Source: Rhodospirillaceae bacterium
GTDB taxonomy: Bacteria; Pseudomonadota; Alphaproteobacteria; Rhodospirillales; Casp-alpha2
Reading direction: 5' to 3'
Length of the DNA: 64,000 nt
NCBI GenBank assembly: GCA_018665815.1
Contig: JABJBP010000007.1
Span: 857-64,856, forward strand
Within the stretch, counting starts at the first letter, position 1, and each line of letters opens with the position of its first letter. The notes below the pieces were generated by a model, which worked only from the letters and a program-made list of their open reading frames with translations, made no database searches and was not told the DNA's origin. The translations under genes and the position numbers were made by a program. This document shows, one piece after another, positions 1 through 64,000 of the stretch.

Positions 1-786
1 GGGTGCCCCCAAGCGGCCAAAACCAGTGATGACCTCATCGAACACAAGTAAAATGCCATGCTCATCGCAAATTTCGCGGAGCCGATTGAGGTATCCTTTC
101 GGCGGAACCAGCACGCCTGTCGAACCGGCGATGGGCTCAACAAAGACCGCAGCGATGGTTGAGCCGCCGTAGGTTTCACAGAACCGTGCCAAATCATCCG
201 CAAGCTCAACACCGGATTCGGGTTGGCCACGTACGAACAATTCATCCGGATTCCATGTATGACGCATACAGACGACATTCGGCATGACGCTGGTAAAGGT
301 CTCGCGATTTTTGACCATGCCGGCCAAAGAAACGCCGCCGATGTTAACGCCGTGGTAGGCGCGTTCGCGTGAAACAAATCGCGTTCGGTGTCCGTCGCCA
401 CGTGCCCGGTGGTAAGCCATGCACATCTTCAGCGCTGTATCGATCGATTCCGAGCCGGAATTGACGAAGAACACATGGTTGATCGGATCGGGCGTAATCC
501 GCGCAACCTTCTGTGCCAATTCGAAGGTGCCTGGTGTCGACGTCTGAAAGGGCGACGCATAGTCATTGTTGAGGAGTTGCTGGTAGACCGCCTCGGCGAT
601 CTCCTTGCGGCCATGGCCCAGCGGACAACAGAACAGCCCCGAAGACCCATCCAAAATTGTGCCACCCTTATGATCCGTCAGATAAACGCCTTCACCTTTG
701 ACGATGATCCTGGGGCTTTCCTTGAAGTCGCGGTTGCCGGTGAACGGCATCCAATGTTGTTCCAATGAATTGGCCGTGAACTGCAT
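1..786 (-). CDS. tpa: Class III (omega) PLP aminotransferase, C-terminus cut by the window edge; probable taurine--pyruvate aminotransferase
   Basis: Absent from the ORF track because it runs off the window. My reverse translation from ATG at 786 reads MQFTANSLEQHWMPFTGNRDFKE...AYHGVNIGGVSLAG...AAVFVEPIAGSTGVLVPPKGYL...LLVFDEVITGFGRLGAP, open to position 1. DEVITGFGR is a typical class III aminotransferase motif. The gene is divergent from a MocR/TauR-type regulator and adjacent to ald-xsc-pta. Confidence 0.75.
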   Translation of the reverse strand, partial: MQFTANSLEQHWMPFTGNRDFKESPRIIVKGEGVYLTDHKGGTILDGSSGLFCCPLGHGRKEIAEAVYQQLLNNDYASPFQTSTPGTFELAQKVARITPDPINHVFFVNSGSESIDTALKMCMAYHRARGDGHRTRFVSRERAYHGVNIGGVSLAGMVKNRETFTSVMPNVVCMRHTWNPDELFVRGQPESGVELADDLARFCETYGGSTIAAVFVEPIAGSTGVLVPPKGYLNRLREICDEHGILLVFDEVITGFGRLGAP

Positions 787-821
787 AGTGCTTTCCTCCC
801 TGACCTCGGAATTGGATGGGC

Positions 822-837
822 ATCAAATGCATTTGAT
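822..837. promoter_or_regulatory. Perfect 16-bp palindrome ATCAAATGCATTTGAT in the tpa/tauR divergent spacer; candidate operator
   Basis: Read directly from the sequence; it is its own reverse complement. It lies 36 nt upstream of the tpa ATG. A second small inverted repeat, ACCGAC-cgg-GTCGGT, sits at 845-859. Confidence 0.3.
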
Positions 838-968
838 CGCCACTACCGACCGGGTCGGTTAAACTTTATAGGCCGCCCCACGCAAAGCCCCCCAGCTTTA
901 CGCAACGCAATATTAAACGTAGTCTGCTTTATTGGCTCCATCGTAGGGCCAATTGACCGAATAACGGT

Positions 969-2456
969 GTGCCAGGGACCATGCGCGACAGTCTTTTTCA
1001 TTTGCGCCGCGCCGAAAATGCCAGCCTTCAATCGCAAATCCGCGAGATGCTGGTCTCCTCCATCCTCGAAGGCCGCATCCCGTCGGGTGAACCTCTGCCA
1101 TCAAGCCGCCGCATGGCTCAAATACTAGGCGTTTCGCGCAATACCATCGTTCTTACCTATCAAGGACTGGTAGATGATGGATATCTGACGGCGCGCGAAC
1201 GAAGCGGATTTTATGTGGATCCGACCATTCTCGATGGTCGCGCCCCATCTGGCCCACGGATTGAACAGGAATCATTGGACCGCCCGGCATGGCCTGAGCG
1301 CTTCAGAGTCCGGCCATCTTTGCAGGAAAATATCGTGAAACCGCTGGACTGGCGCGCCTACCGGTTCCCGTTCATTTATGGACAAGTCGATCAAGAGTTG
1401 TTCCCCATCGGTGCCTGGCGGGAGTGCTCGCGCCAAGCGCTAGGTCGAAAGGGCATGGATGCCTGGACCAGCGACGCCCGTGAAAACGACGACCCGATGC
1501 TCGTTGAGCAAATCCGCACCCGTCTTTTGCCGCGCCGGGGCATCTATGCCGACACCAACGAAATCCTCATCACGCTCGGTGCTCAAAACGCACTTTACAT
1601 ACTCGCCAGCCTGCTGATGAGCGCCGAGACGACAGTTGCCATGGAGGAACCAGGGTACCCGGACGCACGAAACATCATCGCGTTGAAGACGGGACAAATG
1701 AAATTGCTGCCTGTCGATGATCGGGGTTTGCCCGTGGATTTCCGGCTGCATGACGTCAATTATGTCTACACGACACCAAGCCATCAATTTCCATCAACGG
1801 CGACAATGCCCTTGGAACGTCGGCAAGAATTGCTGAAGTATGCTGCTGAGCATGACTTCGTCATTATTGAAGATGACTACGAGGCCGAAACCAATTATGT
1901 CAGCGATCCGACGCCGGCCCTGAAAACGTTGGATACGGATGGCCGCGTCATCTACGTCGGTAGCTTCTCGAAATCACTGTTTCCCGGTTTGCGATTGGGT
2001 TATCTGGTCGCGCCGGCCGAACTGATTGCCGAGGCACGGGCGCTGCGTCGCCTAATGCTGCGCCATGCCCCCACCAACAATCAAAGAACCGCTGCATTGT
2101 TCTTATCGCTTGGCCACCACGATACGTTGGTCCATCGCCTGCAGCGCGTATACCGGGAACGGTGGCAGGAAATGGGCGCCGCGTTAAAAAAATATTTCCC
2201 GGATTCGACACGTATGCCGACATTTGGCGGGACGAGTATCTGGCTTCGGATTCCGGAAAGCATCAACGCCGTCGAACTGAGCCGCGCGGCGGAAGCCGAA
2301 GGCGTTCTCATTGAGCCCGGCACGGTCCATTTCGGATCAGAAAACCCGCCTCAGAACTTCCTGCGATTGGGATTTTCATCGATCCCGACGGACCGTATCG
2401 GCCCCGGTATCCACAAGCTTGCCGAAATCATCGATAAACATCAGCGTAGTGCTTGA
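969..2456 (+). CDS. tauR: MocR-subfamily GntR regulator (winged HTH plus aminotransferase-like domain), TauR-like
   Basis: The N-terminal GntR HTH reads PLPSSRRMAQILGVSRNTIVLTYQGLVDDGYL. The C-terminal fold-type-I aminotransferase-like domain has the SFSKSLFPGLRLGY (PLP-Lys) motif. Position is divergent from tpa and upstream of ald-xsc. An alternative start is ATG 981. Confidence 0.8.
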   Translation: MPGTMRDSLFHLRRAENASLQSQIREMLVSSILEGRIPSGEPLPSSRRMAQILGVSRNTIVLTYQGLVDDGYLTARERSGFYVDPTILDGRAPSGPRIEQESLDRPAWPERFRVRPSLQENIVKPLDWRAYRFPFIYGQVDQELFPIGAWRECSRQALGRKGMDAWTSDARENDDPMLVEQIRTRLLPRRGIYADTNEILITLGAQNALYILASLLMSAETTVAMEEPGYPDARNIIALKTGQMKLLPVDDRGLPVDFRLHDVNYVYTTPSHQFPSTATMPLERRQELLKYAAEHDFVIIEDDYEAETNYVSDPTPALKTLDTDGRVIYVGSFSKSLFPGLRLGYLVAPAELIAEARALRRLMLRHAPTNNQRTAALFLSLGHHDTLVHRLQRVYRERWQEMGAALKKYFPDSTRMPTFGGTSIWLRIPESINAVELSRAAEAEGVLIEPGTVHFGSENPPQNFLRLGFSSIPTDRIGPGIHKLAEIIDKHQRSA

Positions 2457-2619
2457 TTGAGCAGCCCAACCCTGGCCCGGTGAAATCTGACAATCTGGTT
2501 CTACCGGGGCACCAGCCAACACCCTAGACCAATGAGTACGACACTGGCGCCAACGGGAGGGGCCCGTGCCATATTCATTTGATTAAAGAAACAACCACAA
2601 ACGCCGAGGAGTGACAGCA

Positions 2620-3738
2620 ATGCTGATCGGGGTTCCCAAGGAGATAAAAAATCACGAGTACCGGGTCGGCATGACGCCCACCAGTGTTCGCGAAGCCGTT
2701 CACCATGGCCACAAGGTCATCGTCGAAACCAGTGCCGGTACTGGTATTGGATCGAGCGATGACGATTATATCGCTGCCGGTGCGGAGATCATCGGCAGCG
2801 CCGAAGACGTGTTCGCCCGGGCGGATATGATCGTCAAAGTCAAAGAACCGCAAGCCGTCGAACGCAAGATGTTGCGTGAAGGCCAGATCCTGTTCACCTA
2901 TCTGCATCTGGCGCCGGACCCTGAACAAACCAAGGACTTGGTTGATAGTGGCGCGGTGTGCATCGCCTATGAAACCGTCACCGATGTCAATCGGGGGCTG
3001 CCGTTATTGGCGCCCATGTCCCAGGTTGCCGGCCGCATGTCGATCCAGGCCGGCGCCCATTGCCTGGAAAAGGAAGCCGGTGGGCGCGGTGTGTTGCTGG
3101 GCGGTGTCCCGGGTGTCGCACCGGCCAAGGTGGTGATCATCGGCGGCGGTGTCGTTGGCGAGAACGCTGCTTACATGGCCGTCGGTCTTGGTGCCGATGT
3201 GACAATCCTGGACCGCAATGTTGATACCATGCGGTCTCTTGTCGTTCGGTTTGGTCAATCCATCAAGACGCTTTATTCGACGGCTCTGGCGATCGAGGAA
3301 CAAGTTCTGGAAGCCGATCTCGTTATTGGCGGGGTTTTGGTGCCCGGTGCTGCGGCGCCGAAATTGGTGACCAGGGAGCATATCTCGGCAATGCGCGCCG
3401 GCTCGGTGCTGGTTGACGTCGCCATCGACCAAGGCGGCTGCTTCGAGACATCGAAGGCAACCACCCATTCGGATCCGACCTATATTATCGATGAGGTCGT
3501 CCACTATTGCGTCGCCAACATGCCCGGCGCCGTGGCCCGCACATCGACCTACGCGCTCAACAACGTCACCTTGCCGTTCATCTTGGCGATTGCTGACAAG
3601 GGCTACAAACAAGCCCTACTTGATGACGCCCACCTGCTCGCCGGCCTCAGCGTCCTGGAAGGAAAAGTGACCTACGAAGCCGTGGCACGGGATCTTGGCT
3701 ACGATTACCACGATCCGAAGGATACGCTGAGCGCCTAA
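2620..3738 (+). CDS. ald: L-alanine dehydrogenase
   Basis: Canonical AlaDH N-terminus [20 protein letters not shown] and Rossmann segment [14 protein letters not shown]. Length is about 372 aa from ATG 2620 (the ORF opens at 2611). Confidence 0.93.
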
Positions 3739-3746
3739 TAACAGAT

Positions 3747-3805
3747 TGAGACGAATTGCCCTTTGAAAATCAGCAATATTTCATTTATCAGGACAATTCG
3801 TCTCA
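3747..3805. promoter_or_regulatory. Perfect 12-bp inverted repeat TGAGACGAATTG / CAATTCGTCTCA (35-nt spacer) just after the ald stop and upstream of xsc
   Basis: Read directly: 3747-3758 and 3794-3805 are exact reverse complements. The AT-rich 200-bp spacer also holds TCTCA-ttat-TGAGA (3881-3894) and a TTGACA hexamer at 3821-3826. Confidence 0.3.
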
Positions 3806-3938
3806 TATTTTAAATGTATCTTGACAAATGATAAGGCTTATGGTTTTTATCATTAATGTCCCATTACACGAGATTTTAAGTCTCATTATTGAGATAATAA
3901 AAAATTAAACCCCGTTTGACAGTGAAGGAACCACGATC

Positions 3939-5717
3939 ATGAAGATGACAACCGAAGAGGCCTTTGTGAAGGTCCTCCAAATGCACGGTATCGAACACGG
4001 ATTTGGAATTATCGGATCGGCGATGATGCCGATCTCGGATATTTTTCCGGCCGCTGGCATCACATTCTGGGATTGCGCCCATGAAATTAACGCCGGGATG
4101 ATGGCCGACGGCTACACCCGTTCAACCGGTAAGATGGCCATGGCCATTGCCCAGAACGGCCCCGGCATCACCGGTCTGGTGACGCCCATTAAAACCGCTT
4201 ATTGGAACCACACCCCGATGCTGTTGGTGACCCCGCAGGCCGCCAACAAAACCATGGGCCAAGGCGGGTTCCAGGAAATCGAGCAGATGAACCTGTTCGC
4301 CGACATGGTCTGCTACCAAGAAGAAGTCCGCGCCGCGCACCGTATTCCAGAAGTTCTGAACCGCGTGATCGAAAAAGCCATCCGTGGCTCCGCCCCGGCA
4401 CAGATTAACGTGCCCCGTGATTTCTGGACCCAGGTCATTGATGTTGAACTGCCGCAGATCGTCCGCCTGGAGCGGCCGTCCGGCGGCGCCGCAGCAATTT
4501 CCGAAGCTGCCAAGTTGCTGTCCGGCGCAAAATTCCCGGTCATCCTGTCCGGTGCCGGCGTCGTCATCGGCGGCGCGATCCCTGATTGCATCGCATTGGC
4601 GGAGCGTCTCGACTCGCCCGTCTGTAGCGGCTACCAGCATAATGACAGCTTCCCCGGCAGCCACCCCCTGGCCGCCGGCCCCTTGGGCTACAACGGCTCA
4701 AAGGCCGCCATGGAATTGATCGCCAAGGCCGACGTCGTATTGGCCTTGGGCACGCGCCTCAATCCGTTCTCGACATTGCCCGGCTATGGCATCGACTACT
4801 GGCCGAAAGATGCGGCGATCATCCAGGTCGACATCAACTCCGACCGCATCGGCCTGACCAAGGACGTGACGGTTGCTATCTGCGGTGACGCCAAATTGGT
4901 CGCCCAGCAAATCCTTGATCAGCTCTCCGCGGATGCCGGCAACGCCGGCCGCGAGGATCGCAAAGCCACCATCCATCAGGCGAAATCGGCTTGGTTGCAG
5001 ACTCTTTCGAGCCTCGATCACGAAGAAGATGATGAAGGCACCACCTGGAACGCCGATTGTGTGACCCGCGAGCCCGAACACATGACGCCTCGCCAGGCCT
5101 GGCGCGCCATTCAAGGCGGCTTGCCGAAGGATGCCATCATCTCGTCGGATATCGGCAACAACTGTGCCATCGGGAACGCCTACCCGACCTTCGAGAAGGG
5201 CCGAAAGTACCTGGCACCGGGCTTGTTCGGTCCTTGTGGCTATGGTTTCCCGTCGATCATCGGCGCGAAAATCGGCTGCCCGGACACACCGGTCATCGGC
5301 TTCGCCGGCGACGGCGCCTTCGGCATCTCGATGAACGAAATGACCTCCATCGGCCGTGACGACTGGCCGGCGATTACCATGGTCATTTTCCGTAACTACC
5401 AGTGGGGCGCTGAAAAACGCAACACGATCCTCTGGTACCACGACAACTTCGTCGGCACTGAGCTCAACCCCAATCTGAGCTATGCTAAAGTTGCCGACGG
5501 TTGCGGCCTCAAGGGTGTCACGGTCCGCACCCAGGCCGAGCTGACGAGCGCTTTGAAAGCCGGTGTCGAAGCTCAGATGAACGGCGAAACCACCTTCATT
5601 GAGGTGATCCTCAATCAAGAACTGGGTGAGCCGTTCCGTCGCGATGCGATGACCACCCCGGTCGCCGTCGCCGGCATCAGCGCCGACGACATGCGGCCTC
5701 AAAAATCAGCCGTCTAA
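3939..5717 (+). CDS. xsc: Sulfoacetaldehyde acetyltransferase (ThDP-dependent)
   Basis: 592 aa. The N-terminus MKMTTEEAFVKVLQMHGIEHGFGIIGSAMMPISD matches my recollection of Xsc. ThDP-binding motif GFAGDGAFGISMNE is present. Context is tpa/tauR/ald upstream and pta downstream. Confidence 0.88.
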   Translation: MKMTTEEAFVKVLQMHGIEHGFGIIGSAMMPISDIFPAAGITFWDCAHEINAGMMADGYTRSTGKMAMAIAQNGPGITGLVTPIKTAYWNHTPMLLVTPQAANKTMGQGGFQEIEQMNLFADMVCYQEEVRAAHRIPEVLNRVIEKAIRGSAPAQINVPRDFWTQVIDVELPQIVRLERPSGGAAAISEAAKLLSGAKFPVILSGAGVVIGGAIPDCIALAERLDSPVCSGYQHNDSFPGSHPLAAGPLGYNGSKAAMELIAKADVVLALGTRLNPFSTLPGYGIDYWPKDAAIIQVDINSDRIGLTKDVTVAICGDAKLVAQQILDQLSADAGNAGREDRKATIHQAKSAWLQTLSSLDHEEDDEGTTWNADCVTREPEHMTPRQAWRAIQGGLPKDAIISSDIGNNCAIGNAYPTFEKGRKYLAPGLFGPCGYGFPSIIGAKIGCPDTPVIGFAGDGAFGISMNEMTSIGRDDWPAITMVIFRNYQWGAEKRNTILWYHDNFVGTELNPNLSYAKVADGCGLKGVTVRTQAELTSALKAGVEAQMNGETTFIEVILNQELGEPFRRDAMTTPVAVAGISADDMRPQKSAV

Positions 5718-5729
5718 ACGGAACTTTGC

Positions 5730-5775
5730 GAGAGGAGCCGATACGTTTATCGGCTCCTCTCCAACCGTTTTAAAT
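5730..5775 (+). terminator. Rho-independent terminator-like hairpin between xsc and pta
   Basis: A 14-bp perfect stem GAGAGGAGCCGATA (5730-5743) pairs with TATCGGCTCCTCTC (5748-5761), with loop CGTT, followed by CAACCGTTTTAAA. Confidence 0.7.
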
Positions 5776-5832
5776 CACGCCGTTCCCAGGCTTTTCATCC
5801 AGGATCAAAGCGACCGAAAGGAATACCCAGTC

Positions 5833-6756
5833 ATGCTGAGCACAACTCCTTTCGAAGTCCCGCCCTATTTGCTTGAATTCGCAAAAGGCAATCCGCCCGT
5901 CCGCATGGCCGTCGCCGGCGCCGACAACGCGGTCGCCCTGGAAAGCGCCAAACAAGCCACTGACGCCGGGCTCATTGAACCGGTCCTGGTCGGCGACAGC
6001 AGCACCATCAAATCTCTCGCTGAAACGCTGAGCTGGGATATTTCCAACATCGAAATCATCAACACCGCCGGCGATGACAGCGCATCCGCCGCCGCCGTGA
6101 AGCTGGCCCATGACGGCGACGCCACCGCCTTGATGAAAGGCCACGTCCACACCGACGCCCTGATGAAAGCCGTCGTCAACAAGCAAACCGGGCTGCGTAT
6201 CGGTCGGCGCCTCAGTCACATCTTCCACATGACCATTCCAGGCCGCGACCGCGTCCTGATGATCACCGACGGGGCAGTGAATGTGGCCCCCGACGAAGAG
6301 ACCCTGATGCACATCACCCGCAACGCCGTCGATTTAGCGCATGCGTTAGGCAACACTGAGCCGAAGGTCGCGCTGTTATCGGGCACCGAGTCGGTCATTG
6401 CCTCCATGCCGTCGAGCGTTACGGCTGCCGAGGTCGTCAAACGCGCCAAATCGGGCGAGGTTGAAGGCGCCCATGTCGAGGGCCCCTTCGCGTTCGATAA
6501 CGCCGTCTCTCCCGATGCTGCAAAACTCAAAGGCATCGACAATGCGGTCGCCGGCAACGCCGACATCTTAGTCGTCCCCAACATTGAGACCGGCAACGCG
6601 CTGTTCAAGATGATGGTCTACTTCATGAGCGGCCTGGCCGCCGGCATCGTGCTCGGCGCGAAAGTCCCCATCGTTCTGACATCCCGCGCCGACCCGCCCG
6701 AAGCGCGTTTAGCGGCGGCCGCCATCGCGGCGATTGTGGCGCACAGAAAATCGTAA
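5833..6756 (+). CDS. pta: Phosphate acetyltransferase (short phosphate acetyl/butyryl-transferase type)
   Basis: 307 aa with Pta-family signatures (ALMKGHVHTD, VVPNIETGNALFK, PIVLTSRADP). Lies immediately downstream of xsc. Confidence 0.85.
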   Translation: MLSTTPFEVPPYLLEFAKGNPPVRMAVAGADNAVALESAKQATDAGLIEPVLVGDSSTIKSLAETLSWDISNIEIINTAGDDSASAAAVKLAHDGDATALMKGHVHTDALMKAVVNKQTGLRIGRRLSHIFHMTIPGRDRVLMITDGAVNVAPDEETLMHITRNAVDLAHALGNTEPKVALLSGTESVIASMPSSVTAAEVVKRAKSGEVEGAHVEGPFAFDNAVSPDAAKLKGIDNAVAGNADILVVPNIETGNALFKMMVYFMSGLAAGIVLGAKVPIVLTSRADPPEARLAAAAIAAIVAHRKS

Positions 6757-6994
6757 GTTTAGTCTCTAGCGGGACCGAAATCACCTGCCCTTGGGCTCCC
6801 TATTCTCAATATCCATTAGCGTGCTTCCCTCTCCCTAAAAAGCTCGTTATTTTACTTTAGCCTGCGGCTAAGTTGCGAAGGCTCGTTAAAACAATGTCTC
6901 CTGTCAAACACATAGTGAAAAGTCATTCATATCTCAATGTATGCTAGAAGATGACGACATCTGAGATGGGCGCATTCACATGAGGAGATCGACA

Positions 6995-7588
6995 ATGGAA
7001 TTCTATCACGAAGGGATGCGCGAACTGCAGGACCGCTATGAAGGCCGCGACGTGCCCGACCGGTTGGCCGACAACCGCATGCGCCGAGCGTTCAACGCGG
7101 AAGACCGCGAATGCATCGAGACGTCGCCGTTCTTTTTTCTGTCCACGGCGGCGGACGAAAGCGTCGATAGCTCGTTCAAGGGGGGTGAGCCTGGGTTCGT
7201 TCGTGTGACCGGCGACAACACGCTCGCCTGGCCCGATTACGATGGCAACAGGATGTACCGGAGCCTCGGCAACATTCTCCGCAATCCACGCGTCGGTCTG
7301 TTATTCGTCCGCTTCGACGGCAAGACCTTCAATAATGCCGGGCGGCTTCGCATCAACGGCCACGCGCAAATCGACGACCGTCCGGAGGCCATCGAAGGCT
7401 TGCCCGGCGCCAAACGCATGATCCGCGTACGCGCGGAATACATCTACACGAATTGTCCGAGGTACATCCCAAAACTGGCAACGGAAAAGTCTTCCGTATA
7501 CTCACCGCGCGAAAACTATTCCCCGCCCGACCCGGATTGGAAATCCATGCCGTTCGTCAAAGACGTGTTCGACAAGGAACGTGAATAA
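6995..7588 (+). CDS. Pyridoxamine 5'-phosphate oxidase-like FMN-binding family protein
   Basis: SPFFFLSTAADESVDSSFKGGEPGFVRV...GNRMYRSLGNILRNPRVGLLF is typical of the split-barrel PNPOx-related family. ATG 6995 is preceded by GAGGAG; the ORF opens at 6980. Confidence 0.65.
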   Translation: MEFYHEGMRELQDRYEGRDVPDRLADNRMRRAFNAEDRECIETSPFFFLSTAADESVDSSFKGGEPGFVRVTGDNTLAWPDYDGNRMYRSLGNILRNPRVGLLFVRFDGKTFNNAGRLRINGHAQIDDRPEAIEGLPGAKRMIRVRAEYIYTNCPRYIPKLATEKSSVYSPRENYSPPDPDWKSMPFVKDVFDKERE

Positions 7589-7603
7589 GTCCGGACCTAG
7601 CGC

Positions 7604-8482
7604 TCAGGAAATTTGTTTTTCGCGCATCATCGCGTAGATTGCGGTCCAGTCTTCGGCGCCGCGTCCCGCGCTTTGGGCGTCGGCATAAACCGTGTCGGCG
7701 TTTTCAGCCAGGGCCAAGGGCACGCCGGTTTTTTCTGCCATTTCGATGGCGATCCCCAGATCCTTTCGCGCCAAATCGATCATGAACGCCGGCGTCAGGT
7801 CATCTTTTAGGACTTTCGCCGGATACGTCGTCGACATATGCCCAAGCCCCGCCGCGGTGCCGCTCATCACCTCAATCGCCAGATCGCGGTCAAGTCCGGT
7901 GGCTTCGCCGAGCGTCAGCACCTCTGCCGTCAACACGTTGAGGACGGTGGTCATCAAGTTGTTGGTGATCTTCATACGGGACCCCATGCCGGGGCCGCCG
8001 CAATCGATGATCAAGTCGCCCATGCACTCAAGGACCGGCCGCACCTCTTCAATATCGGCACTATCCCCGCCCGCCATGATCAGCAACGTGCCGGTTTCTG
8101 CTTGGACTGAGGTGCGCCCCACCGGCGCGTCGATCATGCGTACGTCATGGGCTTTGAGGCCGTCTCTGATGTCATCCGTATCAGACGGGTGAATGGTCGA
8201 CATATCAATGACGATGGCGCCGGCATCAATGTTCTCAACCGCGCCCGGCGGACCCAGCAAGACTGTCTGCACGACGGCGCCGATGGGCAGCATGGTGATG
8301 ATAATTTTTGCACCCCGGACTGCTTCGGTTGCCGACGGTGCGGACACGCCACCATTGGCGACGTGCTGTTCCATTGCCGCTTCCGACGTGTCGAAACCTA
8401 CAACCGTGTGGCCGCCCTCAACAATATTGCGCGCCATGGCTATTCCCATGGCGCCCAATCCGATAAATGCGACGTCTGTCAT
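7604..8482 (-). CDS. Beta-hydroxyacid dehydrogenase family (3-hydroxyisobutyrate / tartronate-semialdehyde reductase-like)
   Basis: MTDVAFIGLGAMGIAMARNI Rossmann N-terminus; roughly 290 aa; DAPVGRT and NNLM motifs. The ORF opens at GTG 8494, and ATG 8482 has an AGGTGGA upstream. Confidence 0.85.
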   Translation of the reverse strand: MTDVAFIGLGAMGIAMARNIVEGGHTVVGFDTSEAAMEQHVANGGVSAPSATEAVRGAKIIITMLPIGAVVQTVLLGPPGAVENIDAGAIVIDMSTIHPSDTDDIRDGLKAHDVRMIDAPVGRTSVQAETGTLLIMAGGDSADIEEVRPVLECMGDLIIDCGGPGMGSRMKITNNLMTTVLNVLTAEVLTLGEATGLDRDLAIEVMSGTAAGLGHMSTTYPAKVLKDDLTPAFMIDLARKDLGIAIEMAEKTGVPLALAENADTVYADAQSAGRGAEDWTAIYAMMREKQIS

Positions 8483-8565
8483 TTTTACTTCCACCTGTTG
8501 TGATGATCGGCGGAAAATTCATTCGCCGGTTCTGGATATATCGTGATGCGATTTCAAGGTCAGCG

Positions 8566-10005
8566 CTAGTCGTCCATATTGGCCTGGCTGACGAACTTGG
8601 TCTGGCAATAGGCGTTAAAGCCCTCGGGGCCGCCTTCGTAGCCGAAACCGCTGTCCTTCATGCCGCCGAACGGCGCTTCCGCTAACGCCGGTGAGAAATT
8701 GTTGATGCCGATCCAACCCGCTTCCAGGCCATCGGCGACGTTGGTTGCCGTATCCAAAGACCGCGTGAAGGCATAAGCCGCAAGGCCAAGATCCAGGCCA
8801 TTGGCCCGTTCAAGCGCCTCGTCGAACGACGAGAACGGCACGACCGGCGCAATGGGCCCAAAAGGCTCTTCGGTCATGATCGCGGAACTGTCTGAAAGCT
8901 CGTTGAGGACGGTCGGCTCCCAAAAACATCCCTGGTTACCGATCCGGTTGCCCCCGAGCACCGTCTTGGCACCGCCATCAACAGCATCCGCCATCAGTCG
9001 CTCCATGGCGCTGACGCCGCGCTCATTGGCCATCGGGCCCATGGTCACGCCTTCATCCATACCGTCACCGACCTTCAGGTTACGCGCGCATTCGACAAAC
9101 CGATCGAGGAAGCGTTGATAAATGGACTCGTGAACGAAAATTCGGCTAACACCCAAACAGACCTGACCGGCATTGCGGAACTTAAAGCCGGCAGTCATTT
9201 CAGCGGCCTTTTCCGGATCGGCATCGCCAAACACCAAAACCGGCGCGTGTCCGCCCAATTCCATGGTCGCCGGTTTCAACAATTCACCGGCCATGCGGCT
9301 CAGGATTTTGCCGACCGCCACCGACCCCGTCAGCGATATCTTTTTGATGATTGGCGAGCGGATCAAATATTCCGAAACCATGGCGGAATCGCCAAACACC
9401 AGATTAAGTACGCCGTCCGGGACGCCTGCGTCCTGACAGGCTTTGACAATGCCGACCGCGACCCCAGGCGCCTCTTCCGAAGGCTTGATGATGATCGAAC
9501 ACCCGGCGCCCAGGGCGGCGGCAATTTTGCGTGCTGTCATGACGGCGGGGAAATTCCATGGCGAGAACCCGGCGACGGGGCCGATCGGTTCCTTCAGCGT
9601 CGTCTGGCGGAACCCGGGCGCGCGTTGCGGTAACAACCGTCCATAGGTGCGGACACTTTCCGCCGCGCACCATTCGAAAACATCAACGGTCCGATCCAGC
9701 TCCATCCGCGATTCAAGAAGCGGCTTGCCTTGCTCAAGCGTCATGCCATGCGCCAAATCGGAGATACGTTCTTCGATCAACCGTGCCGAGCGCGCCAGTA
9801 TTTTTGAGCGTTCCCACGGCGATGTGGCACGCCATCGCGCAAAACCATCAGCCGAGGTTTCAAGGGCGCGATCCAGATCCGATGCATCGGCACGCGCAAC
9901 CACGGTGACGGCCTCGCCAGTGGCTGGATTGATCACATCTCGAACCTCACCCTGGTTTCCCGCACACCATTCGCCACCAATGAACAATTTGTTTTCATTT
10001 AACAA
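8566..10005 (-). CDS. NAD(P)-dependent aldehyde dehydrogenase (succinate-semialdehyde dehydrogenase-like)
   Basis: 479 aa with ALDH motifs SPWNFP, ELGGHAP, catalytic Cys in FRNAGQVCLGVSR, and EEPFGPIAP. Confidence 0.9.
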   Translation of the reverse strand: MLNENKLFIGGEWCAGNQGEVRDVINPATGEAVTVVARADASDLDRALETSADGFARWRATSPWERSKILARSARLIEERISDLAHGMTLEQGKPLLESRMELDRTVDVFEWCAAESVRTYGRLLPQRAPGFRQTTLKEPIGPVAGFSPWNFPAVMTARKIAAALGAGCSIIIKPSEEAPGVAVGIVKACQDAGVPDGVLNLVFGDSAMVSEYLIRSPIIKKISLTGSVAVGKILSRMAGELLKPATMELGGHAPVLVFGDADPEKAAEMTAGFKFRNAGQVCLGVSRIFVHESIYQRFLDRFVECARNLKVGDGMDEGVTMGPMANERGVSAMERLMADAVDGGAKTVLGGNRIGNQGCFWEPTVLNELSDSSAIMTEEPFGPIAPVVPFSSFDEALERANGLDLGLAAYAFTRSLDTATNVADGLEAGWIGINNFSPALAEAPFGGMKDSGFGYEGGPEGFNAYCQTKFVSQANMDD

Positions 10006-10142
10006 TTTAAAATCTCCCTAGGCATGCCAGACAACACATATCGTCCGTTGCGGATGAATCTAAAAAACTATATTTTTTTTATATATACATTACAATTAAA
10101 TATATAGTATTATTCTTTCATCTAAGCTGTGGGAAAATACCT

Positions 10143-10928
10143 GTGTCTTCAATTGTGGCCAGCATTTCCAAGCGTTTGAGCGTCTTTGAGGGCGGTGAAA
10201 AGAAGCTGCCGAAATATCGCCAGTTGTCCGAGACGATTTTGACCATGATCGACGAAGGCAGGCTTAAGCCCGGCGATCGATTGCCGGCCGAGGCCGCGCT
10301 GGCGCAGGAGCTACCGTTCAGTCTGGGAACTATTCAACAGGCCCTTCGCAACCTTTCGGAGCTTGGGATCGTCAAGCGGACCCAACGGCGCGGCACGGAA
10401 ATCGCCGACCGGTCCCAGGAAATTTTCGATCTCTGGCAATTCCGTTTCATCGATGAGGATGATAATTCAATTCTTCCGGTATTCAGCCGGGTCATTAAGA
10501 TCGATCGTGTCCATCAACAAGGTGCTTGGAGCCGCTTCCTGGGCGGCGAAGATCACTACGTCAGGATCGTTCGTGAGATTGATGTCGGCGATAAATTTCA
10601 GGCGATCAGCTGCTTCTATCTCTTGGGCAGCCAGTTCTCGCCCATCCTGGACCTCAGTCCGGATGCGCTTGAGGGCGTTCATTTAAGCGCTGTCATTCAG
10701 CGGATGTTCGATATGCCAACCGTGCGTACGAACAACCGTGTGGTCTGTTGCGTTATCCCCGATCAAATCTGTCTTCGCCTTGATCTTCCCTCCGGCGCGC
10801 GCGGACTGATCTGTCAAATTCTAGGTTTTGGGCCCAAGGACCAACCGCTGTCATTTCAACAAACATATATTCCAGCTGATAGTGCGCCGATGGAATTTCG
10901 CGAGTTCAAACCAACGTGGTCGTCTTAG
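10143..10928 (+). CDS. GntR-family regulator, HutC/UTRA type (paralog of 30011-30781)
   Basis: HTH reads LPKYRQLSETILTMIDEGRLKPGDRLPAEAALAQELPFSLGTIQQALRNLSELGIV, followed by a UTRA-like C-terminus. It aligns by eye over its full length with the second GntR in the window. GTG start. Confidence 0.85.
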   Translation: MSSIVASISKRLSVFEGGEKKLPKYRQLSETILTMIDEGRLKPGDRLPAEAALAQELPFSLGTIQQALRNLSELGIVKRTQRRGTEIADRSQEIFDLWQFRFIDEDDNSILPVFSRVIKIDRVHQQGAWSRFLGGEDHYVRIVREIDVGDKFQAISCFYLLGSQFSPILDLSPDALEGVHLSAVIQRMFDMPTVRTNNRVVCCVIPDQICLRLDLPSGARGLICQILGFGPKDQPLSFQQTYIPADSAPMEFREFKPTWSS

Positions 10929-10940
10929 GGTCAACCACTC

Positions 10941-11723
10941 TTACCTTTCCTTTTGCCGCCGGTCATTGTCATACCGGTGCGCCCAACCGCTGATCACTTC
11001 GGCGACGTAGTAGGCGTCGGCACGGCTGGTCAGCATGTGATCGGCACCGTCCAGGCAGACAAAGCTTTTGGGATGGCGCGCGGCGCCGTAAATCTGCGCG
11101 GCATTTTCGATTCCGACGACGTCGTCAATGGGGCTGTGGAAAATCAACAGTGCCTTTTGCATGTCGCGTATGGCCTCGCCCAAGCTATGGCCCTCGATGT
11201 CGTCGATAAAGGATTTCTTGATTTTAAAGGGACGCCCGCCAATTTCGACATTCGCTTCGCCAGACGCCTCAATCTCGCCACGCGCCTCGGAAAAATGATG
11301 AGCGACGTGTTCGGGGTCGGCCGGCGCGCCGATGGTGCAAATGGCGCGGGCCTCGGGAATATTGCCGGCCGCGGCAAGTACCGCGGCGCCGCCCAGGCTG
11401 TGGCCGATCAACATTCTGGGCGCGTTGTAATTGTCGCGCAGAAAGGCCGAGGCTGCGACCAGATCAGCGACGTTGGTTGAGAACGTGGTGTTGGCGAAAT
11501 CGCCTTCGCTGTCACCGAGACCGGTGAAATCGAACCGGAACACGGCAAACCCGCGAAGCCACAAAGCCTTGGCGATCCGCACCCCGGCAAGGACATCTTT
11601 TGAGCCCGTGAAGCAATGCGCAAACAAGACGTAATTTCTGGGCTCGCGGTCATCCGGTAAATCCAGGCGCCCGGCAAGCTCATGGCCGGCGGCGCCTGTG
11701 AAACTCAATCGTTCTTGCGGCAT
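10941..11723 (-). CDS. Alpha/beta hydrolase
   Basis: 260 aa with nucleophile elbow GHSLGG and FDFTGLGDSEG. Confidence 0.8.
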   Translation of the reverse strand: MPQERLSFTGAAGHELAGRLDLPDDREPRNYVLFAHCFTGSKDVLAGVRIAKALWLRGFAVFRFDFTGLGDSEGDFANTTFSTNVADLVAASAFLRDNYNAPRMLIGHSLGGAAVLAAAGNIPEARAICTIGAPADPEHVAHHFSEARGEIEASGEANVEIGGRPFKIKKSFIDDIEGHSLGEAIRDMQKALLIFHSPIDDVVGIENAAQIYGAARHPKSFVCLDGADHMLTSRADAYYVAEVISGWAHRYDNDRRQKER

Positions 11724-11766
11724 GGTTCTACTCCTTCATGTGTTCCCAGCGGTGCGTCTGTATTGT

Positions 11767-12771
11767 TCATGTCGTTGAATTCGAATTTGCGGCTTTCCCG
11801 TGGACCACCATCCGCTCAGCGGCGAAGGGTGCCATAACCTTGACTGGGCCGGCGATCATTTCATCGCTGATGGCGCAGGCGTGGTCAGCCGTAAGATCGA
11901 ACAACGGATCGGCCGGCTTGCCAATGAGATGCAAGGTGCGGGCCGCGCCATCCTGCCCCTCCCCATCAAGGGGCAGGATGGCCAAATGTTTTGCGAACCC
12001 CCGCCCATGCACGAGGCACAATGGTGTTGTGATGGCCCAACCCAAACCGGCCGCGACCATGGGCAGAACCGCATCCGAGCCGTCGAACTCCAATGAGCGC
12101 GGCGCGTCAATGCCGCGCGCTGTCAGAATCGCTTCAGCCTGAACACCGATGTGAGATCGAATGGAGTAGCGGACCAATGGATGGTTATTCGCCAAATCGC
12201 TGAGCCGAGGCTTCGCCGCGCCGCCGGCCAATTGAGCGGGCACGATGAGCACGAACGGCTCGGTAACGATGGGCCGGCACCGCATACCGCTGGGCGCGCG
12301 GGTTTCCGTTGAGATAATCATGTCCAGACGGCGTTCCGCCAGATCGCTCATCAGATTGGGCGTGATCCCCGACCAAACCGAAATCCTTTCCGCATGACGC
12401 CGAAGTTGCCGGATCAATGCCGGACCGACCGTAGCGGCGAACGAGTCGACCAATCCCAGCCGCATCGCCGGCGCCTCGGTCTCGGCGGCACGGCGCACCG
12501 TGTCACTCAACCGATTGCCAGCGGCCAGGTATTCTTGGCCGCCTTCAAGCAATGCTGTGCCCGCCGGTGTAACCCCAAGAGGGCGGCAAGCACGATTCAA
12601 TAGCGCCATGCCCAGGCTGGATTCCAGGCGTGCCATGGCTTGCGAAACCGCTGATTGCGTGAGCCCCAGGCGACGCGCCGCCAGGGTCATGGACCCGGTC
12701 TCGGCGACGGCCAAGAACATCACCAACCCTTGCGGATCGATCATCGGATCATGAGGTTCGGTTTTGACCAT
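11767..12771 (-). CDS. LysR-family transcriptional regulator
   Basis: HTH reads FLAVAETGSMTLAARRLGLTQSAVSQAMARLE, with a periplasmic-binding-fold C-terminus. Divergent from the prpD-like/sox genes. Confidence 0.9.
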   Translation of the reverse strand: MVKTEPHDPMIDPQGLVMFLAVAETGSMTLAARRLGLTQSAVSQAMARLESSLGMALLNRACRPLGVTPAGTALLEGGQEYLAAGNRLSDTVRRAAETEAPAMRLGLVDSFAATVGPALIRQLRRHAERISVWSGITPNLMSDLAERRLDMIISTETRAPSGMRCRPIVTEPFVLIVPAQLAGGAAKPRLSDLANNHPLVRYSIRSHIGVQAEAILTARGIDAPRSLEFDGSDAVLPMVAAGLGWAITTPLCLVHGRGFAKHLAILPLDGEGQDGAARTLHLIGKPADPLFDLTADHACAISDEMIAGPVKVMAPFAAERMVVHGKAANSNSTT

Positions 12772-12868
12772 AAATAATTTAAATTAATTATTATCAATAA
12801 TTTTATTAATGTTATGACAATCTCGACCACACCGTCAATAATCCTGTGGATAACAGGAGTACGCTTTC

Positions 12869-14233
12869 ATGTCCCGTGTTCCGGCCTGTCAAATTGCCGG
12901 CGAATGGCTTTCAGGTTTTAGCCTGGGTGATGCGCCGGAAACCGTGCGCCGCCAAGGCATCCAATGCCTGGTTGATGTCATCGGTTGCACCCTCGGCGGC
13001 GCGGCCACTGATATCGCCACCACTTTGCGTGCACATGTGGCAGACGAATACGGCGACGGCCGATGCCGCATCATTGGCACGGATACCTTCACGACGGCGT
13101 CGGGCGCAGCAATGGCCAACGGTGTCGCCGCGCATGTGTTGGATTTTGATGACACGTGTTATGCCGGCATCGCGCACGGTTCAGCGACGGTGGCCCCGGC
13201 CGTGTTGGCCGCAGCCGCCTTGTCTGGCGCCGATGGCCAGAAAGTTCTCGCCGGCCTAATCTGTGGGCTGGAAGTCGAATACGGGCTCGGCAAGGCGTTT
13301 TCCAATAGCTTCTATATGCGTGGCTGGTGGGCCACCTCGGTGTTAGGCACCATCGGCGCGGCGGCCGGGGCGGCAAGAGTTCTGGGTCTGGACGGCGAAA
13401 CCGCAGGCCGGGCCGTTGCCCTGTCTACCGCCGGCGCAAACGGTGTTCGCGCGACACTCGGCAGTGATGCCAAACCCGTACTCAACGGCCAGGCTGCGGC
13501 GGCAGGACTGAACGCCGCCCTACTGGCCGGACGCGGCATCACCGTGGCCTTGGATATCATCGAGGATTCCCGAGGGCTGGCGCAGGTCATCAACGATGGC
13601 ACGTTCGACCCGGTCACTTTCGATCAATTGGGTAAAGATTATTCGCTGCTTGATCCCGGCATTTTCATCAAACCTTTCCCCTGCTGTTCTGCAGCCCACG
13701 CGGCGGCTGAAGCGGTAGGTGATCTCATGCGGACAGAAGGTTTGAACGGCTACGCCATTGAGGCAGTCATCTGCGGGGTGCCCAACCTGGTTAATTTCTC
13801 TCTGGCCTTCCCGTCACCCGCGGCCGTCACCGAAGCGCAATTTTCGATGCCCTATATCATCGGCTGCCTGCTCACCTTCGGCCGCTTTGGTGTGGAAGAG
13901 TTGCGCGCTGAGCTTCTCGCCGATGAGCGCTTGATCAAAGCCATGGCGAAGGTCCGAATGATCGAAGATGAGACCCTGACAACCCAATCCGAAGCCGGGG
14001 AGATTGGCCCGGAATGCGCCCGTGTCATCATCACGACAACCGATGGTCGGACCTTTGACGCCTTCAACTCGGTTGCCATCGGTGCGCCGTCAAAACCCAT
14101 GAGCCGAGACGCTTTGGACGAAAAATTCCTGGCGCTGGCCGCCCATGGCGGCCACGCTGACGAGGCTCAAGATTGGTTGGCTGGACTCTACGATATCGAA
14201 ACATCCGAACGTTCTTTGAACCTGTGGACTTAA
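12869..14233 (+). CDS. MmgE/PrpD-family protein
   Basis: 454 aa. The typical family N-terminus layout reads DVIGCTLGG...HVLDFDDT...HGSATVAPAVLA. The stop lies 11 nt before the soxB start. Confidence 0.8.
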   Translation: MSRVPACQIAGEWLSGFSLGDAPETVRRQGIQCLVDVIGCTLGGAATDIATTLRAHVADEYGDGRCRIIGTDTFTTASGAAMANGVAAHVLDFDDTCYAGIAHGSATVAPAVLAAAALSGADGQKVLAGLICGLEVEYGLGKAFSNSFYMRGWWATSVLGTIGAAAGAARVLGLDGETAGRAVALSTAGANGVRATLGSDAKPVLNGQAAAAGLNAALLAGRGITVALDIIEDSRGLAQVINDGTFDPVTFDQLGKDYSLLDPGIFIKPFPCCSAAHAAAEAVGDLMRTEGLNGYAIEAVICGVPNLVNFSLAFPSPAAVTEAQFSMPYIIGCLLTFGRFGVEELRAELLADERLIKAMAKVRMIEDETLTTQSEAGEIGPECARVIITTTDGRTFDAFNSVAIGAPSKPMSRDALDEKFLALAAHGGHADEAQDWLAGLYDIETSERSLNLWT

Positions 14234-14244
14234 GGACAAGCCCT

Positions 14245-15501
14245 GTGACCCGTTATTCCATCTTTTCCCTGGCCCGAAACGCGTTGACCGGCCACAAAAA
14301 CTGGCCCCAGGCCTGGCGCAGCCCTGAGCCCAAGCCCGAATATGACGTCATCATCATCGGGGCCGGCGGACACGGTTTGGGCACCGCTTATTACCTGGCT
14401 AAGAACCACGGCATCACCAATATCGCGGTGCTTGAGAAAGGCTGGCTGGGTGGCGGCAACACGGGGCGTAACACAACCATCGTTCGCGCCAATTATGAGC
14501 GCACTGAAAATGAGTTGTTTTACGAACATTCCCTGAAGCTCTGGGAAACCATGAGCCAGGATCTGAACTTCAACGTCATGTTCTCACAGCGCGGCGTCAT
14601 CAATCTCGCCCATTCCGATGCCCAGGTTGATGCTTTTCAGCGGCGCGGAAATGCAATGATCTTGAACGGCTCGGATGCGATGCTCCTGAACCCCGCCGAA
14701 ATTAAGGCCCGCGCCCCACATCTGGATTGCTCAGCCGATGCGCGCTTCCCCATCAAGGGCGGCTTGCTGCAACCGCGTGGCGGCACCGCACGCCACGATG
14801 GCGTCGCCTGGGGGTACGCCCGCGCCGCCGATGCCCGGGGCGTCGACATCATCCAAAATTGCGAGGTTACGGGCCTGGATATATCAAATGGGCAGATCAC
14901 CGGCGTACAAACGACACGCGGCGCCATCAAGGCCAAGAAAGTCGGCATCGCGGTGGCTGGCCATACCGGGCATTTGGCCACCATGGCGGGTATGCGGCTG
15001 CCAATCGAATCACACGTTCTGCAAGCCATGGTCTCGGAACCCGTCAAACCGTGCCTCGATACGGTGATCACATCGGGCGCCGTGCATTGCTATATCTCAC
15101 AATCCGACAAGGGCGAGCTGGTCATGGGCGGCGATCTGGATTTTTACAATTCATATGCCCAGCGCGGCAATTTCCCGCGCATCGAAGACGTCGTCTCATC
15201 CGTCATCACAATGTTCCCGTCGTTCAGCCGATTGCGCCTGATGCGCACCTGGGGCGGGGTCATGGATATGTCCATGGACGGCAGCCCGATTATCTCAAAA
15301 ACCCCGACCAAAGGCTTCTACATCAACGGCGGCTGGTGTTACGGCGGCTTCAAGGCGACGCCGGGCTCGGCTTGGGTCTTCGCCCACACCATCGCCAATG
15401 ACGAGCCCCATGAACTCAATGGCCAGTATCGCCTGGAACGGTTCCAGCAGGGCCACATGATCGATGAACACGGGGCCGGGCCGACGCCCGGCGCGCACTG
15501 A
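14245..15501 (+). CDS. soxB: Heterotetrameric sarcosine oxidase, beta subunit
   Basis: Reads VTRYSIFSLARNALTGHKNWPQAWRSPEPKPEYDVIIIGAGGHGLGTAYYL. GTG 14245 is preceded by AAGGA. The track ORF (14173) would overlap the prpD-like gene. Confidence 0.9.
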   Translation: MTRYSIFSLARNALTGHKNWPQAWRSPEPKPEYDVIIIGAGGHGLGTAYYLAKNHGITNIAVLEKGWLGGGNTGRNTTIVRANYERTENELFYEHSLKLWETMSQDLNFNVMFSQRGVINLAHSDAQVDAFQRRGNAMILNGSDAMLLNPAEIKARAPHLDCSADARFPIKGGLLQPRGGTARHDGVAWGYARAADARGVDIIQNCEVTGLDISNGQITGVQTTRGAIKAKKVGIAVAGHTGHLATMAGMRLPIESHVLQAMVSEPVKPCLDTVITSGAVHCYISQSDKGELVMGGDLDFYNSYAQRGNFPRIEDVVSSVITMFPSFSRLRLMRTWGGVMDMSMDGSPIISKTPTKGFYINGGWCYGGFKATPGSAWVFAHTIANDEPHELNGQYRLERFQQGHMIDEHGAGPTPGAH

Positions 15502-15514
15502 GAGGGATTGAGAG

Positions 15515-15793
15515 ATGTTGGAAATCAAATGCCCTTGGTGTGGACCGCGCGCCCAGACCGAATTTTCCTACGCCGGCGACGCGACGTTGACTCGTCCCAG
15601 TTTAGATACCGCCACTGAGACAGAATGGTACGAACACGTCTATCTTCGCGGCAATCCGCGCGGTCCGCATGATGAGTTGTGGCATCACGCCGCCGGCTGC
15701 CGGCGTTTCGTGAAGGTGCGCCGCGACGTCACCACCCACGAAATCATCGCTACCGCCGGCCCTCACGAACACTTAGGCGGAGGCGGTAAATGA
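15515..15793 (+). CDS. soxD: Sarcosine oxidase, delta subunit
   Basis: 92 aa; CPWCGPR...HAAGCRRF zinc-ribbon-like SoxD signature. Confidence 0.9.
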   Translation: MLEIKCPWCGPRAQTEFSYAGDATLTRPSLDTATETEWYEHVYLRGNPRGPHDELWHHAAGCRRFVKVRRDVTTHEIIATAGPHEHLGGGGK

Positions 15794-18789
15794 CTGGCCA
15801 AGCGTTCCGTAATGCGGACGGCGGGGGCATTGACCGCACCAAGCCCCTGACCTTCACCTTCGACGGCAAATCCTATCAGGGCCACTGCGGCGACACCTTG
15901 GCTTCGGCGCTGCTGGCCAATGGCGTGCGTCTGGTCGGGCGCAGCTTCAAATATCACCGCCCGCGCGGCATCTTCGGCGCCGGCGTCGAAGAACCCAACG
16001 CGCTCGTTCAATTGCGCCAAGGTGCCAGGACCGAGCCCAACATCCCGGCGACACGGATTGAACTTTACGATGGTCTTGTCGCCACAAGTCAAAACCGTTG
16101 GCCCAGCCTGAAGTTTGATATCGGCGCCATCAATGCGGTGCTGCATAAATTGTTCCCCGCCGGATTCTATTACAAAACCTTCATGTGGCCGGCGAAGCTC
16201 TGGCCGATGTACGAGCACTTCATCCGCCATATCGCCGGCATGGGCAAAACACCCACCGAGCCGGACCCGGATGACTACGCGCACCGGTTTGCCCATTGCG
16301 ACGTTTTGGTTTGCGGCGGCGGCCCGGCTGGCTTGGCAACAGCACTGGTGGCGGGGCGCAGTGGCGCCAGGGTTGTGCTGTGTGATGAAAACGACACGTT
16401 CGGCGGCGCGCTGCGCTCACAACCGCAAACCATCGACTCCCGGCCCGCTATGGATTGGGTGCGCGATACGGCGACCGAACTGGGCCGTCTTGAAAACGTC
16501 ACCGTGCTCAACCGCACGACGGCGACGGCGTATTACGATCACAACATGGTCGTCCTTGATGAACGGGTCGCCGATCACAAGATCGCCCCGGAGAACCATG
16601 AACCCCGCCACCGGCTGTGGCAGGTCCGTGCCCAAGAGGTCGTGCTGACCACCGGTGCCATCGAACGGCCGTTGATCTTCGCCGGTAACGATCGGCCTGG
16701 GGTCATGCTGGCGTCCGCGGCACAAACCTATGCCAATCAGTTTGGTGTGCGGGCCGGCGAGCGGACCGTCGTGTTCACCAACAATTCCTCAGCCTATGCC
16801 GCCGCCGTCGACCTACAAGCCGCCGGCATTGAAATCCAAGCCATCATTGATGCCCGCAACGAGCCGCCCGCCGGCGATCTGACCCGCGCCAAAGACGCCG
16901 GGATCGGTGTTCTGACGGGCCACGCTGTCGTCGCCGCGCTTGGCAATCATGCAGTCAACAGCGTCACTGTCATGGCACTCAACGAGGACGGCGCGGACGT
17001 CACCGGCGAGCCGCATGATATTCTGTGTGATCTGGTGGCTGTCTCCGGGGGCTGGTCACCCAGCGTGCATCTATTCTCCCAATCGCGCGGCAAGCTGCGC
17101 TATGACGACGATCTCACTGCCTTTGTCCCCGACCGATCCTTTCAACGCGAACGCTCGGCCGGCGCGGCGAACGGATCGTTTGATTTGTCCGAATGCCTGA
17201 GCGAAGGCTTCACTGCCGGCGCCAAGGCGGCCAGCCAAGCCGGATTCGAAGCTGCCGCAATGGCTGCGCCAACTTGCGGCACTGAACCCGAACTCCGACC
17301 ACGTGCGCTCTGGGCCGTGCCGTTGCCGGACTTTCTGCACGGCAAGCGGTTCCTGGATTTGCAGAACGATGTCACTGCCGACGACGTCGGTCTCGCATAC
17401 CGCGAAGGCTACCGCTCCGTCGAACATTTGAAGCGCTATACGACACTGGGCATGGGCACCGACCAAGGCCGGACCTCGAACGTCAACGGATTGGCCCTGA
17501 TGGCCGGGCGCCGATGTGAAGCCATTCCCGCCGTCGGCACCACAACCTTCCGCCAACCATTCACGCCGATCCCCATGGGTGCCATCGCCGGCGCCGACAG
17601 CCATGACCACGTATCACCGACAAGGCTGAGCCCGCTGTATCAATGGCACAAAGATCACGGCGCGCCGTTCACCACCGCCGGCTACTGGATGCGTGCCCAA
17701 GCCTACCCACAAGGTGGCGAAACCCTAGAGGAGGCGTATCTCCGCGAGGCCAAGCATGTGCGCGAAAAAGTCGGCATCGTTGACGTCTCGACGCTCGGCA
17801 AAATCGATCTGCAGGGCAAGGACGCGGCGGAATTCCTAAACCGTGTCTACATCAACGGTTTCGCCAAACTGGCCGTCGGCAAATGCCGCTATGGGGTAAT
17901 GCTGCGCGACGACGGCATTGTTTTCGACGACGGCACCGTGACCCGCATCGCCGAACACCGTTTCCTAATCACGACGACGACACTGCATGCCGGTGCCGTG
18001 ATGACGCATCTGGAATACCTTGCTCAGGTTGAATGGCCGGAATTGGATGTCCGGATGATTTCCGTCACCGACGACTGGACTGGCATCGCCCTGGCCGGAC
18101 CTCGGGCGCGGGCCGTTCTGGAGTGTGTCACCGAAGGTGACGTTAGTGACGTCGCCTTGCCGTTCATGGGCTTCCAGGAAACCCATATCGCCGGCGCGGC
18201 CGCCCGGCTATACCGGATCAGTTTTTCCGGCGAGCAGGCCTATGAGATCAACATGGCACCGGGCCACGCACTGGCCGTGTGGGAAGCCCTATTGGAAGCC
18301 GGCGCTGCGGACGACATCATTCCTTATGGCTCGGAAGCCATGAACATCCTGCGCATTGAGAAAGGTCATGTCGTCGGCGGCGAATTGAACGGCCGGACAA
18401 CGGCGGCGGACTTGGGCTTCGGCAAAATGATGTCGAGCCAAAAGCCATTCGTCGGCCACGTCCTGGCGGGCCGCGAAGGCTTGAACGGAGAAGGCCGCCA
18501 ACAATTGGTCGGCCTGATCCCAGTTAACGGGCGCTCACGCATTCCTCGCGGCGCCCAGATCATCGCAGACACCGGCGCCAAGACGCCCATACCCAGGCTT
18601 GGCGAGGTCACCTCGCAATGCATGAGCCCCAATCTCGGCCATCCCATCGGTTTGGGCATCCTGGCCAACGGCCGGGCCCGCATCGGCGACACCTTGCAGG
18701 CCCATTCCCCACTGACCAAGCAAAGCGTGGCGGTCACCGTCACCGACCCCATCTTCATTGACCCGGCGGGAGAACGTCTCCGTGGCTGA
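15790..18789 (+). CDS. soxA: Sarcosine oxidase, alpha subunit
   Basis: 999 aa. The N-terminal 2Fe-2S-like/NAD region has VLVCGGGPAGLA, and the C-terminal aminomethyltransferase (GcvT-like) fold has DVSTLGKIDLQG. The start overlaps the soxD stop by 4 nt. Confidence 0.9.
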   Translation: MTGQAFRNADGGGIDRTKPLTFTFDGKSYQGHCGDTLASALLANGVRLVGRSFKYHRPRGIFGAGVEEPNALVQLRQGARTEPNIPATRIELYDGLVATSQNRWPSLKFDIGAINAVLHKLFPAGFYYKTFMWPAKLWPMYEHFIRHIAGMGKTPTEPDPDDYAHRFAHCDVLVCGGGPAGLATALVAGRSGARVVLCDENDTFGGALRSQPQTIDSRPAMDWVRDTATELGRLENVTVLNRTTATAYYDHNMVVLDERVADHKIAPENHEPRHRLWQVRAQEVVLTTGAIERPLIFAGNDRPGVMLASAAQTYANQFGVRAGERTVVFTNNSSAYAAAVDLQAAGIEIQAIIDARNEPPAGDLTRAKDAGIGVLTGHAVVAALGNHAVNSVTVMALNEDGADVTGEPHDILCDLVAVSGGWSPSVHLFSQSRGKLRYDDDLTAFVPDRSFQRERSAGAANGSFDLSECLSEGFTAGAKAASQAGFEAAAMAAPTCGTEPELRPRALWAVPLPDFLHGKRFLDLQNDVTADDVGLAYREGYRSVEHLKRYTTLGMGTDQGRTSNVNGLALMAGRRCEAIPAVGTTTFRQPFTPIPMGAIAGADSHDHVSPTRLSPLYQWHKDHGAPFTTAGYWMRAQAYPQGGETLEEAYLREAKHVREKVGIVDVSTLGKIDLQGKDAAEFLNRVYINGFAKLAVGKCRYGVMLRDDGIVFDDGTVTRIAEHRFLITTTTLHAGAVMTHLEYLAQVEWPELDVRMISVTDDWTGIALAGPRARAVLECVTEGDVSDVALPFMGFQETHIAGAAARLYRISFSGEQAYEINMAPGHALAVWEALLEAGAADDIIPYGSEAMNILRIEKGHVVGGELNGRTTAADLGFGKMMSSQKPFVGHVLAGREGLNGEGRQQLVGLIPVNGRSRIPRGAQIIADTGAKTPIPRLGEVTSQCMSPNLGHPIGLGILANGRARIGDTLQAHSPLTKQSVAVTVTDPIFIDPAGERLRG

Positions 18790-19366
18790 TACATCCCCCA
18801 TGCAATCCGCCCTTAACGGCATCGCTCAGCCCGGCGACTTCGGCGCCGACCAGCCCGCCGGGCCGGGCGTCACCATCACCGAACGCCAAGGCCTGCAGAT
18901 CCTGCACGTCGCCGGCGATATTCGGGACGCAGAATTCCCGTCTCAGGTCCGCCATGCCATCGGCCTGCCGTTACCCATGAGCGCCGGCGAAACACGCGCC
19001 TCGCAAGGCACCCGCGTCCTCTGGCTCGGCCCCGACCGATGGTTGGTGGCGACTGAAGATGCCCTGCCGGCCTTGTCAGACGCCGCCGCCGTCAATGATG
19101 TTGGCCAGGGCCGGTTGGTCCTGCGGCTCACCGGCCCCCGGGTTCGCGATATCTTAGCCAAGGGCTGCCCACTTGATCTCCACGCCAGTGCCTTCCCCAC
19201 GGGGCACTGCGCCGAAAGCCTGATCGGGCACATCGGCGTGACCATCGATTGCACTGCAGACGAGACCTTCGATCTTTACGTCAACCGCTCCTATGCCGCA
19301 TTCTTTTGGGAATGGCTGACCCGGGCGGCCATGGAGTACGGCTATCGGGTGCTGCCAGCGGGTTAG
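18782..19366 (+). CDS. soxG: Sarcosine oxidase, gamma subunit
   Basis: SoxG-like size and position. GTG 18782 overlaps the soxA stop (GTGGCTGA). ATG 18800 is an alternative start. Confidence 0.75.
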   Translation: MADTSPMQSALNGIAQPGDFGADQPAGPGVTITERQGLQILHVAGDIRDAEFPSQVRHAIGLPLPMSAGETRASQGTRVLWLGPDRWLVATEDALPALSDAAAVNDVGQGRLVLRLTGPRVRDILAKGCPLDLHASAFPTGHCAESLIGHIGVTIDCTADETFDLYVNRSYAAFFWEWLTRAAMEYGYRVLPAG

Positions 19367-19613
19367 ATTTCTTCCCAGAGCTTATCCTCGAAATCCAATT
19401 CCTTCTCGAAGGCCGCCATTTCGCTGCCCGGGAAGTCGCGCAGCGACACGACCCCGAAGCTCAGCGGCGACATGGCGCTCGGCCATGCGCTTCGCGACCT
19501 CGCGCACATGCGTCACTTTAAGCAAGTCCTGATTGCCGACATTTTCTCTCAAGGCACGACGGGGCATTGAGCGCCTCCGTGCGCCGAGCATTGCAGAAGT
19601 TCAGGTGTTTGGG

Positions 19614-21350
19614 TTAGGCGAGACTTTCATCCAACAGCGTTTCGCCCGGCCTCACTCGGGTGAACTCGACCGGCACGCGCGACGTTTCGATGGTCTCGCC
19701 ATTGAGCACGACCTTGGTGAACCAGGAATTCTCGATATCACGGGCTTCGGGGAAATCTTCGCGGAAATGCGCGCCGCGGGAATCTTCCCGGGCTTCGGCA
19801 CCGGCGACAATGGAGCGGCTGGTCAACATCAGGTTTTTGAGGTTCATCCAGTCGTGCCAAGTCAGGTTATAAGCGAGGTTCGTCGCATCAATGCCACTTT
19901 CGTCCAACTCGGCCTCCAGGTCGGCTAGGCCGTCCTTGGCGCGCGTCAGACTGGCGGCGTCGCGGATGATGCCGGCGTCTTCCCACATCAAATCATAAAG
20001 CCGTTCGCGAATGCCGTTCATATCGCCGGGCCGCTTGGAAAACGGTGCGCGGCATCGCCCGATGGAGGCATCGATGGCTTCGAGATCGGGTTCCCGGCGC
20101 GCGCCGGCGCCGGGCATCCATTCTGCGATGGCATCGCCGGCCAGGCCGCCGAAGACGGTGGAATTGGCGACCCCGTTGCCGCCCAACCGATTGGCACCGT
20201 GCACGCCACCGGTATCTTCGCCGGCGGCAAACAGGCCTTCAATTTCAGTGGAGCAATCGACGTTGAACTCGACGCCGCCCATCATGTAATGCGCGGTGGG
20301 CACGACCTCGACATTGCCCGACACCAAATCAAAGCCACAATCGGCGCAGCGCTCAACCATGCCCTTGAACAATCGCCGGACCTCGGGCGGGTCGAGGTGC
20401 GCCATGGTGATATAGAGCCCACCGTTGGCACCAACATTGCCGGCCCGCATTTCGGTAAACATGCCACGGCTGACGATATCGCGGGTCGCGCGCTCATTCC
20501 GCTCATCGTATTTGTGCATGAACCGCTGCTCGTCGCCGCCCAACAAGTAACCGCCGAAACCACGGAGGCCTTCTTCGATGATGGTTCCGGTGATCCGCGT
20601 ATCGGGGCCGGCAATCAGGCCGGTCGGGTGGAACTGCACCATTTCCATATCACGGAGACCTAAGCCGGCGCGCATGAGCATGGCCAAGCCGTCGCAGCTC
20701 TTGTCGCCCGATGGGGTGTGGTACTTGTACATGGTCGGCCCACCGCCGGTACCGACCAGCACAGCTTTGGCGCGGACAAAGGAAAACGCGCCGGTGCGCA
20801 TGTCGTTCATCAAGACACCAGAGATCGCGGAGCCGTCGGGGGTTTTGATCAGCTCGATGGCCCGATGATCTTCCAGACGCCGCACACCTTTCGCCCAAAC
20901 CTGCTCGGCCAGGCGGTTGATAATCTCGATGCCGGTCAGATCGCCCTTGTGGACGGTCCGGTCAAAGGTCTGTCCAGCGAAGGCTTTTTGGTGAACGGTG
21001 CCGTCCGGGTTGCGGTCGAAATAGCATCCCAGTTCGTTTTCGAGCTCGCGGATACGGACCTGCGCCTCGACCACCAGCTTCCATGCCAGTTCCTGGTTGT
21101 TCAGCCACTTGCCGCCCTCAATGGTATCCATGAAATGGCGCTCAGTAGAATCGCCCGGCGCCAGGGCGACGTTGTAGCCGCCTTGGACCATCCGCGTGCA
21201 GCCGGTCTTACCGAACAAACCCTTGACCGCGACGGTGACATCCAAATCCGGGTTACCTTGCAAGATATGCAACACGCCGAATAACCCGGCACCGCCCGAG
21301 CCCAGCACCAGAACGTCGGTCTCAATTGTCGGGATATCGATTGAACTCAT
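19614..21350 (-). CDS. Succinate dehydrogenase / fumarate reductase-type FAD flavoprotein subunit (atypical)
   Basis: 578 aa with VLVLGSGGAGL, FHPTG, AHYMMGG, HGANRLGGN and ESRGAHFREDFP motifs. The start overlaps the upstream hydro-lyase beta gene by 4 nt. Confidence 0.85.
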   Translation of the reverse strand: MSSIDIPTIETDVLVLGSGGAGLFGVLHILQGNPDLDVTVAVKGLFGKTGCTRMVQGGYNVALAPGDSTERHFMDTIEGGKWLNNQELAWKLVVEAQVRIRELENELGCYFDRNPDGTVHQKAFAGQTFDRTVHKGDLTGIEIINRLAEQVWAKGVRRLEDHRAIELIKTPDGSAISGVLMNDMRTGAFSFVRAKAVLVGTGGGPTMYKYHTPSGDKSCDGLAMLMRAGLGLRDMEMVQFHPTGLIAGPDTRITGTIIEEGLRGFGGYLLGGDEQRFMHKYDERNERATRDIVSRGMFTEMRAGNVGANGGLYITMAHLDPPEVRRLFKGMVERCADCGFDLVSGNVEVVPTAHYMMGGVEFNVDCSTEIEGLFAAGEDTGGVHGANRLGGNGVANSTVFGGLAGDAIAEWMPGAGARREPDLEAIDASIGRCRAPFSKRPGDMNGIRERLYDLMWEDAGIIRDAASLTRAKDGLADLEAELDESGIDATNLAYNLTWHDWMNLKNLMLTSRSIVAGAEAREDSRGAHFREDFPEARDIENSWFTKVVLNGETIETSRVPVEFTRVRPGETLLDESLA

Positions 21351-21958
21351 GCGCCGACGCCCATTTTCGCCAAGACCTCGGCGCGCCGATCGGTCATGGT
21401 TTCCTTAACCTTGTCATAGAGCGATCCGCCGTGGCTATCCATGGCCACCAGTAGCGGCCCGAAATCCTTGATCTTGAACTGCCAGAGGCTTTCCGGGTTC
21501 AAATCATCCATATCGATATCGGTGATCTGTTCAATCCAGGTGGTCTCCAAGGCCGCGGTGCCACCAATAATCGCCAGATAAACACCACCTAGGTCTTGAA
21601 ACGCTTGGCGCGAGTCTTCGCCGAGCCCACCCTTGCCGATAATTATCCTGACCCCTTCGCGTTCCATCAACGGGCGCGAGAAGCGTTCCATGCGCATCGA
21701 CGTGGTGGTCCCAATGCAGACACTTTCATAGCCCGTTGGGCAGCTGTTCGAGACCGGCACCTTGCGGACGTTGGGTGCGGTGTGAATGACCGCGTGGCCT
21801 TTCAAATCGAGTCGGATCTCACGGCCATGGTCGAACATGTGGATTTGCGTGGCATCACGGATACCGAACAACCAATCTTGCAAGGTGACCGTGTCGCCGG
21901 CTTTAATCTGGCGGATATCGGATTCCGTGCACGGCATAGTGATTTCATGATGGGTCAT
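21347..21958 (-). CDS. Fe-S hydro-lyase, tartrate/fumarate subfamily, beta subunit (TtdB / class I fumarase C-terminal domain-like)
   Basis: 203 aa with typical beta-subunit layout: KAGDTVTLQDWLFGIRDATQ...IIGKGG...AIIGGTAAL. Confidence 0.8.
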   Translation of the reverse strand: MTHHEITMPCTESDIRQIKAGDTVTLQDWLFGIRDATQIHMFDHGREIRLDLKGHAVIHTAPNVRKVPVSNSCPTGYESVCIGTTTSMRMERFSRPLMEREGVRIIIGKGGLGEDSRQAFQDLGGVYLAIIGGTAALETTWIEQITDIDMDDLNPESLWQFKIKDFGPLLVAMDSHGGSLYDKVKETMTDRRAEVLAKMGVGA

Positions 21959-21972
21959 TGATCATGTCTCCC

Positions 21973-22848
21973 TTAAAATCCGAACTCGACGCCGGCCGGC
22001 GTAAAGGTTGCCCGCGCCCGCCTGGCCGAATGGCACATGATGTTGACCGCCACCGGGTTCATGGTGATATGGGTGGCCGCCGTCTCAACCTGCACGGAGA
22101 ACGCGGTGGAATCACCGCCCAAACCTTGCGGGCCGATGCCCAGGCTGTTCACCGCATCGGAAAGCGTGCGTTCCAGTTCGGCGCCCATGGGATCGTCACA
22201 GACCGAGCCCAGGGGCCGGGTCGCCGCAACCTTGGCCAACTTGGTGCAAAGATCAGACGTGCCGCCGACACCGACGCCGACAATCGTCGGCGGACAGACC
22301 TTGCCGCCGGCTTCCATGACTTTGTCGATGACGAAAGTCTTGATGCCATCGACACCATCGGCAGGGATGCACATCTTCAAAAATGAGCCGTTCTCCGAAC
22401 CCGAGCCTTTCGGCACCATCTCAATTTCCAACACCTCGCCGGCATCGGAAAAATCGATGCCGATCACTGGCACCTTTCGGCCGCACGATGTGTGTTCGTT
22501 TTCCCGGGTGATCGGATGGACGACGGATGAGCGCAGCGGGTATTCCTTGGTGGCCCGCTCACAGCCCTTGCGGATCGCCTGCTTCAGCGCGTAGCCATCG
22601 ACATCAACGTCGCGCCCAATGGTCACGTTGTAGATGGGAATACCGGTGTCCTGGCATAAAAGATTATCCGTTTCCTCGGCGACCGCGATATTCTGGATCA
22701 TCGTCGCCAGGATGCTTTTGCCTGTCGGGTCGGTTTCCGACGCATCGAGGCGCTGGAATCCTTCCTTGATATCGTCGGGCAGCACTTTCAGGGCTTGGAT
22801 GTAGAGCCGCTTGGCGGCTTCTTCGACTGCATCGAGATCAGGTGTCAT
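21973..22848 (-). CDS. Fe-S hydro-lyase, tartrate/fumarate subfamily, alpha subunit (TtdA / class I fumarase N-terminal domain-like)
   Basis: 291 aa with the LCQDTGIP motif and GGKVCPPTIVGVGVGGT. Confidence 0.8.
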   Translation of the reverse strand: MTPDLDAVEEAAKRLYIQALKVLPDDIKEGFQRLDASETDPTGKSILATMIQNIAVAEETDNLLCQDTGIPIYNVTIGRDVDVDGYALKQAIRKGCERATKEYPLRSSVVHPITRENEHTSCGRKVPVIGIDFSDAGEVLEIEMVPKGSGSENGSFLKMCIPADGVDGIKTFVIDKVMEAGGKVCPPTIVGVGVGGTSDLCTKLAKVAATRPLGSVCDDPMGAELERTLSDAVNSLGIGPQGLGGDSTAFSVQVETAATHITMNPVAVNIMCHSARRARATFTPAGVEFGF

Positions 22849-22860
22849 GTCGTGTTCTCC

Positions 22861-23583
22861 TCAAATCACCAGCGTCAATCCGGAGACGGCCAGCATGGCC
22901 AGCACCAGACGACGGAAAAGTTGTTCGTTCAGGCGGCGGTAAAGCGCGATCCCGATGACCGTGCCGACAATGATCGCCGGCAAGCCCCACAAAAAACGCG
23001 TGGCGGTTTCCCAGGTCACCAAGCCGGCCCAGGCCATGGAGGCCAGCGAAAGAATATGCATGGCTAGAATGTAGGGTTGGGCGACGCCGCGTGCCTGTTG
23101 CTTGGGCCATCCGCGAAGCCCGCACCAGACAGCGGGAATGGCGCCCGACATCCCGGCCAGACCGCCCAGCACACCACCAATCCCGCCGGCGATGGCATCA
23201 AGAAATTTGCCGCCGGCCTTGAGAACCGGTGGATTGCGCATCGCTAATAGGCCCGCGCCATAGAGAAATAATAATGCGCCCACGGCCAGTCGGAAGGGCT
23301 CGGCTGCAATCTGTGAAAGAAGCCACGTCCCAATGGGCACCCCCAGCGCGCCCAAGCCTAAGAACGGTACCAGGAATTTGAAATCCAATTCCTTGTATAA
23401 TCGGGCCAGGGCGATGACATGGATGGTCAACCCGGTCATGACGATGAGGGGCGCAGCGACGGAGGGCTCGAAGACATGAAGCCACACGGCGGCGGCGGCC
23501 AGCGCATCACCAAACCCGGCCGCCCCCACGACAAAGGCGGCCAGAAAGGCGCCCAACACCAAGATGTAAACTTCAGGCGGCAT
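22861..23583 (-). CDS. TauE/SafE (TSUP) family anion permease, copy 1
   Basis: 240 aa polytopic protein. Gly-rich helices GAAGFGDA and GGIGGVLGG are typical of the family. Embedded inside the SDH-like/hydro-lyase operon. Confidence 0.75.
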   Translation of the reverse strand: MPPEVYILVLGAFLAAFVVGAAGFGDALAAAAVWLHVFEPSVAAPLIVMTGLTIHVIALARLYKELDFKFLVPFLGLGALGVPIGTWLLSQIAAEPFRLAVGALLFLYGAGLLAMRNPPVLKAGGKFLDAIAGGIGGVLGGLAGMSGAIPAVWCGLRGWPKQQARGVAQPYILAMHILSLASMAWAGLVTWETATRFLWGLPAIIVGTVIGIALYRRLNEQLFRRLVLAMLAVSGLTLVI

Positions 23584-23914
23584 TCAATAAATACACCAAT
23601 CCAATGAATAGGCTCACACCCGCGCTCAGCGCGACGATGGTCTTTTGGCCATCACGCCACGGCAGGAACTCAACGGCCAACAGGCGCAGCCCACCGGTCA
23701 TGTGGGCGGCTAGCAAAACAATCAGCACGGTCTCGGCGACCTTCACCATGGGCATCTCGGCCCAGACCAAAAAGCCATCAAAGACCGAGGCCTTTTTGAT
23801 CGCCAAATACAGCACCTGGAAATGCACCGGCAGAAATAGCGCCAGCGCGATGCCCGATACCCGGTGCACGACAAACGCCCAATAGTTGGGATGATCGCGG
23901 TGCGAGGTTTTCAT
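23573..23914 (-). CDS. Small hydrophobic anchor subunit (FrdC/SdhC-like)
   Basis: About 113 aa from ATG 23914, starting MKTSHRDHPNYWAFVVHRVSGIALALF, with three predicted TM helices. The start overlaps the previous stop (TGATG). Function assigned from position next to the Fe-S subunit. Confidence 0.55.
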   Translation of the reverse strand: MKTSHRDHPNYWAFVVHRVSGIALALFLPVHFQVLYLAIKKASVFDGFLVWAEMPMVKVAETVLIVLLAAHMTGGLRLLAVEFLPWRDGQKTIVALSAGVSLFIGLVYLLNAA

Positions 23915-24288
23915 CACGCGCCTCCCAACATGTAAAAACGGATCGCCACCTTGAGCCCCAAATAACCCAGCATGACGGCGGCCAGGAAACACAACAGATT
24001 GATCCGGCCCATGGAGAGCTTGGTCATCTCATTCAAGATGGCGCGCAAACCGATGGGCGCATGAACCGTGATGGCCAGCACGAAGACACCGTAGAACACC
24101 AACCAAACTTCACTGCCGCCAACGCGACCGACGATTTCGGCCGCCGATAGGCCGCCTTGGACGGCCATGATGATGGTCGCCAGATGAACGACAATACAAA
24201 GCGCGAGAACCATGGCGCTGACGCGCTGCGCCAACCAGAGCCGGGCTTCGGTTTGTGGGTTCGAGGGCACTGCCGTTTCCTCGATCAT
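23914..24288 (-). CDS. Small hydrophobic anchor subunit (FrdD/SdhD-like)
   Basis: 124 aa with three TM helices and conserved-looking His residues (VVHL, TVHAPIGLR). Shows a 4-nt overlap with the Fe-S subunit gene. Confidence 0.55.
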   Translation of the reverse strand: MIEETAVPSNPQTEARLWLAQRVSAMVLALCIVVHLATIIMAVQGGLSAAEIVGRVGGSEVWLVFYGVFVLAITVHAPIGLRAILNEMTKLSMGRINLLCFLAAVMLGYLGLKVAIRFYMLGGA

Positions 24289-25010
24289 TTCAGCTCCCCC
24301 TTCAGCGCGGCCATGGCCGTGGCCCGCTTCAACCCGGCAATGGACGCCGTCGGATTGAGATGCTTCGGGCAGCGCTCAACGCAGCCTTGTTGGGAATGAC
24401 ACGCCTGACAGCCGCCGGTTCCCGATACAGCCTTCAGGCGTGATAGTCGGCCCGTGTCCCGTTCGTCGTTGATCAAGGTCCAGGCCCGGTTCAATGCTGC
24501 CGGGCCTAAGTATTCCGTATTCCACGCGACGACATCGCAAGTCGCATAACAAACCCCGCAGCCGATGCACTCGATCCCGGCGCTGGCCTCCTGGCGGCGC
24601 TTGTCGTCGGGGGAAACTTTGGCGAAATCATCGTGGCGGGTCGAACCGCCAACAAATCGGGCTTCCGCCTTCGCCCATTTATCAAAGAAATCCGTCATGT
24701 CTACAGACAGGTCTTTAATGACCTTAAGGTTTCTGAGCGGCGCGACTTCAAGGCGACCGTCCTCAATTACCTTCGAGACGTGCGTGCGGCACGTCCAGCG
24801 CGGCTTTCCATTGACCGTCATGGCGCATGAGCCGCAAACGCCCACCCGGCACGCAAACCGGTAACTCAAGTTCGGGTCCAGGCGGCGCTGGATATAGGTG
24901 ATCACATCGAGCACGGTCTGGCTCTCCATGCGCGGCACTTCGTAGTCCTGATAGCGCCCGACCTCATCGTCGCCACGCCACACGGAAACCGTAAATGTTT
25001 CTTCGCTCAC
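24285..25010 (-). CDS. Succinate dehydrogenase / fumarate reductase-type iron-sulfur subunit
   Basis: 241 aa with three Cys clusters: CRVGVCGSCAMTVNG..C (2Fe-2S), CIGCGVCYATC, and CQACHSQQGCVERCP. Confidence 0.85.
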   Translation of the reverse strand: MSEETFTVSVWRGDDEVGRYQDYEVPRMESQTVLDVITYIQRRLDPNLSYRFACRVGVCGSCAMTVNGKPRWTCRTHVSKVIEDGRLEVAPLRNLKVIKDLSVDMTDFFDKWAKAEARFVGGSTRHDDFAKVSPDDKRRQEASAGIECIGCGVCYATCDVVAWNTEYLGPAALNRAWTLINDERDTGRLSRLKAVSGTGGCQACHSQQGCVERCPKHLNPTASIAGLKRATAMAALKGELK

Positions 25011-25838
25011 TTATCCGTCTCCTCTGTGGGGCGCGAATTCGATCACGCAGCCGAACCCCGCCGCCGGAGTAATCCAAATCGTTTCGGCGGTTTCCTCATA
25101 GGCAACGCGGTTTTCTTCCAGACACGTCCGGGCCGCTTCCATATCGCTCACGGCAACTCGAAAACCGGCATAACTCGATGCGATCTCGGCGCCGGCAAAG
25201 CGTGCGGCAAAAGCCTCTGGCGTAATCACGCTTGTCTTTCCGCCGATCGGGTCGAGATCAAGACCGTTCAGCAGTTTCGCCGGTGCGGCGCCGTCATCGG
25301 CAACCATAAACATTTCTGAAATCGTCACCGCGCCGTTGGCATGATTTTGATATTCCGGCTTCCAAAACAGGTCCGGGCGCCATTGCTGGCAGGTGAAGGC
25401 GACAGCGTCGGGCAATTCAGGCACTGTCGCGAAAGCCAAGGTGAAACCCACCGTCGCCGTACTGCCATCGGGCAACGCGGCGTCGCGAGAAAAATCGAAC
25501 ATTTCGTACGTATCGAGCCCGGCGGCTTTGAAGTCATCGCGGTCGGCGGCAGCGGTGGTGGTTTGCAGAACCATCATACTCATGCCCTGGCGGCGAGCCA
25601 GGAAGTCCCGGTTGTAAGCGCCGAAGCTGAAACTGCCCGGTTCGGCTTCGGGGACGTTTTCGGGTTCGGTGACCGAAAGCACTTCCAGGAAACAACCCTG
25701 CAACTGCGCCAGCCGGTTACCGGTCCCAAACGGGTGTTGGGCCGGCGGCGTCAGGGTGAAGCCGATGGCCTCATAAAACCGGGCGGCCTTGTCCAAGTCA
25801 TTCACCGCCAACACCAAATGATCGAAGGCACGGCTCAT
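25011..25838 (-). CDS. VOC (glyoxalase/dioxygenase) superfamily protein, two-domain
   Basis: 275 aa. Opens FDHLVLAVNDLDKAARFYEAIGF, typical of a VOC N-terminus. A second beta-alpha-beta-beta-beta repeat follows. Confidence 0.65.
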   Translation of the reverse strand: MSRAFDHLVLAVNDLDKAARFYEAIGFTLTPPAQHPFGTGNRLAQLQGCFLEVLSVTEPENVPEAEPGSFSFGAYNRDFLARRQGMSMMVLQTTTAAADRDDFKAAGLDTYEMFDFSRDAALPDGSTATVGFTLAFATVPELPDAVAFTCQQWRPDLFWKPEYQNHANGAVTISEMFMVADDGAAPAKLLNGLDLDPIGGKTSVITPEAFAARFAGAEIASSYAGFRVAVSDMEAARTCLEENRVAYEETAETIWITPAAGFGCVIEFAPHRGDG

Positions 25839-26254
25839 CCGGCAGCCTTTTCGATCGTCACTTGGCCACTGGCCGGATCGACATGCACGTGGTCGCCCGT
25901 TTGAATGGCCTGAGTGATGTCGCTCTCGAAGCGGTCAATCAATGGGAACGCGGCAAAAGCAGCGCCTTGGGCGATGATTGGGTTGGCGTAATTCAACAAC
26001 AATGCCGCCGGCGCCATCTTGCGCGATGCCATTTCGTGCAGCATCCAGGCCGTCGCCACGCCGCCCTTAGCGATGTTCAAGACCAGCATTTTGCCGACAT
26101 AATTCTCGCCGCAGAGCTTGTGCGCGGGCCTAGAAAACACACCTTTGATCCGGTCTAGGTCATAGCGCGCCGAGAAGTTGTCATCGGCGACCAGCGCAAT
26201 ACCGCTGGCCGCGGGGCCGATGCCGGCGTGGCCTTTCAAAATGACCGCGCTCAT
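25835..26254 (-). CDS. Aconitase X swivel-domain small subunit (DUF126)
   Basis: Reads MSAVILKGHAGIGPAASGIALVADDNFSARYDLD...GKMLVLNIAKGG. ATG 26254 overlaps the large-subunit stop (ATGA). Confidence 0.7.
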   Translation of the reverse strand: MSAVILKGHAGIGPAASGIALVADDNFSARYDLDRIKGVFSRPAHKLCGENYVGKMLVLNIAKGGVATAWMLHEMASRKMAPAALLLNYANPIIAQGAAFAAFPLIDRFESDITQAIQTGDHVHVDPASGQVTIEKAAG

Positions 26255-27501
26255 TTCACTACCCTCCCCGCCACGGCGGACGCAATACAACGCTCCATAT
26301 CGGCTAGCACGGGTTTATAGCCGTAGCCGCCGATGATGTTGGTGAGTTTCGCCGAGTTCGTCATCAATTGGGTCCAGCCGTTGGCCTCGCCCAGTTCGCG
26401 GGCGTGCATCTGATAGAAGCACACGCCTTCCAATACCACCGCGCCGGCATCCTCCATCGCCGCCGTCAGGCCCATTCGGTCCGACGCGTTTTTGTTTTCC
26501 GGATTGGTCGCAATCAGCACGGCGACATCCGGGTCAATCTGTTGGCCACGCAGCAGGTCAGCGCATTTCTGCATCTCTAAAAGCGACAATTGCGGGGCGG
26601 CGAACACCACCACATCCAAGGCGTCGTCATCACCACCGTACTCGCCTAGGAAGCTCTCAAAATCACCGGTACCGAACACAACTGGCTCGGGCGGCATGCC
26701 GTCGAACACAGTCTTGAGATCGGGCGCTTCCGGCGTGACGCCAATCATGTGGAACAATGCCGTTGACCCGAAACTCGCCAACGCCGCGCCGAAATGCTTC
26801 AGGTCATCGGAAGTCGGCGCCGGCCCCGTAACGCCGTCAATCACGGGCACCTGAAAATACGACCCCATCTGGCGCCCGATCATGCCACCGAGCGCCCCCC
26901 ACTCGGTCCAATTGCAGGGCCGGTGTTCAAGCACGAAGCGTGCAGTGCCGCGACGGTGTTGATCCAAATGAAAACCATAACGCGGCGTGCGGCCTGTCAT
27001 GGCGGCGGCCAGGGCCGATGGCCCGCCTTCATAGTTGGTCCTGGCACCCTGGACAGAATTTGAATAAATCACGACGCCCGTGTCGCCCATCGCCAGGTGC
27101 TCGCCCAGGACCGGCGGCATCATTGTTTGGTAGTTAATGCAGGTATCCGTCATCAATATGCCAAGCGCCCGAAACGCCGTGTCGGCGCGACGTTCCAAGG
27201 CAACATACGCCTCATCGTGGCTGATCCGCTCATAGGCGTTGAAGTCGGCACCGCGCGGATCGGTGATGGTGGGGATTACAACGCGTGTCTGATCAGGCGG
27301 CAGTGCGGCCAGTTCTTCCATAAAGGCAACGCCGGCTTCTCCCAGGCTTTCCGTGTCCGCCATAATGTGCGCTTGGGCGACCTCGACAAAATCCTCGGCA
27401 TCGAAAAAATCGCCGATCTCAATTTGCTGCGCCAGGGCACGGCGGCGGGCTTCCCCTTGCTCGCCGGCCAAAATCGCTTGTTCTGCATCCGTTAATCGCA
27501 T
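26251..27501 (-). CDS. Aconitase X catalytic large subunit (DUF521)
   Basis: 416 aa with MRLTDAEQAILAGEQGEARRRAL...VAQAHI, typical of an AcnX N-terminus. Paired with the DUF126 gene. Confidence 0.75.
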   Translation of the reverse strand: MRLTDAEQAILAGEQGEARRRALAQQIEIGDFFDAEDFVEVAQAHIMADTESLGEAGVAFMEELAALPPDQTRVVIPTITDPRGADFNAYERISHDEAYVALERRADTAFRALGILMTDTCINYQTMMPPVLGEHLAMGDTGVVIYSNSVQGARTNYEGGPSALAAAMTGRTPRYGFHLDQHRRGTARFVLEHRPCNWTEWGALGGMIGRQMGSYFQVPVIDGVTGPAPTSDDLKHFGAALASFGSTALFHMIGVTPEAPDLKTVFDGMPPEPVVFGTGDFESFLGEYGGDDDALDVVVFAAPQLSLLEMQKCADLLRGQQIDPDVAVLIATNPENKNASDRMGLTAAMEDAGAVVLEGVCFYQMHARELGEANGWTQLMTNSAKLTNIIGGYGYKPVLADMERCIASAVAGRVVK

Positions 27502-27507
27502 GGCCGC

Positions 27508-27729
27508 TTACTCATCATCTTGTTGAAAGTTCATCCGGCGCTGCTGTTCATCCAAGGCCAGAACCAGCAAGGCGAGGCGCGCCATATCCATATTCGACCA
27601 ACCTGCCGTCACCGTACCGTCTTTCCACAACACCGAAACGGCAACCGAATCGATATCATCTAAGTTCTCCAACCCGCTTTGAAAAATCTCAGCGGGGGTG
27701 GTGCCGTGTAGACTTGTGACCGTTCCCAT
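27508..27729 (-). CDS. Small acidic protein of unknown function (73 aa)
   Basis: ATG 27729 is preceded by GGAGGA. Wedged between the DUF3604-like and AcnX genes with gaps of 22 nt upstream and 6 nt downstream. Sequence is MGTVTSLHGTTPAEIFQSGLENLDDIDSVAVSVLWKDGTVTAGWSNMDMARLALLVLALDEQQRRMNFQQDDE. Confidence 0.5.
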   Translation of the reverse strand: MGTVTSLHGTTPAEIFQSGLENLDDIDSVAVSVLWKDGTVTAGWSNMDMARLALLVLALDEQQRRMNFQQDDE

Positions 27730-27751
27730 GGGGTGTTCCTCCGGGCGTTCC

Positions 27752-29995
27752 TCAGCGGAAAATGTATATGGGGCTCGACCAGATAAAGTGGCCGTCCTCC
27801 TGGGTAATACGGACATAAAGCGCGTTATCGCGATCACCGGCCAATTTCATTCGGCGTTCCAGCGTCAGCGCGCGGTGCGGGTTCTCATCGGGCAGGCGGA
27901 AAATCCGGATGCGCCGATCGATACCGCCGTTGGCAAAAATCATTTCATCGTAACCGATGTCCTTGATGGCGATTTCTTCTTTGATCAAATCCGTGTCGAT
28001 CTTCAAGGTTCCGGCGTCCGCGCCACCCAACCAGGCATCGAACCCACCGAACCCACCGGTCGTTAATGCCGCCCAATCGAGGCGGTTGTCACCGGTCTGC
28101 TCGAAGCGTTTGTCGATGTTGTAACGGTTGATCGGATCAAGGCGCTCAAAACTGTTGCCATCCAATTCCGCCGAGCCGTCCCAGACCGTCTCGCGGCCCC
28201 GGCCCCGATATTCCGATCCTTCCCAGAGCACCCGAATGCGCCGGCCGAGATCCGCCTCGGCGTAGGGCCGGAAAATTTCCTCAGTCTCCAAACCGTTGCG
28301 GATGTCGATGCGCTCGATGGGTGCGGAGGCATGGATATCGATCTTGAAGGTGACCTCGTCGTCGCCAGATTTCAGGATGTCCCCCATCATCGCCTCGTCG
28401 GCCATCTTGGAGGTGGCGTCACCCAGGTTCGGATCATCGGAAAACAGTTCCGCCGGATTGTCGAAGACGGCACGGGTGTCCAAAACGACGCGGTTGCCGG
28501 TGGTGCCGTAATGATGGCGTTTTTTAAGCGCCTCCATAATCCCGGCGCGGGTGAATTCAGGCGACAAGTTGCAGGTCAGGCCGCCGTAGGCGCCAAACTT
28601 GGTCGAGCCCGGATGAGACGCGCCGGGACGCCCCTTGTGGCCGTCGGAATTTGAGACGATGCCGACTCGGTAGCCCTGCTCGAAAGCATCGGTGATCAGC
28701 CATTCAAATGTTCCCCAGGCTGAGTGCACCTCAACGGCGCGCTCCAATCGGTCATCGTGGGCGATCTTGATATCGGCGTACCGCCCGCCGATATGCGCAA
28801 ACACCGTGCAATCCTCACCTTTCAAATCTTCGAACAGGTCGGCGGCGCAATTGGAATCGGTATCCACGTCCGACAAATCATCAACCAGCGCATGCGAGGA
28901 CCTGTGAATTTGGCGGCCTTCGTTCATGTGCAACACGTTGCGGTCACCGCCGAGCCCGGTATTGCCCGACCATTCCCAACCGGGGAAGACGATAAATTCA
29001 TCGTCCTTGGTGAACTCAGCGGAAAGCTCGTTGAGGTGCTCCCAAAATGCCGTGGTGATTTGGAAGTCATTGCCCTGATGAACACAAACATCAAGGAAGG
29101 CTTTGTCGCGGGCAAAATTATAGAAATCCCGCGCCGAGTTTGTGCCGATGGTTTCTTCCGACTGGCCGTGCAGATCACCCCAATAGGGCAGCAAATCGGC
29201 CTCTGCTGTCACCCGCATGGGATTCGATGTGCATACCGAATTGCCGTCGGCATCAACCAAATTAATGGTCAGATCACCCGGCGCACCGACGCTCAATCCA
29301 TCGACTATGGCTGAGAATTCACCGGAACGGAACGACACGGTATCGGGCAGGCCGTCGACGGGCGCGGACGCTTTCAAAACAAACGTGCTGTCGCATTGAT
29401 TGGACGGATTTCCCCAACGGTCTTCACCCTTTAGGCGCAATTTGAATTTCTGCCCGACGCGCTGCTGGGTCGGCATGATGGCTTTGTAATTCGCCGGCGG
29501 GCCGGGAATGATTGAAATGATCGGCTGTTCGGGCAGTTCCACGTAATTATACGTCGCGATGGCATCAACCAGCACCCGGAACTCGAAAGTGTCTTCGCAA
29601 AAGGTCTGGATGCGGATGCCCGGCGAGCCTTCACGGCGATCACCAAAACGAATGATGATTTGGTCATCGACCCTGAGAAAACCCCGCACGACCTTGATAT
29701 AAAGCGTTTTATCCCAGGGCCTGATATTTCGCTTCATGTCATATTCGATGTGCAAGATGGCACCGTTCGACGCTTCCACCGTCGTGTAGTTTGGCGCTTT
29801 CGGGTCGGTAAACTGCGGCCGACCCATATCCGAAGCGAACCGGTGCACCAGCTTGATCGACCCAGTATCGTCGATGCCGAAATAGCCGGCCGTATAAGTC
29901 ACGGTAAATTCCTGATAAGACCCGGCCTCAAAAGCGCCGGTGGGTGAGACCGTGGCGTGACCCATTTTTTCCGGCAGATATGTTGAATGCGGCAT
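27752..29995 (-). CDS. DUF3604-like (PHP-type metal-dependent hydrolase-like) protein, 747 aa
   Basis: The central YWGDLHGQSEE...VHQGNDFQ...GWEWSGNTGLGGDRNV...SNSDGHKGRPG pattern resembles the DUF3604/PHP metal-site layout as I remember it. GGAGAG RBS precedes the start. No closer assignment is possible by eye. Confidence 0.5.
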   Translation of the reverse strand: MPHSTYLPEKMGHATVSPTGAFEAGSYQEFTVTYTAGYFGIDDTGSIKLVHRFASDMGRPQFTDPKAPNYTTVEASNGAILHIEYDMKRNIRPWDKTLYIKVVRGFLRVDDQIIIRFGDRREGSPGIRIQTFCEDTFEFRVLVDAIATYNYVELPEQPIISIIPGPPANYKAIMPTQQRVGQKFKLRLKGEDRWGNPSNQCDSTFVLKASAPVDGLPDTVSFRSGEFSAIVDGLSVGAPGDLTINLVDADGNSVCTSNPMRVTAEADLLPYWGDLHGQSEETIGTNSARDFYNFARDKAFLDVCVHQGNDFQITTAFWEHLNELSAEFTKDDEFIVFPGWEWSGNTGLGGDRNVLHMNEGRQIHRSSHALVDDLSDVDTDSNCAADLFEDLKGEDCTVFAHIGGRYADIKIAHDDRLERAVEVHSAWGTFEWLITDAFEQGYRVGIVSNSDGHKGRPGASHPGSTKFGAYGGLTCNLSPEFTRAGIMEALKKRHHYGTTGNRVVLDTRAVFDNPAELFSDDPNLGDATSKMADEAMMGDILKSGDDEVTFKIDIHASAPIERIDIRNGLETEEIFRPYAEADLGRRIRVLWEGSEYRGRGRETVWDGSAELDGNSFERLDPINRYNIDKRFEQTGDNRLDWAALTTGGFGGFDAWLGGADAGTLKIDTDLIKEEIAIKDIGYDEMIFANGGIDRRIRIFRLPDENPHRALTLERRMKLAGDRDNALYVRITQEDGHFIWSSPIYIFR

Positions 29996-30010
29996 CGTGC
30001 TCTCCGTTCG

Positions 30011-30781
30011 TCAGGGCTTTTGCGGTAGCAGTTCAAGCCGCCGCGTGTCAGGGGGGATATAGACCACTTGATAGCTCAGTGGCGCGTCGCGAAAGCCGTA
30101 GCCTTGGATATGCAGGACGAGGCCGTTGGCCCCGATATCCAAACCCAGCATCCGTGCGATGTCATCAGGAAGTGCCTCTGCACCGACCTGTTCAACTATG
30201 CGCAATGTCGGCGCGTCGAAGCGCTGCCTGAGCAATGCGCGAATATTCATATTGTCGAGAGCGGCCGGCGGCTCGGACGCCAATTCGCTGAACCGCTGGC
30301 CGGTCAGGAACATCCGCGCCACGGCCTTGAACTCATGGTTCACATCGACATCGCGATCGATGCGAAGATGATTAGCCTCATGGCCCAAAAAATCCGTCCA
30401 TGCGCCACCCGTCGCGACTTCGGCTACCTTGGTCACCCGCGTAAACACCGGTAGGACGGTTTGCCCGTCATCGCCCAGAAAACGAAAATGCCACAGATCA
30501 TGCAGTTGGGACGGCGCGTCGGCAACGAAGGTCCCGCTGCCGTGTCGGCGGACAACGGCGCCACGATCGGCCAGATGCGAGAGCGCTTTTTGTACGGTAC
30601 CCAGACTGAACGGTAGGATCTGCGCCATCTCGGATTCGCCCGGCAATCGGTCGCCCGGCTTCAATTCACCCGTCTCAATGGCCTGCATGATGCCGTCCGA
30701 CAGCAACTGGTACTTCGGTGCGCGCACGCCCGTCGGGCGCCGCCCGTCGCTCAGCGTATTTGCCAGTCTGGCTAGTTCCAA
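30011..30781 (-). CDS. GntR-family regulator, HutC/UTRA type (paralog of 10143-10928); first gene of the long minus-strand operon
   Basis: HTH reads KYQLLSDGIMQAIETGELKPGDRLPGESEMAQILPFSLGTVQKALSHLADRGAV. TTG 30781 is preceded by GGGAGG-caata and gives 256 aa, matching the paralog. The track ORF extends to ATG 30880. Confidence 0.8.
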   Translation of the reverse strand: MELARLANTLSDGRRPTGVRAPKYQLLSDGIMQAIETGELKPGDRLPGESEMAQILPFSLGTVQKALSHLADRGAVVRRHGSGTFVADAPSQLHDLWHFRFLGDDGQTVLPVFTRVTKVAEVATGGAWTDFLGHEANHLRIDRDVDVNHEFKAVARMFLTGQRFSELASEPPAALDNMNIRALLRQRFDAPTLRIVEQVGAEALPDDIARMLGLDIGANGLVLHIQGYGFRDAPLSYQVVYIPPDTRRLELLPQKP

Positions 30782-30824
30782 TATTGCCTCCCGTCGCCGG
30801 TGTTCCACCGGATTCTTAAAAGAA

Positions 30825-30840
30825 CTATATAGCTCTATAG
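30825..30840. promoter_or_regulatory. CTATATAG-CTCTATAG tandem (first unit a perfect palindrome); candidate GntR operator in the divergent spacer
   Basis: Read directly. Related AACTATAT / ATATATAG elements occur at 10066-10073 and 10100-10107, upstream of the paralogous GntR. Confidence 0.3.
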
Positions 30841-30969
30841 ATTTTGGATCAAGGAACCAAATTTTCGCACCGTGGAACATCCGAGACGCCTGGTTTGCCG
30901 AGACCCGTCAGGAATGCTTCAATCTGGCGGCGATTTGGGGATCGATATTTTCAAGGGAGAGACCCGGCC

Positions 30970-32493
30970 ATGGGCATCACAGGCAGACCACAGTTCGAAA
31001 AACCACCATTGTTGGAGACCCGGCCGCCGCGTTGCCCGCCCTACTTCGATGTGACCAGCGTCGATCAGCTGTTGCCCTATTTGGAATTGGTTGCGCAGCG
31101 TCCTTACAACCAAGGCCTCCATGCCGCCTGGGACCTGCAGCCCGGTGAGCGGGTATTGCTCCGGGTCGACAATTGGCACGACGAATTGGTCGTCGAGGCA
31201 TGCAAAAAAATTCTCGAAAAATATGGCTGCAAGTATGAAATCAAGCACGCTGATCGCGGCCCCATTCCACAATGGGTCGGCGCCGACGAAGTCGACTATT
31301 ACTTGTACCGGACCAAGGAATTGGCCGAATGGATGGACACGTGGGGGGAACTCGCGAAAAGCGGTCAGTACGATAAAATTCTCTGGGGTTACGGCGGCCC
31401 GATCTTAGTTGACGACGATGTGAAAATTCAACGCATGCCCTTCATCACGCCTGAAATCCTGGCGTCCCCGGCGCATGCCATGCCTTATGAATTGCTGGAA
31501 GCCATCGACCAATGGACCTGGAATCGGGTGCGGTCGGCCAAGCGGGTGCGGATCACCGACCCGGAAGGCACGGATATCGAGTTTACCAACCACGCTGAAT
31601 ATTATGATGCGAAACGCGAGAACTATAATTGGGATTTGATCACCAAAACCTGGACCGATAACCCGCATTTCGCCAAGACCTACCTGCCTGGTCATGTCAC
31701 CGGTCGACCGTGGATTTTCCTGCCCGGCAAGGAAGACGGCAACGGCGTTATCGCCGGCACCACCAACCACATCGCGCCCGTCGACTGGACGCAATTGAAA
31801 ATCGAAAACTCGAAGATTACGGAAATCAACGAAGGCGGCGAGTTCGGCGATAAACTGCGCGCCCTGATGGCGGAATGCGCCGACATCCAGTATCCGGGCA
31901 TGCCGTCACCCGGCATCATGCACTGGTGGGAAGCTTCCATCGGCACCAATCCGCACATTCACCGGCCCAGAAAGGATTTCCCCTCAGGCCTGGTCAATTG
32001 CCTGTACGAGCGCGTGCGCTCGGGCGTCATCCATATTGGTTTCGGGACGATCATTTCGTCCATGGACGAGCGCCGTGCGGCGCGCGAAGGGCTAAAGGTC
32101 GGCCATTGGCATCTGCATCTCTATTTCCCGACATATATGGCGGAACGCGAAGGCGACAATGAGCCGGTGATTGAAGACGGCCGGCTCTTGGCCCTGGATG
32201 ACCCGGAAATCCGCAAACTGGCGGCGAAACACGGCGATCCTGATTTGTGGCTTCAGGAAAGCTGGATTCCGGCCGTGCCCGGCATCAATGTTGCCGGCGA
32301 ATACTGGAAACACTATGCCAATGACCCGTTGAAATGGGTCAAAATGGAACTCGACATCTGCCGCAATTGGCATCACTTGTTCATGCCCATGGTCGGCGGT
32401 GACACGCGGTTCTGTCATGACCATGCGGACTTCTGGTTGGGGGATTGCTGTGGCCATCCGGGCCTGCATACGCCGGACGACTGCTGCGGGTAA
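30970..32493 (+). CDS. M29 (aminopeptidase T / NicX)-like fold protein with Cys/His-rich C-terminal tail, 507 aa
   Basis: ATG 30970 is preceded by GGGAGAG. VRITDPEGTDIEF and EASIGTNPHI resemble M29-family motifs. The C-terminus reads RFCHDHADFWLGDCCGHPGLHTPDDCCG. Confidence 0.5.
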   Translation: MGITGRPQFEKPPLLETRPPRCPPYFDVTSVDQLLPYLELVAQRPYNQGLHAAWDLQPGERVLLRVDNWHDELVVEACKKILEKYGCKYEIKHADRGPIPQWVGADEVDYYLYRTKELAEWMDTWGELAKSGQYDKILWGYGGPILVDDDVKIQRMPFITPEILASPAHAMPYELLEAIDQWTWNRVRSAKRVRITDPEGTDIEFTNHAEYYDAKRENYNWDLITKTWTDNPHFAKTYLPGHVTGRPWIFLPGKEDGNGVIAGTTNHIAPVDWTQLKIENSKITEINEGGEFGDKLRALMAECADIQYPGMPSPGIMHWWEASIGTNPHIHRPRKDFPSGLVNCLYERVRSGVIHIGFGTIISSMDERRAAREGLKVGHWHLHLYFPTYMAEREGDNEPVIEDGRLLALDDPEIRKLAAKHGDPDLWLQESWIPAVPGINVAGEYWKHYANDPLKWVKMELDICRNWHHLFMPMVGGDTRFCHDHADFWLGDCCGHPGLHTPDDCCG

Positions 32494-33245
32494 CGTTCGG
32501 CTACAGCTTTGAAGTTCTCACAGCCGTCAGCATTGGCGTTGGCCTCGGCGGCTTTTCCAAAGGCGTCACGGGGATCGGTCTGCCAATAATTGCTATCGCC
32601 GTTATGATCCATTTCGTGGACCCACAAACCGCGTTCGTCACCATGGTTATCCCAAATTTGGTCACCAATATTTGGCAGTCCGCCACGTCTCATAACTGGA
32701 AAGAACCGTTCCTGAGGTTTTGGCCGATGATCGTGTGTTTCGTCATCAGTTTATTTATTGGTGCGGTGTTACTTGTCACGCTGGATGGCAGCACGCTCCT
32801 GACTATTTTGGGTGTATTTATGGCGGCATTCGCGGCAATGAACTTGATAAAACCCCGCGAACATCCCCTCTCGCCAACCGTCGAACGGTGGACTGGCCCC
32901 GTAGCTGGGACAGTGGGCGGACTCCTTGGCGGGCTGACCGCCATCTGGGGACCACCAATGCTGATGTTGTTTGTATTGTTGAAGTTGGACAAAGAGACAT
33001 GGATTCAGACAGTCGGCTTGATTTGGTTCATCGGATCCGTCCCGCTGGCTCTCGCATACTGGCACAATGGTTTATTGAACGCGCAAACTGCGCCGCTCTC
33101 GGCCTTTGCATGTATTGCAGGGATGATCGGCATTTGGCTCGGCGAGGTAATCCGGAGCAAGATTAATCAGGAAACCTTCCGCAAGCTCTTGTTGGTTTCG
33201 TTATTGCTCATCGGCCTAAATTTGGTTCGAGGGGCATTGTTTTAG
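32445..33245 (+). CDS. TauE/SafE (TSUP) family anion permease, copy 2
   Basis: Polytopic with the GVGLGGFSKGVTGIGLP and GTVGGLLGGLT family-type Gly motifs. The start is uncertain: TTG 32445 is the first in-frame candidate and overlaps the upstream gene by 49 nt. Confidence 0.7.
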   Translation: MLWPSGPAYAGRLLRVTFGYSFEVLTAVSIGVGLGGFSKGVTGIGLPIIAIAVMIHFVDPQTAFVTMVIPNLVTNIWQSATSHNWKEPFLRFWPMIVCFVISLFIGAVLLVTLDGSTLLTILGVFMAAFAAMNLIKPREHPLSPTVERWTGPVAGTVGGLLGGLTAIWGPPMLMLFVLLKLDKETWIQTVGLIWFIGSVPLALAYWHNGLLNAQTAPLSAFACIAGMIGIWLGEVIRSKINQETFRKLLLVSLLLIGLNLVRGALF

Positions 33246-34497
33246 TTACCGCTACGTTGGCCAATGACGCGCGCAGCACAAGACAGATAGGCAAGATCAA
33301 CAACACCATCACCGGCACCACACTGAGCGCTGCGTGAAGCCCCCATTGATCACTGAGCAGGCCATAAGCAAAAGGCGCCGCGGCACTGGCACCGATGCCC
33401 AACGTATAGAACAGCCCGAATGCCCGAGCCTGACTGTCGGCCTCGACGAAATCTCCCATGGTGCCGTAAAGCACCGATGAGGTGCCGTTGAGGACGACAC
33501 CCAAGAACGGCAGCATGATCAACGTTGGCACCAACGGCGCAAAAATTACCGCGACGATCAGCACCACGGTGCCGACTTCAGTGGCGACAACGGTGCGCAT
33601 GATGCCGACCCGTTCGGCAATGAACCCGCAGACCAATTTACCCGCCGCGCCGCCCCCCAGAACCAAGGCCAGGGCAAACCCCACGGTTTCGGTCTCCACG
33701 CCCTTGCCGATCAACAGAAACGGCAGAAAGGTGAGGAAACCAGTGCGCGAGCTTGTATCAATCATCGAGATCACGGAAAGCGCCGTGAAGCCGGTCCGGT
33801 CACGGATTCCCCATCCCCGCTTGCCTAAAACTTTCTTTTCTCCGGCCTTCCCCCTGGCCTTCCCCTCGGCCTCCCCCTCCGCCTTGGCACTACAGGCCGA
33901 CCGGCGTCCACCGGCGCCGGCGCGGCGCAACACGAAATAAATCGCCAATGCGGCGAACATACCGACGATGCCATGAGCGATGGTACCGGTGCGCCAGCCA
34001 AAAGCACCGGCGACCGCGGCAACGCTGACAGGCGCCACGATCTTGCCCAAATCACCGCCGAAGTTATAGGTCCCGAGCGCGGCCCGGCGCGGCCCGCCTT
34101 CATAGGCCTTGGAAATCAGTGCGGATGCCAAGGGATGCTGGGCGCTGGCGCCGAAGCCGCTCAAGCACAGGCAGACGGCCAACATGATAAAGCCTTCAGC
34201 GAACCCCAATAGCACGAACCCCAACCCGACCAGCACCGTTCCCAACACTAGAATAGGTCGCTCGCCTACTTTTTCGGCGACGAAACCGGCTGGAATTTGG
34301 AAGGCCGACATGGCGAGGCTGATAAATGTCTTCAGCAACCCGACTTGCGCGTGGGACAGCCCAAACTCGGCGGCCCATAGCGGCAATAGGATATAGACCG
34401 TATCGGTAAACCCGTCGTTGATGAAGTGCGCGAAGCCGCCGGCGCTCAACACTTTGCGACGCTTCGACAGCTCAGACATTGGGGCAGCATCTGTCAT
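33208..34497 (-). CDS. MFS transporter
   Basis: 429 aa with 12-TM layout and a long central loop. Divergent from a LysR gene. Confidence 0.85.
   Translation of the reverse strand: MTDAAPMSELSKRRKVLSAGGFAHFINDGFTDTVYILLPLWAAEFGLSHAQVGLLKTFISLAMSAFQIPAGFVAEKVGERPILVLGTVLVGLGFVLLGFAEGFIMLAVCLCLSGFGASAQHPLASALISKAYEGGPRRAALGTYNFGGDLGKIVAPVSVAAVAGAFGWRTGTIAHGIVGMFAALAIYFVLRRAGAGGRRSACSAKAEGEAEGKARGKAGEKKVLGKRGWGIRDRTGFTALSVISMIDTSSRTGFLTFLPFLLIGKGVETETVGFALALVLGGGAAGKLVCGFIAERVGIMRTVVATEVGTVVLIVAVIFAPLVPTLIMLPFLGVVLNGTSSVLYGTMGDFVEADSQARAFGLFYTLGIGASAAAPFAYGLLSDQWGLHAALSVVPVMVLLILPICLVLRASLANVAVTKTMPLEPNLGR
33844..33891. repeat. Imperfect 12-nt tandem repeat (3-4 units) inside the MFS central loop
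   Basis: Units are ggccttccccct / ggccttcccctc / ggcctccccctc / cgccttggcact. On the minus strand they encode SAKA-EGEA-EGKA-RGKA. Confidence 0.6.
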
Positions 34498-34568
34498 GGT
34501 TGCCGGAGATTAGGCGATACGTTTATATTGGTCTAATCGATTAATTAAAAATTTGATCGGTTTTACCT

Positions 34569-35441
34569 ATGTATGAAACATGGCTCAGATCATTTCACGC
34601 AGTCGCCCGCCACGGCGGCTTTACCGCCGCCGCCGGCGCGCTCAACCTCTCGCAGCCGACAATAACTGAGCAGGTAAAGTCTCTAGAAGGAAAATTCGGC
34701 GTCGAGTTATTTCATCGGCGCGGACGTACGGTGCGCCTAAGCGGCCCCGGCGCTGCGCTCTATGAAATCACCCAGGGCGTTGCCGGCCATATGGAAGAGG
34801 CGCTCCGATTCCTTGAAGTTGCCGGCGAAACCCCGGCCGGCCGGTTCGCCATCGGCAGCGTAAACCCCTATTACATCATGGAACCGGTTAGAGCCTTCGG
34901 CGCGCAATATGGCAATGTCGATACAGTACTAAGTGTCGACCACCGCCGCGAGGTCATCCAAGGCCTGTTGGATTTCCGCCTCGACGTCGCATTGATCGGA
35001 CGACGCGACCCCGATCCGCGCATTACCAACACAATGCTGTGGCAAAAGCGTGTTCATATCCTTTTGCCTTTTGATCATCCTCTGGCGAAACGTAAATCGT
35101 TGAAAATGAGCGATCTGGACGGCCAACCCATGCTGCTGCGCGAAGAACGCTCGACGACCCGTTTGGCCTTCGAGAAAGCCGTGCGGCACGCTGGCATAAA
35201 AGTGCCGGCGGTCATGGAAATCGATAGCCGCGAGGCCATCCGCGAGGCGGTTGCGTTGGGCATCGGGTTCGGCCTGGCGACAGACGGCGAGGTTCTCCCC
35301 GAGACCCGTCTGTGTAGCCGCCCGGTCAGCGACGCTGAGATGCAGGTCGTTTTTCATGCCGCATGTTTGAAAAACCGAGCCAAGCGACCGCTGATTGACG
35401 CCTTTATCAAGATCGCCAAAAACCATACAGATGCAGCTTAA
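34569..35441 (+). CDS. LysR-family transcriptional regulator
   Basis: HTH reads FHAVARHGGFTAAAGALNLSQPTITEQVKSLE; 290 aa. Confidence 0.9.
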   Translation: MYETWLRSFHAVARHGGFTAAAGALNLSQPTITEQVKSLEGKFGVELFHRRGRTVRLSGPGAALYEITQGVAGHMEEALRFLEVAGETPAGRFAIGSVNPYYIMEPVRAFGAQYGNVDTVLSVDHRREVIQGLLDFRLDVALIGRRDPDPRITNTMLWQKRVHILLPFDHPLAKRKSLKMSDLDGQPMLLREERSTTRLAFEKAVRHAGIKVPAVMEIDSREAIREAVALGIGFGLATDGEVLPETRLCSRPVSDAEMQVVFHAACLKNRAKRPLIDAFIKIAKNHTDAA

Positions 35442-36424
35442 ATTTCCAACAACACCTTGCCCTTGGTGAGCCGCGCTTCGATCATTTCATGGGCGGCGCG
35501 CGCCTCGGCCAGAGGAAATGTCCGATCGATGTTAATCGACAATTCTCCATCCAGATACAAAGCGAATAAGTCATCCGCACGGCCGCGCCGTTCGTCTTGG
35601 GTTGTCATATAATCAGCCAAGTGCGGACGGGTGAAAAAGATCGAGCCCGCTTCGGCCAAATCCAGTGGATCCAACTGCCCGATGGGACCCGACGCATTGC
35701 CGTTGTTGGACACCACGCCCCGGCGCTTGGCGCATTTCATGCTGCCTTGGATGGTGTCTTTGCCAACCGAGTCATAGACCACATCGACGCCCTCACCACC
35801 CGTCAATTCAAGAACGACCTCGGCGAAATCGACATCGCGGTAAAGAATGGTTTCATCAGCGCCCCGCGCTCTAGCAATCTCTGCTTTCTCGGGGTTGCCG
35901 ACCGTCGTGTAAACCACGGCACCCTGCGCTTTCGCCAGCTGGATTAGGACCTGACCAAGCCCACCGGCACCAGCGTGGATGAGGCACGTGTCACCGGATG
36001 CCAAGGGAAACAACGAGTGCGACAAATAGTGCGCCGTGCAGCCCTGTAATTGCAGTGCCGTTGCGATATCCATCGGCACGCCGTCGGGCACCGGCACCAA
36101 TTTCCAGGCCGGCACCACGGCATATTCGGCGTAACTGCCAAGATCGATGCAATAGGCGACCGTTTCGCCAAGTGCCAGATCATCGACACCATCTCCCAAC
36201 GCCTCAACGTAACCGGCGCCCTCCATGCCGATGACCATGGGTGGCTTTTGCGCATAGGTATCTGAGCGTTTGAAGATACCGCCGCGCATATAGACATCGA
36301 TGAAGTTGATCCCGGCAAAGATTTGGCGCACCAAGGCCTCACCGGGCCCAGGTTCGGGCACCGCGATGTCGTCCAGTTGCAACTGGTCAGCGCCGCCGTA
36401 TTCCTGAACCCGTATGGCCTTCAT
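35438..36424 (-). CDS. Zn-independent MDR-family NAD(P)H:quinone oxidoreductase-like
   Basis: 328 aa with MKAIRVQEYGGADQLQL... and AGAGGLGQVLIQLAK. Last gene of the IclR-headed operon, with a 4-nt overlap. Confidence 0.8.
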   Translation of the reverse strand: MKAIRVQEYGGADQLQLDDIAVPEPGPGEALVRQIFAGINFIDVYMRGGIFKRSDTYAQKPPMVIGMEGAGYVEALGDGVDDLALGETVAYCIDLGSYAEYAVVPAWKLVPVPDGVPMDIATALQLQGCTAHYLSHSLFPLASGDTCLIHAGAGGLGQVLIQLAKAQGAVVYTTVGNPEKAEIARARGADETILYRDVDFAEVVLELTGGEGVDVVYDSVGKDTIQGSMKCAKRRGVVSNNGNASGPIGQLDPLDLAEAGSIFFTRPHLADYMTTQDERRGRADDLFALYLDGELSINIDRTFPLAEARAAHEMIEARLTKGKVLLEI

Positions 36425-37323
36425 GGTACGCCTCGGCTCGCCTGCTTGATCGCGCCGAAGGCTTCCTTCAGCGCATCACCAACATGCGACGGTGTCGCCA
36501 AGACGTTGACACCAGCGGCCTCAAGCGCCTTTTTCTTCGACGCATAGGTGCCCTTGTCGCCCATGACGATGGCGCCGGCATGCCCCATTTTCTTGCCCGG
36601 TGGTGCGGCGCCGCCAGCGATGAAGGCGACGACGGGCTTGTCCATGGTGGCGACATATTCGGCGGCATCTTCTTCCATGGAGCCGCCGATTTCACCAACC
36701 ATGACGATGACTTCCGTGCCTTCGAAGCTGTCCAGGGCCTCAATGGCGTCGCGGGTCGTCGTACCCAACACCGGATCACCACCGATGCCTAAGAAAGCCG
36801 TCTGGCCATAACCGGCGGAGACGATGTTTTGGCACATCAAGGTCGCCAGGCTTCCTGAACGCGACATCACGCCGACATTTCCTTTCTTGAAGATGCGATC
36901 ATTAAACACCGGCATGAAGCCTAAGAAGCACTCGTCAATCGTCGCCGAACCCGCTGTATTCGGTCCGATGACAGTGGTGCCGTGTTCCTTGGCGGCGGCC
37001 ATGAAATACATGACGTCCTGGACCGGAATGTGTTCGGTCAGACACACGACCGTCTTGGCCCCGGCCTCAATAGCGTCCATGGCCGCGGCCTTGACGCCTA
37101 AGGCCGGAATGAACATGACCGTGGCATCAAAACCACCGCCTTCCATGGCATCCTTGGCAGAGCCATAAACAGGCACGCCACAATGTTCCGTGCCAGCCTT
37201 TTTCGGGTTCACACCACCAACAATTTTGGTGCCGTAGGCCTGCATGTGCTCCGTCCAGAACGTGCCTTGCTTGCCGGTGATGCCCTGGACCAGGACGCGG
37301 TGTTCTCTTCTGACAATCTTCAT
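36421..37323 (-). CDS. ADP-forming acyl-CoA ligase alpha subunit (SucD-like)
   Basis: Reads VLVQGITGKQGTFWTEHMQAYGTKIVGGVNPKK, with phospho-His loop KKMGHAGAIV. ATG 37323 overlaps the beta-subunit stop (ATGA). Confidence 0.85.
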   Translation of the reverse strand: MKIVRREHRVLVQGITGKQGTFWTEHMQAYGTKIVGGVNPKKAGTEHCGVPVYGSAKDAMEGGGFDATVMFIPALGVKAAAMDAIEAGAKTVVCLTEHIPVQDVMYFMAAAKEHGTTVIGPNTAGSATIDECFLGFMPVFNDRIFKKGNVGVMSRSGSLATLMCQNIVSAGYGQTAFLGIGGDPVLGTTTRDAIEALDSFEGTEVIVMVGEIGGSMEEDAAEYVATMDKPVVAFIAGGAAPPGKKMGHAGAIVMGDKGTYASKKKALEAAGVNVLATPSHVGDALKEAFGAIKQASRGVP

Positions 37324-38456
37324 GACGCGCCCCCTTTCGCGGCATCGACGGCGGCTTTGCATGCGGCATCCATATCCGGCAATGGGTCAACGCCCATGCG
37401 GTCCTTCAGCATTTTGATCGCGACCAGGTCGCCGGTGCCGGCGATGGAGAAGAACACCGGAATTTCGGGCTTTAGTTCTTCCCAAGCCGTCAGAAAGCCC
37501 TCCATCATCACATCGCAGCGCGCAAACGCGCCGCAAAAATTGACGACCAGACTTTTCACGCCGGGCTTATCTAACACCATCTTCACGCCGTCGGTGGCCT
37601 TGGTGTAGGCCTCGCCGCCGATCTCGCAGAAGTTCGCGGGGTTTCCACCGTGATGGCGGACCACGTCCATGGTCGTCATGGTCAATCCGGCGCCGTTGGC
37701 CAGCACAGCCACGTCGCCTTCAAGCTCAATATACTTGATACCAAGATCCTCTCCGCGCGTCTCCAGTTCCGTCAGCTTGTCCGGCGTGCCATTCGGCGCA
37801 ATTTCCTGCTGGCGCTTGATACCCGAATCGTCGAGCGAAAACTTGCAGTCCAAAGCAATCACGCCGCCTGCGCCAGTTAGCACCAGCGGGTTGATTTCCA
37901 ACAGTTCCGCGTCGTTCGCCCGGTAGGCTTCATAGAGCTTTACCAAGGTCTCGGCGATGGCCTCATTGGCACCGTCTAGCGCCTCGCCATCGACCAACGC
38001 GCGCGCTGCGGCGATATCGAACCCTTTGCGGATGTCGACCGGGGCCTTGCGCAGTTTTTCCGGTGTGTCGACGGCGATTTCCTCGATGTCCATGCCGCCT
38101 TCCGTGGAAAACATGACGACAGGGCTCTTGGTCGTCGGATCGTTCAACACGGCGGCGTAAAATTCACGCGCGATGTCGGACAATTCCTCAACCCAGACCT
38201 TTTCCACGACATGCGTGGCGATGGTCATGCCCAGGATATTGGCCGCATGGGTTCTGGCTTCATCGGCTGTTTGCGCCAGTTGAATGCCACCGGCTTTACC
38301 GCGCTTACCTGTCGGCACTTGCGCTTTAACGACGACGGGGCCCAAGGTGGCGACGGCATCAGCCGCCGCGTCCGGGTCGTGGGCCAAGATACCTTTTGGC
38401 ACGTTGATCCCGGCGGCCGCCAAAATCGGCTTGGCCGCGTACTCTTCAAAGTTCAT
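37320..38456 (-). CDS. ADP-forming acyl-CoA ligase beta subunit (SucC-like, ATP-grasp)
   Basis: 378 aa with MNFEEYAAKPILAAAGINVPKG...VVVKAQVPTGKRGKAGGI. Confidence 0.85.
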   Translation of the reverse strand: MNFEEYAAKPILAAAGINVPKGILAHDPDAAADAVATLGPVVVKAQVPTGKRGKAGGIQLAQTADEARTHAANILGMTIATHVVEKVWVEELSDIAREFYAAVLNDPTTKSPVVMFSTEGGMDIEEIAVDTPEKLRKAPVDIRKGFDIAAARALVDGEALDGANEAIAETLVKLYEAYRANDAELLEINPLVLTGAGGVIALDCKFSLDDSGIKRQQEIAPNGTPDKLTELETRGEDLGIKYIELEGDVAVLANGAGLTMTTMDVVRHHGGNPANFCEIGGEAYTKATDGVKMVLDKPGVKSLVVNFCGAFARCDVMMEGFLTAWEELKPEIPVFFSIAGTGDLVAIKMLKDRMGVDPLPDMDAACKAAVDAAKGGAS

Positions 38457-38459
38457 GAC

Positions 38460-39896
38460 TTACTTCCCGTGCTTACCCCAATAGGCACCAAACAAGGCAT
38501 CCTCGGACGGTTTGTCTTCGGGAATGGTTGTTACCAGATGAGTGATGTTGAGGAAATTCTTGTAGTTCAGATTCTCAGTTATTGAGTTTCCGGCCCAGGT
38601 GCCGCAGCCCATGGACAAGGTAAACGACAGTCCATTATCGAAGCTGCCGCCATTGCCAAACGTGTGCGCCTGATTGACCAGCACACGGACGACCCGCAAC
38701 TCTTCGGCCAGTTCCCGGGCGTGGTCGGTGTCCTTGGTATGAATACCGACCGAATGCCCCATGCCGACGAAATCCAGCACGTTCTGGACATGCGCCTTGG
38801 CGGCGGCAAAATCAGTTGCCCGATAAACGGTCAGCGCCAGAGAAAGTTTTTCATCCGAGAACGGGTGATCCTTTCCGGCGGCGTTCTCGTCTTCAACCAT
38901 GAAGAACTTGGCCGACTTGGCTTCTTCGGGCAGACCACAGGTCTCGGCGAACACGTCCGGGTCTTTGGCAATGACGTGCCGGTTCAAATGTCCATCGACC
39001 CAAAGAGTCTCTTCGATCTTCTTCTTGTCTTCCGGCGTGCACAAATACCCGCCGGCGTCCTTCAATGCCTGAATGGCATCGTCGTAGACGGCATCCAAAA
39101 TGGTGATCGAATTTTCCGACGAACACGACGTCGAATTATCGAAGCACTTCGACATCATGATCTTGTTGGCCGCATCGGCCAGATCAGCAGTTGTATCGAT
39201 AATCACCGGCACATTGCCGGCGCCGACGCCGATGGCCGGCGTGCCCGACGAATAAGCGCGTTTGACGTTGTTCTGCGATCCGGTCACGACCACCAGATCG
39301 GCCTGGTTCATCAACTCCTGGGTTAGCGCCTTGTTGACCGGGGACGGCAGAACCTGAACTAGGTCTTCCGGCGCACCGACCTTTTTCAATTCCGCGCGCA
39401 TGTAATTGACGGTTTTGGTGGTGGTGCTGAGGCCGGCCGGGCTGGGCGCCACGATCACCGCGTTGCGGCCTTTCACGGCCATCATCGCCTTATTGACCGG
39501 CGTCGCGGCGGGGTTGGTGCTTGGGGCCACGGCAGCGACCACGCCGACCGGCTTGGCGTATTTGACCAACCCTTTTTCCGGCAGTTCTTCAATGATGCCG
39601 ACCGATTTCACCCGCATCAGATCACGCAGGCAACCAAACGTCTTGCGTGTGTTCTTGGTGATTTTGCTTTCGACATTGCCCAGGCCCGTATCAGCGACCG
39701 CGACCTCGGCCAATTCCTTGGCGCGGGCAGGCTCGTAAATGGCCCAGGCCAGCGCCGTCACGGCTTCGTCGGCGGCCGCCTGATCGGCAGCCTCAAAGAT
39801 ATCCATAGCGGTGCGCGCATTGGCTATCAGGGAATTTATGATCGCCTCGGCGCCGTCTTCTTGGGCGGGGGCGGGGGCAACTGCTGTTTGGGTCAC
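38460..39896 (-). CDS. CoA-acylating aldehyde dehydrogenase (EutE/PduP/SucD(Ck)/SauS-like)
   Basis: 478 aa. Catalytic-Cys motif FDNSTSCSSENS is present. There is no ELGG-type motif of hydrolytic ALDHs. Sits directly upstream of the CoA ligase genes. Confidence 0.75.
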   Translation of the reverse strand: MTQTAVAPAPAQEDGAEAIINSLIANARTAMDIFEAADQAAADEAVTALAWAIYEPARAKELAEVAVADTGLGNVESKITKNTRKTFGCLRDLMRVKSVGIIEELPEKGLVKYAKPVGVVAAVAPSTNPAATPVNKAMMAVKGRNAVIVAPSPAGLSTTTKTVNYMRAELKKVGAPEDLVQVLPSPVNKALTQELMNQADLVVVTGSQNNVKRAYSSGTPAIGVGAGNVPVIIDTTADLADAANKIMMSKCFDNSTSCSSENSITILDAVYDDAIQALKDAGGYLCTPEDKKKIEETLWVDGHLNRHVIAKDPDVFAETCGLPEEAKSAKFFMVEDENAAGKDHPFSDEKLSLALTVYRATDFAAAKAHVQNVLDFVGMGHSVGIHTKDTDHARELAEELRVVRVLVNQAHTFGNGGSFDNGLSFTLSMGCGTWAGNSITENLNYKNFLNITHLVTTIPEDKPSEDALFGAYWGKHGK

Positions 39897-39986
39897 GATC
39901 TGCTCCTATGTTCTTTGCGTGTACTTATATTGAATCTTCTAAAATGTGGAATGGCCAAGAGCGGTCAGGGCACATCTTTATCGCCG

Positions 39987-40883
39987 TCATTCGGCGGATA
40001 TCGACCCGTCTTCCGCCCGATCAAATTCGGTATTTCCATCACCGTCTTGAAGCTCGGTAATATGTTTTTGCAATGCCGCCGCCACGGCCCGCATGGTCGG
40101 CAGATGTCCTTCCGCCTGCTTCACCGTCATCCGCGCATCGGGCGCATGAACCGCCAAGCCGGCGACAACCCGGCCGCCGCCGTCATAGACGGGCACGGCC
40201 AAGGCGATCAGGCCGGCAACGTGTTCCGAAGAATTCGTCGCACAGCCATTGCGCCGAATGCCCTTCAGTTCGGCCTCCAGTTCATCTGGATTTGTAATCG
40301 TGTGCTCGGTCAGGCTCGGCAAGGGTGCTGCATGGATCAAACGCTGGCGGGTCCGGCTTGGCAGATGGGCCAACAAGAGCTTACCGATGGCCGTGGCGTG
40401 GACGGGCACCCGGCTGCCGGCGCTCAATTGCAGGCGTAGCGGCCAGTCACACTCGACCCGGTCGATGTAGACCACTTCGTCGCGATCCAATATGCCGATA
40501 TTGCAGGTCTCACCGATTTGGCCGACCAAGTCCTTCAGCACGGTGCGCATGGGCGCCAACCGCCAGGCGACGGCGATGGCGTTGAGACTGAGGTTAACCA
40601 TCCTGGACCCGACGGAGAAATGATCACGGGCGAAATCGCGGCGAATCAAATCCAGGTCTTCCAGCTGACGGACGATGCGGTGTACGGTTTGGCGCGGCAA
40701 GTCGAGTTTCGCCGAAACCTCTGCGAGACCAAGGGCATGTTCCGATTCGAACAGTGCGTCGAGCACGAGCACCGCTTTTTGGAGGGCTGAGCCACTTTCC
40801 TTCTGGCTTTCCGGCATCGATGTTTTCCGTACCTGTGAGAACCGTGCTAAATATTCAATCGTCGATTCCACCATAGTCTGCAA
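39987..40883 (-). CDS. IclR-family transcriptional regulator
   Basis: Reads SALQKAVLVLDALFESEHALGLAEVSAKLDLPRQTVHRIVRQL, plus an IclR effector domain. ATG 40817 is a plausible alternative start. Confidence 0.85.
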   Translation of the reverse strand: MQTMVESTIEYLARFSQVRKTSMPESQKESGSALQKAVLVLDALFESEHALGLAEVSAKLDLPRQTVHRIVRQLEDLDLIRRDFARDHFSVGSRMVNLSLNAIAVAWRLAPMRTVLKDLVGQIGETCNIGILDRDEVVYIDRVECDWPLRLQLSAGSRVPVHATAIGKLLLAHLPSRTRQRLIHAAPLPSLTEHTITNPDELEAELKGIRRNGCATNSSEHVAGLIALAVPVYDGGGRVVAGLAVHAPDARMTVKQAEGHLPTMRAVAAALQKHITELQDGDGNTEFDRAEDGSISAE

Positions 40884-41052
40884 ATAATAAAAATCAATTA
40901 TTTTATTAAATTTGTCTCATTTATTTAAATATTGAACAAAATTAATTGCTCAACCGTCCATTATTGCGAGGTCAGCTATTCCTCAACCCTCCCCTGAAAG
41001 CGGCACGTCGCCCGCAGATTTTCCGGATCAATCGGCCGCCTGGTGGGGGGGA

Positions 41053-41733
41053 TTGCGTGAAGGGTTAGGCATGCCCTTTGTGATGGTCACCGCCAGCATG
41101 GTGGGGTTTGGATCGCTGGCCCGCGATTCAGGTTTGACCTTGGATATCACTTTGGCACTGTCCATCGGACTTTGGGGATTGCCGGGACAAGTCGCCATGG
41201 CCGAACTGCATGCCATGGGCGCACCGATCATCGCCATTGTTTTGGCGTCGTCCATGGGCAATCTCAGGTTCCTGCCCATGGGTTTAGTAATGATGCCGGT
41301 TTTCCGGGGCGATCCGCAGGCCCATCGCTGGCGGTTTGTGATCGGCCAGATTATGGCCATCAACCCTTGGACCGTGTTCATGCGCCGCGCGCCGCAAATA
41401 TCCGTGCCCTTGCGGTTCCCCTATTACATGGCATTGGCGGGCACGTGTCTGGCCGGCGGCGCCTTGGGTACCGTCGCGGGCTATATCCTTTACGGGTCGC
41501 TACCCTTCGTCGTCACGGTCTCATTGGTCTTTCTCAATCCGGCTTATTTCGTCTTTGTGTTTTCCAGCGTGCGACAACGCAATTGCATCATCGCGGTCGT
41601 CCTGGGCGCCTTCACAGGGCCCCTGTTGCACCAAGTGACGCCCGATTGGAGTGTCCCCTTGACTGGCCTGATTGCCGGCACCGCAGCGTTTTTCCTGAAC
41701 CGATGGACGGGAGGTGCCGGTGGCAACACCTGA
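41053..41733 (+). CDS. azlC: AzlC-family branched-chain amino acid permease subunit
   Basis: Polytopic; GLWGLPGQVAMAEL and SMGNLRFLPMG are AzlC-like. TTG start at 41053, with ATG 41071 as an alternative. Confidence 0.75.
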   Translation: MREGLGMPFVMVTASMVGFGSLARDSGLTLDITLALSIGLWGLPGQVAMAELHAMGAPIIAIVLASSMGNLRFLPMGLVMMPVFRGDPQAHRWRFVIGQIMAINPWTVFMRRAPQISVPLRFPYYMALAGTCLAGGALGTVAGYILYGSLPFVVTVSLVFLNPAYFVFVFSSVRQRNCIIAVVLGAFTGPLLHQVTPDWSVPLTGLIAGTAAFFLNRWTGGAGGNT

Positions 41734-42061
41734 ACTTTGGCTAATTTTCGCATTGGTGTTCGCGGGCACTTTCGTGTGGCGCGCGCTGGGAGTCGCCATC
41801 GCGTCGCGAATCAATCCCGACGGCGCGATCTTCCAGTGGGTGTCGTGTGTCGCCTACGCCATGCTGGCCGGATTGATTTCGCGGGTCCTGCTTTTACCCA
41901 TCGGCACATTGGCTGACACACCGACACTCGACCGCGCCATTGCCATGGCTGCCGGCTTCGCGCTGTTCTTCGTCTTCGGCCGACATATTTTCGCCGGCAC
42001 CATTGGCGCCTTTAGCGTTTTTCTGGCACTGACCATGCTCAGGGCCGAGGGGATGATTTAG
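41720..42061 (+). CDS. azlD: AzlD-family small membrane protein
   Basis: About 113 aa and hydrophobic. GTG 41720 overlaps the azlC stop. Pairing with azlC is typical. Confidence 0.7.
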   Translation: MATPELWLIFALVFAGTFVWRALGVAIASRINPDGAIFQWVSCVAYAMLAGLISRVLLLPIGTLADTPTLDRAIAMAAGFALFFVFGRHIFAGTIGAFSVFLALTMLRAEGMI

Positions 42062-42063
42062 AC

Positions 42064-43179
42064 ATGCGCGCCATTGTAATTCTCATCGGCGTCGCCTTTG
42101 CCCTGCAACCGATAGCCGGACATGGCCAGTCCACCTGCCCCGCCCCGGCGCCTGTTTGTGCCGCCAAGACCAGCGTGTTTCCCATTGCGTCGTTTGATCC
42201 ACAAGCCAGCGCCGTCCTCATCGCGCCGGACCTTCTGGTCACCAACCGCCACGTCGTTGCCGATAACCCCCGAGCTGAGATATTCGGCCCAGACGGCAGC
42301 CGCCTCATGGCCGACGTCGTGCCCACCATCTACCCGGGCGATTTGGTCTTATTAACAACAAAGGGTCTGGCCGCACCGGGATTACCCATCGGCACAGCAA
42401 CTCTTCAAAGTGAACTGCGCACCGTTGCCGCCGATGTTGGGCGCGGGCGCATCCGCGTCTATTCACCGGGCCGCGCGCAAGCTTTGCCTGCCGAGGGCAA
42501 ACTGTTGGCCAGACTACACAACACGGCACGCAGCCAGCCGGGCAACTCTGGAGGGGCCTTGGTCGACGCGAAAGGCCGGCTTGTCGGCATCGTCACGTCC
42601 GGTGGCGAAGGCCGCTCGGAGGCCATCCCAGCCAGCGACATCTCGCGGCTGAAAGAAATGTCCGGCCCCGAACACGCGCTCGCCAGCCGAAATATCGGCC
42701 TCGCCTATCGCCAATGCACGGAGGCCATCGATGTCGCCGGAGCGACCCGCCAAGCCATGGCGCCAAAGAATATCCAGTTCATCGCCGCGCGCTGTCGCGC
42801 CACCAACAACCGCCAACTCCTAGACCTCGCAGCCCAGGCCCTGGGCCGGCGCGGCCATCACGCCCAGTCCATTGAGCTGTTCAACGCCGCCCTCGCGCAA
42901 GACCCGAACGCCCTAAACACGCGATTAGGCCTGGTCGTCACGCTACATTTAGCCCGACGTTTCAAAGACGAACTGCCGCATCTCCATCATTTGATTGATG
43001 TCATGCCCCGTGAAATTCAGGTGCTGCGCTTCGCCATCCAAGCAGGCACCTGGGGCGGTGACAAAGCCTTGGCTGACCAAGGTGTCGCATTGCTCAAAAA
43101 ACATCATCCCAAACTCGCGCCCCTGGCCGAACGATTCATGAAGGCACCACCTCCGTCAGGCGGCCCGCGCCGGCCTTAA
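42064..43179 (+). CDS. Secreted trypsin-like (S1/S1C) serine peptidase with TPR-like C-terminal region
   Basis: Signal peptide is MRAIVILIGVAFALQPIAG. The triad candidates are TNRHVV, GDLVLL and GNSGGALVD. The C-terminal 150 aa are helical-repeat-like. Confidence 0.7.
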   Translation: MRAIVILIGVAFALQPIAGHGQSTCPAPAPVCAAKTSVFPIASFDPQASAVLIAPDLLVTNRHVVADNPRAEIFGPDGSRLMADVVPTIYPGDLVLLTTKGLAAPGLPIGTATLQSELRTVAADVGRGRIRVYSPGRAQALPAEGKLLARLHNTARSQPGNSGGALVDAKGRLVGIVTSGGEGRSEAIPASDISRLKEMSGPEHALASRNIGLAYRQCTEAIDVAGATRQAMAPKNIQFIAARCRATNNRQLLDLAAQALGRRGHHAQSIELFNAALAQDPNALNTRLGLVVTLHLARRFKDELPHLHHLIDVMPREIQVLRFAIQAGTWGGDKALADQGVALLKKHHPKLAPLAERFMKAPPPSGGPRRP

Positions 43180-44522
43180 CGACCCGGCAAAAAATCGTCC
43201 ATTGGGTCGGGAATCCAACCATGTTTTAGTGGCAGGTCAGGGTGTCTGAGCGACGGTTTGGCGCGCGAAAGGATGGCGCGTTTCAGGTCCGGGCCGCGCC
43301 AGGTAGGGTTTTTGGCCAGCAATCTGGCGGCCAGGGCGGCAATGCGTGGCACGGCGAAGCTTGAGCCTGATGCCTGCCCCGCGACGCCGCGATGATCGAC
43401 AACCGCCACTTTTTCGCCCGGCGCCATGATGTCGACGGCTTTGCGGCCCCAGTTCGAACCCCTGGCCAAGCGCCCGAAAGCATCCGCCGATGTCACGGTG
43501 AGGATGTTTCCCAGATCAAGGGCGGCGGGATAGACGGGGCGCTTGTCGATATCGCGGCCGTCATTGCCCGCCGAAATAATGAACAGCATATGCGGTCGGG
43601 CCCGGGCGGCAGCCTCGAAGGCTTCCCAGTCACCGTGCTTCGATGAGCCCATCGCCATGTTGATGATGATGGCGCCTTTTTGGTCGGCATCGGCAACCAA
43701 TTCTCCCATCCGGCTCATTTCCGACCTTGGGAAACGGTAGGGAATGATCCGCGCCGCCGGCGCTTCGCGCAAAACGATCGAGGCGACGGCGGTGCCATGA
43801 TGCAGGGGAAAAAACGCCGAACGCCCGGTATCGACATCGAACGGCCTGGCGTCTTGATCCCAATAATCAACGCCGAGAATTTTTCCAGCGCCATCGCGGG
43901 CCAAGCGACGGGCGATCACATCAAGCAGATAGTTGACGCCCGTGTCGACTACGGCGACAACAGCGCCACCGGGGTCGGCACCAGGGTCAGCACTCGGCGG
44001 CACAGCCGGGTTAAGCGGCTCCTCAGCGATGATTTTTCGCAAGTCCGGCCCGAAGATGCGCAAGCTCGCGGGTTTGCCCGCATCGTCATAAATGATTCGC
44101 CGGGCCTCACGAACCTGACACTGACCATCCGCGGTGACGGCCAATTCGGGCCGGACCTGTTGGCCGCTGATGACGCCGTGGTACTCGGCGTTGACCCGGC
44201 GCAACCGGCCAAGCGGGAATATTTTTGACAACCGAATCTCGGCACCGCTTTCCAACAAGACCGCATGGATGGCAAGGCCCGGCTGCCCCCGGAAGGCAGT
44301 GACCCGCGCCTCCAACAATTTCGCGCCCGGAAAACCGCCAAGTAATTCGGAGTGGCCTTCCGGCAATCCAGCGCAAGCGGCGCCAAGGGCGATGCGGAGC
44401 GCCCCGACTTCAACCGGCTTGCCATCCGCGGGGGCGGGGACGGGGGCCAACGCTAACGCCAATACAATCAGCACCGCCGAAGACATCGACGCTTTGCGCA
44501 TCCGGTTTCGCAATCCATTCAT
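43176..44522 (-). CDS. Secreted S8 (subtilisin-family) serine peptidase with unknown N-terminal domain
   Basis: Signal peptide is present. The triad motifs are VAVVDTGVNY, HHGTAVAS and SGSSFAVP. Its stop overlaps the S1 peptidase stop (TTAA). Confidence 0.85.
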   Translation of the reverse strand: MNGLRNRMRKASMSSAVLIVLALALAPVPAPADGKPVEVGALRIALGAACAGLPEGHSELLGGFPGAKLLEARVTAFRGQPGLAIHAVLLESGAEIRLSKIFPLGRLRRVNAEYHGVISGQQVRPELAVTADGQCQVREARRIIYDDAGKPASLRIFGPDLRKIIAEEPLNPAVPPSADPGADPGGAVVAVVDTGVNYLLDVIARRLARDGAGKILGVDYWDQDARPFDVDTGRSAFFPLHHGTAVASIVLREAPAARIIPYRFPRSEMSRMGELVADADQKGAIIINMAMGSSKHGDWEAFEAAARARPHMLFIISAGNDGRDIDKRPVYPAALDLGNILTVTSADAFGRLARGSNWGRKAVDIMAPGEKVAVVDHRGVAGQASGSSFAVPRIAALAARLLAKNPTWRGPDLKRAILSRAKPSLRHPDLPLKHGWIPDPMDDFLPGR

Positions 44523-44688
44523 AGCGCCATCTTAGCGCTCGGCAGACCGGCCAACCAGACTGACAAAAGGCGGTTTTGCAATCTCCCTCTTGGCGAAAAT
44601 CCCGTTTCGGGGCAGATTCGAGTATGGATTGTTCGAATGACGTCGATGCGGCGGCGTTTCTGGGGGATATCCCTATGGCGATAGGGTC

Positions 44689-46194
44689 GTGGATATGATT
44701 TCAAAGTTGCCCGAGCAAGGACCGGACCTGCGCGAGATCGGTGCGCGGGTGCTTGTCGGCGGCATGGTCTGTGGATTGCTTGCGGTCTATCCCGCTTCGC
44801 TGTTGGTGACATACCTGAGCGAGCATGGCTTCGGCCTGACCCCAGCGCTTCAGCAAGTCATGACCTTCGCCCTCATCTCTGGCGTGTTTCTCATCGCCGC
44901 GATATTCATCACCTATTTTGTATTGTCGGCGGAGGAAATGCCGGATGACCTGGGTGAGCCGCCGACACCGTTCTCCCCGCCGGAAACATCGGAAGGCGAT
45001 TACATGTCGGCCCCGCCCTTGACGCCGCCTGACCATTCCGAAATGCCCGCCCTGCCGACGACCATCATGCCGGAGACCGTAACTGAGCCGACGACGAGCG
45101 AAACACCCCACACGCTGCCGGCGGAACCCAACGGCGCGCTGTCAAAGGACCATGCGATCAGCGTGCCCGAGCCCGGGCCCGCGAAGGATATCGAATTGGC
45201 ACCGGGCGAGTATGAACCCGGCGAGCTTATAGACCTTGGTTTTGAATCGGATTATGCGGATACCGGAAAACCGTCGCCGGGAATTACCGAAGATCACCGG
45301 CGTGCGATGATTTTGTTCCTGGACCGCGCGCGCATGGTGCTGAACTGCGACGTTGCTCAAATGAACGAGGTTATGGTGTTTGGGTTGAATTTGTTCTTGG
45401 GCGGCGCCGCCGAAAGGTTCGGCGCGTTCATCGGTTTGAAACCCCTGCAAAAATTCGTCCTGATCCGCGAATCTATTGGCTCGCTGACTAAAGACCCCGA
45501 AGACATCGACCGATTTTGCGAAAAGTTTATCGACTACGATATCGACCCGCGCTACAGCGTGATGACCAGGTCCGGTCGCGAGATCATGGAAATGTATCTT
45601 GACGACAATCACGCGTGCTTCGCGCGCCTACCGGAATTGTTCGAACACTGGGTCGGCTCGCCAGCGGGCCGCGCACACGCCGACGGTGTGGTCGTGATTA
45701 TGTGCACGGACCTGACGGACAAAAGCCGGGCCCCGGACAGCGGCATTGTCAATACCAGCATCGTCCGTGCCCACAACGCGGCGGTCCGAAAGGCCTTGGC
45801 CGAGCACCACGGTGTGGAGACCAAACACACCGGCAACGGCATCATGGCGAGCTTTTCAAACGCCCCCCAGGCGGTCGGGGCCGCGCAGATGATCCTTCGT
45901 GGGTTCGAGCGCCACAACCGCGAAACTCCCGCGACGCCGGTGCATCTTCGCCTCGGCTTGCATGTCGAAAAGCAGGAAAAATTTGAAGATAATCGCGCCG
46001 CACAGACCATCCAATTGTCCGCCAGAGTTTGCGGCCTGGCGACGACCGGCCAGATTTTGGTCACGGAAAAGACAATGGAGTACTGCGCCGAGCACCCGAT
46101 TACATTCGCTGAGGTTGACGACCACGGGCTCAAACAATCAGGAAAGCCGGCCCGCATATTCGAAGTAGCTTGGCGGCGCGAGGGCGCACCTTAA
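44689..46194 (+). CDS. Membrane-anchored protein with Pro-rich linker, unknown middle domain and class III nucleotidyl-cyclase-like C-terminal domain (second metal Asp replaced)
   Basis: Two N-terminal TM helices; Pro/Thr/Glu-rich segment at aa 85-200. The C-terminal VVVIMCTDLTD...KHTGNGIMASF...LRLGLH...RVCGLATTGQILV resembles the CHD fold. GTG start, with ATG 44695 as an alternative. Confidence 0.65.
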   Translation: MDMISKLPEQGPDLREIGARVLVGGMVCGLLAVYPASLLVTYLSEHGFGLTPALQQVMTFALISGVFLIAAIFITYFVLSAEEMPDDLGEPPTPFSPPETSEGDYMSAPPLTPPDHSEMPALPTTIMPETVTEPTTSETPHTLPAEPNGALSKDHAISVPEPGPAKDIELAPGEYEPGELIDLGFESDYADTGKPSPGITEDHRRAMILFLDRARMVLNCDVAQMNEVMVFGLNLFLGGAAERFGAFIGLKPLQKFVLIRESIGSLTKDPEDIDRFCEKFIDYDIDPRYSVMTRSGREIMEMYLDDNHACFARLPELFEHWVGSPAGRAHADGVVVIMCTDLTDKSRAPDSGIVNTSIVRAHNAAVRKALAEHHGVETKHTGNGIMASFSNAPQAVGAAQMILRGFERHNRETPATPVHLRLGLHVEKQEKFEDNRAAQTIQLSARVCGLATTGQILVTEKTMEYCAEHPITFAEVDDHGLKQSGKPARIFEVAWRREGAP

Positions 46195-46215
46195 TACCAA
46201 CCACGGCGCAACGGC

Positions 46216-47097
46216 CTAGCTTTGTATGCCAAGCACTGGTTCCGTCTCGCCAATCTGCGTGCGACGCATATGCCGCCGCGCCTTGGGATCAAACGCGTCA
46301 CGGCGATGCAATAAGAATCGATTGTCCCAAAGAATGAGATCGCCGACCTGCCATTGTTGATGCCAATTAAATTCAGGCTTGGTGATATGCGCCCACAATT
46401 CATCGAGCAGCGCTTCACTTTCTTCGACGGCTAATCCCATCACGTAAGCGTTGCGCCGGCGCCCCAAATACAGGGCTTTCCCACCGGTTTCCGGGTGTAC
46501 ACGAACCAACGGATGGACGGCGCCCGGCACTTCCGAGACGTCTTTATAATTTTCTTCGAAACCTTTGCGTAGTTGACCGACACTGTTGCGGCTGGCGTCG
46601 TGTTTGCACGATAACGTAGCAATTCGTTCGCGGGTGGCCGCCGGCAGCGCCTCATAAGCGGCGAACATGTTATCAAACCCCGTATCACCACCGCTTAGCG
46701 GCACTTCCAACGCATAAAGCATGCAGCCTTTCGGTGGCGCATCCGTGTAGGTCATATCGGCGTGCCACTCGGCCTCGCCGTCGCCCAAACCGCCGGTCCG
46801 TTGCCCCTCCGGCGTGGTGATGTTTGAGATCACATTGATTTCGGGGTTTTCCGGCACCCAAGTAGTCCCGTAGGGATTGATCGGCGCCTTATCCAAAGGG
46901 CCGAACCGTCGGCTGAAGGCGAGGAGATTTTCGTCGCTCAATTGTTGGCCGCGAAATCTCAGCACCAAATGATCCCGCCACGCGCCGGCGATGATTGCGA
47001 ATGCGTCATCGCTCACCGGCACGGATAAATCGACGCCGTGGACATCGGCACCCAGCGCCGCCCCGATCGGTTCAATCCTAATTGTGGTGGCGTTCAA
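46216..47097 (-). CDS. TauD/TfdA-family Fe(II)/2-oxoglutarate dioxygenase
   Basis: 293 aa. Opens IRIEPIGAALGADVHGVDL. His-x-Asp facial-triad region is EWHADMTY. The C-terminal segment reads WDNRFLLHRR. Confidence 0.85.
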   Translation of the reverse strand: MNATTIRIEPIGAALGADVHGVDLSVPVSDDAFAIIAGAWRDHLVLRFRGQQLSDENLLAFSRRFGPLDKAPINPYGTTWVPENPEINVISNITTPEGQRTGGLGDGEAEWHADMTYTDAPPKGCMLYALEVPLSGGDTGFDNMFAAYEALPAATRERIATLSCKHDASRNSVGQLRKGFEENYKDVSEVPGAVHPLVRVHPETGGKALYLGRRRNAYVMGLAVEESEALLDELWAHITKPEFNWHQQWQVGDLILWDNRFLLHRRDAFDPKARRHMRRTQIGETEPVLGIQS

Positions 47098-47885
47098 AAT
47101 ATCAGCCCTCTCAACGCTTTGTACATTTCGTTCGGGCGTTCAATCATCATCATATGGCCGCATCGATCCAGGATATTGACGTTCGCGCCCTCAATGGCAT
47201 CGGCCAGCGCGATGCCACTTTTCACCGGCGTCATTTTATCGTCGCGGCCCAACACGAAATCGGTCGGGCAGGTAATCTTTAATGCCGCAGCGGGGGCGTC
47301 GGTATAGGCATTACAGGCGGCCAGGTCATTTGAAAGGACGCCGGCTTTCGCATTTTTCAACAACACCTCGCTGGCGCCGTGAACCCAAAGCCCGGGCAGC
47401 GGATGGCCGCCGGTCTGAGCTTTCTCGCCAAGCCCCCAGAAAACGATCAATTCCGGTCCCAGCGGCTCATTGGCGGCGGCGGCAGCAAGAAGGTCGGGAT
47501 GCACCGGCATGCCTTCGGCGACACCGGTCAAGATCAAGCGCTCGGCGCGTTCCGGATAACGCGACACCGCATCCAACGTGATCAGTGACCCCATGGAATG
47601 GCCCATAAAAGTCGCAGTATCGATCTCCGCCGCATCCATGAAACGAACCAGCCAATCGGCAATGTCGGCAATGGATGCGAGCGCCGGGCCATCGGATCGC
47701 CCATGACCGGGCAAATCGACAGCGAACACGCGCCGCTCCTGAAAGGCGATATTGCGGGTCTGCATCTGCCAGATGGTGCGGTCCATGCCGGCGCCGTGAA
47801 CCAAAATCACGGCGGGATCGTCCGGGTTATTGGCCCGTCCGCCGGTGGCCGCATGGGCGGTTTTGCCATCAACGATAATATCCAT
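47094..47885 (-). CDS. Alpha/beta hydrolase
   Basis: 263 aa with VILVHGAGMD and the nucleophile elbow GHSMGS. Shows a 4-nt overlap with the TauD-like gene. Confidence 0.8.
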   Translation of the reverse strand: MDIIVDGKTAHAATGGRANNPDDPAVILVHGAGMDRTIWQMQTRNIAFQERRVFAVDLPGHGRSDGPALASIADIADWLVRFMDAAEIDTATFMGHSMGSLITLDAVSRYPERAERLILTGVAEGMPVHPDLLAAAAANEPLGPELIVFWGLGEKAQTGGHPLPGLWVHGASEVLLKNAKAGVLSNDLAACNAYTDAPAAALKITCPTDFVLGRDDKMTPVKSGIALADAIEGANVNILDRCGHMMMIERPNEMYKALRGLIF

Positions 47886-47894
47886 GTCCCGACC

Positions 47895-49190
47895 TCACCC
47901 TTTTTGCGAAGCGCGAAGCGCCTGCTTCAAATCGGCGGTGATATCATCGACATCCTCAATGCCGACGCTGAGCCGCACCATCCCTTCCCCGATGCCGGCG
48001 GCCTCCAGGGCTTCACCGGACATTTGCTGGTGGGTCGTGCTGGCTGGGTGAATAACCAAAGTTTTGGCATCACCAACGTTGGCCAAATGCGAAGCCAACC
48101 GCACGCTCTCAATGAACTTCCGTCCCGCCGCACGACCACCTTTCAACCCGAAGCTCAACATCGCACCCGGCCCCTTCGGGATCAGGCGCTTCGCCAATTC
48201 GTGGTCGGGATGCGAGGCAAGCCCCGGATAGTTCACCCACCCGACCTCATTAACGCCTTCGAGGAACTCGGCGACCGTTTGCGCGTTGGCGATGTGCTTT
48301 TCCATGCGGAGCGGCAGCGTCTCGATCCCTTGCAGAATATAGAACGCGTTGGCCGGACTCATGCAGGCGCCAAAATCCTTCATCCCTTCGGCGCGGGCCC
48401 GCATGACCAAGGCTTGCGTGCCGAACTCTTCGGCGAAGTCGAGCCCGTGATAGCCGTCGTAGGGTTCGGTCAGAGTTGGAAATTTCCCTGATGCCTCCCA
48501 ATCAAAGCGCCCCGAATCAATAAATACGCCGCCGATGGCGACCCCGTGCCCACCCATGTACTTGGTCAGCGAATGCATGACGATATCCGCGCCATGATCG
48601 AAGGGATTCATCAGATAAGGCGTGGTGAACGTGCTGTCGATCATCAACGGCAAGCCCGCATCGTGCGCAACATCGGCGATTACTGGCAGGTCCATGACCT
48701 CAATCCCCGGGTTACCCAAGGTCTCGCCAAAGACTAGGCGGGTGTCATCGGTGATTGCGTCTTTGAAGGCCTGAGGATCGCGCGGGTTGACGAAGGTCGT
48801 GTTGATCCCGAAGCGCGGCATGGTGTAGCTGAATAGATTGTGCGTACCGCCGTAAAGCGAGCCCGATGAGACGATATGTCCGCCTTTGTCCATCAACGTT
48901 GCAATGGCCAGGAAAATCGCCGCCATGCCGCTGGCAGTCGCCACCGCGCCGACACCGCCTTCCAGCGCAGCGGCGCGTTCTTCCAACACCGCAACAGTCG
49001 GATTGGAGAGCCGCGTATAGATATGGCCGGGGCGTTCCAGGTTATAGAGCGACGCCGCGTGATCGGTATCTTCGAAGACATACGACGTGGTTTGATAGAT
49101 CGGCACGGCCCGGGCACCGGTCGTGGGGTCAGGCTGTTGGCCGGCGTGCAGGCTAAGGGTATCAAAATTCAAAAACTTCGGCGTCACCAT
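47895..49190 (-). CDS. metY: O-acetylhomoserine sulfhydrylase (PLP, Cys/Met metabolism family)
   Basis: Reads [39 protein letters not shown]...[13 protein letters not shown] 49190 is preceded by GGAGG. The track ORF extension to 49514 is not protein-like. Confidence 0.9.
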
Positions 49191-49278
49191 GGCGGCCTCC
49201 GGGGTTCTGGCCCTCTTTACAAACACGTCCGTACTCTTTACGCAAGGCGCCATCGAACTGATGCCGGGAGACTGCAGA

Positions 49279-50592
49279 ATGTCGCGTGAAATCAAATCCG
49301 TAGCCGTGATCGGCGGCGGCACCATGGGGACCGGGATCGCCGGATTATGCGCCCAGCGCGGCCATAAGGTGTTGCTGCTCGACGTATCCGAAGAGGCAGT
49401 TGAAAAGGCCCGCGAACGGATCCTCAACGGCCGCCCCCCGGCTGTCGATGAGCCTGAAAAAGCCGACAATATCACGTTTGGCACCATTGATGCCGATCTG
49501 GCCCAAATCGCCAATTACGATTGGATTTGCGAAGCGGTCATTGAAGATCTGGAGACTAAGCGCGCGCTGTTTGAGAAGATGGAACCGCTGCGCCGCGAAG
49601 GCTCGGTGATTTCCACCAACACGTCGGGGATACCGCTGCGTGACGTGACCGAAGGCCTGCCGGACAGTCTGCGCCGCGATATCGCCGTCACGCACTTTTT
49701 CAACCCGGTCAAAATCATGCGCCTGATGGAATTGGTTCCGGGCGAAGATACGACACCCGATGTCATGGATGCCTTGGCTGATTTCACTGGCGGGGTGCTC
49801 GGCAAGGGCGTCGTATACGCCAAGGACACGGTCAATTTCATTGGCAACCGGATCGGATGTTATTGGATGTTGAGCGGCCTGCATTATGCAACTCATGCAC
49901 TGGAGAACGGCGTGTCCATGGAAGAGATCGACGCCTTGATGTCCGGGCCTGTCGGTCTACCGCCAACGGGGCTTTATGGGTTGATTGATCTGATCGGGCT
50001 CGACGTGATGGATCTGGTCGGCAAGAATTTAGCCGTCAATCTGCCGGACGGCGACGCCGGGGCGGACTTTGTCGCCCTGCCAGTTCCCATCCAAGGGATG
50101 CTTGAACGCGGCCAAATCGGCCGCAAGGCCGGTGCCGGGTTCTACCGTATGCAGAAGTTGGACGACGGGTCGCGCAAGACCGAGGTTTTCGATCTCACCG
50201 CAGGGGATTGGCGGGATTTCCGCAAGGCCCAATTGGATGACGCCCACGGCAGTCTGGATGTCTTGTTCACTGACGATGCGGCGGGCCGGTTTGCCTGGCA
50301 GATCATGGGCGGCACGCTGTGTTACGCCGCCGACCTGATACCTGAAATTGCCGATGACGTGGTCAACATCGACCGGGCGATGACCTGGGGTTTTGCGTGG
50401 GGCCAGGGGCCGTTCCAAATGTTGGATGCGCTCGGCCCGACCCGCGTCATTGAGAAGATCGAAGCCGGCGGCGGCGCGCTGCCGAAAATGCTGAGCGTGC
50501 TCAAGGATGCTGGCGCTGAAACTTTCTATCGCAACGATGGCGCCGAGTTCCTGGGCCGCGATGGAAACTACCACCAAACGCCGCCTGAGTGA
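49279..50592 (+). CDS. 3-hydroxyacyl-CoA dehydrogenase family protein
   Basis: Opens MSREIKSVAVIGGGTMGTGIAGLCAQRGHKVLLLDV, with FFNPVKIMRLMELV. ATG 49279 is preceded by GGGAG. Confidence 0.85.
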   Translation: MSREIKSVAVIGGGTMGTGIAGLCAQRGHKVLLLDVSEEAVEKARERILNGRPPAVDEPEKADNITFGTIDADLAQIANYDWICEAVIEDLETKRALFEKMEPLRREGSVISTNTSGIPLRDVTEGLPDSLRRDIAVTHFFNPVKIMRLMELVPGEDTTPDVMDALADFTGGVLGKGVVYAKDTVNFIGNRIGCYWMLSGLHYATHALENGVSMEEIDALMSGPVGLPPTGLYGLIDLIGLDVMDLVGKNLAVNLPDGDAGADFVALPVPIQGMLERGQIGRKAGAGFYRMQKLDDGSRKTEVFDLTAGDWRDFRKAQLDDAHGSLDVLFTDDAAGRFAWQIMGGTLCYAADLIPEIADDVVNIDRAMTWGFAWGQGPFQMLDALGPTRVIEKIEAGGGALPKMLSVLKDAGAETFYRNDGAEFLGRDGNYHQTPPE

Positions 50593-50658
50593 TCCGATGA
50601 CGGGGATCGCCTAAATGATTGGAATGATCCTCTACACAGTGTCGGCATTTGGACTGGG

Positions 50659-52572
50659 GTGTTTTCTGCCCGGCGGTCGCGCCGGCGCGCTTTCCTACGG
50701 CGGCATCAAGTATTTTTTTCCGGTGCAGCGCTCATTAGTTTGGCACTGTTCTTCTCCCACGCCATCGCTGGGATTGATCTTCGGGTAACGTGCTTTGTGA
50801 TTCTCGCAATCGCCGTCGTCGGAATTATCATGATGATCCGTCGGCAAAATCGGCAGATATTTGCGGTCGATACCATTGCACATCCAATTCCAGTATTTAC
50901 CGTTGGTGTCTTGGCACTTGCAGGTTTCCAGGGAGGTGTCGGCTACATTCCGTATCTCAGTGATGAGTTCAGCCACTGGATCGGCATTACCCGTCAAATT
51001 CACACACTCGGCGCTTTGGACATTGATGCCATTGCCCACGGCGTTCCCGATTACTTGGTTGGCTGGCCCTTACTCATGGCCTATCCCGGCGCCATCGTGG
51101 GCACCTACGATGAAGGCCAAATCGCGCTTTTGCCAACGGTTCTGCACATCGGCATGTTGGCGATGGTCTTTGATGTCGTCCGCGCAGTCCTCCGCACCGA
51201 CACGAAATTGTCGGAAAAGCAGGTTATCCTATTCACCTGGCTCGGCTTGCTGACCCTGCTGGGCATCGAGGCGTCTGGCCAGTTAGTCGCCCGCAATCTG
51301 TTGACGGAACCGCCGCAGGTTTACGGCATGACGGCAATCGTTGTTCTTTGCATGGCCGCCTGCCGGTTCCCCGACCACGCCCTGCACCTGGCGGGCCATG
51401 CAGGTATCGTGCTGGCCAGCCCCTACATCATCAAAATCACTGCGCTGGCAATGATACCGGCCCTCGCCATATTCGCCGTCTGGCTTTTCAGACGTGACGT
51501 GAACAACGCTGCCCTGCTCCATCTGGGTTTGGCGTATTTCGGGTTGATGGCTCTGGCGCTGATCAGTTGGAAGTATTTCGGTGGTCCCACCGATACCACT
51601 GAGTATTCTAATCCCGCACGCCTGCTAACACCGTCACGTCTGGCCAATTTGGCCAGTCCGGAATCGGTACATATTGCCAAGCTTTGGTTCGCCCACCTTT
51701 GGGACTACCTCAGCGCCTACAAAGCCCCCCTCACGCTCGCCGCCCTGGCCGGAATCATCTGGGCAGGTTTTGACAATAGATGGCGATGGGTGGTGATTGT
51801 TCTCGGGCTTTTCCTTCTCGTCTATATGGCGGCCTTCCTGCTTTATCAGGTCGAATCCTGGAAACTGTGGTTCCACTCGGTGCAACGATTTACCCGCGTC
51901 GGGTTGCGCGCCATGCATCTGATCGGTCTGGTACTTTTTGGATTGATGACGCTAGAGGCCCTGTCGCGCCGATCCGATGGTGGCTTCCAGGCGCTTTTGG
52001 TGTCGAGTAGGACTCGAACCATCGTCCTAGCCGGCGTCATCGCGCTTAGTCTATTTCAAGGTTTCCAAGGGCACCGGCGGATCGCCGACCTTGGCACACG
52101 CGCGGTCCAGAGCACGCAGGAAGGGACGCTTACAACGCGGGCCGGCGCCCTGGCCTTGCGGTCGCATTTAAATGCCTTTGACGAGTCAAAACCAAAAATT
52201 CTCATGATCAATGCGAGCCACGACCGGTATTGGATGGAAATGCTTTTTCTTTACCTGCTACCGAGCGAATTTGCGGCTGGCTTTCCGGACGTGGCGATTA
52301 CTGACAATCTAATTTCGTGGTACATGCCCAAGGCCCGAACCGTAACACCGCGCCAGCCGCCCGGTTGGTTTCCCGTGCCGGCGGACATCGATATCATTTG
52401 GCCACTCTCATTAAGTGCGACTGATCGCAAGAACCTATATCGCGTTACCGACGGCGAATGCACGGGTGATCCGGCGCATTATTTTCTTGTCCGCCAACAC
52501 CGCGGGGCAGCAACGTTTTCATGCCGTTGGAAGTTACCAGACGGCGTTGATGGGGTGCCTGCGCTGCGGTGA
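50659..52572 (+). CDS. Large polytopic membrane protein of unknown function (possibly glycosyltransferase-C-fold-like); 5' end ambiguous
   Basis: Has 12 or more hydrophobic helices over about 450 aa, followed by a soluble C-terminal region. Composition looks more AT-rich than its neighbours. An upstream ATG at 50615 lies in another frame and joins this frame at a T7 run (see findings). Confidence 0.5.
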   Translation: MFSARRSRRRAFLRRHQVFFSGAALISLALFFSHAIAGIDLRVTCFVILAIAVVGIIMMIRRQNRQIFAVDTIAHPIPVFTVGVLALAGFQGGVGYIPYLSDEFSHWIGITRQIHTLGALDIDAIAHGVPDYLVGWPLLMAYPGAIVGTYDEGQIALLPTVLHIGMLAMVFDVVRAVLRTDTKLSEKQVILFTWLGLLTLLGIEASGQLVARNLLTEPPQVYGMTAIVVLCMAACRFPDHALHLAGHAGIVLASPYIIKITALAMIPALAIFAVWLFRRDVNNAALLHLGLAYFGLMALALISWKYFGGPTDTTEYSNPARLLTPSRLANLASPESVHIAKLWFAHLWDYLSAYKAPLTLAALAGIIWAGFDNRWRWVVIVLGLFLLVYMAAFLLYQVESWKLWFHSVQRFTRVGLRAMHLIGLVLFGLMTLEALSRRSDGGFQALLVSSRTRTIVLAGVIALSLFQGFQGHRRIADLGTRAVQSTQEGTLTTRAGALALRSHLNAFDESKPKILMINASHDRYWMEMLFLYLLPSEFAAGFPDVAITDNLISWYMPKARTVTPRQPPGWFPVPADIDIIWPLSLSATDRKNLYRVTDGECTGDPAHYFLVRQHRGAATFSCRWKLPDGVDGVPALR

Positions 52573-52652
52573 ATGTCTGGCCATTGTGGCGCCGTTCTCT
52601 TCAGAATACCGCCGTACGCCGTCACGGATTTAATGTGCCATGCCTACCTAGC

Positions 52653-53420
52653 CTAGAACGCGTTAACTGCGTGCCCGCCATCGACACTGAGGACAACGCC
52701 GGTCATGTAGGCCCCCGCATCGGACGCCAATAACAACAACGGGCCTTCCAATTCGCTTTTATCACCAACCCGGCCGGCGGGGATGCGGCCGATCATCGGT
52801 TGAGTCGCCTCACTACGCAAGTAATCGCGGTTAAGGTCGGTTTCGAAATACCCCGGCGCCAGGGCATTAACGCGGATGCCGTGCGCCGCCCATTCCACGG
52901 CCAGGGAACGGGTCAGGTGCGCGACCCCGGCTTTTGAAACCGTGTAGGGCATGATGCCCTTGGAAACACGTTTCGCCAGCAGGGACGCGATATTGACAAT
53001 GGCGCCACCGGATTCTGCAGCGACCATGCGCTGAGCGGCTTCCTGGGCGACAGCCCAAACGCCACTGAGGTTGGTAGCGATCACCGAGTCCCAATGCTCT
53101 TGCGACACTTCAAGGGCCATTTCACGGTCCACGATGCCGGCATTATTAACGATCACGCCGACAGTACCGGCTGCCGCCTCGGCGGCATCGAATGCCGCTT
53201 TGATACTGTCACGCTCAGTTACGTCCATGGGTACCGCGTGCGCCGTTCCCCCGCCATCCGCAATCGCGCCGACCGTTTCCGCCAGCTTATCGGTACGCCG
53301 CGCGGCGACCACCACTGTGGCGCCGGCGCCCGCCAGGGTCATCGCGAAATGCCGGCCCAATCCGCCGGACGCGCCGGTCACCAGCGCAGTTTTTCCTGAA
53401 AGGTCAAAACGATCAGTCAT
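52653..53420 (-). CDS. Short-chain dehydrogenase/reductase (SDR)
   Basis: Opens MTDRFDLSGKTALVTGASGGLGRHFA, with NNAG and YTVSKAG catalytic motifs. ATG 53420 lies 4 nt after the ligase stop. Confidence 0.9.
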   Translation of the reverse strand: MTDRFDLSGKTALVTGASGGLGRHFAMTLAGAGATVVVAARRTDKLAETVGAIADGGGTAHAVPMDVTERDSIKAAFDAAEAAAGTVGVIVNNAGIVDREMALEVSQEHWDSVIATNLSGVWAVAQEAAQRMVAAESGGAIVNIASLLAKRVSKGIMPYTVSKAGVAHLTRSLAVEWAAHGIRVNALAPGYFETDLNRDYLRSEATQPMIGRIPAGRVGDKSELEGPLLLLASDAGAYMTGVVLSVDGGHAVNAF

Positions 53421-53424
53421 CGGC

Positions 53425-55050
53425 TCACAACTCCTCAGCCTGCGCGCGCAGGACAAATTTTTGAATTTTACCTGTCGAGGTCTTCGGCAAGTTGCCGAAC
53501 ACTACCGTGTGCGGCACCTTGAAATGCGCCATATTGTCTTTGCAGAATTGGATGATCGCGGCGGCATCGCCGTCGCCAGCATCGGACTTCAGGGTGACAA
53601 AGGCACACGGTGTCTCACCCCACTTCTCATTTGGCCTGGCGACAACTGCAGCCTCCATAACATCCGGGTGCTTGTAGAGCGTTTCTTCGATTTCCAAGGA
53701 CGAGATGTTTTCGCCGCCAGAAATAATAATGTCTTTCGATCTGTCTTTGATCTCAACGTATTTGTCGGGATGCAGAACACCCAGATCGCCGGTGTGGAAC
53801 CAGCCGCCGGCAAACGCCACTGCAGTCGCCGCCGGGTTTTTCAAATAGCCTTTCATGGCGGTGTTTGAGCGGATCATCAGCTCGCCAATGGTTTCCCCAT
53901 CCGCGGGCACCTCGGTCATGGTCTCGGGGCCCATGATGGTTTGATCCGTCAACGTTGGGTAGCGCACCCCCTGGCGCGCCATTTTCGCCGACCGCCCATC
54001 AAGATCCAGACTGTCCCATTCATCCTGCCAGGCACAATAAGTCGACGGTCCGTAGGTTTCCGTCAGGCCGTAAAGATGGGTCACGTGAAAGCCCATGCGT
54101 TCCATGCTTGAAATGATCGCCGACGGCGGCGCGGCGCCACCGGTGAAGACCTCAACCACTTGCGGGAAATCAACCTTTTGCTCATCGGGGGCATGCACCA
54201 TCATGTTGAGCACGATGGGTGCACCGCACATATGCGTCACGCCATGGACCTCGATCATCGGGAAAATCAACGCCGGATCAACCTGGCGCAGACACACATG
54301 GGTGCCGCCCGCCGCCGTCACCGCCCAGGTGTAGCACCAGCCATTGCAATGAAACATCGGCAGCGTCCAGAGATAAACCGTGCGGTGCGAAAGCGCAGAC
54401 ACCGTGACGCCGCCCATGGCGTTCAAAAACGCACCACGGTGATGATAAACAACGCCCTTTGGATTGCCCGTCGTGCCCGACGTGTAATTCAAGCAAATCG
54501 CCTGCCATTCGTCCGTTGGTGAGGTAATTGGAAACGCCGGATCGCCTTCAGCCAAAAACGCCTCGTAATCCTTTTCGCCCAGCAATTCGCCGCCATCGCC
54601 CAACGGATCATCGATATCGATCACGATAATGTCGCGTCCAAGCTGATCCAGCGCGTCCGTGATGACCGGTGAAAACTCTTTGTCGGTGAGCAACACCTTC
54701 GCTTCGCCATGGTTCAAGATGAACGCAATGGTTTCCGCATCGAGGCGGTAGTTGAGGGCATTCAACACCGCGCCGGTCATCGGCACGCCGTAGTGCGCTT
54801 CCAGCATCGGCGGTGTGTTGGGCGACATCACCGACACCGCATCGCCAGGCCCAATTCCCCTGCCCTTCAAGGCCGATGCCAAGCGCCGGCAGCGCGCCCC
54901 GAACTCGGCCCAGGAAAACCGCTGGTCTCCATGGATAACGGCGGTGCGCTCGGCGTAAACCTGCTCGGCCCAAGCCAGAAACGTGAGCGGCGTCAGCGGC
55001 TGATGATTGGCCGAATTTTGGGCCAGATCGATCTCAAAAATATTCGACAA
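53425..55050 (-). CDS. AMP-forming acyl-CoA synthetase / ligase
   Basis: Motifs are YTSGTTGNPKGV, TGDLG and GKIQKF. TTG 55050 is preceded by GGGAGGA. The track ORF extends to 55140. Confidence 0.85.
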   Translation of the reverse strand: MSNIFEIDLAQNSANHQPLTPLTFLAWAEQVYAERTAVIHGDQRFSWAEFGARCRRLASALKGRGIGPGDAVSVMSPNTPPMLEAHYGVPMTGAVLNALNYRLDAETIAFILNHGEAKVLLTDKEFSPVITDALDQLGRDIIVIDIDDPLGDGGELLGEKDYEAFLAEGDPAFPITSPTDEWQAICLNYTSGTTGNPKGVVYHHRGAFLNAMGGVTVSALSHRTVYLWTLPMFHCNGWCYTWAVTAAGGTHVCLRQVDPALIFPMIEVHGVTHMCGAPIVLNMMVHAPDEQKVDFPQVVEVFTGGAAPPSAIISSMERMGFHVTHLYGLTETYGPSTYCAWQDEWDSLDLDGRSAKMARQGVRYPTLTDQTIMGPETMTEVPADGETIGELMIRSNTAMKGYLKNPAATAVAFAGGWFHTGDLGVLHPDKYVEIKDRSKDIIISGGENISSLEIEETLYKHPDVMEAAVVARPNEKWGETPCAFVTLKSDAGDGDAAAIIQFCKDNMAHFKVPHTVVFGNLPKTSTGKIQKFVLRAQAEEL

Positions 55051-55152
55051 GACATCCTCCCGCGCCGATGTCCTCCCGGCGCCCGCCGCATCGTTCCATA
55101 GCGTCCGGCTGGCGACAAGGCTAACAACACTGACCGCCAATCCATCGCGTGA

Positions 55153-55530
55153 TCAGGTAAGAAGATCAATCGTCAGGAGAACCGCATCACCGGCGAACGC
55201 CGCCCAGCAGACAATCCCGACATCCCGGGCATTCATCAACGCGATGGCGCCAGGGCGCCCAGCACTTTTCGCTTTGACGGCCATCATCAGCAACGGGCGA
55301 ACGCCGAACATACAAAACGCGCCGGTCACGGCAAGCATGGACAGATAAAGCGTCAGAGGATCGAACGGCGCGCCCTCTTGGGCTTCCCAGATTTTCAGAA
55401 TACCAATGATGTTCCCGACCACCAGCAACAGAATAAGAAAGGCAATCGACACGGCGCTCGCGGCAATAACCAGATACCGCCGCGTTTTCGATGCCGGTTG
55501 CGGGCTTTCATCACCATCATCGTCGCTCAT
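55153..55530 (-). CDS. Small membrane protein of unknown function (about 125 aa, 3 TM, acidic N-terminus)
   Basis: ATG 55530 (MSDDDGDESPQ...) overlaps the D-aminoacylase stop by 14 nt. Lies between two operon genes. Confidence 0.45.
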   Translation of the reverse strand: MSDDDGDESPQPASKTRRYLVIAASAVSIAFLILLLVVGNIIGILKIWEAQEGAPFDPLTLYLSMLAVTGAFCMFGVRPLLMMAVKAKSAGRPGAIALMNARDVGIVCWAAFAGDAVLLTIDLLT

Positions 55531-56926
55531 AGCGCACCTCACCACCGACAATCACCGTCGCAATCCCCTCCGACACCCGTTCCGGCATCTCGTAGGTGGC
55601 GCGGTCGGTCACCGTGTCAGGGTCGAAGATGACCAGATCGGCCGCCATGCCGGCGGCAATGTGGCCGCGGTCCGCCAAACCGAAGCACTCGGCCGGCAGC
55701 GCAGTGATCTTGCGGATCGCCTGGCCCAATTCGAATAACTTCCGGTCGCGCGCATAGTGTCCAAGGACACGCGGGAATGTGCCCCAAAGACGCGGATGCG
55801 GGTGATCATCGGACGGCATGCCGTCGGAGCCAACCATGCACCGGGGATGCGCCAGAATACGGTCCAGGTCCTCCTCCGACATTTGAAAATAAACCGCCTT
55901 GGCCGGGCTCAAGCGGTCCACCGCCGTTTCCATATCACATTGCCAATCGGCCATGATATCGGTGAGATCGCGGTTCGCCTGATCCGCATGCGGCACCGAC
56001 TCGGTCACCAAAACACGCTCGGCGCGGGCCGCCATGGGGGCCGTCAGGCCCGTCGAACTGGCAGTGTATGGATAGGCGTCCATATAGATGCGTTGTCCTG
56101 CGTCGGCGGCGGCATCGATGCGCGCCAGGGTGTCCACCGAGCGGCCCCAATTTTCAGACCCGCAACATTTGTGATGCGAAATCAACACCGGCACGCCGCC
56201 CCGCTTACCAATTTCAATGGATTCCTCGACCGACGCCACAACACCGTCCGCCTCATCACGCATGTGGGTCGCATAGAGCCCGCCGTGCACTGCGGCAACT
56301 TGAGCCAGTTCAACAAGCTCCGCCGTGGGTGCCGGATTGCCTGTCGGGTATGCCAAGCCAACTGAAAACCCGACACAGCCCGACGCCATGGCTTCATCCA
56401 AATGCGCCTTCATGGCCGCCATCTCGATATCATTCGGCTGGCCGTGCGGCTCAATCATGGCGGCGGCGCGCAAATTGGAATGGCCGACCAGCTTGATCAC
56501 ATGGACCTCCGGCCCGGCCTTGGTCAGGGCGTCGACATAGTCGGCGTAGGTTTCAAACTTGCGTCCGTCGCTACGTCCCAGAAACGTGAACGGCGGCTCA
56601 ACCAGATCGTCGCGCGGCCCCAAGGGTGCCGGGCTGGCGCCGCAATTGCCGATCACCACCGTCGTCACGCCTTGTGTCACCTTGGTTGGGTGGGCGGGCT
56701 GGCGCAGTAAGGCCATATCATCGTGGGTGTGGGTATCAATAAAGCCGGGCGCCACGGCCAACCCGGTAGCATCGATGATTTCGCGCGCCGTCCAGGCACC
56801 TATATCACCCGCAGCTATGAGTTGGCCGTCGGTGACGGCAATGTCACCGATCAAGCCGGGGCTGCCGGAGCCATCGAAAATTCGGCCGTCTTTGATGATG
56901 ATATCGCATGCTTTTTCATTGCCCAT
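55517..56926 (-). CDS. N-acyl-D-amino-acid deacylase (D-aminoacylase) family amidohydrolase
   Basis: Reads DIIIKDGRIFDGSGSP...IIDATGLAVAPGFIDTHTHDD and VLISHHKC. Start is ATG 56926. Confidence 0.85.
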   Translation of the reverse strand: MGNEKACDIIIKDGRIFDGSGSPGLIGDIAVTDGQLIAAGDIGAWTAREIIDATGLAVAPGFIDTHTHDDMALLRQPAHPTKVTQGVTTVVIGNCGASPAPLGPRDDLVEPPFTFLGRSDGRKFETYADYVDALTKAGPEVHVIKLVGHSNLRAAAMIEPHGQPNDIEMAAMKAHLDEAMASGCVGFSVGLAYPTGNPAPTAELVELAQVAAVHGGLYATHMRDEADGVVASVEESIEIGKRGGVPVLISHHKCCGSENWGRSVDTLARIDAAADAGQRIYMDAYPYTASSTGLTAPMAARAERVLVTESVPHADQANRDLTDIMADWQCDMETAVDRLSPAKAVYFQMSEEDLDRILAHPRCMVGSDGMPSDDHPHPRLWGTFPRVLGHYARDRKLFELGQAIRKITALPAECFGLADRGHIAAGMAADLVIFDPDTVTDRATYEMPERVSEGIATVIVGGEVRYERR

Positions 56927-57019
56927 GGGCGTCAGGTTAGGGGCGCGCCATTTTGCATTCAAGCCCTCGCACAGATAGACAAGTCGCCATATAATGCCGA
57001 CCTGCCAAGAGGAGCCGAC

Positions 57020-57880
57020 ATGAGCCAGACATTTACAGCCGCCTGCGTACAAAACGATGCCAGCATCGACGCCAATGAGACCATGACGCGGGCCGAGGAC
57101 TTAATGCGCGATGCCGCCGGCCAGGGCGCGGATTTAATTTGCACACCCGAGTTTTTCAGTTGCCTGGACACGCAGATTTCGGGACTTGAGACCAATCCAC
57201 ACCGAGAAGCCGATCACCCTGCCCTGCCCCGCTTTCAAGCCCTGGCCCAAGAATTGGATAAATGGGTGCTGTTGGGATCACTGGCAGTCATCGGCGAAGG
57301 CGCGGATGACCGATTGTTCAATCGATCTTTTCTGATCGATGCGGGCGGCAATGTCGTCCAGCGATATAATAAAATTCATTTGTTCGACATCGATTTGGAC
57401 AAAGATGAAGTTTACCGGGAATCGTCACAATTTCAGCCGGGCACGGAAGCCGCCATCGCGCCGACGCGTTGGGGTCTTTTGGGCATGACGATTTGTTATG
57501 ACGTCCGGTTCCCGCACCTCTACCGCGATCTGGCCAAGGCCGGCGCCAGTTTTCTGACCGTGCCCGCCGCCTTCACCAAGCGCACCGGCGAGGCCCACTG
57601 GCACGCGCTTTTACGTTCGCGCGCCATTGAAACCGGCAGCTTCGTCATCGCGCCCTGCCAATCGGGCGTTCATGGGGTCGGCGCCACCTACGGCCATTCC
57701 TTGATCATCGATCCTTGGGGCAACGTTCTGGCCGATGGCGGCGAGGGCGAAGGCATTGTGCTGGCCGAGATCGATACCGCCCTGGTCGCCAAGGCGCGCG
57801 CGCGCATCCCCGCCCTCAAGCACGACCGCGACTACGCAGCACCGCAAGTCCCGGTAGAGTTGGCCGCCGCCGGGGAGTAA
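57020..57880 (+). CDS. Carbon-nitrogen hydrolase (nitrilase superfamily) protein
   Basis: Opens MSQTFTAACVQNDAS...LICTPEFF (Glu). Also has YNKIHLFD (Lys) and MTICYDVRFP (Cys). ATG 57020 is preceded by AAGAGGAG. Confidence 0.85.
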   Translation: MSQTFTAACVQNDASIDANETMTRAEDLMRDAAGQGADLICTPEFFSCLDTQISGLETNPHREADHPALPRFQALAQELDKWVLLGSLAVIGEGADDRLFNRSFLIDAGGNVVQRYNKIHLFDIDLDKDEVYRESSQFQPGTEAAIAPTRWGLLGMTICYDVRFPHLYRDLAKAGASFLTVPAAFTKRTGEAHWHALLRSRAIETGSFVIAPCQSGVHGVGATYGHSLIIDPWGNVLADGGEGEGIVLAEIDTALVAKARARIPALKHDRDYAAPQVPVELAAAGE

Positions 57881-58011
57881 TCCGGCACGTCGCCGAAACA
57901 GGCATCCGTTGCAGACACCAACTGCTCAAGCAAATGTGTGTTGGGGTGATAGGATTTTGCCTCATCTGAGTGCTACAGGTATGCCCTCATTTCTTGCGGA
58001 GACCGTTCGCC

Positions 58012-59397
58012 ATGCCGAAGTTTCTTTCCTTTGCGCTTCTCGTTCTGACCTTGTCGTTGCCTGCTCAAGCCACCCGAGCCGCCGACGTGGATCCCAATAC
58101 GGCCCAGGTTATCTCGGACAATTGGGCGCTGTTGTTCAGCGACCCGGATGAAACGCAGGAAGCCGCCGACAGGTTGGCTGCGCGAGGCGACACCGATGTC
58201 TTGCCGGCCGTCGCACTGGCCATGCGTTACGCGGACTCGAAGGCTTCCATTTACCAGGGCTAATTCAAGAAACTGACGGATTACGCGCCGGCGTCGTGGC
58301 ATGAGTCCATGCTTTGGCTGGAAGCGCATCCGGAAATAAAGCCGCACGAAAGTTATCGTTCGATCAAACTTTTCCTGTTCGCGCGTATCGATCCGAAATT
58401 CCTGCAGTTTCTGGGCGGTGACCGGGGCCGACAGGCTAATATGAAAATCCGCTTCGAAGAGGTGACCTGGGGCGGCGTCAAGGTCGACGGCATCCCGTCG
58501 CTCGATAACCCGAAACTGGTGGCCGCCGCCGACGCCGATTACCTTGTCGATACGGATGAAGTCTTCGGGGTCGCCATCAACGGTGATGTTCGCGCCTGTC
58601 CACTCAGGATCATGGCCTGGCACGAAATGTTCAATGAAGTCATTGGCGGCGTGCCGGTGGCGCTCGCCTATTGCACGCTTTGCGGTTCCGGCATTTTGTA
58701 TGAGACCAAGATCAAGCAGTTCGAGAAACCACTGGTGATCGGCTCTTCTGGTTTCCTATACCGGTCTAATAAACTGATGTTTGACCGCCACACGCTCAGC
58801 CTTTGGAACCAATTCACCGGCAAGCCTGTCGCCGGCCCCTTGGTTGACCAAGGCGTCGAGTTAAAAGTGCGCCCTGTGACCATCACCACCTGGGCGAAAT
58901 GGAAAAACAAACATCCGGATACCAAGGTCCTCAGCCTGGATACCGGACATTTTCGCGATTATGCGTCGGGCGCCGTCTACAACGAATATTTCTCCGGTTC
59001 CGATTTGATGTTCCCGGCCCTGGTGCGCGATGAAAAGACCGCCAAGCAAAAGGATTTTGTCTTCGGATTGCGTGAAGCCGGCGGGGCGCGCGCCTGGCCA
59101 CTGAAAGCCTTTGAGGGCGGCAAGGTCTTCAACGATAAAGTCGGACTTAAGAACGTTGTTCTGGTCGGCGATACGGCGACCCGCACGGTGCGTGCTTATT
59201 ACCGCCAGGACCAGACGTTCAAGAAAGCCGGCGATAGCACGGCGCTGGAAGGCCCTGGCGGCACCTGGAAAGTTGATGAAGGTTTTCTCACCGGCCCCGG
59301 TGGCGAAAAACTGCCCCGCGCGCCCGGCGGCATTTCATATTGGTTCGCCTGGGAAAACTATCACGGCGACAAGACGACTTTGTTCGGGCGCGATTAA
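58012..59397 (+). pseudogene. DUF3179-family secreted protein interrupted by one in-frame TAA (58261-58263)
   Basis: An 83-aa signal-peptide ORF (MPKFLSFALLVLTLSLPAQA...) and the 362-aa DUF3179-like ORF (58309-59397; CPLRIMAWHEM, AYCTLCGSG, GFLYRSN) are in the same frame. Only TAA plus 15 sense codons separate them. Confidence 0.6.
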
Positions 59398-59415
59398 ACA
59401 CGGCTTCCCAAAGAA

Positions 59416-59604
59416 CTAAGCCGCATTAAATCTCGCCATGTTCTCGGCCATCCATTTCTCCATGTCTTCCTTGGTCTTGCACGAGTCGCTCATGACATCG
59501 GCATGGGCCTCCATATAGTGAGGTTTAAGCGCCTCCATCCATTCTGCGAAAGTCTCCCCTTGGGCTTCATGTTCGCAGAGGTCACACATGAGAGTTTTCA
59601 TCAT
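59416..59604 (-). CDS. Small Cys/His-containing protein (DUF1059-like)
   Basis: Sequence is MMKTLMCDLCEHEAQGETFAEWMEALKPHYMEAHADVM... About 62 aa. The family call is from memory of the small C-x-x-C...H...H pattern only. Confidence 0.4.
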   Translation of the reverse strand: MMKTLMCDLCEHEAQGETFAEWMEALKPHYMEAHADVMSDSCKTKEDMEKWMAENMARFNAA

Positions 59605-59749
59605 TTTTTTCTGATTCCGAGCCCTAATTCCGAGCAATGAAGTTTTGTGCCAGAAAATGACAATTTCTGGCTGTTAATATTGAACTTAGTCAACATTGGC
59701 GCAGCCGGATGCCTGCCACGGGTCGATTGAAAAAAGCTCGAAGCTCAGC

Positions 59750-61237
59750 CTACTTCAGCACAAACGGATCGGGCACATCGGACGCAGTGGAAATCCAGAC
59801 CGTCTTGGTCTGCATGTACTCATAGATCGCATCCTGGCCGCTTTCACGCCCCAATCCCGAACGTTTGTACCCACCGAAGGGTGCCATGTAGCTGACCGCG
59901 CGGTAAGTGTTGACCCAAACCGTGCCGGCATTGATGCGTTTTGGAATTTCAATGGCGCGCTCAATGCTTGAGGTCCACACGCCTGACGCTAGGCCGTAGA
60001 CGACATCATTGGCGATCTCGATGGCTTCTTCGTCGTCGCGGAAGGGAATGATTGAGAGTACCGGCCCGAATACTTCTTCTTGGGCAATCCGCATCTGATT
60101 GTTGACGCCGGTGTAGATGGTCGGCTCTACAAACCAGCCGTCACCGCATTCCGGACGATCCGCCTTGGCACCACCCAGTACGCATTCGGCGCCGTCTTCG
60201 CGCGCGACATCTAGATAGCCCAGAATTTTCTCGTACTGGGGCATGGTCGTCACGGGGCCGACCTGAGTGTCCATGGACATGGGGTCACCCATTCGGGCGG
60301 TCTTCGCGAAATCGACGATTTTGTCGACGAACTCGTTGTGGATCGATTCCTCAACAAGCAAGCGCGAGCCGGCAATACAAGTCTGGCCGGTAGCAGCGAA
60401 GATGCCCGAGATAGCGCCTTTCACGGCATTATCGATATTGCAGTCCGCGAAGACGATATTCGGCGACTTGCCGCCCAGCTCAAGGCTGACCTTTTTCAGG
60501 CCCGCCGCCGCTTTCTCATAGACATGCGCGCCGCTTTGCCCGCCGCCGGTAAAGGCGATCTTGGCAACATCGTCGTGGGTCACCAGCGTTTCGCCGATTT
60601 CCGCGCCGTACCCCGTCACGACATTGAACACGCCTTTGGGAAACCCGGCCTGTTCCATCAGATCAGCAAAGGCCAAACTGGACGCCGACGTGAACTCTGA
60701 CGGCTTTAAGACCACTGTGTTGCCCGCCGCTAGTGCCGGCGCCAACTTCCAGGTCAGCAGCAATATGGGCGAGTTCCAGGGCGTGATCATGGTGATGACA
60801 CCCAGGGGTTCATGGCGCGTATAGGTGAACATATCGGGCTTGTCGATGGGCAGCACCGCGCCTTCGATCTTATCGGCGAGACCGGCGAAATAATAGAACC
60901 ACTGCGGCGTATATTGGAGTTGCATGCCCATTTCCGCCATCAGCTTGCCGTTATCCTGGACCTCGATCTTGGCCAGACGCTCGGCGTTTTCGGCGATCAA
61001 ATCGCCCAGCTTGCGCAACAAATGGCCGCGCGCCGTCGGCGTCATCGCTGGCCAGTCACCTGATGTGAACGCTTTCTTCGCGGCCGCTACGGCGCGCTCG
61101 GCATCTTCCGGGCCGCCCCTGGGGACCGTCGCCCAGGCCTTACCGGTAAACGGGTTGAGGCTTTCAAACGCCTCACCGCCTGCGGCATCAACCCGCGCGC
61201 CATCAATATACATCTGGAGTTTTTCAAGCTCGGCCAT
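59750..61237 (-). CDS. NAD(P)-dependent aldehyde dehydrogenase
   Basis: 495 aa with TPWNSP, ELGGKSP, catalytic Cys in ATGQTCIAGSR, and EEVFGPV. Confidence 0.9.
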   Translation of the reverse strand: MAELEKLQMYIDGARVDAAGGEAFESLNPFTGKAWATVPRGGPEDAERAVAAAKKAFTSGDWPAMTPTARGHLLRKLGDLIAENAERLAKIEVQDNGKLMAEMGMQLQYTPQWFYYFAGLADKIEGAVLPIDKPDMFTYTRHEPLGVITMITPWNSPILLLTWKLAPALAAGNTVVLKPSEFTSASSLAFADLMEQAGFPKGVFNVVTGYGAEIGETLVTHDDVAKIAFTGGGQSGAHVYEKAAAGLKKVSLELGGKSPNIVFADCNIDNAVKGAISGIFAATGQTCIAGSRLLVEESIHNEFVDKIVDFAKTARMGDPMSMDTQVGPVTTMPQYEKILGYLDVAREDGAECVLGGAKADRPECGDGWFVEPTIYTGVNNQMRIAQEEVFGPVLSIIPFRDDEEAIEIANDVVYGLASGVWTSSIERAIEIPKRINAGTVWVNTYRAVSYMAPFGGYKRSGLGRESGQDAIYEYMQTKTVWISTASDVPDPFVLK

Positions 61238-61270
61238 GGTCTGCTCCCTGGAAAATTGTTGATTCCGGTT

Positions 61271-61882
61271 TTAGACGATACCGGCGTCGCCCAGCAAGGC
61301 CTTACGGAAACGATCCTTAAGATATGCTCCGTCTTTCGGCGGCAAGATAAACGGCAGCGGCTCGGCGCGAACTTTGATGACGTGCACGGACGGGCCTGAA
61401 CCTTCCAGCATGATCGGAATGGCGGCATCCAGCTCGGCCTGTTCGCGGATCGTGCCGGTGACGTTAATGCCCGACGCGGCGGCAATACTGGCGATATCGG
61501 CGTTATGCGCCGTTGCCGTCGCCTGCATGCCGGTTTCGCCATAGCGTTCGTTGTCGAAGACGGCAATGGCCAGGTTCTGAGGCGCCTGCACGGCAACCGT
61601 TGCCAAGCTCCCCAGTCCCATCAACATCTCCGCGTCACCTGTGGCAACAAAGACGCGGCGTTCAGGTTGGGCAATAGTCAACCCAAGCGCCAGCGGCACG
61701 GCGCCGCCCATGACTCCCCACAAGGGGAATATCAGGTCGCGGTCGCCGGCGGCGGTGAAATCCCAATTGGTGGACCCAAGCCCGGTGACAATAAGCAGGT
61801 CTTCGCCACCGGCATCAGAAATTTGCTGGGCCACGTCGCGGCGTTTCAGCGGGAATTGATCGGCTCTGGTGAGATCAGTCAT
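61271..61882 (-). CDS. comE: ThDP-dependent decarboxylase beta subunit (sulfopyruvate decarboxylase ComE-like; phosphonopyruvate decarboxylase is the alternative)
   Basis: About 203 aa from ATG 61882. PP-binding motif is ATGDAEMLMGLGSLATV...FDNERYGETG. Paired with a ComD-like gene 7 nt upstream. An xsc gene lies in the same window. Confidence 0.7.
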   Translation of the reverse strand: MTDLTRADQFPLKRRDVAQQISDAGGEDLLIVTGLGSTNWDFTAAGDRDLIFPLWGVMGGAVPLALGLTIAQPERRVFVATGDAEMLMGLGSLATVAVQAPQNLAIAVFDNERYGETGMQATATAHNADIASIAAASGINVTGTIREQAELDAAIPIMLEGSGPSVHVIKVRAEPLPFILPPKDGAYLKDRFRKALLGDAGIV

Positions 61883-61889
61883 GTCAGCC

Positions 61890-62399
61890 TCAATCGCCAA
61901 ATGTTTTGATCGGCACCAGGCGCTGGTGCAGCAACAGGGCGCCGGCATGCATGCCGACGAATGCGCGGTGCAAAAGGGCCGCCGATTGGGCGCCCACATC
62001 GGCCGGGTCTTCGACGCTCTCAACCATCACGTCCATGGCTTTCAGCGCCGGCTCGGTGCCTCGGCCCATGGCCATTTGCCAGGGATTAAACTCATGCCAT
62101 TGGCCGCGCATAGTGATGAACGTCGCCAAGGGAAAACGGCAAGTCTGCATCAGTCCCAGCATGTTGATGCAATTTCCAACGCCGGACGATTGCATCAGCA
62201 AGACACCGCGCTGCCCGCCCAGCCATGCGCCGCCTAGCATGGCGATGCCTTCTTCTTCCGTCGTCAACGGCACAGCGCGCATGTCGTTATCGGCGATACA
62301 CGCATCAATCAGCTTGGCGTGGCCGGCATCGGGCACATAAACCACCTGCTTGACGTCGGCCGCCTTCATGGCCTCATAAATATCTTTCCACCAGTCCAT
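61890..62399 (-). CDS. comD: ThDP-dependent decarboxylase alpha subunit (sulfopyruvate decarboxylase ComD-like)
   Basis: 169 aa Pyr-domain protein, with VVYVPDAGHAKLID...TTEEEGIAMLGGAWLGG...MQSSGVGN. Confidence 0.7.
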   Translation of the reverse strand: MDWWKDIYEAMKAADVKQVVYVPDAGHAKLIDACIADNDMRAVPLTTEEEGIAMLGGAWLGGQRGVLLMQSSGVGNCINMLGLMQTCRFPLATFITMRGQWHEFNPWQMAMGRGTEPALKAMDVMVESVEDPADVGAQSAALLHRAFVGMHAGALLLHQRLVPIKTFGD

Positions 62400-62513
62400 G
62401 GGACTTCCGGTCCTCCATCAAAAAATTCGGGCAGAGTAAATCACGCCGAGGCCTAGTCGGGAAATCAATAATTCGGATGTGGTCATTCAAGTAATAATTG
62501 GAGCTCGGACCCT

Positions 62514-64000
62514 TCAGCCTTCGCGAATCACCGTCTGTTCATCGACCGATCCATCCAACGCCCAACCTGACTGCCAACGTTTCCATAACGTCCACCCACC
62601 AAACGCGATAACGATAGTCGCGATAATCGGCCGCGGCACGCCGCCCATCATGTAAAGGGGGTAGGCGGCGGCAAAGCACGCGAGCGGCATATAAAACAAT
62701 GTCCAAATCTTGCGCCCGCGATCAGCTTGGAAAATTGGGAATGCCGCCGAGAAGACCGCAATAATCAAGAAGAACATGGACCAGGGTCGGGTGAAGAATA
62801 ATGTCAGGTCTGGCGAGATCGCCAGAGCGCGGGCCAGATTAAGCTCGGCGATATTGCCCAGCACCACGCCCAAAATCATGGGCGCCAGGGGGAATCCGAA
62901 TTGACGCATGACAAAACCGATGATGCCGAACCACAAGAGGCTCCAGAGATCGAAGGTGACGTTGTTGAGCGCAAATACGCCGATGCCGCAGAACCCTAAG
63001 ATCACACAGGCCAGCATGTACATGCGGATGCGCGTCACCAACACGAACATCCGCAACATGAAGGACTGCAGGATGATCATCATGAACGTCGCGATAAAGA
63101 ACGCCGTGAAGATTGAGTAGACCAGCACCGGCTCTTCGGCGATGAAGGTCGGGCTGGGCACCACGTCGTGGATCAACAGCGCGCCCAACATAACCGCGGC
63201 CGTCACGTCGCCTGGGATCCCAAGCCCGATCAGCGTAATCAGCGCGCCGCCTTCGACGGCGTTGTTGGAGCTTTCCGGCGCCATAATTCCTTCCGACGTC
63301 CCGGTACCAAATTTTTCCGGTGTTTTTGACGCCTTCTTGGCTTGGTCGTAGGCCAGGATGTTGGCCACGGATCCGCCGGCACCGGGCAGAATACCCGTAA
63401 ACACGCCGATGGTTGAGGAACGCAGAATAACGGTCCAGTGCTTGGCGATTTCCTTGAGTGCGCCGATATGGTCGATCTTGGCTTTCACGGTGCCTTGTTC
63501 CTGAAGCGACTTGCGCGCCGTTTTCGGATCGCGGACGTCGCTCAGCAGTTGCGAGAAGGCGAACAGACCAATGAGGACGGCAATGAAATCAAAGCCCGAA
63601 AGCAGCGCCTCCGAGCCGAAATCAAAGCGCGCCATGCCGACGGCCTCATCTTCGCCGACGGTCCGCACCAAAAGGCCCAGCGCACCCGCGATCAGGCCTT
63701 TGACCAAATGCTTGCCGGCCAAACTGGCGGTAATGGTCAGTGCGAACATGACCAGCATGAAGAAATCCCATGGTTGGAACTCCAATCCGACGCGGGCCAA
63801 TTGCGGCGCCAGGGTCATCAGGCAAATGGCGCTGAATATACCGCCGAAAAATGATGACCAGACACCCAGCCCCAGGGCCAACCCGGGGCGCCCACCCCGC
63901 GCCATGGGGAAGCCGTCGAAGGTCGTGGCGACGGACGACGGCGTGCCGGGAATACCGGTCAGAATACCGGCCATCAAACCGCCGGACAGCCCGCCGACCA
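62514..64000 (-). CDS. Tripartite tricarboxylate transporter large permease (TctA family), N-terminus beyond the window
   Basis: The polytopic reading frame stays open upstream of the track Met (63977) to the window edge (…VGGLSGGLMAGILTGIPG). GIPGD and GLGIPG motifs are TctA-like. Confidence 0.85.
   Translation of the reverse strand, partial: VGGLSGGLMAGILTGIPGTPSSVATTFDGFPMARGGRPGLALGLGVWSSFFGGIFSAICLMTLAPQLARVGLEFQPWDFFMLVMFALTITASLAGKHLVKGLIAGALGLLVRTVGEDEAVGMARFDFGSEALLSGFDFIAVLIGLFAFSQLLSDVRDPKTARKSLQEQGTVKAKIDHIGALKEIAKHWTVILRSSTIGVFTGILPGAGGSVANILAYDQAKKASKTPEKFGTGTSEGIMAPESSNNAVEGGALITLIGLGIPGDVTAAVMLGALLIHDVVPSPTFIAEEPVLVYSIFTAFFIATFMMIILQSFMLRMFVLVTRIRMYMLACVILGFCGIGVFALNNVTFDLWSLLWFGIIGFVMRQFGFPLAPMILGVVLGNIAELNLARALAISPDLTLFFTRPWSMFFLIIAVFSAAFPIFQADRGRKIWTLFYMPLACFAAAYPLYMMGGVPRPIIATIVIAFGGWTLWKRWQSGWALDGSVDEQTVIREG

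Follow-up and report, generated by a model that had tools for sequence, protein, structure and literature searches.

Evidence for two separate catabolic modules lying back to back in a marine Rhodospirillales lineage, one of them possibly for organosulfur compounds

P747 (747 aa) and P507 (507 aa) are encoded divergently on either side of a GntR regulator in contig JABJBP010000007.1 of a Rhodospirillaceae bacterium. The window, by which we mean the whole stretch of 64,000 nt that was analysed, contains all the open reading frames that an earlier sequence-only reading described, and that reading treated the two large genes as a functional pair. We argue instead, with moderate confidence, that two independent catabolic modules sit back to back here in one marine Rhodospirillales lineage and that the first may act on organosulfur compounds. 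P747, P507 and the 73-aa orf73 are genuine conserved genes of a marine bacterium. P747 belongs to a regulated catabolic operon that may act on organic acids containing sulfur; P507 stands apart as a unit with a transporter of its own and does not form a working pair with P747. Our observations comprise the gene structures, the families and folds assigned, conservation, linkage statistics, an operator motif and in situ transcription; the substrates and reactions of both modules are what we infer.

The P747 operon

Module 1 would run along the minus strand from 30784 down to 19614 in the order GntR, P747, orf73, AcnX large, AcnX small, Glyoxalase_3, SDH-like B, D and C, TauE/TSUP, class I fumarase-like hydro-lyase and SdhA-like flavoprotein. 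Its first gene encodes a HutC-type GntR regulator (30011..30784, minus strand; Pfam GntR wHTH plus UTRA). The maximal ORF is 30011-30880, but the GntR domain starts at residue 61 of this long form and the orthologues, found immediately 5' of P747 in L009, L022, L024, L036, L070 and L085, have 256 aa, so the true start is probably the TTG at 30784, after GGGAGG. The intergenic region then measures about 185 bp, and the 188-bp control region proposed earlier is thus nearly exact.

P747 (27752..29995, minus strand) starts at an ATG with GGAGAG 5' of it, 15 nt past the GntR stop. Pfam and NCBIfam searches of this ORF point to a cytoplasmic PHP-type metallohydrolase related to CehA, McbA and DUF3604. 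Membership in DUF3604 itself appears marginal: Pfam gives 32.0 bits against a cut-off of 20.4 (E 6e-8), and the match is partial, with residues 469-552 covering model positions 376-457 of 591. The relationship suggested from the sequence holds to that extent. The NCBIfam CehA/McbA metallohydrolase domain spans residues 271-563 at 26.5 bits (cut-off 80; E 4e-6). The closest characterised relatives are the carbamate hydrolases CehA and McbA, PHP-domain enzymes with essential histidines that cleave carbamate esters and not phosphoesters (PMC8292978). There are more than 7,800 homologues of P747, almost all 747 aa long. The catalytic core occupies roughly residues 266-565, with beta-sandwich domains on either side, and D274, H276, Q278, H306, D310, E341, H368, H401, H424, D451 and H453 are invariant across 69 sequences. 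The predicted metal site is a PHP variant in which D-x-H-x-Q replaces H-x-H and is followed by H, E, H, H and D-x-H. The AlphaFold model has beta-rich flanks and a poor core, with pLDDT below 50 for residues 266-503, so this assignment is based on motifs alone.

Beyond orf73 the operon continues, all on the minus strand, with the AcnX large (catalytic) subunit (26251..27501; Pfam AcnX 1.5e-106) and the small (swivel) subunit (25835..26290; AcnX_swivel_put 1.4e-19). The small subunit probably starts near 26251, and its orthologue in L009 has 138 aa. A Glyoxalase_3 protein of the VOC superfamily follows (25011..25838; Pfam 7.2e-30), its gene being kept directly 3' of P747 in L024 and L036. Pfam and NCBIfam then identify an SDH-like iron-sulfur subunit (24285-25010) and two SDH-like membrane anchors (23914-24288 and 23573-23992). 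Within this SDH-like operon lies a TauE/SafE (TSUP) membrane protein (22861..23583; Pfam TauE 4.3e-28), which is found there in L022, L024 and L036 too. The alpha (21973-22848) and beta (21347-21958) subunits of a class I (Fe-S) fumarase/tartrate-dehydratase-like hydro-lyase were assigned with Pfam Fumerase/Fumerase_C and NCBIfam. The last gene encodes an SdhA/FrdA-like flavoprotein (19614..21350; Pfam). TfrA, its top NCBIfam match, scores 478 bits where 718 is required. Since the flavoprotein stays under every SdhA/FrdA equivalog cut-off, it is a paralogue.

The possible substrate of the P747 operon

We counted P747 linkage across 80 species-level loci. A HutC-type GntR is nearby in 19, a NitT/TauT-type ABC permease in 12, an SDH-like complex and TauD in 10 each, a fumarase-like hydro-lyase and ComA (phosphosulfolactate synthase) in 9 each, and AcnX and a sulfatase in 6 each. 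The linkage survives gene-order shuffling (L065, L070-L072, L076 and L086 versus L022, L024 and L036), and a plasmid of the cultured Sulfitobacter sp. S190 carries P747 with TTT transporter, fumarase-like, SDH-like and AcnX genes. The association of P747 with these last three, first proposed from this one locus, is thus repeated in several gene orders, which makes it reasonable that a hydrolytic step upstream supplies these enzymes. P747 would be the entry step: an anionic compound taken up by the cell would be hydrolysed at an ester-type bond, which could be a phospho-, sulfo- or carbamoyl-ester or else an amide. The Fe-S hydro-lyases would dehydrate or hydrate the acid set free, and the membrane-bound SDH paralogue would then oxidize it.

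An organosulfur role for this operon is plausible but unproven. We suggest an organosulfonate or sulfate-ester substrate, with export of sulfite, because phosphosulfolactate synthase, TauD, sulfatase, TauE and NitT/TauT-type ABC genes are neighbours of P747 in other genomes. In Agrobacterium vitis the order is TauE, GntR, ABC transporter, P747; a Chelativorans plasmid has phosphosulfolactate synthase close to P747, and further loci have that gene, TauD, sulfatase or TauE near it. The organism also encodes Xsc at 947 bits, above the equivalog cut-off of 676, from which sulfonate use is predicted. TauE/TSUP permeases form a broad family, and finding one is no proof of sulfite export. Among the 48 P747 loci of at least 15 kb, 33 lack the marker genes, and many P747 genes adjoin TTT, TRAP or branched-chain-type ABC transporters or occupy housekeeping neighbourhoods, so the sulfur link of P747 is partial.

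It is possible, and deserves to be taken seriously although we do not favour it, that module 1 is unrelated to sulfur. Its substrate would then be some ordinary C4-C6 di- or tricarboxylate, or else a derivative of a hydroxy acid or amino acid (along the lines of tartrate, methylsuccinate or hydroxyproline), with P747 an amidase or esterase that frees the acid and the TauE-family protein its permease. The known activities of AcnX are those of a hydroxyproline or phosphomevalonate dehydratase (PMC5144071, PMC8184944), the class I hydro-lyase is similar to tartrate dehydratase as well as fumarase, several cultured carriers have P747 together with TTT carboxylate transporters, and most P747 loci are without the sulfur markers. 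However, the P747 operon itself repeatedly includes genes for ComA (E 5e-56), TauD, sulfatase and NitT/TauT-type ABC proteins, for example in L064, and similar neighbours occur on the Chelativorans and A. vitis plasmids. Four loci have TauE within the SDH-like operon, and a dedicated SDH paralogue would be needless were succinate itself the product.

P507 and its permease

Module 2 would be a transporter-plus-enzyme unit on the plus strand, 30970-33245. P507 (30970..32493) starts at an ATG with AGGGAGAG 5' of it and has a C-terminal Cys/His-rich tail. Pfam has no model for its family, and it gave zero matches in Pfam, NCBIfam or PDB sequence searches, so the M29-like membership claimed for it was not recovered with HMMs. 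The fold was: the AlphaFold model is good (pLDDT 90, pTM 0.92) and its only Foldseek matches are NicX and M29 aminopeptidases. The term M29/NicX-like is therefore valid for the fold only. Family, sequence and PDB searches bear out the earlier view that both large proteins belong to families without an established substrate.

H242, E321, H355 and H379 are conserved in P507, usually with H381 and H383, and together would make up a metal site of Glu and several His. We think P507 is most likely a metal-dependent hydrolase, and less likely an oxygenase, for a small imported carboxylate. We are doubtful of the opposite view, which makes it a ring-cleaving Fe(II) dioxygenase of the NicX kind, with an N-heterocyclic or aromatic carboxylate as substrate. 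NicX does top the structural matches (E 1e-12, target-normalised TM 0.60-0.62), Fe(II) could sit in the His-rich site, L003 encodes a PF26233 NicX-family protein in the same operon as P507, and the LeuCD-like hydratase and PEP-mutase/ICL-like lyase neighbours could handle a substituted maleate from ring opening. But neither P507 nor any of 64 scanned family members matches PF26233. By residue spacing, not structural alignment, E321, H355, H379 and H381 are nearer the first M29 ligands (E316, H345, H378; PMC7023490) than those of NicX (H265, S302, H318, D320; PMC7910607), and no gene for a deformylase, maleamate amidase or maleate isomerase was seen to recur near P507 across its loci.

Directly 3' of P507 is a TauE/SafE (TSUP) permease gene (32490..33245, plus strand; Pfam TauE 8.9e-34), which went unmentioned in the sequence-only reading and is in the same place in six related loci. 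It probably starts at the GTG at 32490, overlapping the P507 stop codon, so the two genes are probably translationally coupled. Across 85 P507 loci the neighbours are a divergent FCD-type GntR (23), TRAP subunits (15-17), TctC (15), PEP-mutase-like (11), LeuC-like (10), LeuD-like (9) and TauE (6) genes.

Probably two modules rather than a divergent pair

The two genes could still form a co-regulated divergent pair serving one pathway, with a shared GntR operator driving both promoters and the enzymes acting in sequence on the same imported compound to feed the AcnX, fumarase-like and SDH-like steps. We consider this unlikely. The arrangement is seen again in L090, L093, L100 and loosely in L009, and both modules contain a TauE-family gene. 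Marine metatranscriptome contigs (at least 99% identity) cover both modules, the P747 and P507 genes included, with RNA contigs across the GntR/P747 (29973-30240) and P507/TauE (32447-32610) junctions, and the same seawater metatranscriptomes contain transcripts of both. An operator-like 16-bp near-palindrome, CTATATAGCTCTATAG (30825..30840), lies between the modules, overlapping a weak -10-like hexamer on the minus strand. It is unchanged across four intergenic regions that are otherwise 59% identical, and the window has one copy where zero are expected by chance.

Against this, P507 adjoins P747 in 1 of 80 P747 loci and P747 adjoins P507 in 3 of 85 P507 loci, leaving 79 and 82 without the partner, and the adjacency is limited to the window's own lineage: these cases are 80-82% identical relatives, and the arrangement as a whole goes no further than relatives of 80-85% identity. 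Linkage is asymmetric, recurrent for P747 with SDH-like, fumarase-like and AcnX genes and not for P747 with P507. Homologues of P507 that are just 82% identical already lie in a different NicX-like/TRAP operon; elsewhere P507 comes with a separate regulator, an FCD-type GntR or IclR, and with TRAP, TTT or TSUP transporters of its own. Exact copies of the motif stand 5' of GntR in L022, L024 and L036, all with P747 and without P507. The regulator, once thought common to both large genes, and its putative operator are by this context part of the P747 operon. GntR probably binds the motif and would repress its own operon until a pathway ligand arrives. At least four independent contigs of the window's own lineage have P507 on one side of a single intergenic region and the GntR/P747 operon on the other, and there co-regulation may occur.

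An improbable phosphatase role for P747

Characterised PHP enzymes are mostly phosphoesterases, 9 of the 80 loci and one plasmid have ComA in or near the P747 operon, and no ComB-like gene was noticed within the ComA/P747 operons, so P747 could be a phosphosulfolactate-type phosphatase, a PHP-fold replacement for ComB partnering a ComA-like enzyme (sulfite + PEP <-> sulfolactate). This is very improbable: about 70 of 80 loci are without a nearby ComA and the window has none, the absence of ComB concerns those operons and not whole genomes, CehA and McbA do not cleave phosphoesters (PMC8292978), and the metal site may be changed by the H-x-Q form in which the first PHP motif occurs here.

The small protein orf73

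A longer GTG ORF of 109 aa (27508-27837) was rejected as merely an alternative frame over the conserved 3' end of P747. The 73-aa form, orf73 (27508..27729, minus strand), starts at an ATG after a GGAGGA RBS, 22 nt past the P747 stop, and ends 6 nt ahead of the AcnX start. Its product is acidic (12 acidic, 4 basic residues) and has no match in any library searched, Pfam and NCBIfam among them. With 526 homologues of 68-75 aa and pN/pS of 0.13-0.29, it is no chance ORF but a real gene that purifying selection maintains. The link it was proposed to make from P747 to AcnX is not a conserved one, since most P747/AcnX junctions do without it: orf73 is present there in L009 and L090, absent in L100, L022, L071 and L072, and so dispensable and lineage-variable. 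It is also found in unrelated operons, and we would regard it as a genuine small accessory protein of many such operons that is not specific to this pathway.

Two probable modules side by side

The best-supported reading of this region is that two modules lie side by side. Module 1 is a tightly packed run on the minus strand; it is listed as twelve genes and reaches from about 30784 to 19614. It starts with a HutC-type GntR regulator (ORF 30011-30880, probable start TTG 30784; Pfam GntR and UTRA), followed by P747, a 747-aa DUF3604 or CehA/McbA-related protein (27752-29995), and by orf73, a 73-aa ORF (27508-27729). Pfam identifies the next three genes as the large and small subunits of AcnX (26251-27501 and 25835-26290) and a Glyoxalase_3 protein (25011-25838). 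Then come the B, D and C subunits of an SDH-like complex (24285-25010, 23914-24288 and 23573-23992; Pfam and NCBIfam) and a TauE/SafE-family membrane protein (22861-23583; Pfam). A class I fumarase/tartrate-dehydratase-like hydro-lyase in two subunits (21973-22848 and 21347-21958) and an SdhA-like flavoprotein (19614-21350) complete the run, both recognized by Pfam and NCBIfam. Module 2 is on the plus strand and consists of P507, a 507-aa protein (30970-32493), and a second TauE/TSUP permease (about 32490-33245; Pfam TauE, 8.9e-34). The probable GTG start of this permease overlaps the P507 stop codon. All the ORFs stated in the sequence-only reading were found in the window; that reading did not include the permease.

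Among the NCBIfam models, the SdhA-like flavoprotein matches TfrA best, with 478 bits where 718 are needed, and it reaches 397 bits of the 567 set for sdhA_frdA_Gneg. It falls below every SdhA/FrdA equivalog cut-off and is a paralogue, not the housekeeping enzyme. Compared with canonical succinate dehydrogenase/fumarate reductase, the SDH-like gene order (B-D-C...A with insertions) is also atypical. Pfam places the AcnX large subunit in the AcnX family (357 bits), but it scores 190 bits against the NCBIfam equivalog cut-off of 700 and is not the orthologue that model defines. The literature found on AcnX deals with hydroxyproline and mevalonate roles only. Promoter and terminator scans gave counts that are not above shuffled expectation and serve as no more than a weak hint.

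Linkage of P747 and P507 in other genomes

P747 and P507 had been read as a divergent, co-regulated pair around the GntR gene. Surveys of homologous loci argue against this. The two adjoin in only 3 of the 85 P507 loci (L090, L093 and L100), all of them 80-82% identical relatives of the window. One further case comes from the 80 species-level loci surveyed for P747 (L009), with a gap of 5 kb between the genes. This makes P747 and P507 two separate problems, and we advise against treating them as a pair.

A HutC-type GntR gene is present in 19 of the 80 P747 loci, directly upstream of P747 in six and as the operon leader in eight. A NitT/TauT-type ABC permease occurs in 12; an ABC ATPase, SDH-like genes and a TauD-family dioxygenase in ten each; fumarase-like genes and ComA (phosphosulfolactate synthase, E 5e-56) in nine each; AcnX and a sulfatase in six each; and TauE in three. 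The association of P747 with SDH-like, fumarase-like and AcnX genes is kept despite rearranged gene order, and the cultured strain Sulfitobacter sp. S190 shows it as well, on plasmid NZ_CP081121. One full operon (L064) has, in this order, AcnX large, AcnX small, GntR, ComA, a binding protein, an ATPase, two permeases, TauD, P747 and a sulfatase. Agrobacterium vitis F2/5 has the order TauE, GntR, ABC transporter, P747. Chelativorans has a phosphosulfolactate synthase near P747, and on two Pseudosulfitobacter plasmids P747 is accompanied by a TTT transporter. The marker genes are absent around P747 in 33 of 48 long loci, and some P747 genes sit in unrelated neighbourhoods.

Other settings of P747 were seen along the way. 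Gammaproteobacterial MAGs (L014-L021, L030) carry a stand-alone P747, about 75% identical, followed by a 237-aa protein, an adenylosuccinate-lyase-like protein and a cupin-like protein (identified by eye). This looks like a housekeeping neighbourhood without catabolic partners. Some Rhodospirillales (L087/L088, 1866-4199 and 12394-13860) have P747 and ComA with two other proteins and no SDH-like complex. By eye, one of these (777 aa) resembles a molybdopterin oxidoreductase and the other (488 aa) a fumarate-reductase/FAD_binding_2-type flavoprotein.

The 85 P507 loci contain a divergent FCD-type GntR gene in 23 cases, TRAP subunits in 15-17, TctC in 15, a PEP-mutase/ICL-like gene directly upstream in 11, LeuC-like and LeuD-like genes in ten and nine, and TauE directly downstream in six. 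The named recurrent neighbours are thus regulators, TRAP/TTT/TSUP transporters, and LeuCD-like and PEP-mutase-like genes. The annotated neighbours, a set that takes in the recurrent clusters and a minority of the rarer ones, include no nic/pic pathway genes such as those for N-formylmaleamate deformylase, maleamate amidase and maleate isomerase. P507 homologues that are 82% identical also occur in a different operon (L003 5842-11584, and likewise L004 and L096). Its order in L003 is GntR(FCD), a 293-aa PF26233 NicX-family protein, a 64-aa ORF, TRAP DctPQM and the P507 homologue. An operon of this type encodes two M29/NicX-fold proteins.

Next to module 2, the window has an MFS transporter, a LysR regulator, a zinc-type alcohol dehydrogenase, succinyl-CoA-ligase-like alpha and beta subunits and a divergent aldehyde dehydrogenase (33208-39896). 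This block is syntenic beside P507-TauE in the window's lineage (L094, L098, L100, L115).

The regulator and its putative operator

The GntR protein combines an N-terminal GntR wHTH (1.1e-15) with a C-terminal UTRA domain (9.6e-6), both above the Pfam cut-offs, which is the architecture of the HutC subfamily. We prefer the TTG at 30784, which follows GGGAGG, as its probable start because the orthologues are 256 aa long and the first 60 residues of the long ORF lie ahead of the GntR domain.

The intergenic region of about 185 bp holds a near-palindromic 16-bp putative operator, CTATATAGCTCTATAG, at 30825-30840. In a comparison of four intergenic regions with 59% identity elsewhere, no other block is conserved in full. 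The window contains the motif once, against a chance expectation of 0. Three loci (L022, L024 and L036) that have P747 and SDH-like genes and lack P507 carry an exact copy upstream of their GntR gene. Since motif and regulator are kept together in loci without P507, both belong to the P747 operon. The arrangement resembles that of HutC-subfamily GntR repressors with palindromic operators: the regulator gene heads the operon that it probably controls, and a near-palindromic conserved motif, the putative operator, lies in its promoter region. P507-TauE happens to share the intergenic region in the window's lineage, so it could have been recruited into the regulon there. The GntR protein and its putative operator make a pair that can be used for ligand fishing.

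P747 and its predicted active site

P747 had been called DUF3604-like, and this holds in part. The DUF3604 model (PF12228) scores 32.0 bits, which passes the Pfam gathering cut-off of 20.4. However, the alignment covers only 82 of 591 model positions (376-457, at residues 469-552), outside the first catalytic motifs, and the match is rated weak or faint in the locus annotation tables. Close homologues are all PF12228 in precomputed Pfam and are named 'DUF3604 domain-containing protein' in RefSeq. A literature search on DUF3604 returned one incidental, irrelevant mention.

The only characterized family that matches the core of P747 is CehA/McbA. The NCBIfam model for these metallohydrolases (NF038032) aligns to residues 271-563 with E 4e-6, and its 26.5 bits miss the cut-off of 80. 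P747 probably shares with it a PHP-like, His-rich metal site, for which the general motif pattern is H-x-H, H, E, H, H, D-x-H. The residues that are invariant across 69 P747 sequences, down to 53% identity, are D274-x-H276-G-Q278, H306, D310, E341, H368, H401, H424 and D451-G-H453, and we believe they form a PHP-type set. Where the classical H-x-H motif has its second His, P747 has Gln (Q278), so that H276-x-Q278 stands in the place of CehA His313-x-His315. CehA and McbA hydrolyse carbaryl, a carbamate ester, with a PHP domain, and mutagenesis has shown that their histidines are essential (PMC8292978). They are transposon-borne pesticide hydrolases, whereas the P747 gene belongs to the conserved core of marine bacteria and is found in catabolic operons.

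For P747, PDB searches with the single sequence and with a profile gave chance matches only. The AlphaFold model, built with homologues of at least 77% identity as the only input, has pLDDT below 50 for residues 266-503, the catalytic core, because only close homologues went into it; the flanks are beta-sandwich domains. Since the core is poorly modelled, the Foldseek search was uninformative and returned generic Ig-like sandwiches only. The N-terminus has no signal-peptide-like hydrophobic stretch by eye.

More than 7,800 database clusters match P747, almost all of them exactly 747 aa long and from MAGs of marine Alpha- and Gammaproteobacteria, some with record titles that suggest sponge association. 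P747 is one of the more abundant uncharacterized enzymes of these bacteria. Very abundant among marine enzymes, it has a probable PHP site of variant form and gene contexts that hint at organosulfur compounds.

P507 and its fold

The reading of P507 as M29- or NicX-like was a correct guess about the fold that no HMM could recover. P507 has no match in Pfam (E up to 0.01), NCBIfam or the PDB. Scanning 53 aligned homologues (E up to 10) and ten divergent superfamily members (E up to 0.1) against Pfam gave nothing relevant, and the Peptidase_M29 and PF26233 HMMs match neither P507 nor any of the 64 family members scanned. PDB searches with the single sequence and with a profile gave chance matches only. 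With hhalign, the N-terminal halves of P507 and of a neighbour from the PF26233 family gave a weak match, with 57% probability over some 140 residues only.

The AlphaFold model is confident (pLDDT 90.1, pTM 0.92), and its only significant PDB neighbours in Foldseek are NicX and the M29 aminopeptidases, which is why we consider the fold guess right; the next match has E 4e-3. NicX/Hpo (2,5-dihydroxypyridine 5,6-dioxygenase, PF26233; 7CN3, 7CUP) is the best structural match, with E 1e-12, probability 1.0, a target-normalized TM of 0.60-0.62 and a sequence identity of 14%. The M29 enzymes PepS (4ICQ, 4ICR), AmpS (1ZJC) and AmpT (2AYI) follow with E 1e-11 to 1e-9 and probability 1.0, a target-normalized TM of 0.41-0.48 and 12-13% identity. 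P507 exceeds NicX by about 150 residues and carries, in addition, a helical region at its C-terminus and a Cys/His tail.

The residues that are nearly invariant across the divergent superfamily are the DPEGTD motif (D197-D202), H242, E321, H355 and H379; in the orthologous group, conservation extends to H381 and H383. NicX binds Fe(II) through His265, Ser302, His318 and Asp320 (PMC7910607). This ligand set appears not to be reproduced in P507, where E321, H355, H379 and H381 have comparable spacing, judged by spacing and not by superposition. The M29 catalytic motif EEHYHD corresponds to E250, E316, H345, Y352, H378 and D380 in LmAmpII (PMC7023490). Judged in the same way, P507 has E255/D256, E321, H355, I362, H379 and H381 at these positions. 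By spacing, E321, H355 and H379 would correspond to M29 E316, H345 and H378, with Ile in place of Tyr352 and His in place of Asp380, which would leave the motif incomplete. The H-I-G-F-G motif of P507 also resembles M29 H-x-A-x-G. P507 is a distinct branch of the M29/NicX fold, recognized by no model library and with a probably altered metal site. Candidate catalytic residues are now defined for both P747 and P507.

The C-terminal tail, CHDHADFWLGDCCGHPGLHTPDDCCG (residues about 464-507, window 32380-32493), follows the invariant C464 and H468 and reads CCGH...DDCCG in the window protein. It varies by clade between a terminal 'CH' in actinobacterial homologues, a His run and CC...CC. C22, in a PRCP motif, is invariant. 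Taken together, the tail and C22 suggest an additional metal site or a metallochaperone-like, metal-delivery element.

The orthologous group spans Alphaproteobacteria, Bacillales and Actinobacteria and shows strong conservation, at 55-82% identity. A profile search of 1.84 billion representatives (E up to 0.001) found at least 515 family clusters at 50% identity, so this is a modest, wholly unannotated superfamily; the name 'aminopeptidase T' was given to one homologue by one database source. A search of plasmids gave only Streptomyces fragments of about 25% identity.

Since peptidases and a ring-cleaving dioxygenase have this fold in common, the chemistry of P507 cannot be guessed from it. 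Its operon context, with transporters and catabolic enzymes, suggests that the substrate is a small molecule and not a peptide. A creatinine or guanidino role can be dismissed, since creatininase, creatinase, hydantoinase and DDAH are neighbours in single loci and do not recur in the 85-locus survey. We also set aside the idea that P507 is HomC, which in the homarine operon is described as a 'predicted peptidase' (PMC13236597). The article text names no family for HomC, and it gives the hom operon in 11,755 genomes, mostly Gammaproteobacteria, a distribution that does not match the small P507 family.

Orf73

Orf73, an acidic protein, has 526 homologues of 68-75 aa, with a pN/pS of 0.13-0.29 and saturated synonymous sites, and is a genuine gene. 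The proposal that it links P747 to AcnX does not stand. It is not present at the P747/AcnX junction in four other loci (L100, L022, L071, L072), and it is found in unrelated operons, such as RidA, orf73, GFA-family protein, or three EamA genes and then orf73. There is no match to it in Pfam, NCBIfam, PHROGs or PADLOC. P747 and P507 also lack PHROGs and PADLOC matches, so none of the three has a phage or defence link.

A longer, 109-aa ORF (27508-27837) is an artefact, its extension being the P747 gene's conserved 3' end read in an alternative frame; the same pseudo-peptide precedes unrelated genes downstream of P747 in other genomes. In L169-L174 the orf73 homologues (8001-8222 or 5283-5504) are the last or middle gene of unrelated operons. 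The EamA-type context is near creatinase and aminotransferase genes, and some copies of orf73 lie beside transposases.

Possible substrates and pathways

Gene models, fold, conservation, linkage counts and the motif are observations, whereas the substrates and reactions that follow are all inferred. In module 1, probably controlled by GntR, P747 probably starts by hydrolysing an anionic compound that has been imported, and the Fe-S hydro-lyases and the dedicated SDH paralogue would then process its product. Our leading guess for the substrate is an organosulfonate or a sulfate ester, because genes for ComA, TauD, sulfatase, TauE and NitT/TauT transporters recur near P747. The operon partners suggest that P747 opens a route for some component of marine dissolved organic matter that is anionic and possibly contains sulfur. 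In module 2, P507 would work with its permease, and elsewhere with TRAP/TTT uptake, a LeuCD-like hydratase and an ICL/PEP-mutase-like lyase, partners that point to a small carboxylate. Nothing here is categorically new, as both enzymes have known folds and the operon logic is ordinary. The chemistry of P507 could still extend the repertoire of the M29/NicX fold.

A far bolder proposal, which we think is quite improbable, is that module 1 is an undescribed aerobic desulfonation route that copies the steps from succinate through fumarate to malate and that, independently, the P507 family is a new catalytic branch of the M29/NicX fold, marked by a His-rich site and the Cys/His tail. From a conjugate, either an ester or an amide, P747 would free a succinate-isosteric sulfonate (such as 3-sulfopropionate or sulfosuccinate). 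The SDH paralogue would oxidize it to a sulfo-enoate, which the fumarase-like and AcnX Fe-S hydro-lyases would hydrate to a hydroxysulfonate. This would lose sulfite, to be exported by the embedded TauE protein. Our literature search found no aerobic pathway for 3-sulfopropionate or sulfoacrylate.

Cultured carriers suitable for genetics are Sulfitobacter sp. S190, Agrobacterium vitis F2/5, Pseudosulfitobacter spp., Flavimaribacter sediminis and Hwanghaeella grinnelliae.

Occurrence and other genes of the window

The window sequence is found in many seawater metagenomes at 82-96% word share. Four marine metatranscriptomes have contigs of at least 99% identity over most genes of both modules, including contigs that bridge GntR/P747 (29973-30240) and P507/TauE (32447-32610); these indicate presence only, DNA carry-over being possible. 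Orf73 is covered by no contig in these four.

The organism evidently dissimilates sulfonates, judging by its gene content. A classic sulfoacetaldehyde module (969-6756) consists of a MocR-type GntR/aminotransferase regulator (969-2456), alanine dehydrogenase (2611-3738), the sulfoacetaldehyde acetyltransferase Xsc (3939-5717), which clears its cut-off of 676 with 947 bits, and phosphate acetyltransferase (Pta, 5833-6756), and the window also has a TauD homologue.

A PrpD/MmgE-like protein and then a heterotetrameric sarcosine-oxidase-like set occupy 12869-19366. The set includes SoxB-like (14173-15501), SoxA-like (999 aa, 15790-18789) and SoxG-like (18758-19366) genes and is convergent with the SdhA-like gene. 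Further along (44689-47097), a 501-aa protein without a Pfam match, and with only a weak LipJ-like match at its C-terminus, adjoins a TauD/TfdA-family dioxygenase (46216-47097) and an alpha/beta hydrolase.

Follow-up and report, generated by a model that had tools for sequence, protein, structure and literature searches.

[quoted passage not shown] In Bilophila wadsworthia this two-subunit ligase adjoins a SauS-type acylating aldehyde dehydrogenase, the transporter is of the TTT type (SauXYZ-like), and the oxygen-sensitive IseG is supplied with isethionate made by reducing the sulfoacetaldehyde. The SauRSTU route of Cupriavidus necator H16 is AMP-forming (cited in PMC10413351), and SauS of Bilophila is only 37% identical to that of Cupriavidus. 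In 2025, genome mining noted clusters of sauSCD with xsc in marine MAGs, namely in a sponge symbiont of the Arenicellales and in 3 of 99 bins from seawater (PMC12625764). In fermenting Firmicutes, HpfXYZ (3-sulfopropionate) and SqwD/SqwKL (sulfoacetaldehyde oxidation) also combine an acylating aldehyde dehydrogenase with a SucCD-type ligase for a short sulfonated acid, running oxidatively for ATP (PMC11489063).

The window described here, meaning the whole 64,000-nucleotide stretch of DNA that was analysed, comes from an aerobic marine alphaproteobacterium-like organism, and it quite probably carries a sulfoacetate-degradation module, consisting of sauR and an operon of sauS, sucC-like, sucD-like, and qor-like genes, in which the SucCD-type ligase activates sulfoacetate and the product feeds Xsc. 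The operon is most likely a further example of the route known from the gut anaerobe, not one new in kind. By description (PMC10413351), it resembles Bilophila in its two-subunit ligase adjoining a SauS-type dehydrogenase, and the proposed chemistry through sulfoacetaldehyde is identical; in contrast to Bilophila, however, sulfoacetaldehyde would pass to Xsc and Pta, the cluster has an MFS transporter, and there is an extra Qor-like gene. The locus shares with SauRSTU the IclR-type regulator, the SauS family, and the downstream Xsc and Pta, whereas its SucCD-type ligase replaces the AMP-forming SauT, at a predicted cost of one ATP equivalent instead of two. The marine MAG clusters have the same gene combination in aerobic marine hosts with xsc and pta, so the idea behind the original prediction had already appeared in print; they differ in their TTT transporters and taxa, and the study mentions no Qor-like gene and gives no comparative or active-site analysis (PMC12625764).

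Gene organization and transcription

Five ORFs lie on the minus strand, in the order that had been read from the sequence and with matching domains: an IclR-family regulator (39987..40817; 276 aa; HTH_IclR and IclR_C), the acylating sulfoacetaldehyde dehydrogenase SauS (38460..39896; 478 aa; Aldedh and NF047625), the SucC-like beta (ATP-grasp) subunit of the candidate sulfoacetate-CoA ligase (37320..38456; 378 aa; ATP-grasp_2 and Ligase_CoA), the SucD-like alpha (CoA-binding, phospho-His) subunit of the same ligase (36421..37323; 300 aa; CoA_binding and Ligase_CoA), and a Qor-like NADPH-dependent medium-chain reductase, presumably accessory (35438..36424; 328 aa; ADH_N and ADH_zinc_N). Genes called independently on six contigs from metagenomes agree with this structure. 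The end of iclR given earlier, 40883, is the TTG start of the longest ORF, while gene callers take the ATG at 40817; sauS has a GTG start with an AGGAG ribosome-binding site upstream. The ATGA 4-nt overlaps claimed for the operon are present at the sucC/sucD and sucD/qor junctions, but sauS and sucC are separated by a 3-nt spacer and iclR and sauS by a gap of ~90 nt.

An uncultured marine bacterium expresses the operon in seawater. RNA contigs from four marine metatranscriptomes (Logan contigs, which are unstranded and may include DNA) cover the operon and leave its flanks uncovered; they run across the junction of sauS with sucC and across those of sucC, sucD, and qor, one of them (36132-37434) linking qor, sucD, and sucC. 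Expression of xsc and pta was found in the same metatranscriptomes. None of the RNA contigs from these metatranscriptomes spans the iclR-sauS gap, and an IclR gene occurs in about 13 of 22 related loci at variable positions, its placement and orientation differing among relatives. The description "IclR-headed operon" is therefore replaced by one in which iclR is probably a transcription unit of its own. Its product is 41% identical to the IclR protein of a canonical sauR-sauS-sauT-sauU-type cluster on Caballeronia pNK83, which suggests a sulfoacetate-responsive regulator and a candidate SauR.

The SauS dehydrogenase and the SucCD-type ligase

The aldehyde dehydrogenase belongs with SauS, as anticipated: it scores 793.3 bits over its full length against the NCBIfam equivalog model NF047625 (AcylSulfactDhSauS; cut-off, 600 bits), compared with only 292 bits for its closest solved structure, the acetylating succinate-semialdehyde dehydrogenase 8CEI. 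The catalytic Cys258 lies within FDNSTSCSSENS, which was located at residue 252, just as the GHAGAIV motif, also named beforehand, was located at residue 247 of the SucD-like protein. The TSCSS core is conserved in all SucCD-, SauT-, and CoA-transferase-linked SauS relatives. SauS of the window is 50% identical to SauT-linked SauS, and the SauT-linked proteins are nested within the SucCD-linked ones in the SauS tree.

Judging from its sequence, the SucCD-type ligase is a paralogue of the housekeeping succinyl-CoA synthetase of the TCA cycle, not that enzyme itself. It has in common with the E. coli (2SCU) and pig (5CAE) enzymes the fold, the subunit architecture, the phospho-His loop, and the catalytic Glu; alpha His248 in GHAGAIV, the Glu in GEIGG, and the beta catalytic Glu in EINPL are all conserved. 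Both subunits fall just under the housekeeping equivalog cut-offs, however (SucC-like, 350.4 bits vs. 370; SucD-like, 331.6 bits vs. 336), and their identities to 66 housekeeping enzymes (30-44% for SucC and 34-51% for SucD) compare with 46-94% within their own clade. This clade, with 23 members and drawn from Alphaproteobacteria and Actinobacteria, is monophyletic against the 66 in 50 of 50 bootstraps for each subunit.

The residues of the succinate site (alpha Tyr and beta G-I-V) were taken from structure 5CAE, via PMC11489063. The alpha subunit reads S-G-S-L-A-T-L in place of S-G-T-L-T-Y-E, so that the succinate-binding Tyr is Thr161, and residues 307-312 of the beta subunit read F-C-G-A-F-A in place of I-F-G-G-I-M/V, turning G-I-V into A-F-A. 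Ligands of the distal carboxylate of succinate are substituted in 87-100% of the 23 clade members, while 62-66 of the 66 housekeeping enzymes retain them. Because the C-G-A-F-A-R motif is also found in SucCD-like genes without a SauS neighbour (locus L105), it marks "not succinate" and not by itself "sulfoacetate."

Gene neighbourhood in relatives and in the window

In all 22 non-redundant relatives of the clade from other organisms, the SauS gene is directly upstream of the ligase, whereas a SauS neighbour was found at none of the 66 housekeeping sucCD loci, nor were nearby xsc, pta, TTT, TauE, or sulfite dehydrogenase genes. The fetched flanks contain xsc in 9-10 of the 22 related loci (L003, L004, L006, L007, L008, L011, L013, Azospirillum argentinense p3, an Indioceanicola plasmid, and Rhodococcus pDK2), several of which also have pta, TTT uptake systems, a SoeABC-like sulfite dehydrogenase, TauE, and PntAB. 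Carriers available in culture are Azospirillum brasilense or argentinense, Rhodococcus sp. DK17, Xanthobacter tagetidis, and Ancylobacter novellus. The closest relative, Magnetovibrio MAG L090 (86-89% identity), has the order IclR-TctCBA-SauS-SucC-SucD-Qor. In this MAG as in Azospirillum and Indioceanicola, the module stands behind a binding-protein-dependent TTT uptake system, the transporter class L090 and Azospirillum share with Bilophila, with xsc, pta, and genes for sulfite dehydrogenase nearby on the same strand. The sau clusters of Azospirillum and Indioceanicola include a Pta of the window type, and L002, L090, and Rhodococcus pDK2 each have a TauE gene close to sau.

The sulfonate genes reported for the same window were mostly recovered. 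Xsc, the sulfoacetaldehyde acetyltransferase of the downstream C-S-cleaving step (3939..5717, plus strand; TIGR03457, 946.8 bits, cut-off 676), and the phosphate acetyltransferase Pta, which makes acetyl-CoA from acetyl phosphate (5833..6756, plus strand; NF006045, 355.9 bits, cut-off 282), pass their models; xsc is ~30 kb from the operon and adjoins Ald and MocR-type regulator genes. Two TauE-family genes were located, one a TauE/SafE-family sulfite exporter candidate (32445..33245, plus strand; PF01925, 117 bits; gene call of 250 aa) and the other at 22861-23583. The genes called comDE are present (61271-62399), but their match to sulfopyruvate decarboxylase models is sub-threshold, which makes that assignment weak. 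An MFS transporter (33208..34497, minus strand; MFS_1) has orthologues (56-63% identity) in L090, adjacent to sau, and in L091, immediately downstream of sau, and might conceivably import sulfoacetate; its identity to the SauU-type transporter is only 25%, and none of the marine RNA contigs covers its gene.

Proposed pathway and alternatives

Sulfoacetate would be taken up, perhaps via the neighbouring MFS transporter (a TTT transporter in the closest relative). In the ligase, ATP would phosphorylate alpha His248, which would hand the phosphoryl group on to the sulfoacetate carboxylate; CoA would then displace phosphate, giving sulfoacetyl-CoA, ADP, and phosphate. SauS would use NAD(P)H and its Cys258 to reduce this thioester to sulfoacetaldehyde, which Xsc would convert to acetyl phosphate and sulfite; Pta would yield acetyl-CoA, and sulfite would leave through the TauE-type exporters. 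This is the route of the original prediction, and it is strengthened by the SauS model, the ligase clade beside SauS and xsc, the lost succinate residues, and transcription.

Because both enzymes work in either direction in vitro (PMC10413351, PMC11489063), the direction of flux is read from context. It seems unlikely that the operon runs oxidatively, with sulfoacetaldehyde from taurine, isethionate, or sulfopyruvate converted by SauS to sulfoacetyl-CoA, the ligase making ATP, and sulfoacetate being excreted, as with SqwD/SqwKL in fermenters. That direction is physiological in the sulfo-TK variant (PMC11489063, PMC12890257), the window has possible sulfoacetaldehyde sources in the Ald and MocR-type genes by xsc and the ComDE-like decarboxylase, and exporter-like TauE and MFS genes adjoin; but the TTT uptake genes upstream and the same-strand xsc, pta, and sulfite dehydrogenase genes in the closest relative, Azospirillum, and Indioceanicola argue for degradation, as does the likeness of the regulator to that of a degradative sauRSTU-type cluster. 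An operon both making and consuming sulfoacetaldehyde is sensible only with flow to Xsc, and acetyl-CoA is worth more to an aerobe than one ATP.

The identity of the acid was weighed on the same evidence. Conversion of another short acid (3-sulfopropionate, malonate, or another sulfonated or substituted one) to its aldehyde, perhaps with the Qor-like enzyme acting on an unsaturated precursor, is quite unlikely: the side activities of Bilophila SauCD, the C-G-A-F-A-R members without a SauS neighbour, and the nearness of the Qor-like protein to a C=C reductase are consistent with it, but the SauS score is far over the cut-off, the recurrent neighbour Xsc works on a C2 aldehyde, the alpha His and beta G-I-N that mark HpfYZ (3-sulfopropionate) are missing from a ligase that has Thr and A-F-A, and the Qor-like gene is missing from nearly all related loci. 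We consider an ordinary route from succinate via succinyl-CoA to succinate semialdehyde, or a spare succinyl-CoA synthetase, very improbable, although the best solved relatives have these functions and the SucC and SucD models were narrowly missed. The succinate-binding Tyr and G-I-V are substituted across a clade that stands apart from the housekeeping enzymes, the neighbours are sulfonate genes with no TCA-cycle genes, and the dehydrogenase matches the SauS model far better than the succinate-semialdehyde enzyme; the "mundane" alternative raised earlier is thus disfavoured.

The Qor-like gene

The label "qor-like" holds in part. The protein shares the AGAGGLG nucleotide motif with 2-haloacrylate reductase CAA43 and QorA-type NADPH:quinone oxidoreductases, but it scores 248 bits against NF008024, under the cut-off of 348. 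The gene lies outside the conserved sau module; 21 of 22 related loci lack it, and the one relative that has it is Magnetovibrio MAG L090, the nearest. Among solved structures the protein comes closest to 2-haloacrylate reductase (1WLY), with 43% identity over 320 residues.

Organization and Transcription of the Locus

The locus consists of five consecutive minus-strand genes at 35438-40883, encoding an IclR-family regulator (39987-40817, 276 aa), an aldehyde dehydrogenase (SauS; 38460-39896, 478 aa), a SucC-like subunit (37320-38456, 378 aa), a SucD-like subunit (36421-37323, 300 aa), and a Qor-like protein (35438-36424, 328 aa). This gene order, put forward in the original prediction, was borne out by identical gene calls on six independent metagenome contigs carrying an identical locus; all domain assignments were confirmed with Pfam and NCBIfam, and both motifs quoted at that time (the catalytic motif of the aldehyde dehydrogenase and GHAGAIV) are present. 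The end coordinate proposed there, 40883, is the TTG start of the longest ORF of the regulator. The junctions had been described as overlapping, which holds for sucC/sucD and sucD/qor (ATGA overlaps), but sauS and sucC are separated by a 3-nt spacer, and iclR and sauS by a gap of ~90 nt with an AGGAG site preceding the GTG start. A promoter and terminator scan at the locus gave background levels only, and the alignment of upstream regions for a conserved operator 5' of sauS was uninformative.

The locus is present in many seawater and marine metagenomes, and RNA contigs from four marine metatranscriptomes cover 35.2-40.9 kb. The same four metatranscriptomes contained no RNA contigs over the flanks at 32-35 kb and 41.4-42 kb, a pattern that speaks against carried-over DNA. 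These data are unstranded assembler contigs, and the evidence is qualitative. The sauS/sucC junction is bridged by an RNA contig at 37746-38475 and by two others, while a single contig (36132-37434) bridges sucC, sucD, and qor; sauS-sucC-sucD-qor thus looks like one transcript. Because the iclR/sauS gap was bridged by no RNA contig in the four metatranscriptomes, iclR, which does precede sauS but had been predicted to head the operon, is probably a separate unit, consistent with the way its position and orientation differ among relatives. In run X25, one RNA contig (depth 7) connects 36646 with 37274, skipping 627 nt inside sucD; it is one contig from one run, and could be an assembly artifact or derive from a deletion strain.

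The presence in the window of xsc (3939-5717), pta (5833-6756), and TauE, the last in two copies, was also confirmed. Both xsc and pta are transcribed in the metatranscriptomes that show expression of the sau locus. The window, from an organism represented by metagenome contigs alone, encodes only one SucCD pair.

The SauS Dehydrogenase

The aldehyde dehydrogenase scored 793.3 bits against NF047625, the SauS equivalog model (EC 1.2.1.81; cut-off 600), its residues 16-478 aligning to model positions 2-464 of 464, i.e., the full length. The next-best models, of the AdhE and EutE types, remained far under their own cut-offs. An assignment as a succinate-semialdehyde enzyme, which the original prediction had named as an outcome that would count against it, is not favored, as the closest match among solved structures, to an acetylating succinate-semialdehyde dehydrogenase, reached 292 bits only. 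The catalytic cysteine is Cys258 in FDNSTSCSSENS, and the TSCSS core is kept in all SucCD-, SauT-, and CoA transferase-linked SauS relatives examined.

SauS proteins encoded beside an AMP-forming ligase (from a sauRSTU-type cluster in Caballeronia and from TTT transporter-carrying clusters in Sulfitobacter and Ruegeria) share ~50% identity with the window SauS. In our tree they form one group (96% support) nested among the SucCD-linked SauS, and for this reason the dehydrogenase is a single family joined with differing activating enzymes. In addition, a Haloterrigena sp. KLK7 plasmid carries TTT transporter genes followed by a SauS-family aldehyde dehydrogenase (55% identity to the window SauS) and a CoA transferase (2889-8517), which suggests a third, ATP-free way to sulfoacetyl-CoA in this haloarchaeon.

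The SucCD-Type Ligase and Its Active Site

Both ligase subunits have the succinyl-CoA synthetase architecture (Pfam). The alpha subunit keeps the phospho-His (GHAGA, His248) and the catalytic Glu (GEIGG), and the beta subunit keeps its catalytic Glu (EINPL). Nevertheless, both fell below the NCBIfam equivalog cut-offs, SucC-like with 350.4 (cut-off 370) and SucD-like with 331.6 (cut-off 336). The comparison set comprised 66 housekeeping SucC and 62 housekeeping SucD of many different phyla, plus 22 non-redundant relatives. With the housekeeping enzymes the subunits shared 30-44% (SucC) and 34-51% (SucD) identity, versus 46-94% within the clade of relatives. The SauS-linked ligases were monophyletic in 50 of 50 neighbor-joining bootstraps for each subunit, and neither subunit grouped with housekeeping SucCD in the tree. 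The clade was found in Alphaproteobacteria and at two actinobacterial loci.

The far carboxylate of succinate is bound by an alpha-subunit Tyr and by the main chain of a G-I-V motif in the beta subunit (structure 5CAE, pig succinyl-CoA synthetase; PMC11489063). The corresponding segments, S-G-T-L-T-Y-E (alpha) and I-F-G-G-I-M/V (beta), are almost invariant in the housekeeping set (62-66 sequences), whereas the window ligase and its clade have S-G-S-L-(A/G)-T-L and F-C-G-A-F-A. The window ligase carries Thr161 in place of the alpha Tyr and A-F-A at 310-312 for the beta G-I-V/M, so that the clade-specific residues map onto the succinate site. Since these residues are replaced throughout the clade, the sequences make it very unlikely that the window enzyme is a succinate ligase, and a housekeeping SucCD identity was rejected.

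The C-G-A-F-A-R motif also occurs in a SucCD-like pair without a SauS neighbor, encoded at locus L105 (661-6771; reached from a representative protein with F-C-G-A-F-A-R) in the order IclR-MFS-GlcG/HbpS-like-SucCD-SDR. The motif is therefore a mark of a non-succinate subfamily, and alone no proof of sulfoacetate. Two Firmicutes loci (7752-12459), reached likewise from a representative and belonging to another SucCD-like subfamily with an altered substrate motif, encode an HMGL-like lyase, a SucCD-like pair with L-F-G-A-Y-A-R, and a Na/sulfate-family symporter, and are unrelated to sau.

Gene Neighborhood in Relatives

Gene neighborhood is the strongest evidence for the sulfoacetate reading. 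Our neighborhood scan covered one genome per species; its matches were dominated by housekeeping sucC and missed the relatives of 70-87% identity, which were recovered by a separate search for encoding contigs. Wherever SucC was at least 48% identical to the query (14 of 14 loci), a SauS homolog (51-73% identity) was encoded directly upstream in the order SauS-SucC-SucD, while this was found at none of the 66 loci with sucC at ≤42% identity. Half of the 14 loci also had xsc in the fetched flanks, and several had pta and an IclR gene. With all related loci combined, SauS adjoins the ligase in 22 of 22, and xsc is present in 9-10 of them.

The cluster on plasmid p3 of Azospirillum argentinense encodes IclR, Pta, TctCBA, SauS, SucC, and SucD, followed, after a gap (the PLSDB gene table is incomplete), by a 4Fe-4S protein, a DmsC-like anchor, and Xsc; the 4Fe-4S protein and the anchor are predicted to belong to a SoeABC-like sulfite dehydrogenase. 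This core is also found on an Indioceanicola plasmid, where the molybdopterin subunit is annotated and xsc lies upstream on the opposite strand; in both clusters pta is directly upstream on the same strand. The closest named relative, a Magnetovibrio MAG (86-89% identity), has IclR-TctCBA-SauS-SucC-SucD-Qor, and a 79% relative (L091) has IclR-SauS-SucCD-DUF169-MFS. Three Thalassospiraceae-like genomes carry the SauS-SucCD trio, two of them with SorAB-like sulfite oxidase genes nearby. In Rhodococcus plasmid pDK2, Xsc, PntAB, and an MFS are encoded on one side and SauS-SucCD-IclR and TauE on the other. On pDK2 of Rhodococcus sp. DK180 (948-3986; same match in DK17 and DK176), PntAB lies between xsc and MFS/SauS-SucCD, a position that would fit a need of SauS for NADPH.

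Proposed Function and Alternatives

We consider it probable, judging from sequence and gene context, that the module serves the use of sulfoacetate. Sulfoacetate would be imported, activated by the SucCD-type ligase in an ATP-dependent reaction, and reduced by SauS to sulfoacetaldehyde, which Xsc and Pta would desulfonate, the sulfite being exported or oxidized. The route from sulfoacetate to Xsc via a SucCD-type ligase, as originally proposed, is supported by the SauS equivalog match, the lost succinate ligands, and the SauS-xsc neighborhood.

The same enzymes could run oxidatively, but this is less likely. SBP-dependent TTT systems are importers; that they occur along with xsc and pta, which lie in or beside the clusters, argues for a flux from external sulfoacetate to Xsc and against the reverse. 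Another short acid is also a less likely substrate; the signature of the 3-sulfopropionate-CoA ligase HpfYZ is an alpha His and a beta G-I-N, neither of which is found in the window ligase with its Thr and A-F-A. Plain succinate metabolism is likewise less likely, given the replaced Tyr and G-I-V and a clade apart from housekeeping SucCD.

The metabolism of sulfoquinovose and taurine commonly ends in sulfoacetate, whose recycling in oxic seawater is poorly documented. The SucCD-type ligase and SauS form a recurrent gene module that is transcribed in the sea, and many marine metagenomes contain its host. Xsc-carrying aerobes have this module, among them cultured Azospirillum, Xanthobacter, Ancylobacter, Acidiphilium, and Rhodococcus. 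Because the ligase genes are currently annotated as 'succinate--CoA ligase,' 'acetate--CoA ligase family,' or 'CoA-binding protein,' surveys of genomes and metatranscriptomes probably underestimate sulfoacetate use. After an assay of one member, the residues specific to the clade could be used as a marker for annotation.

Comparison with Known Routes

SucCD-type replacements of SauT may already have been mentioned in the original Cupriavidus paper. An ADP-forming SucCD-type sulfoacetate-CoA ligase, SauCD, was characterized in Bilophila wadsworthia, in a study that linked alpha- and gammaproteobacterial clusters mostly to SauT (PMC10413351). A 2025 study (PMC12625764) reported a sauSCD cluster with xsc and pta from a marine Arenicellales MAG and from 3 of 99 seawater bins, so that, as far as genome mining goes, an aerobic SauCD route into Xsc has already been published as an idea. 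The present analysis shows the SucCD-type variant in cultured aerobes and in a widely detected marine organism, at present mis-annotated and with a recognizable active-site signature.

The window ligase resembles Bilophila SauCD (E5Y8P8/E5Y8P7) in its two-subunit SucCD architecture, intact phospho-His loop, and catalytic Glu residues, and it also adjoins SauS in a sulfonate-degradation context. Unlike Cupriavidus-type SauRSTU, the window cluster has no AMP-binding gene and hence no SauT; the sole AMP-binding gene in the window (53425-55140) shares 28% identity with a SauT-type protein. SucCD-type activation costs one ATP equivalent versus two for SauT. The window IclR is 41% identical to the SauR-type IclR of the Caballeronia sauRSTU-type cluster used for this comparison. 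The adjacent MFS shares only 25% identity with a SauU-type MFS, yet the Magnetovibrio MAG and L091 retain it next to their sau genes. The TctA at the right window edge was rejected as part of the system, being only ~35% identical to sau-linked TctA.

The Qor-like gene is translationally coupled to sucD and co-transcribed, and was found in only one of the 22 relatives, the Magnetovibrio MAG. Its product scores below the cut-off for a QorA-type NADPH:quinone oxidoreductase (NF008024, 248 bits; cut-off 348), and its best solved relative is 2-haloacrylate reductase (1WLY, 43% identity). We treat it as a lineage-specific accessory of the sau operon. It seems rather doubtful that succinyl-CoA synthetase was recruited for sulfoacetate a separate time in the SauS-linked clade, independently of the Bilophila/Firmicutes SauCD/SqwKL lineage and with its own active site (beta A-F-A, alpha Thr), and that the coupled 2-haloacrylate reductase-like gene of the window lineage would extend the operon to a further, as yet undescribed substrate or step.

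Other Gene Clusters in the Window

A MocR-type regulator, alanine dehydrogenase, Xsc, and Pta are encoded together at 969-10005, followed by a protein passing the sulfolactaldehyde 3-reductase equivalog (365 bits; cut-off 348) and an SSADH-like aldehyde dehydrogenase. Because such genes cluster here, the window is a hub of several sulfonate routes converging on sulfoacetaldehyde.

At 59750-63977 on the minus strand, a TctA subunit, a two-subunit TPP decarboxylase, and a betaine-aldehyde-dehydrogenase-like enzyme are encoded in a row. The decarboxylase, originally called comDE (61271-62399), stayed under the cut-offs of both sulfopyruvate decarboxylase models (ComD, 101 vs. 148 bits; ComE, 110 vs. 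222 bits); the genes could be a sulfopyruvate or phosphonopyruvate-type branch.

The minus-strand genes at 19614-25838 encode an SdhA/FrdA-like flavoprotein, class-I fumarase/tartrate-dehydratase-like alpha and beta subunits, a TauE-family protein, an SdhB-like Fe-S protein, and a glyoxalase-like protein. AcnX, a 747-aa protein with a weak DUF3604 match, a GntR regulator, and an ~507-aa protein without a family match beside the second TauE are encoded at 26251-32493. This cluster matched no known pathway; it resembles a dehydratase/oxidoreductase pathway linked to the export of sulfite, and another sulfonated dicarboxylate is a possible substrate. Finally, a TauD-family dioxygenase (below the taurine dioxygenase cut-off), an alpha/beta hydrolase, and an O-acetylhomoserine sulfhydrylase are encoded at 46216-49514 on the minus strand, an arrangement kept in L091.
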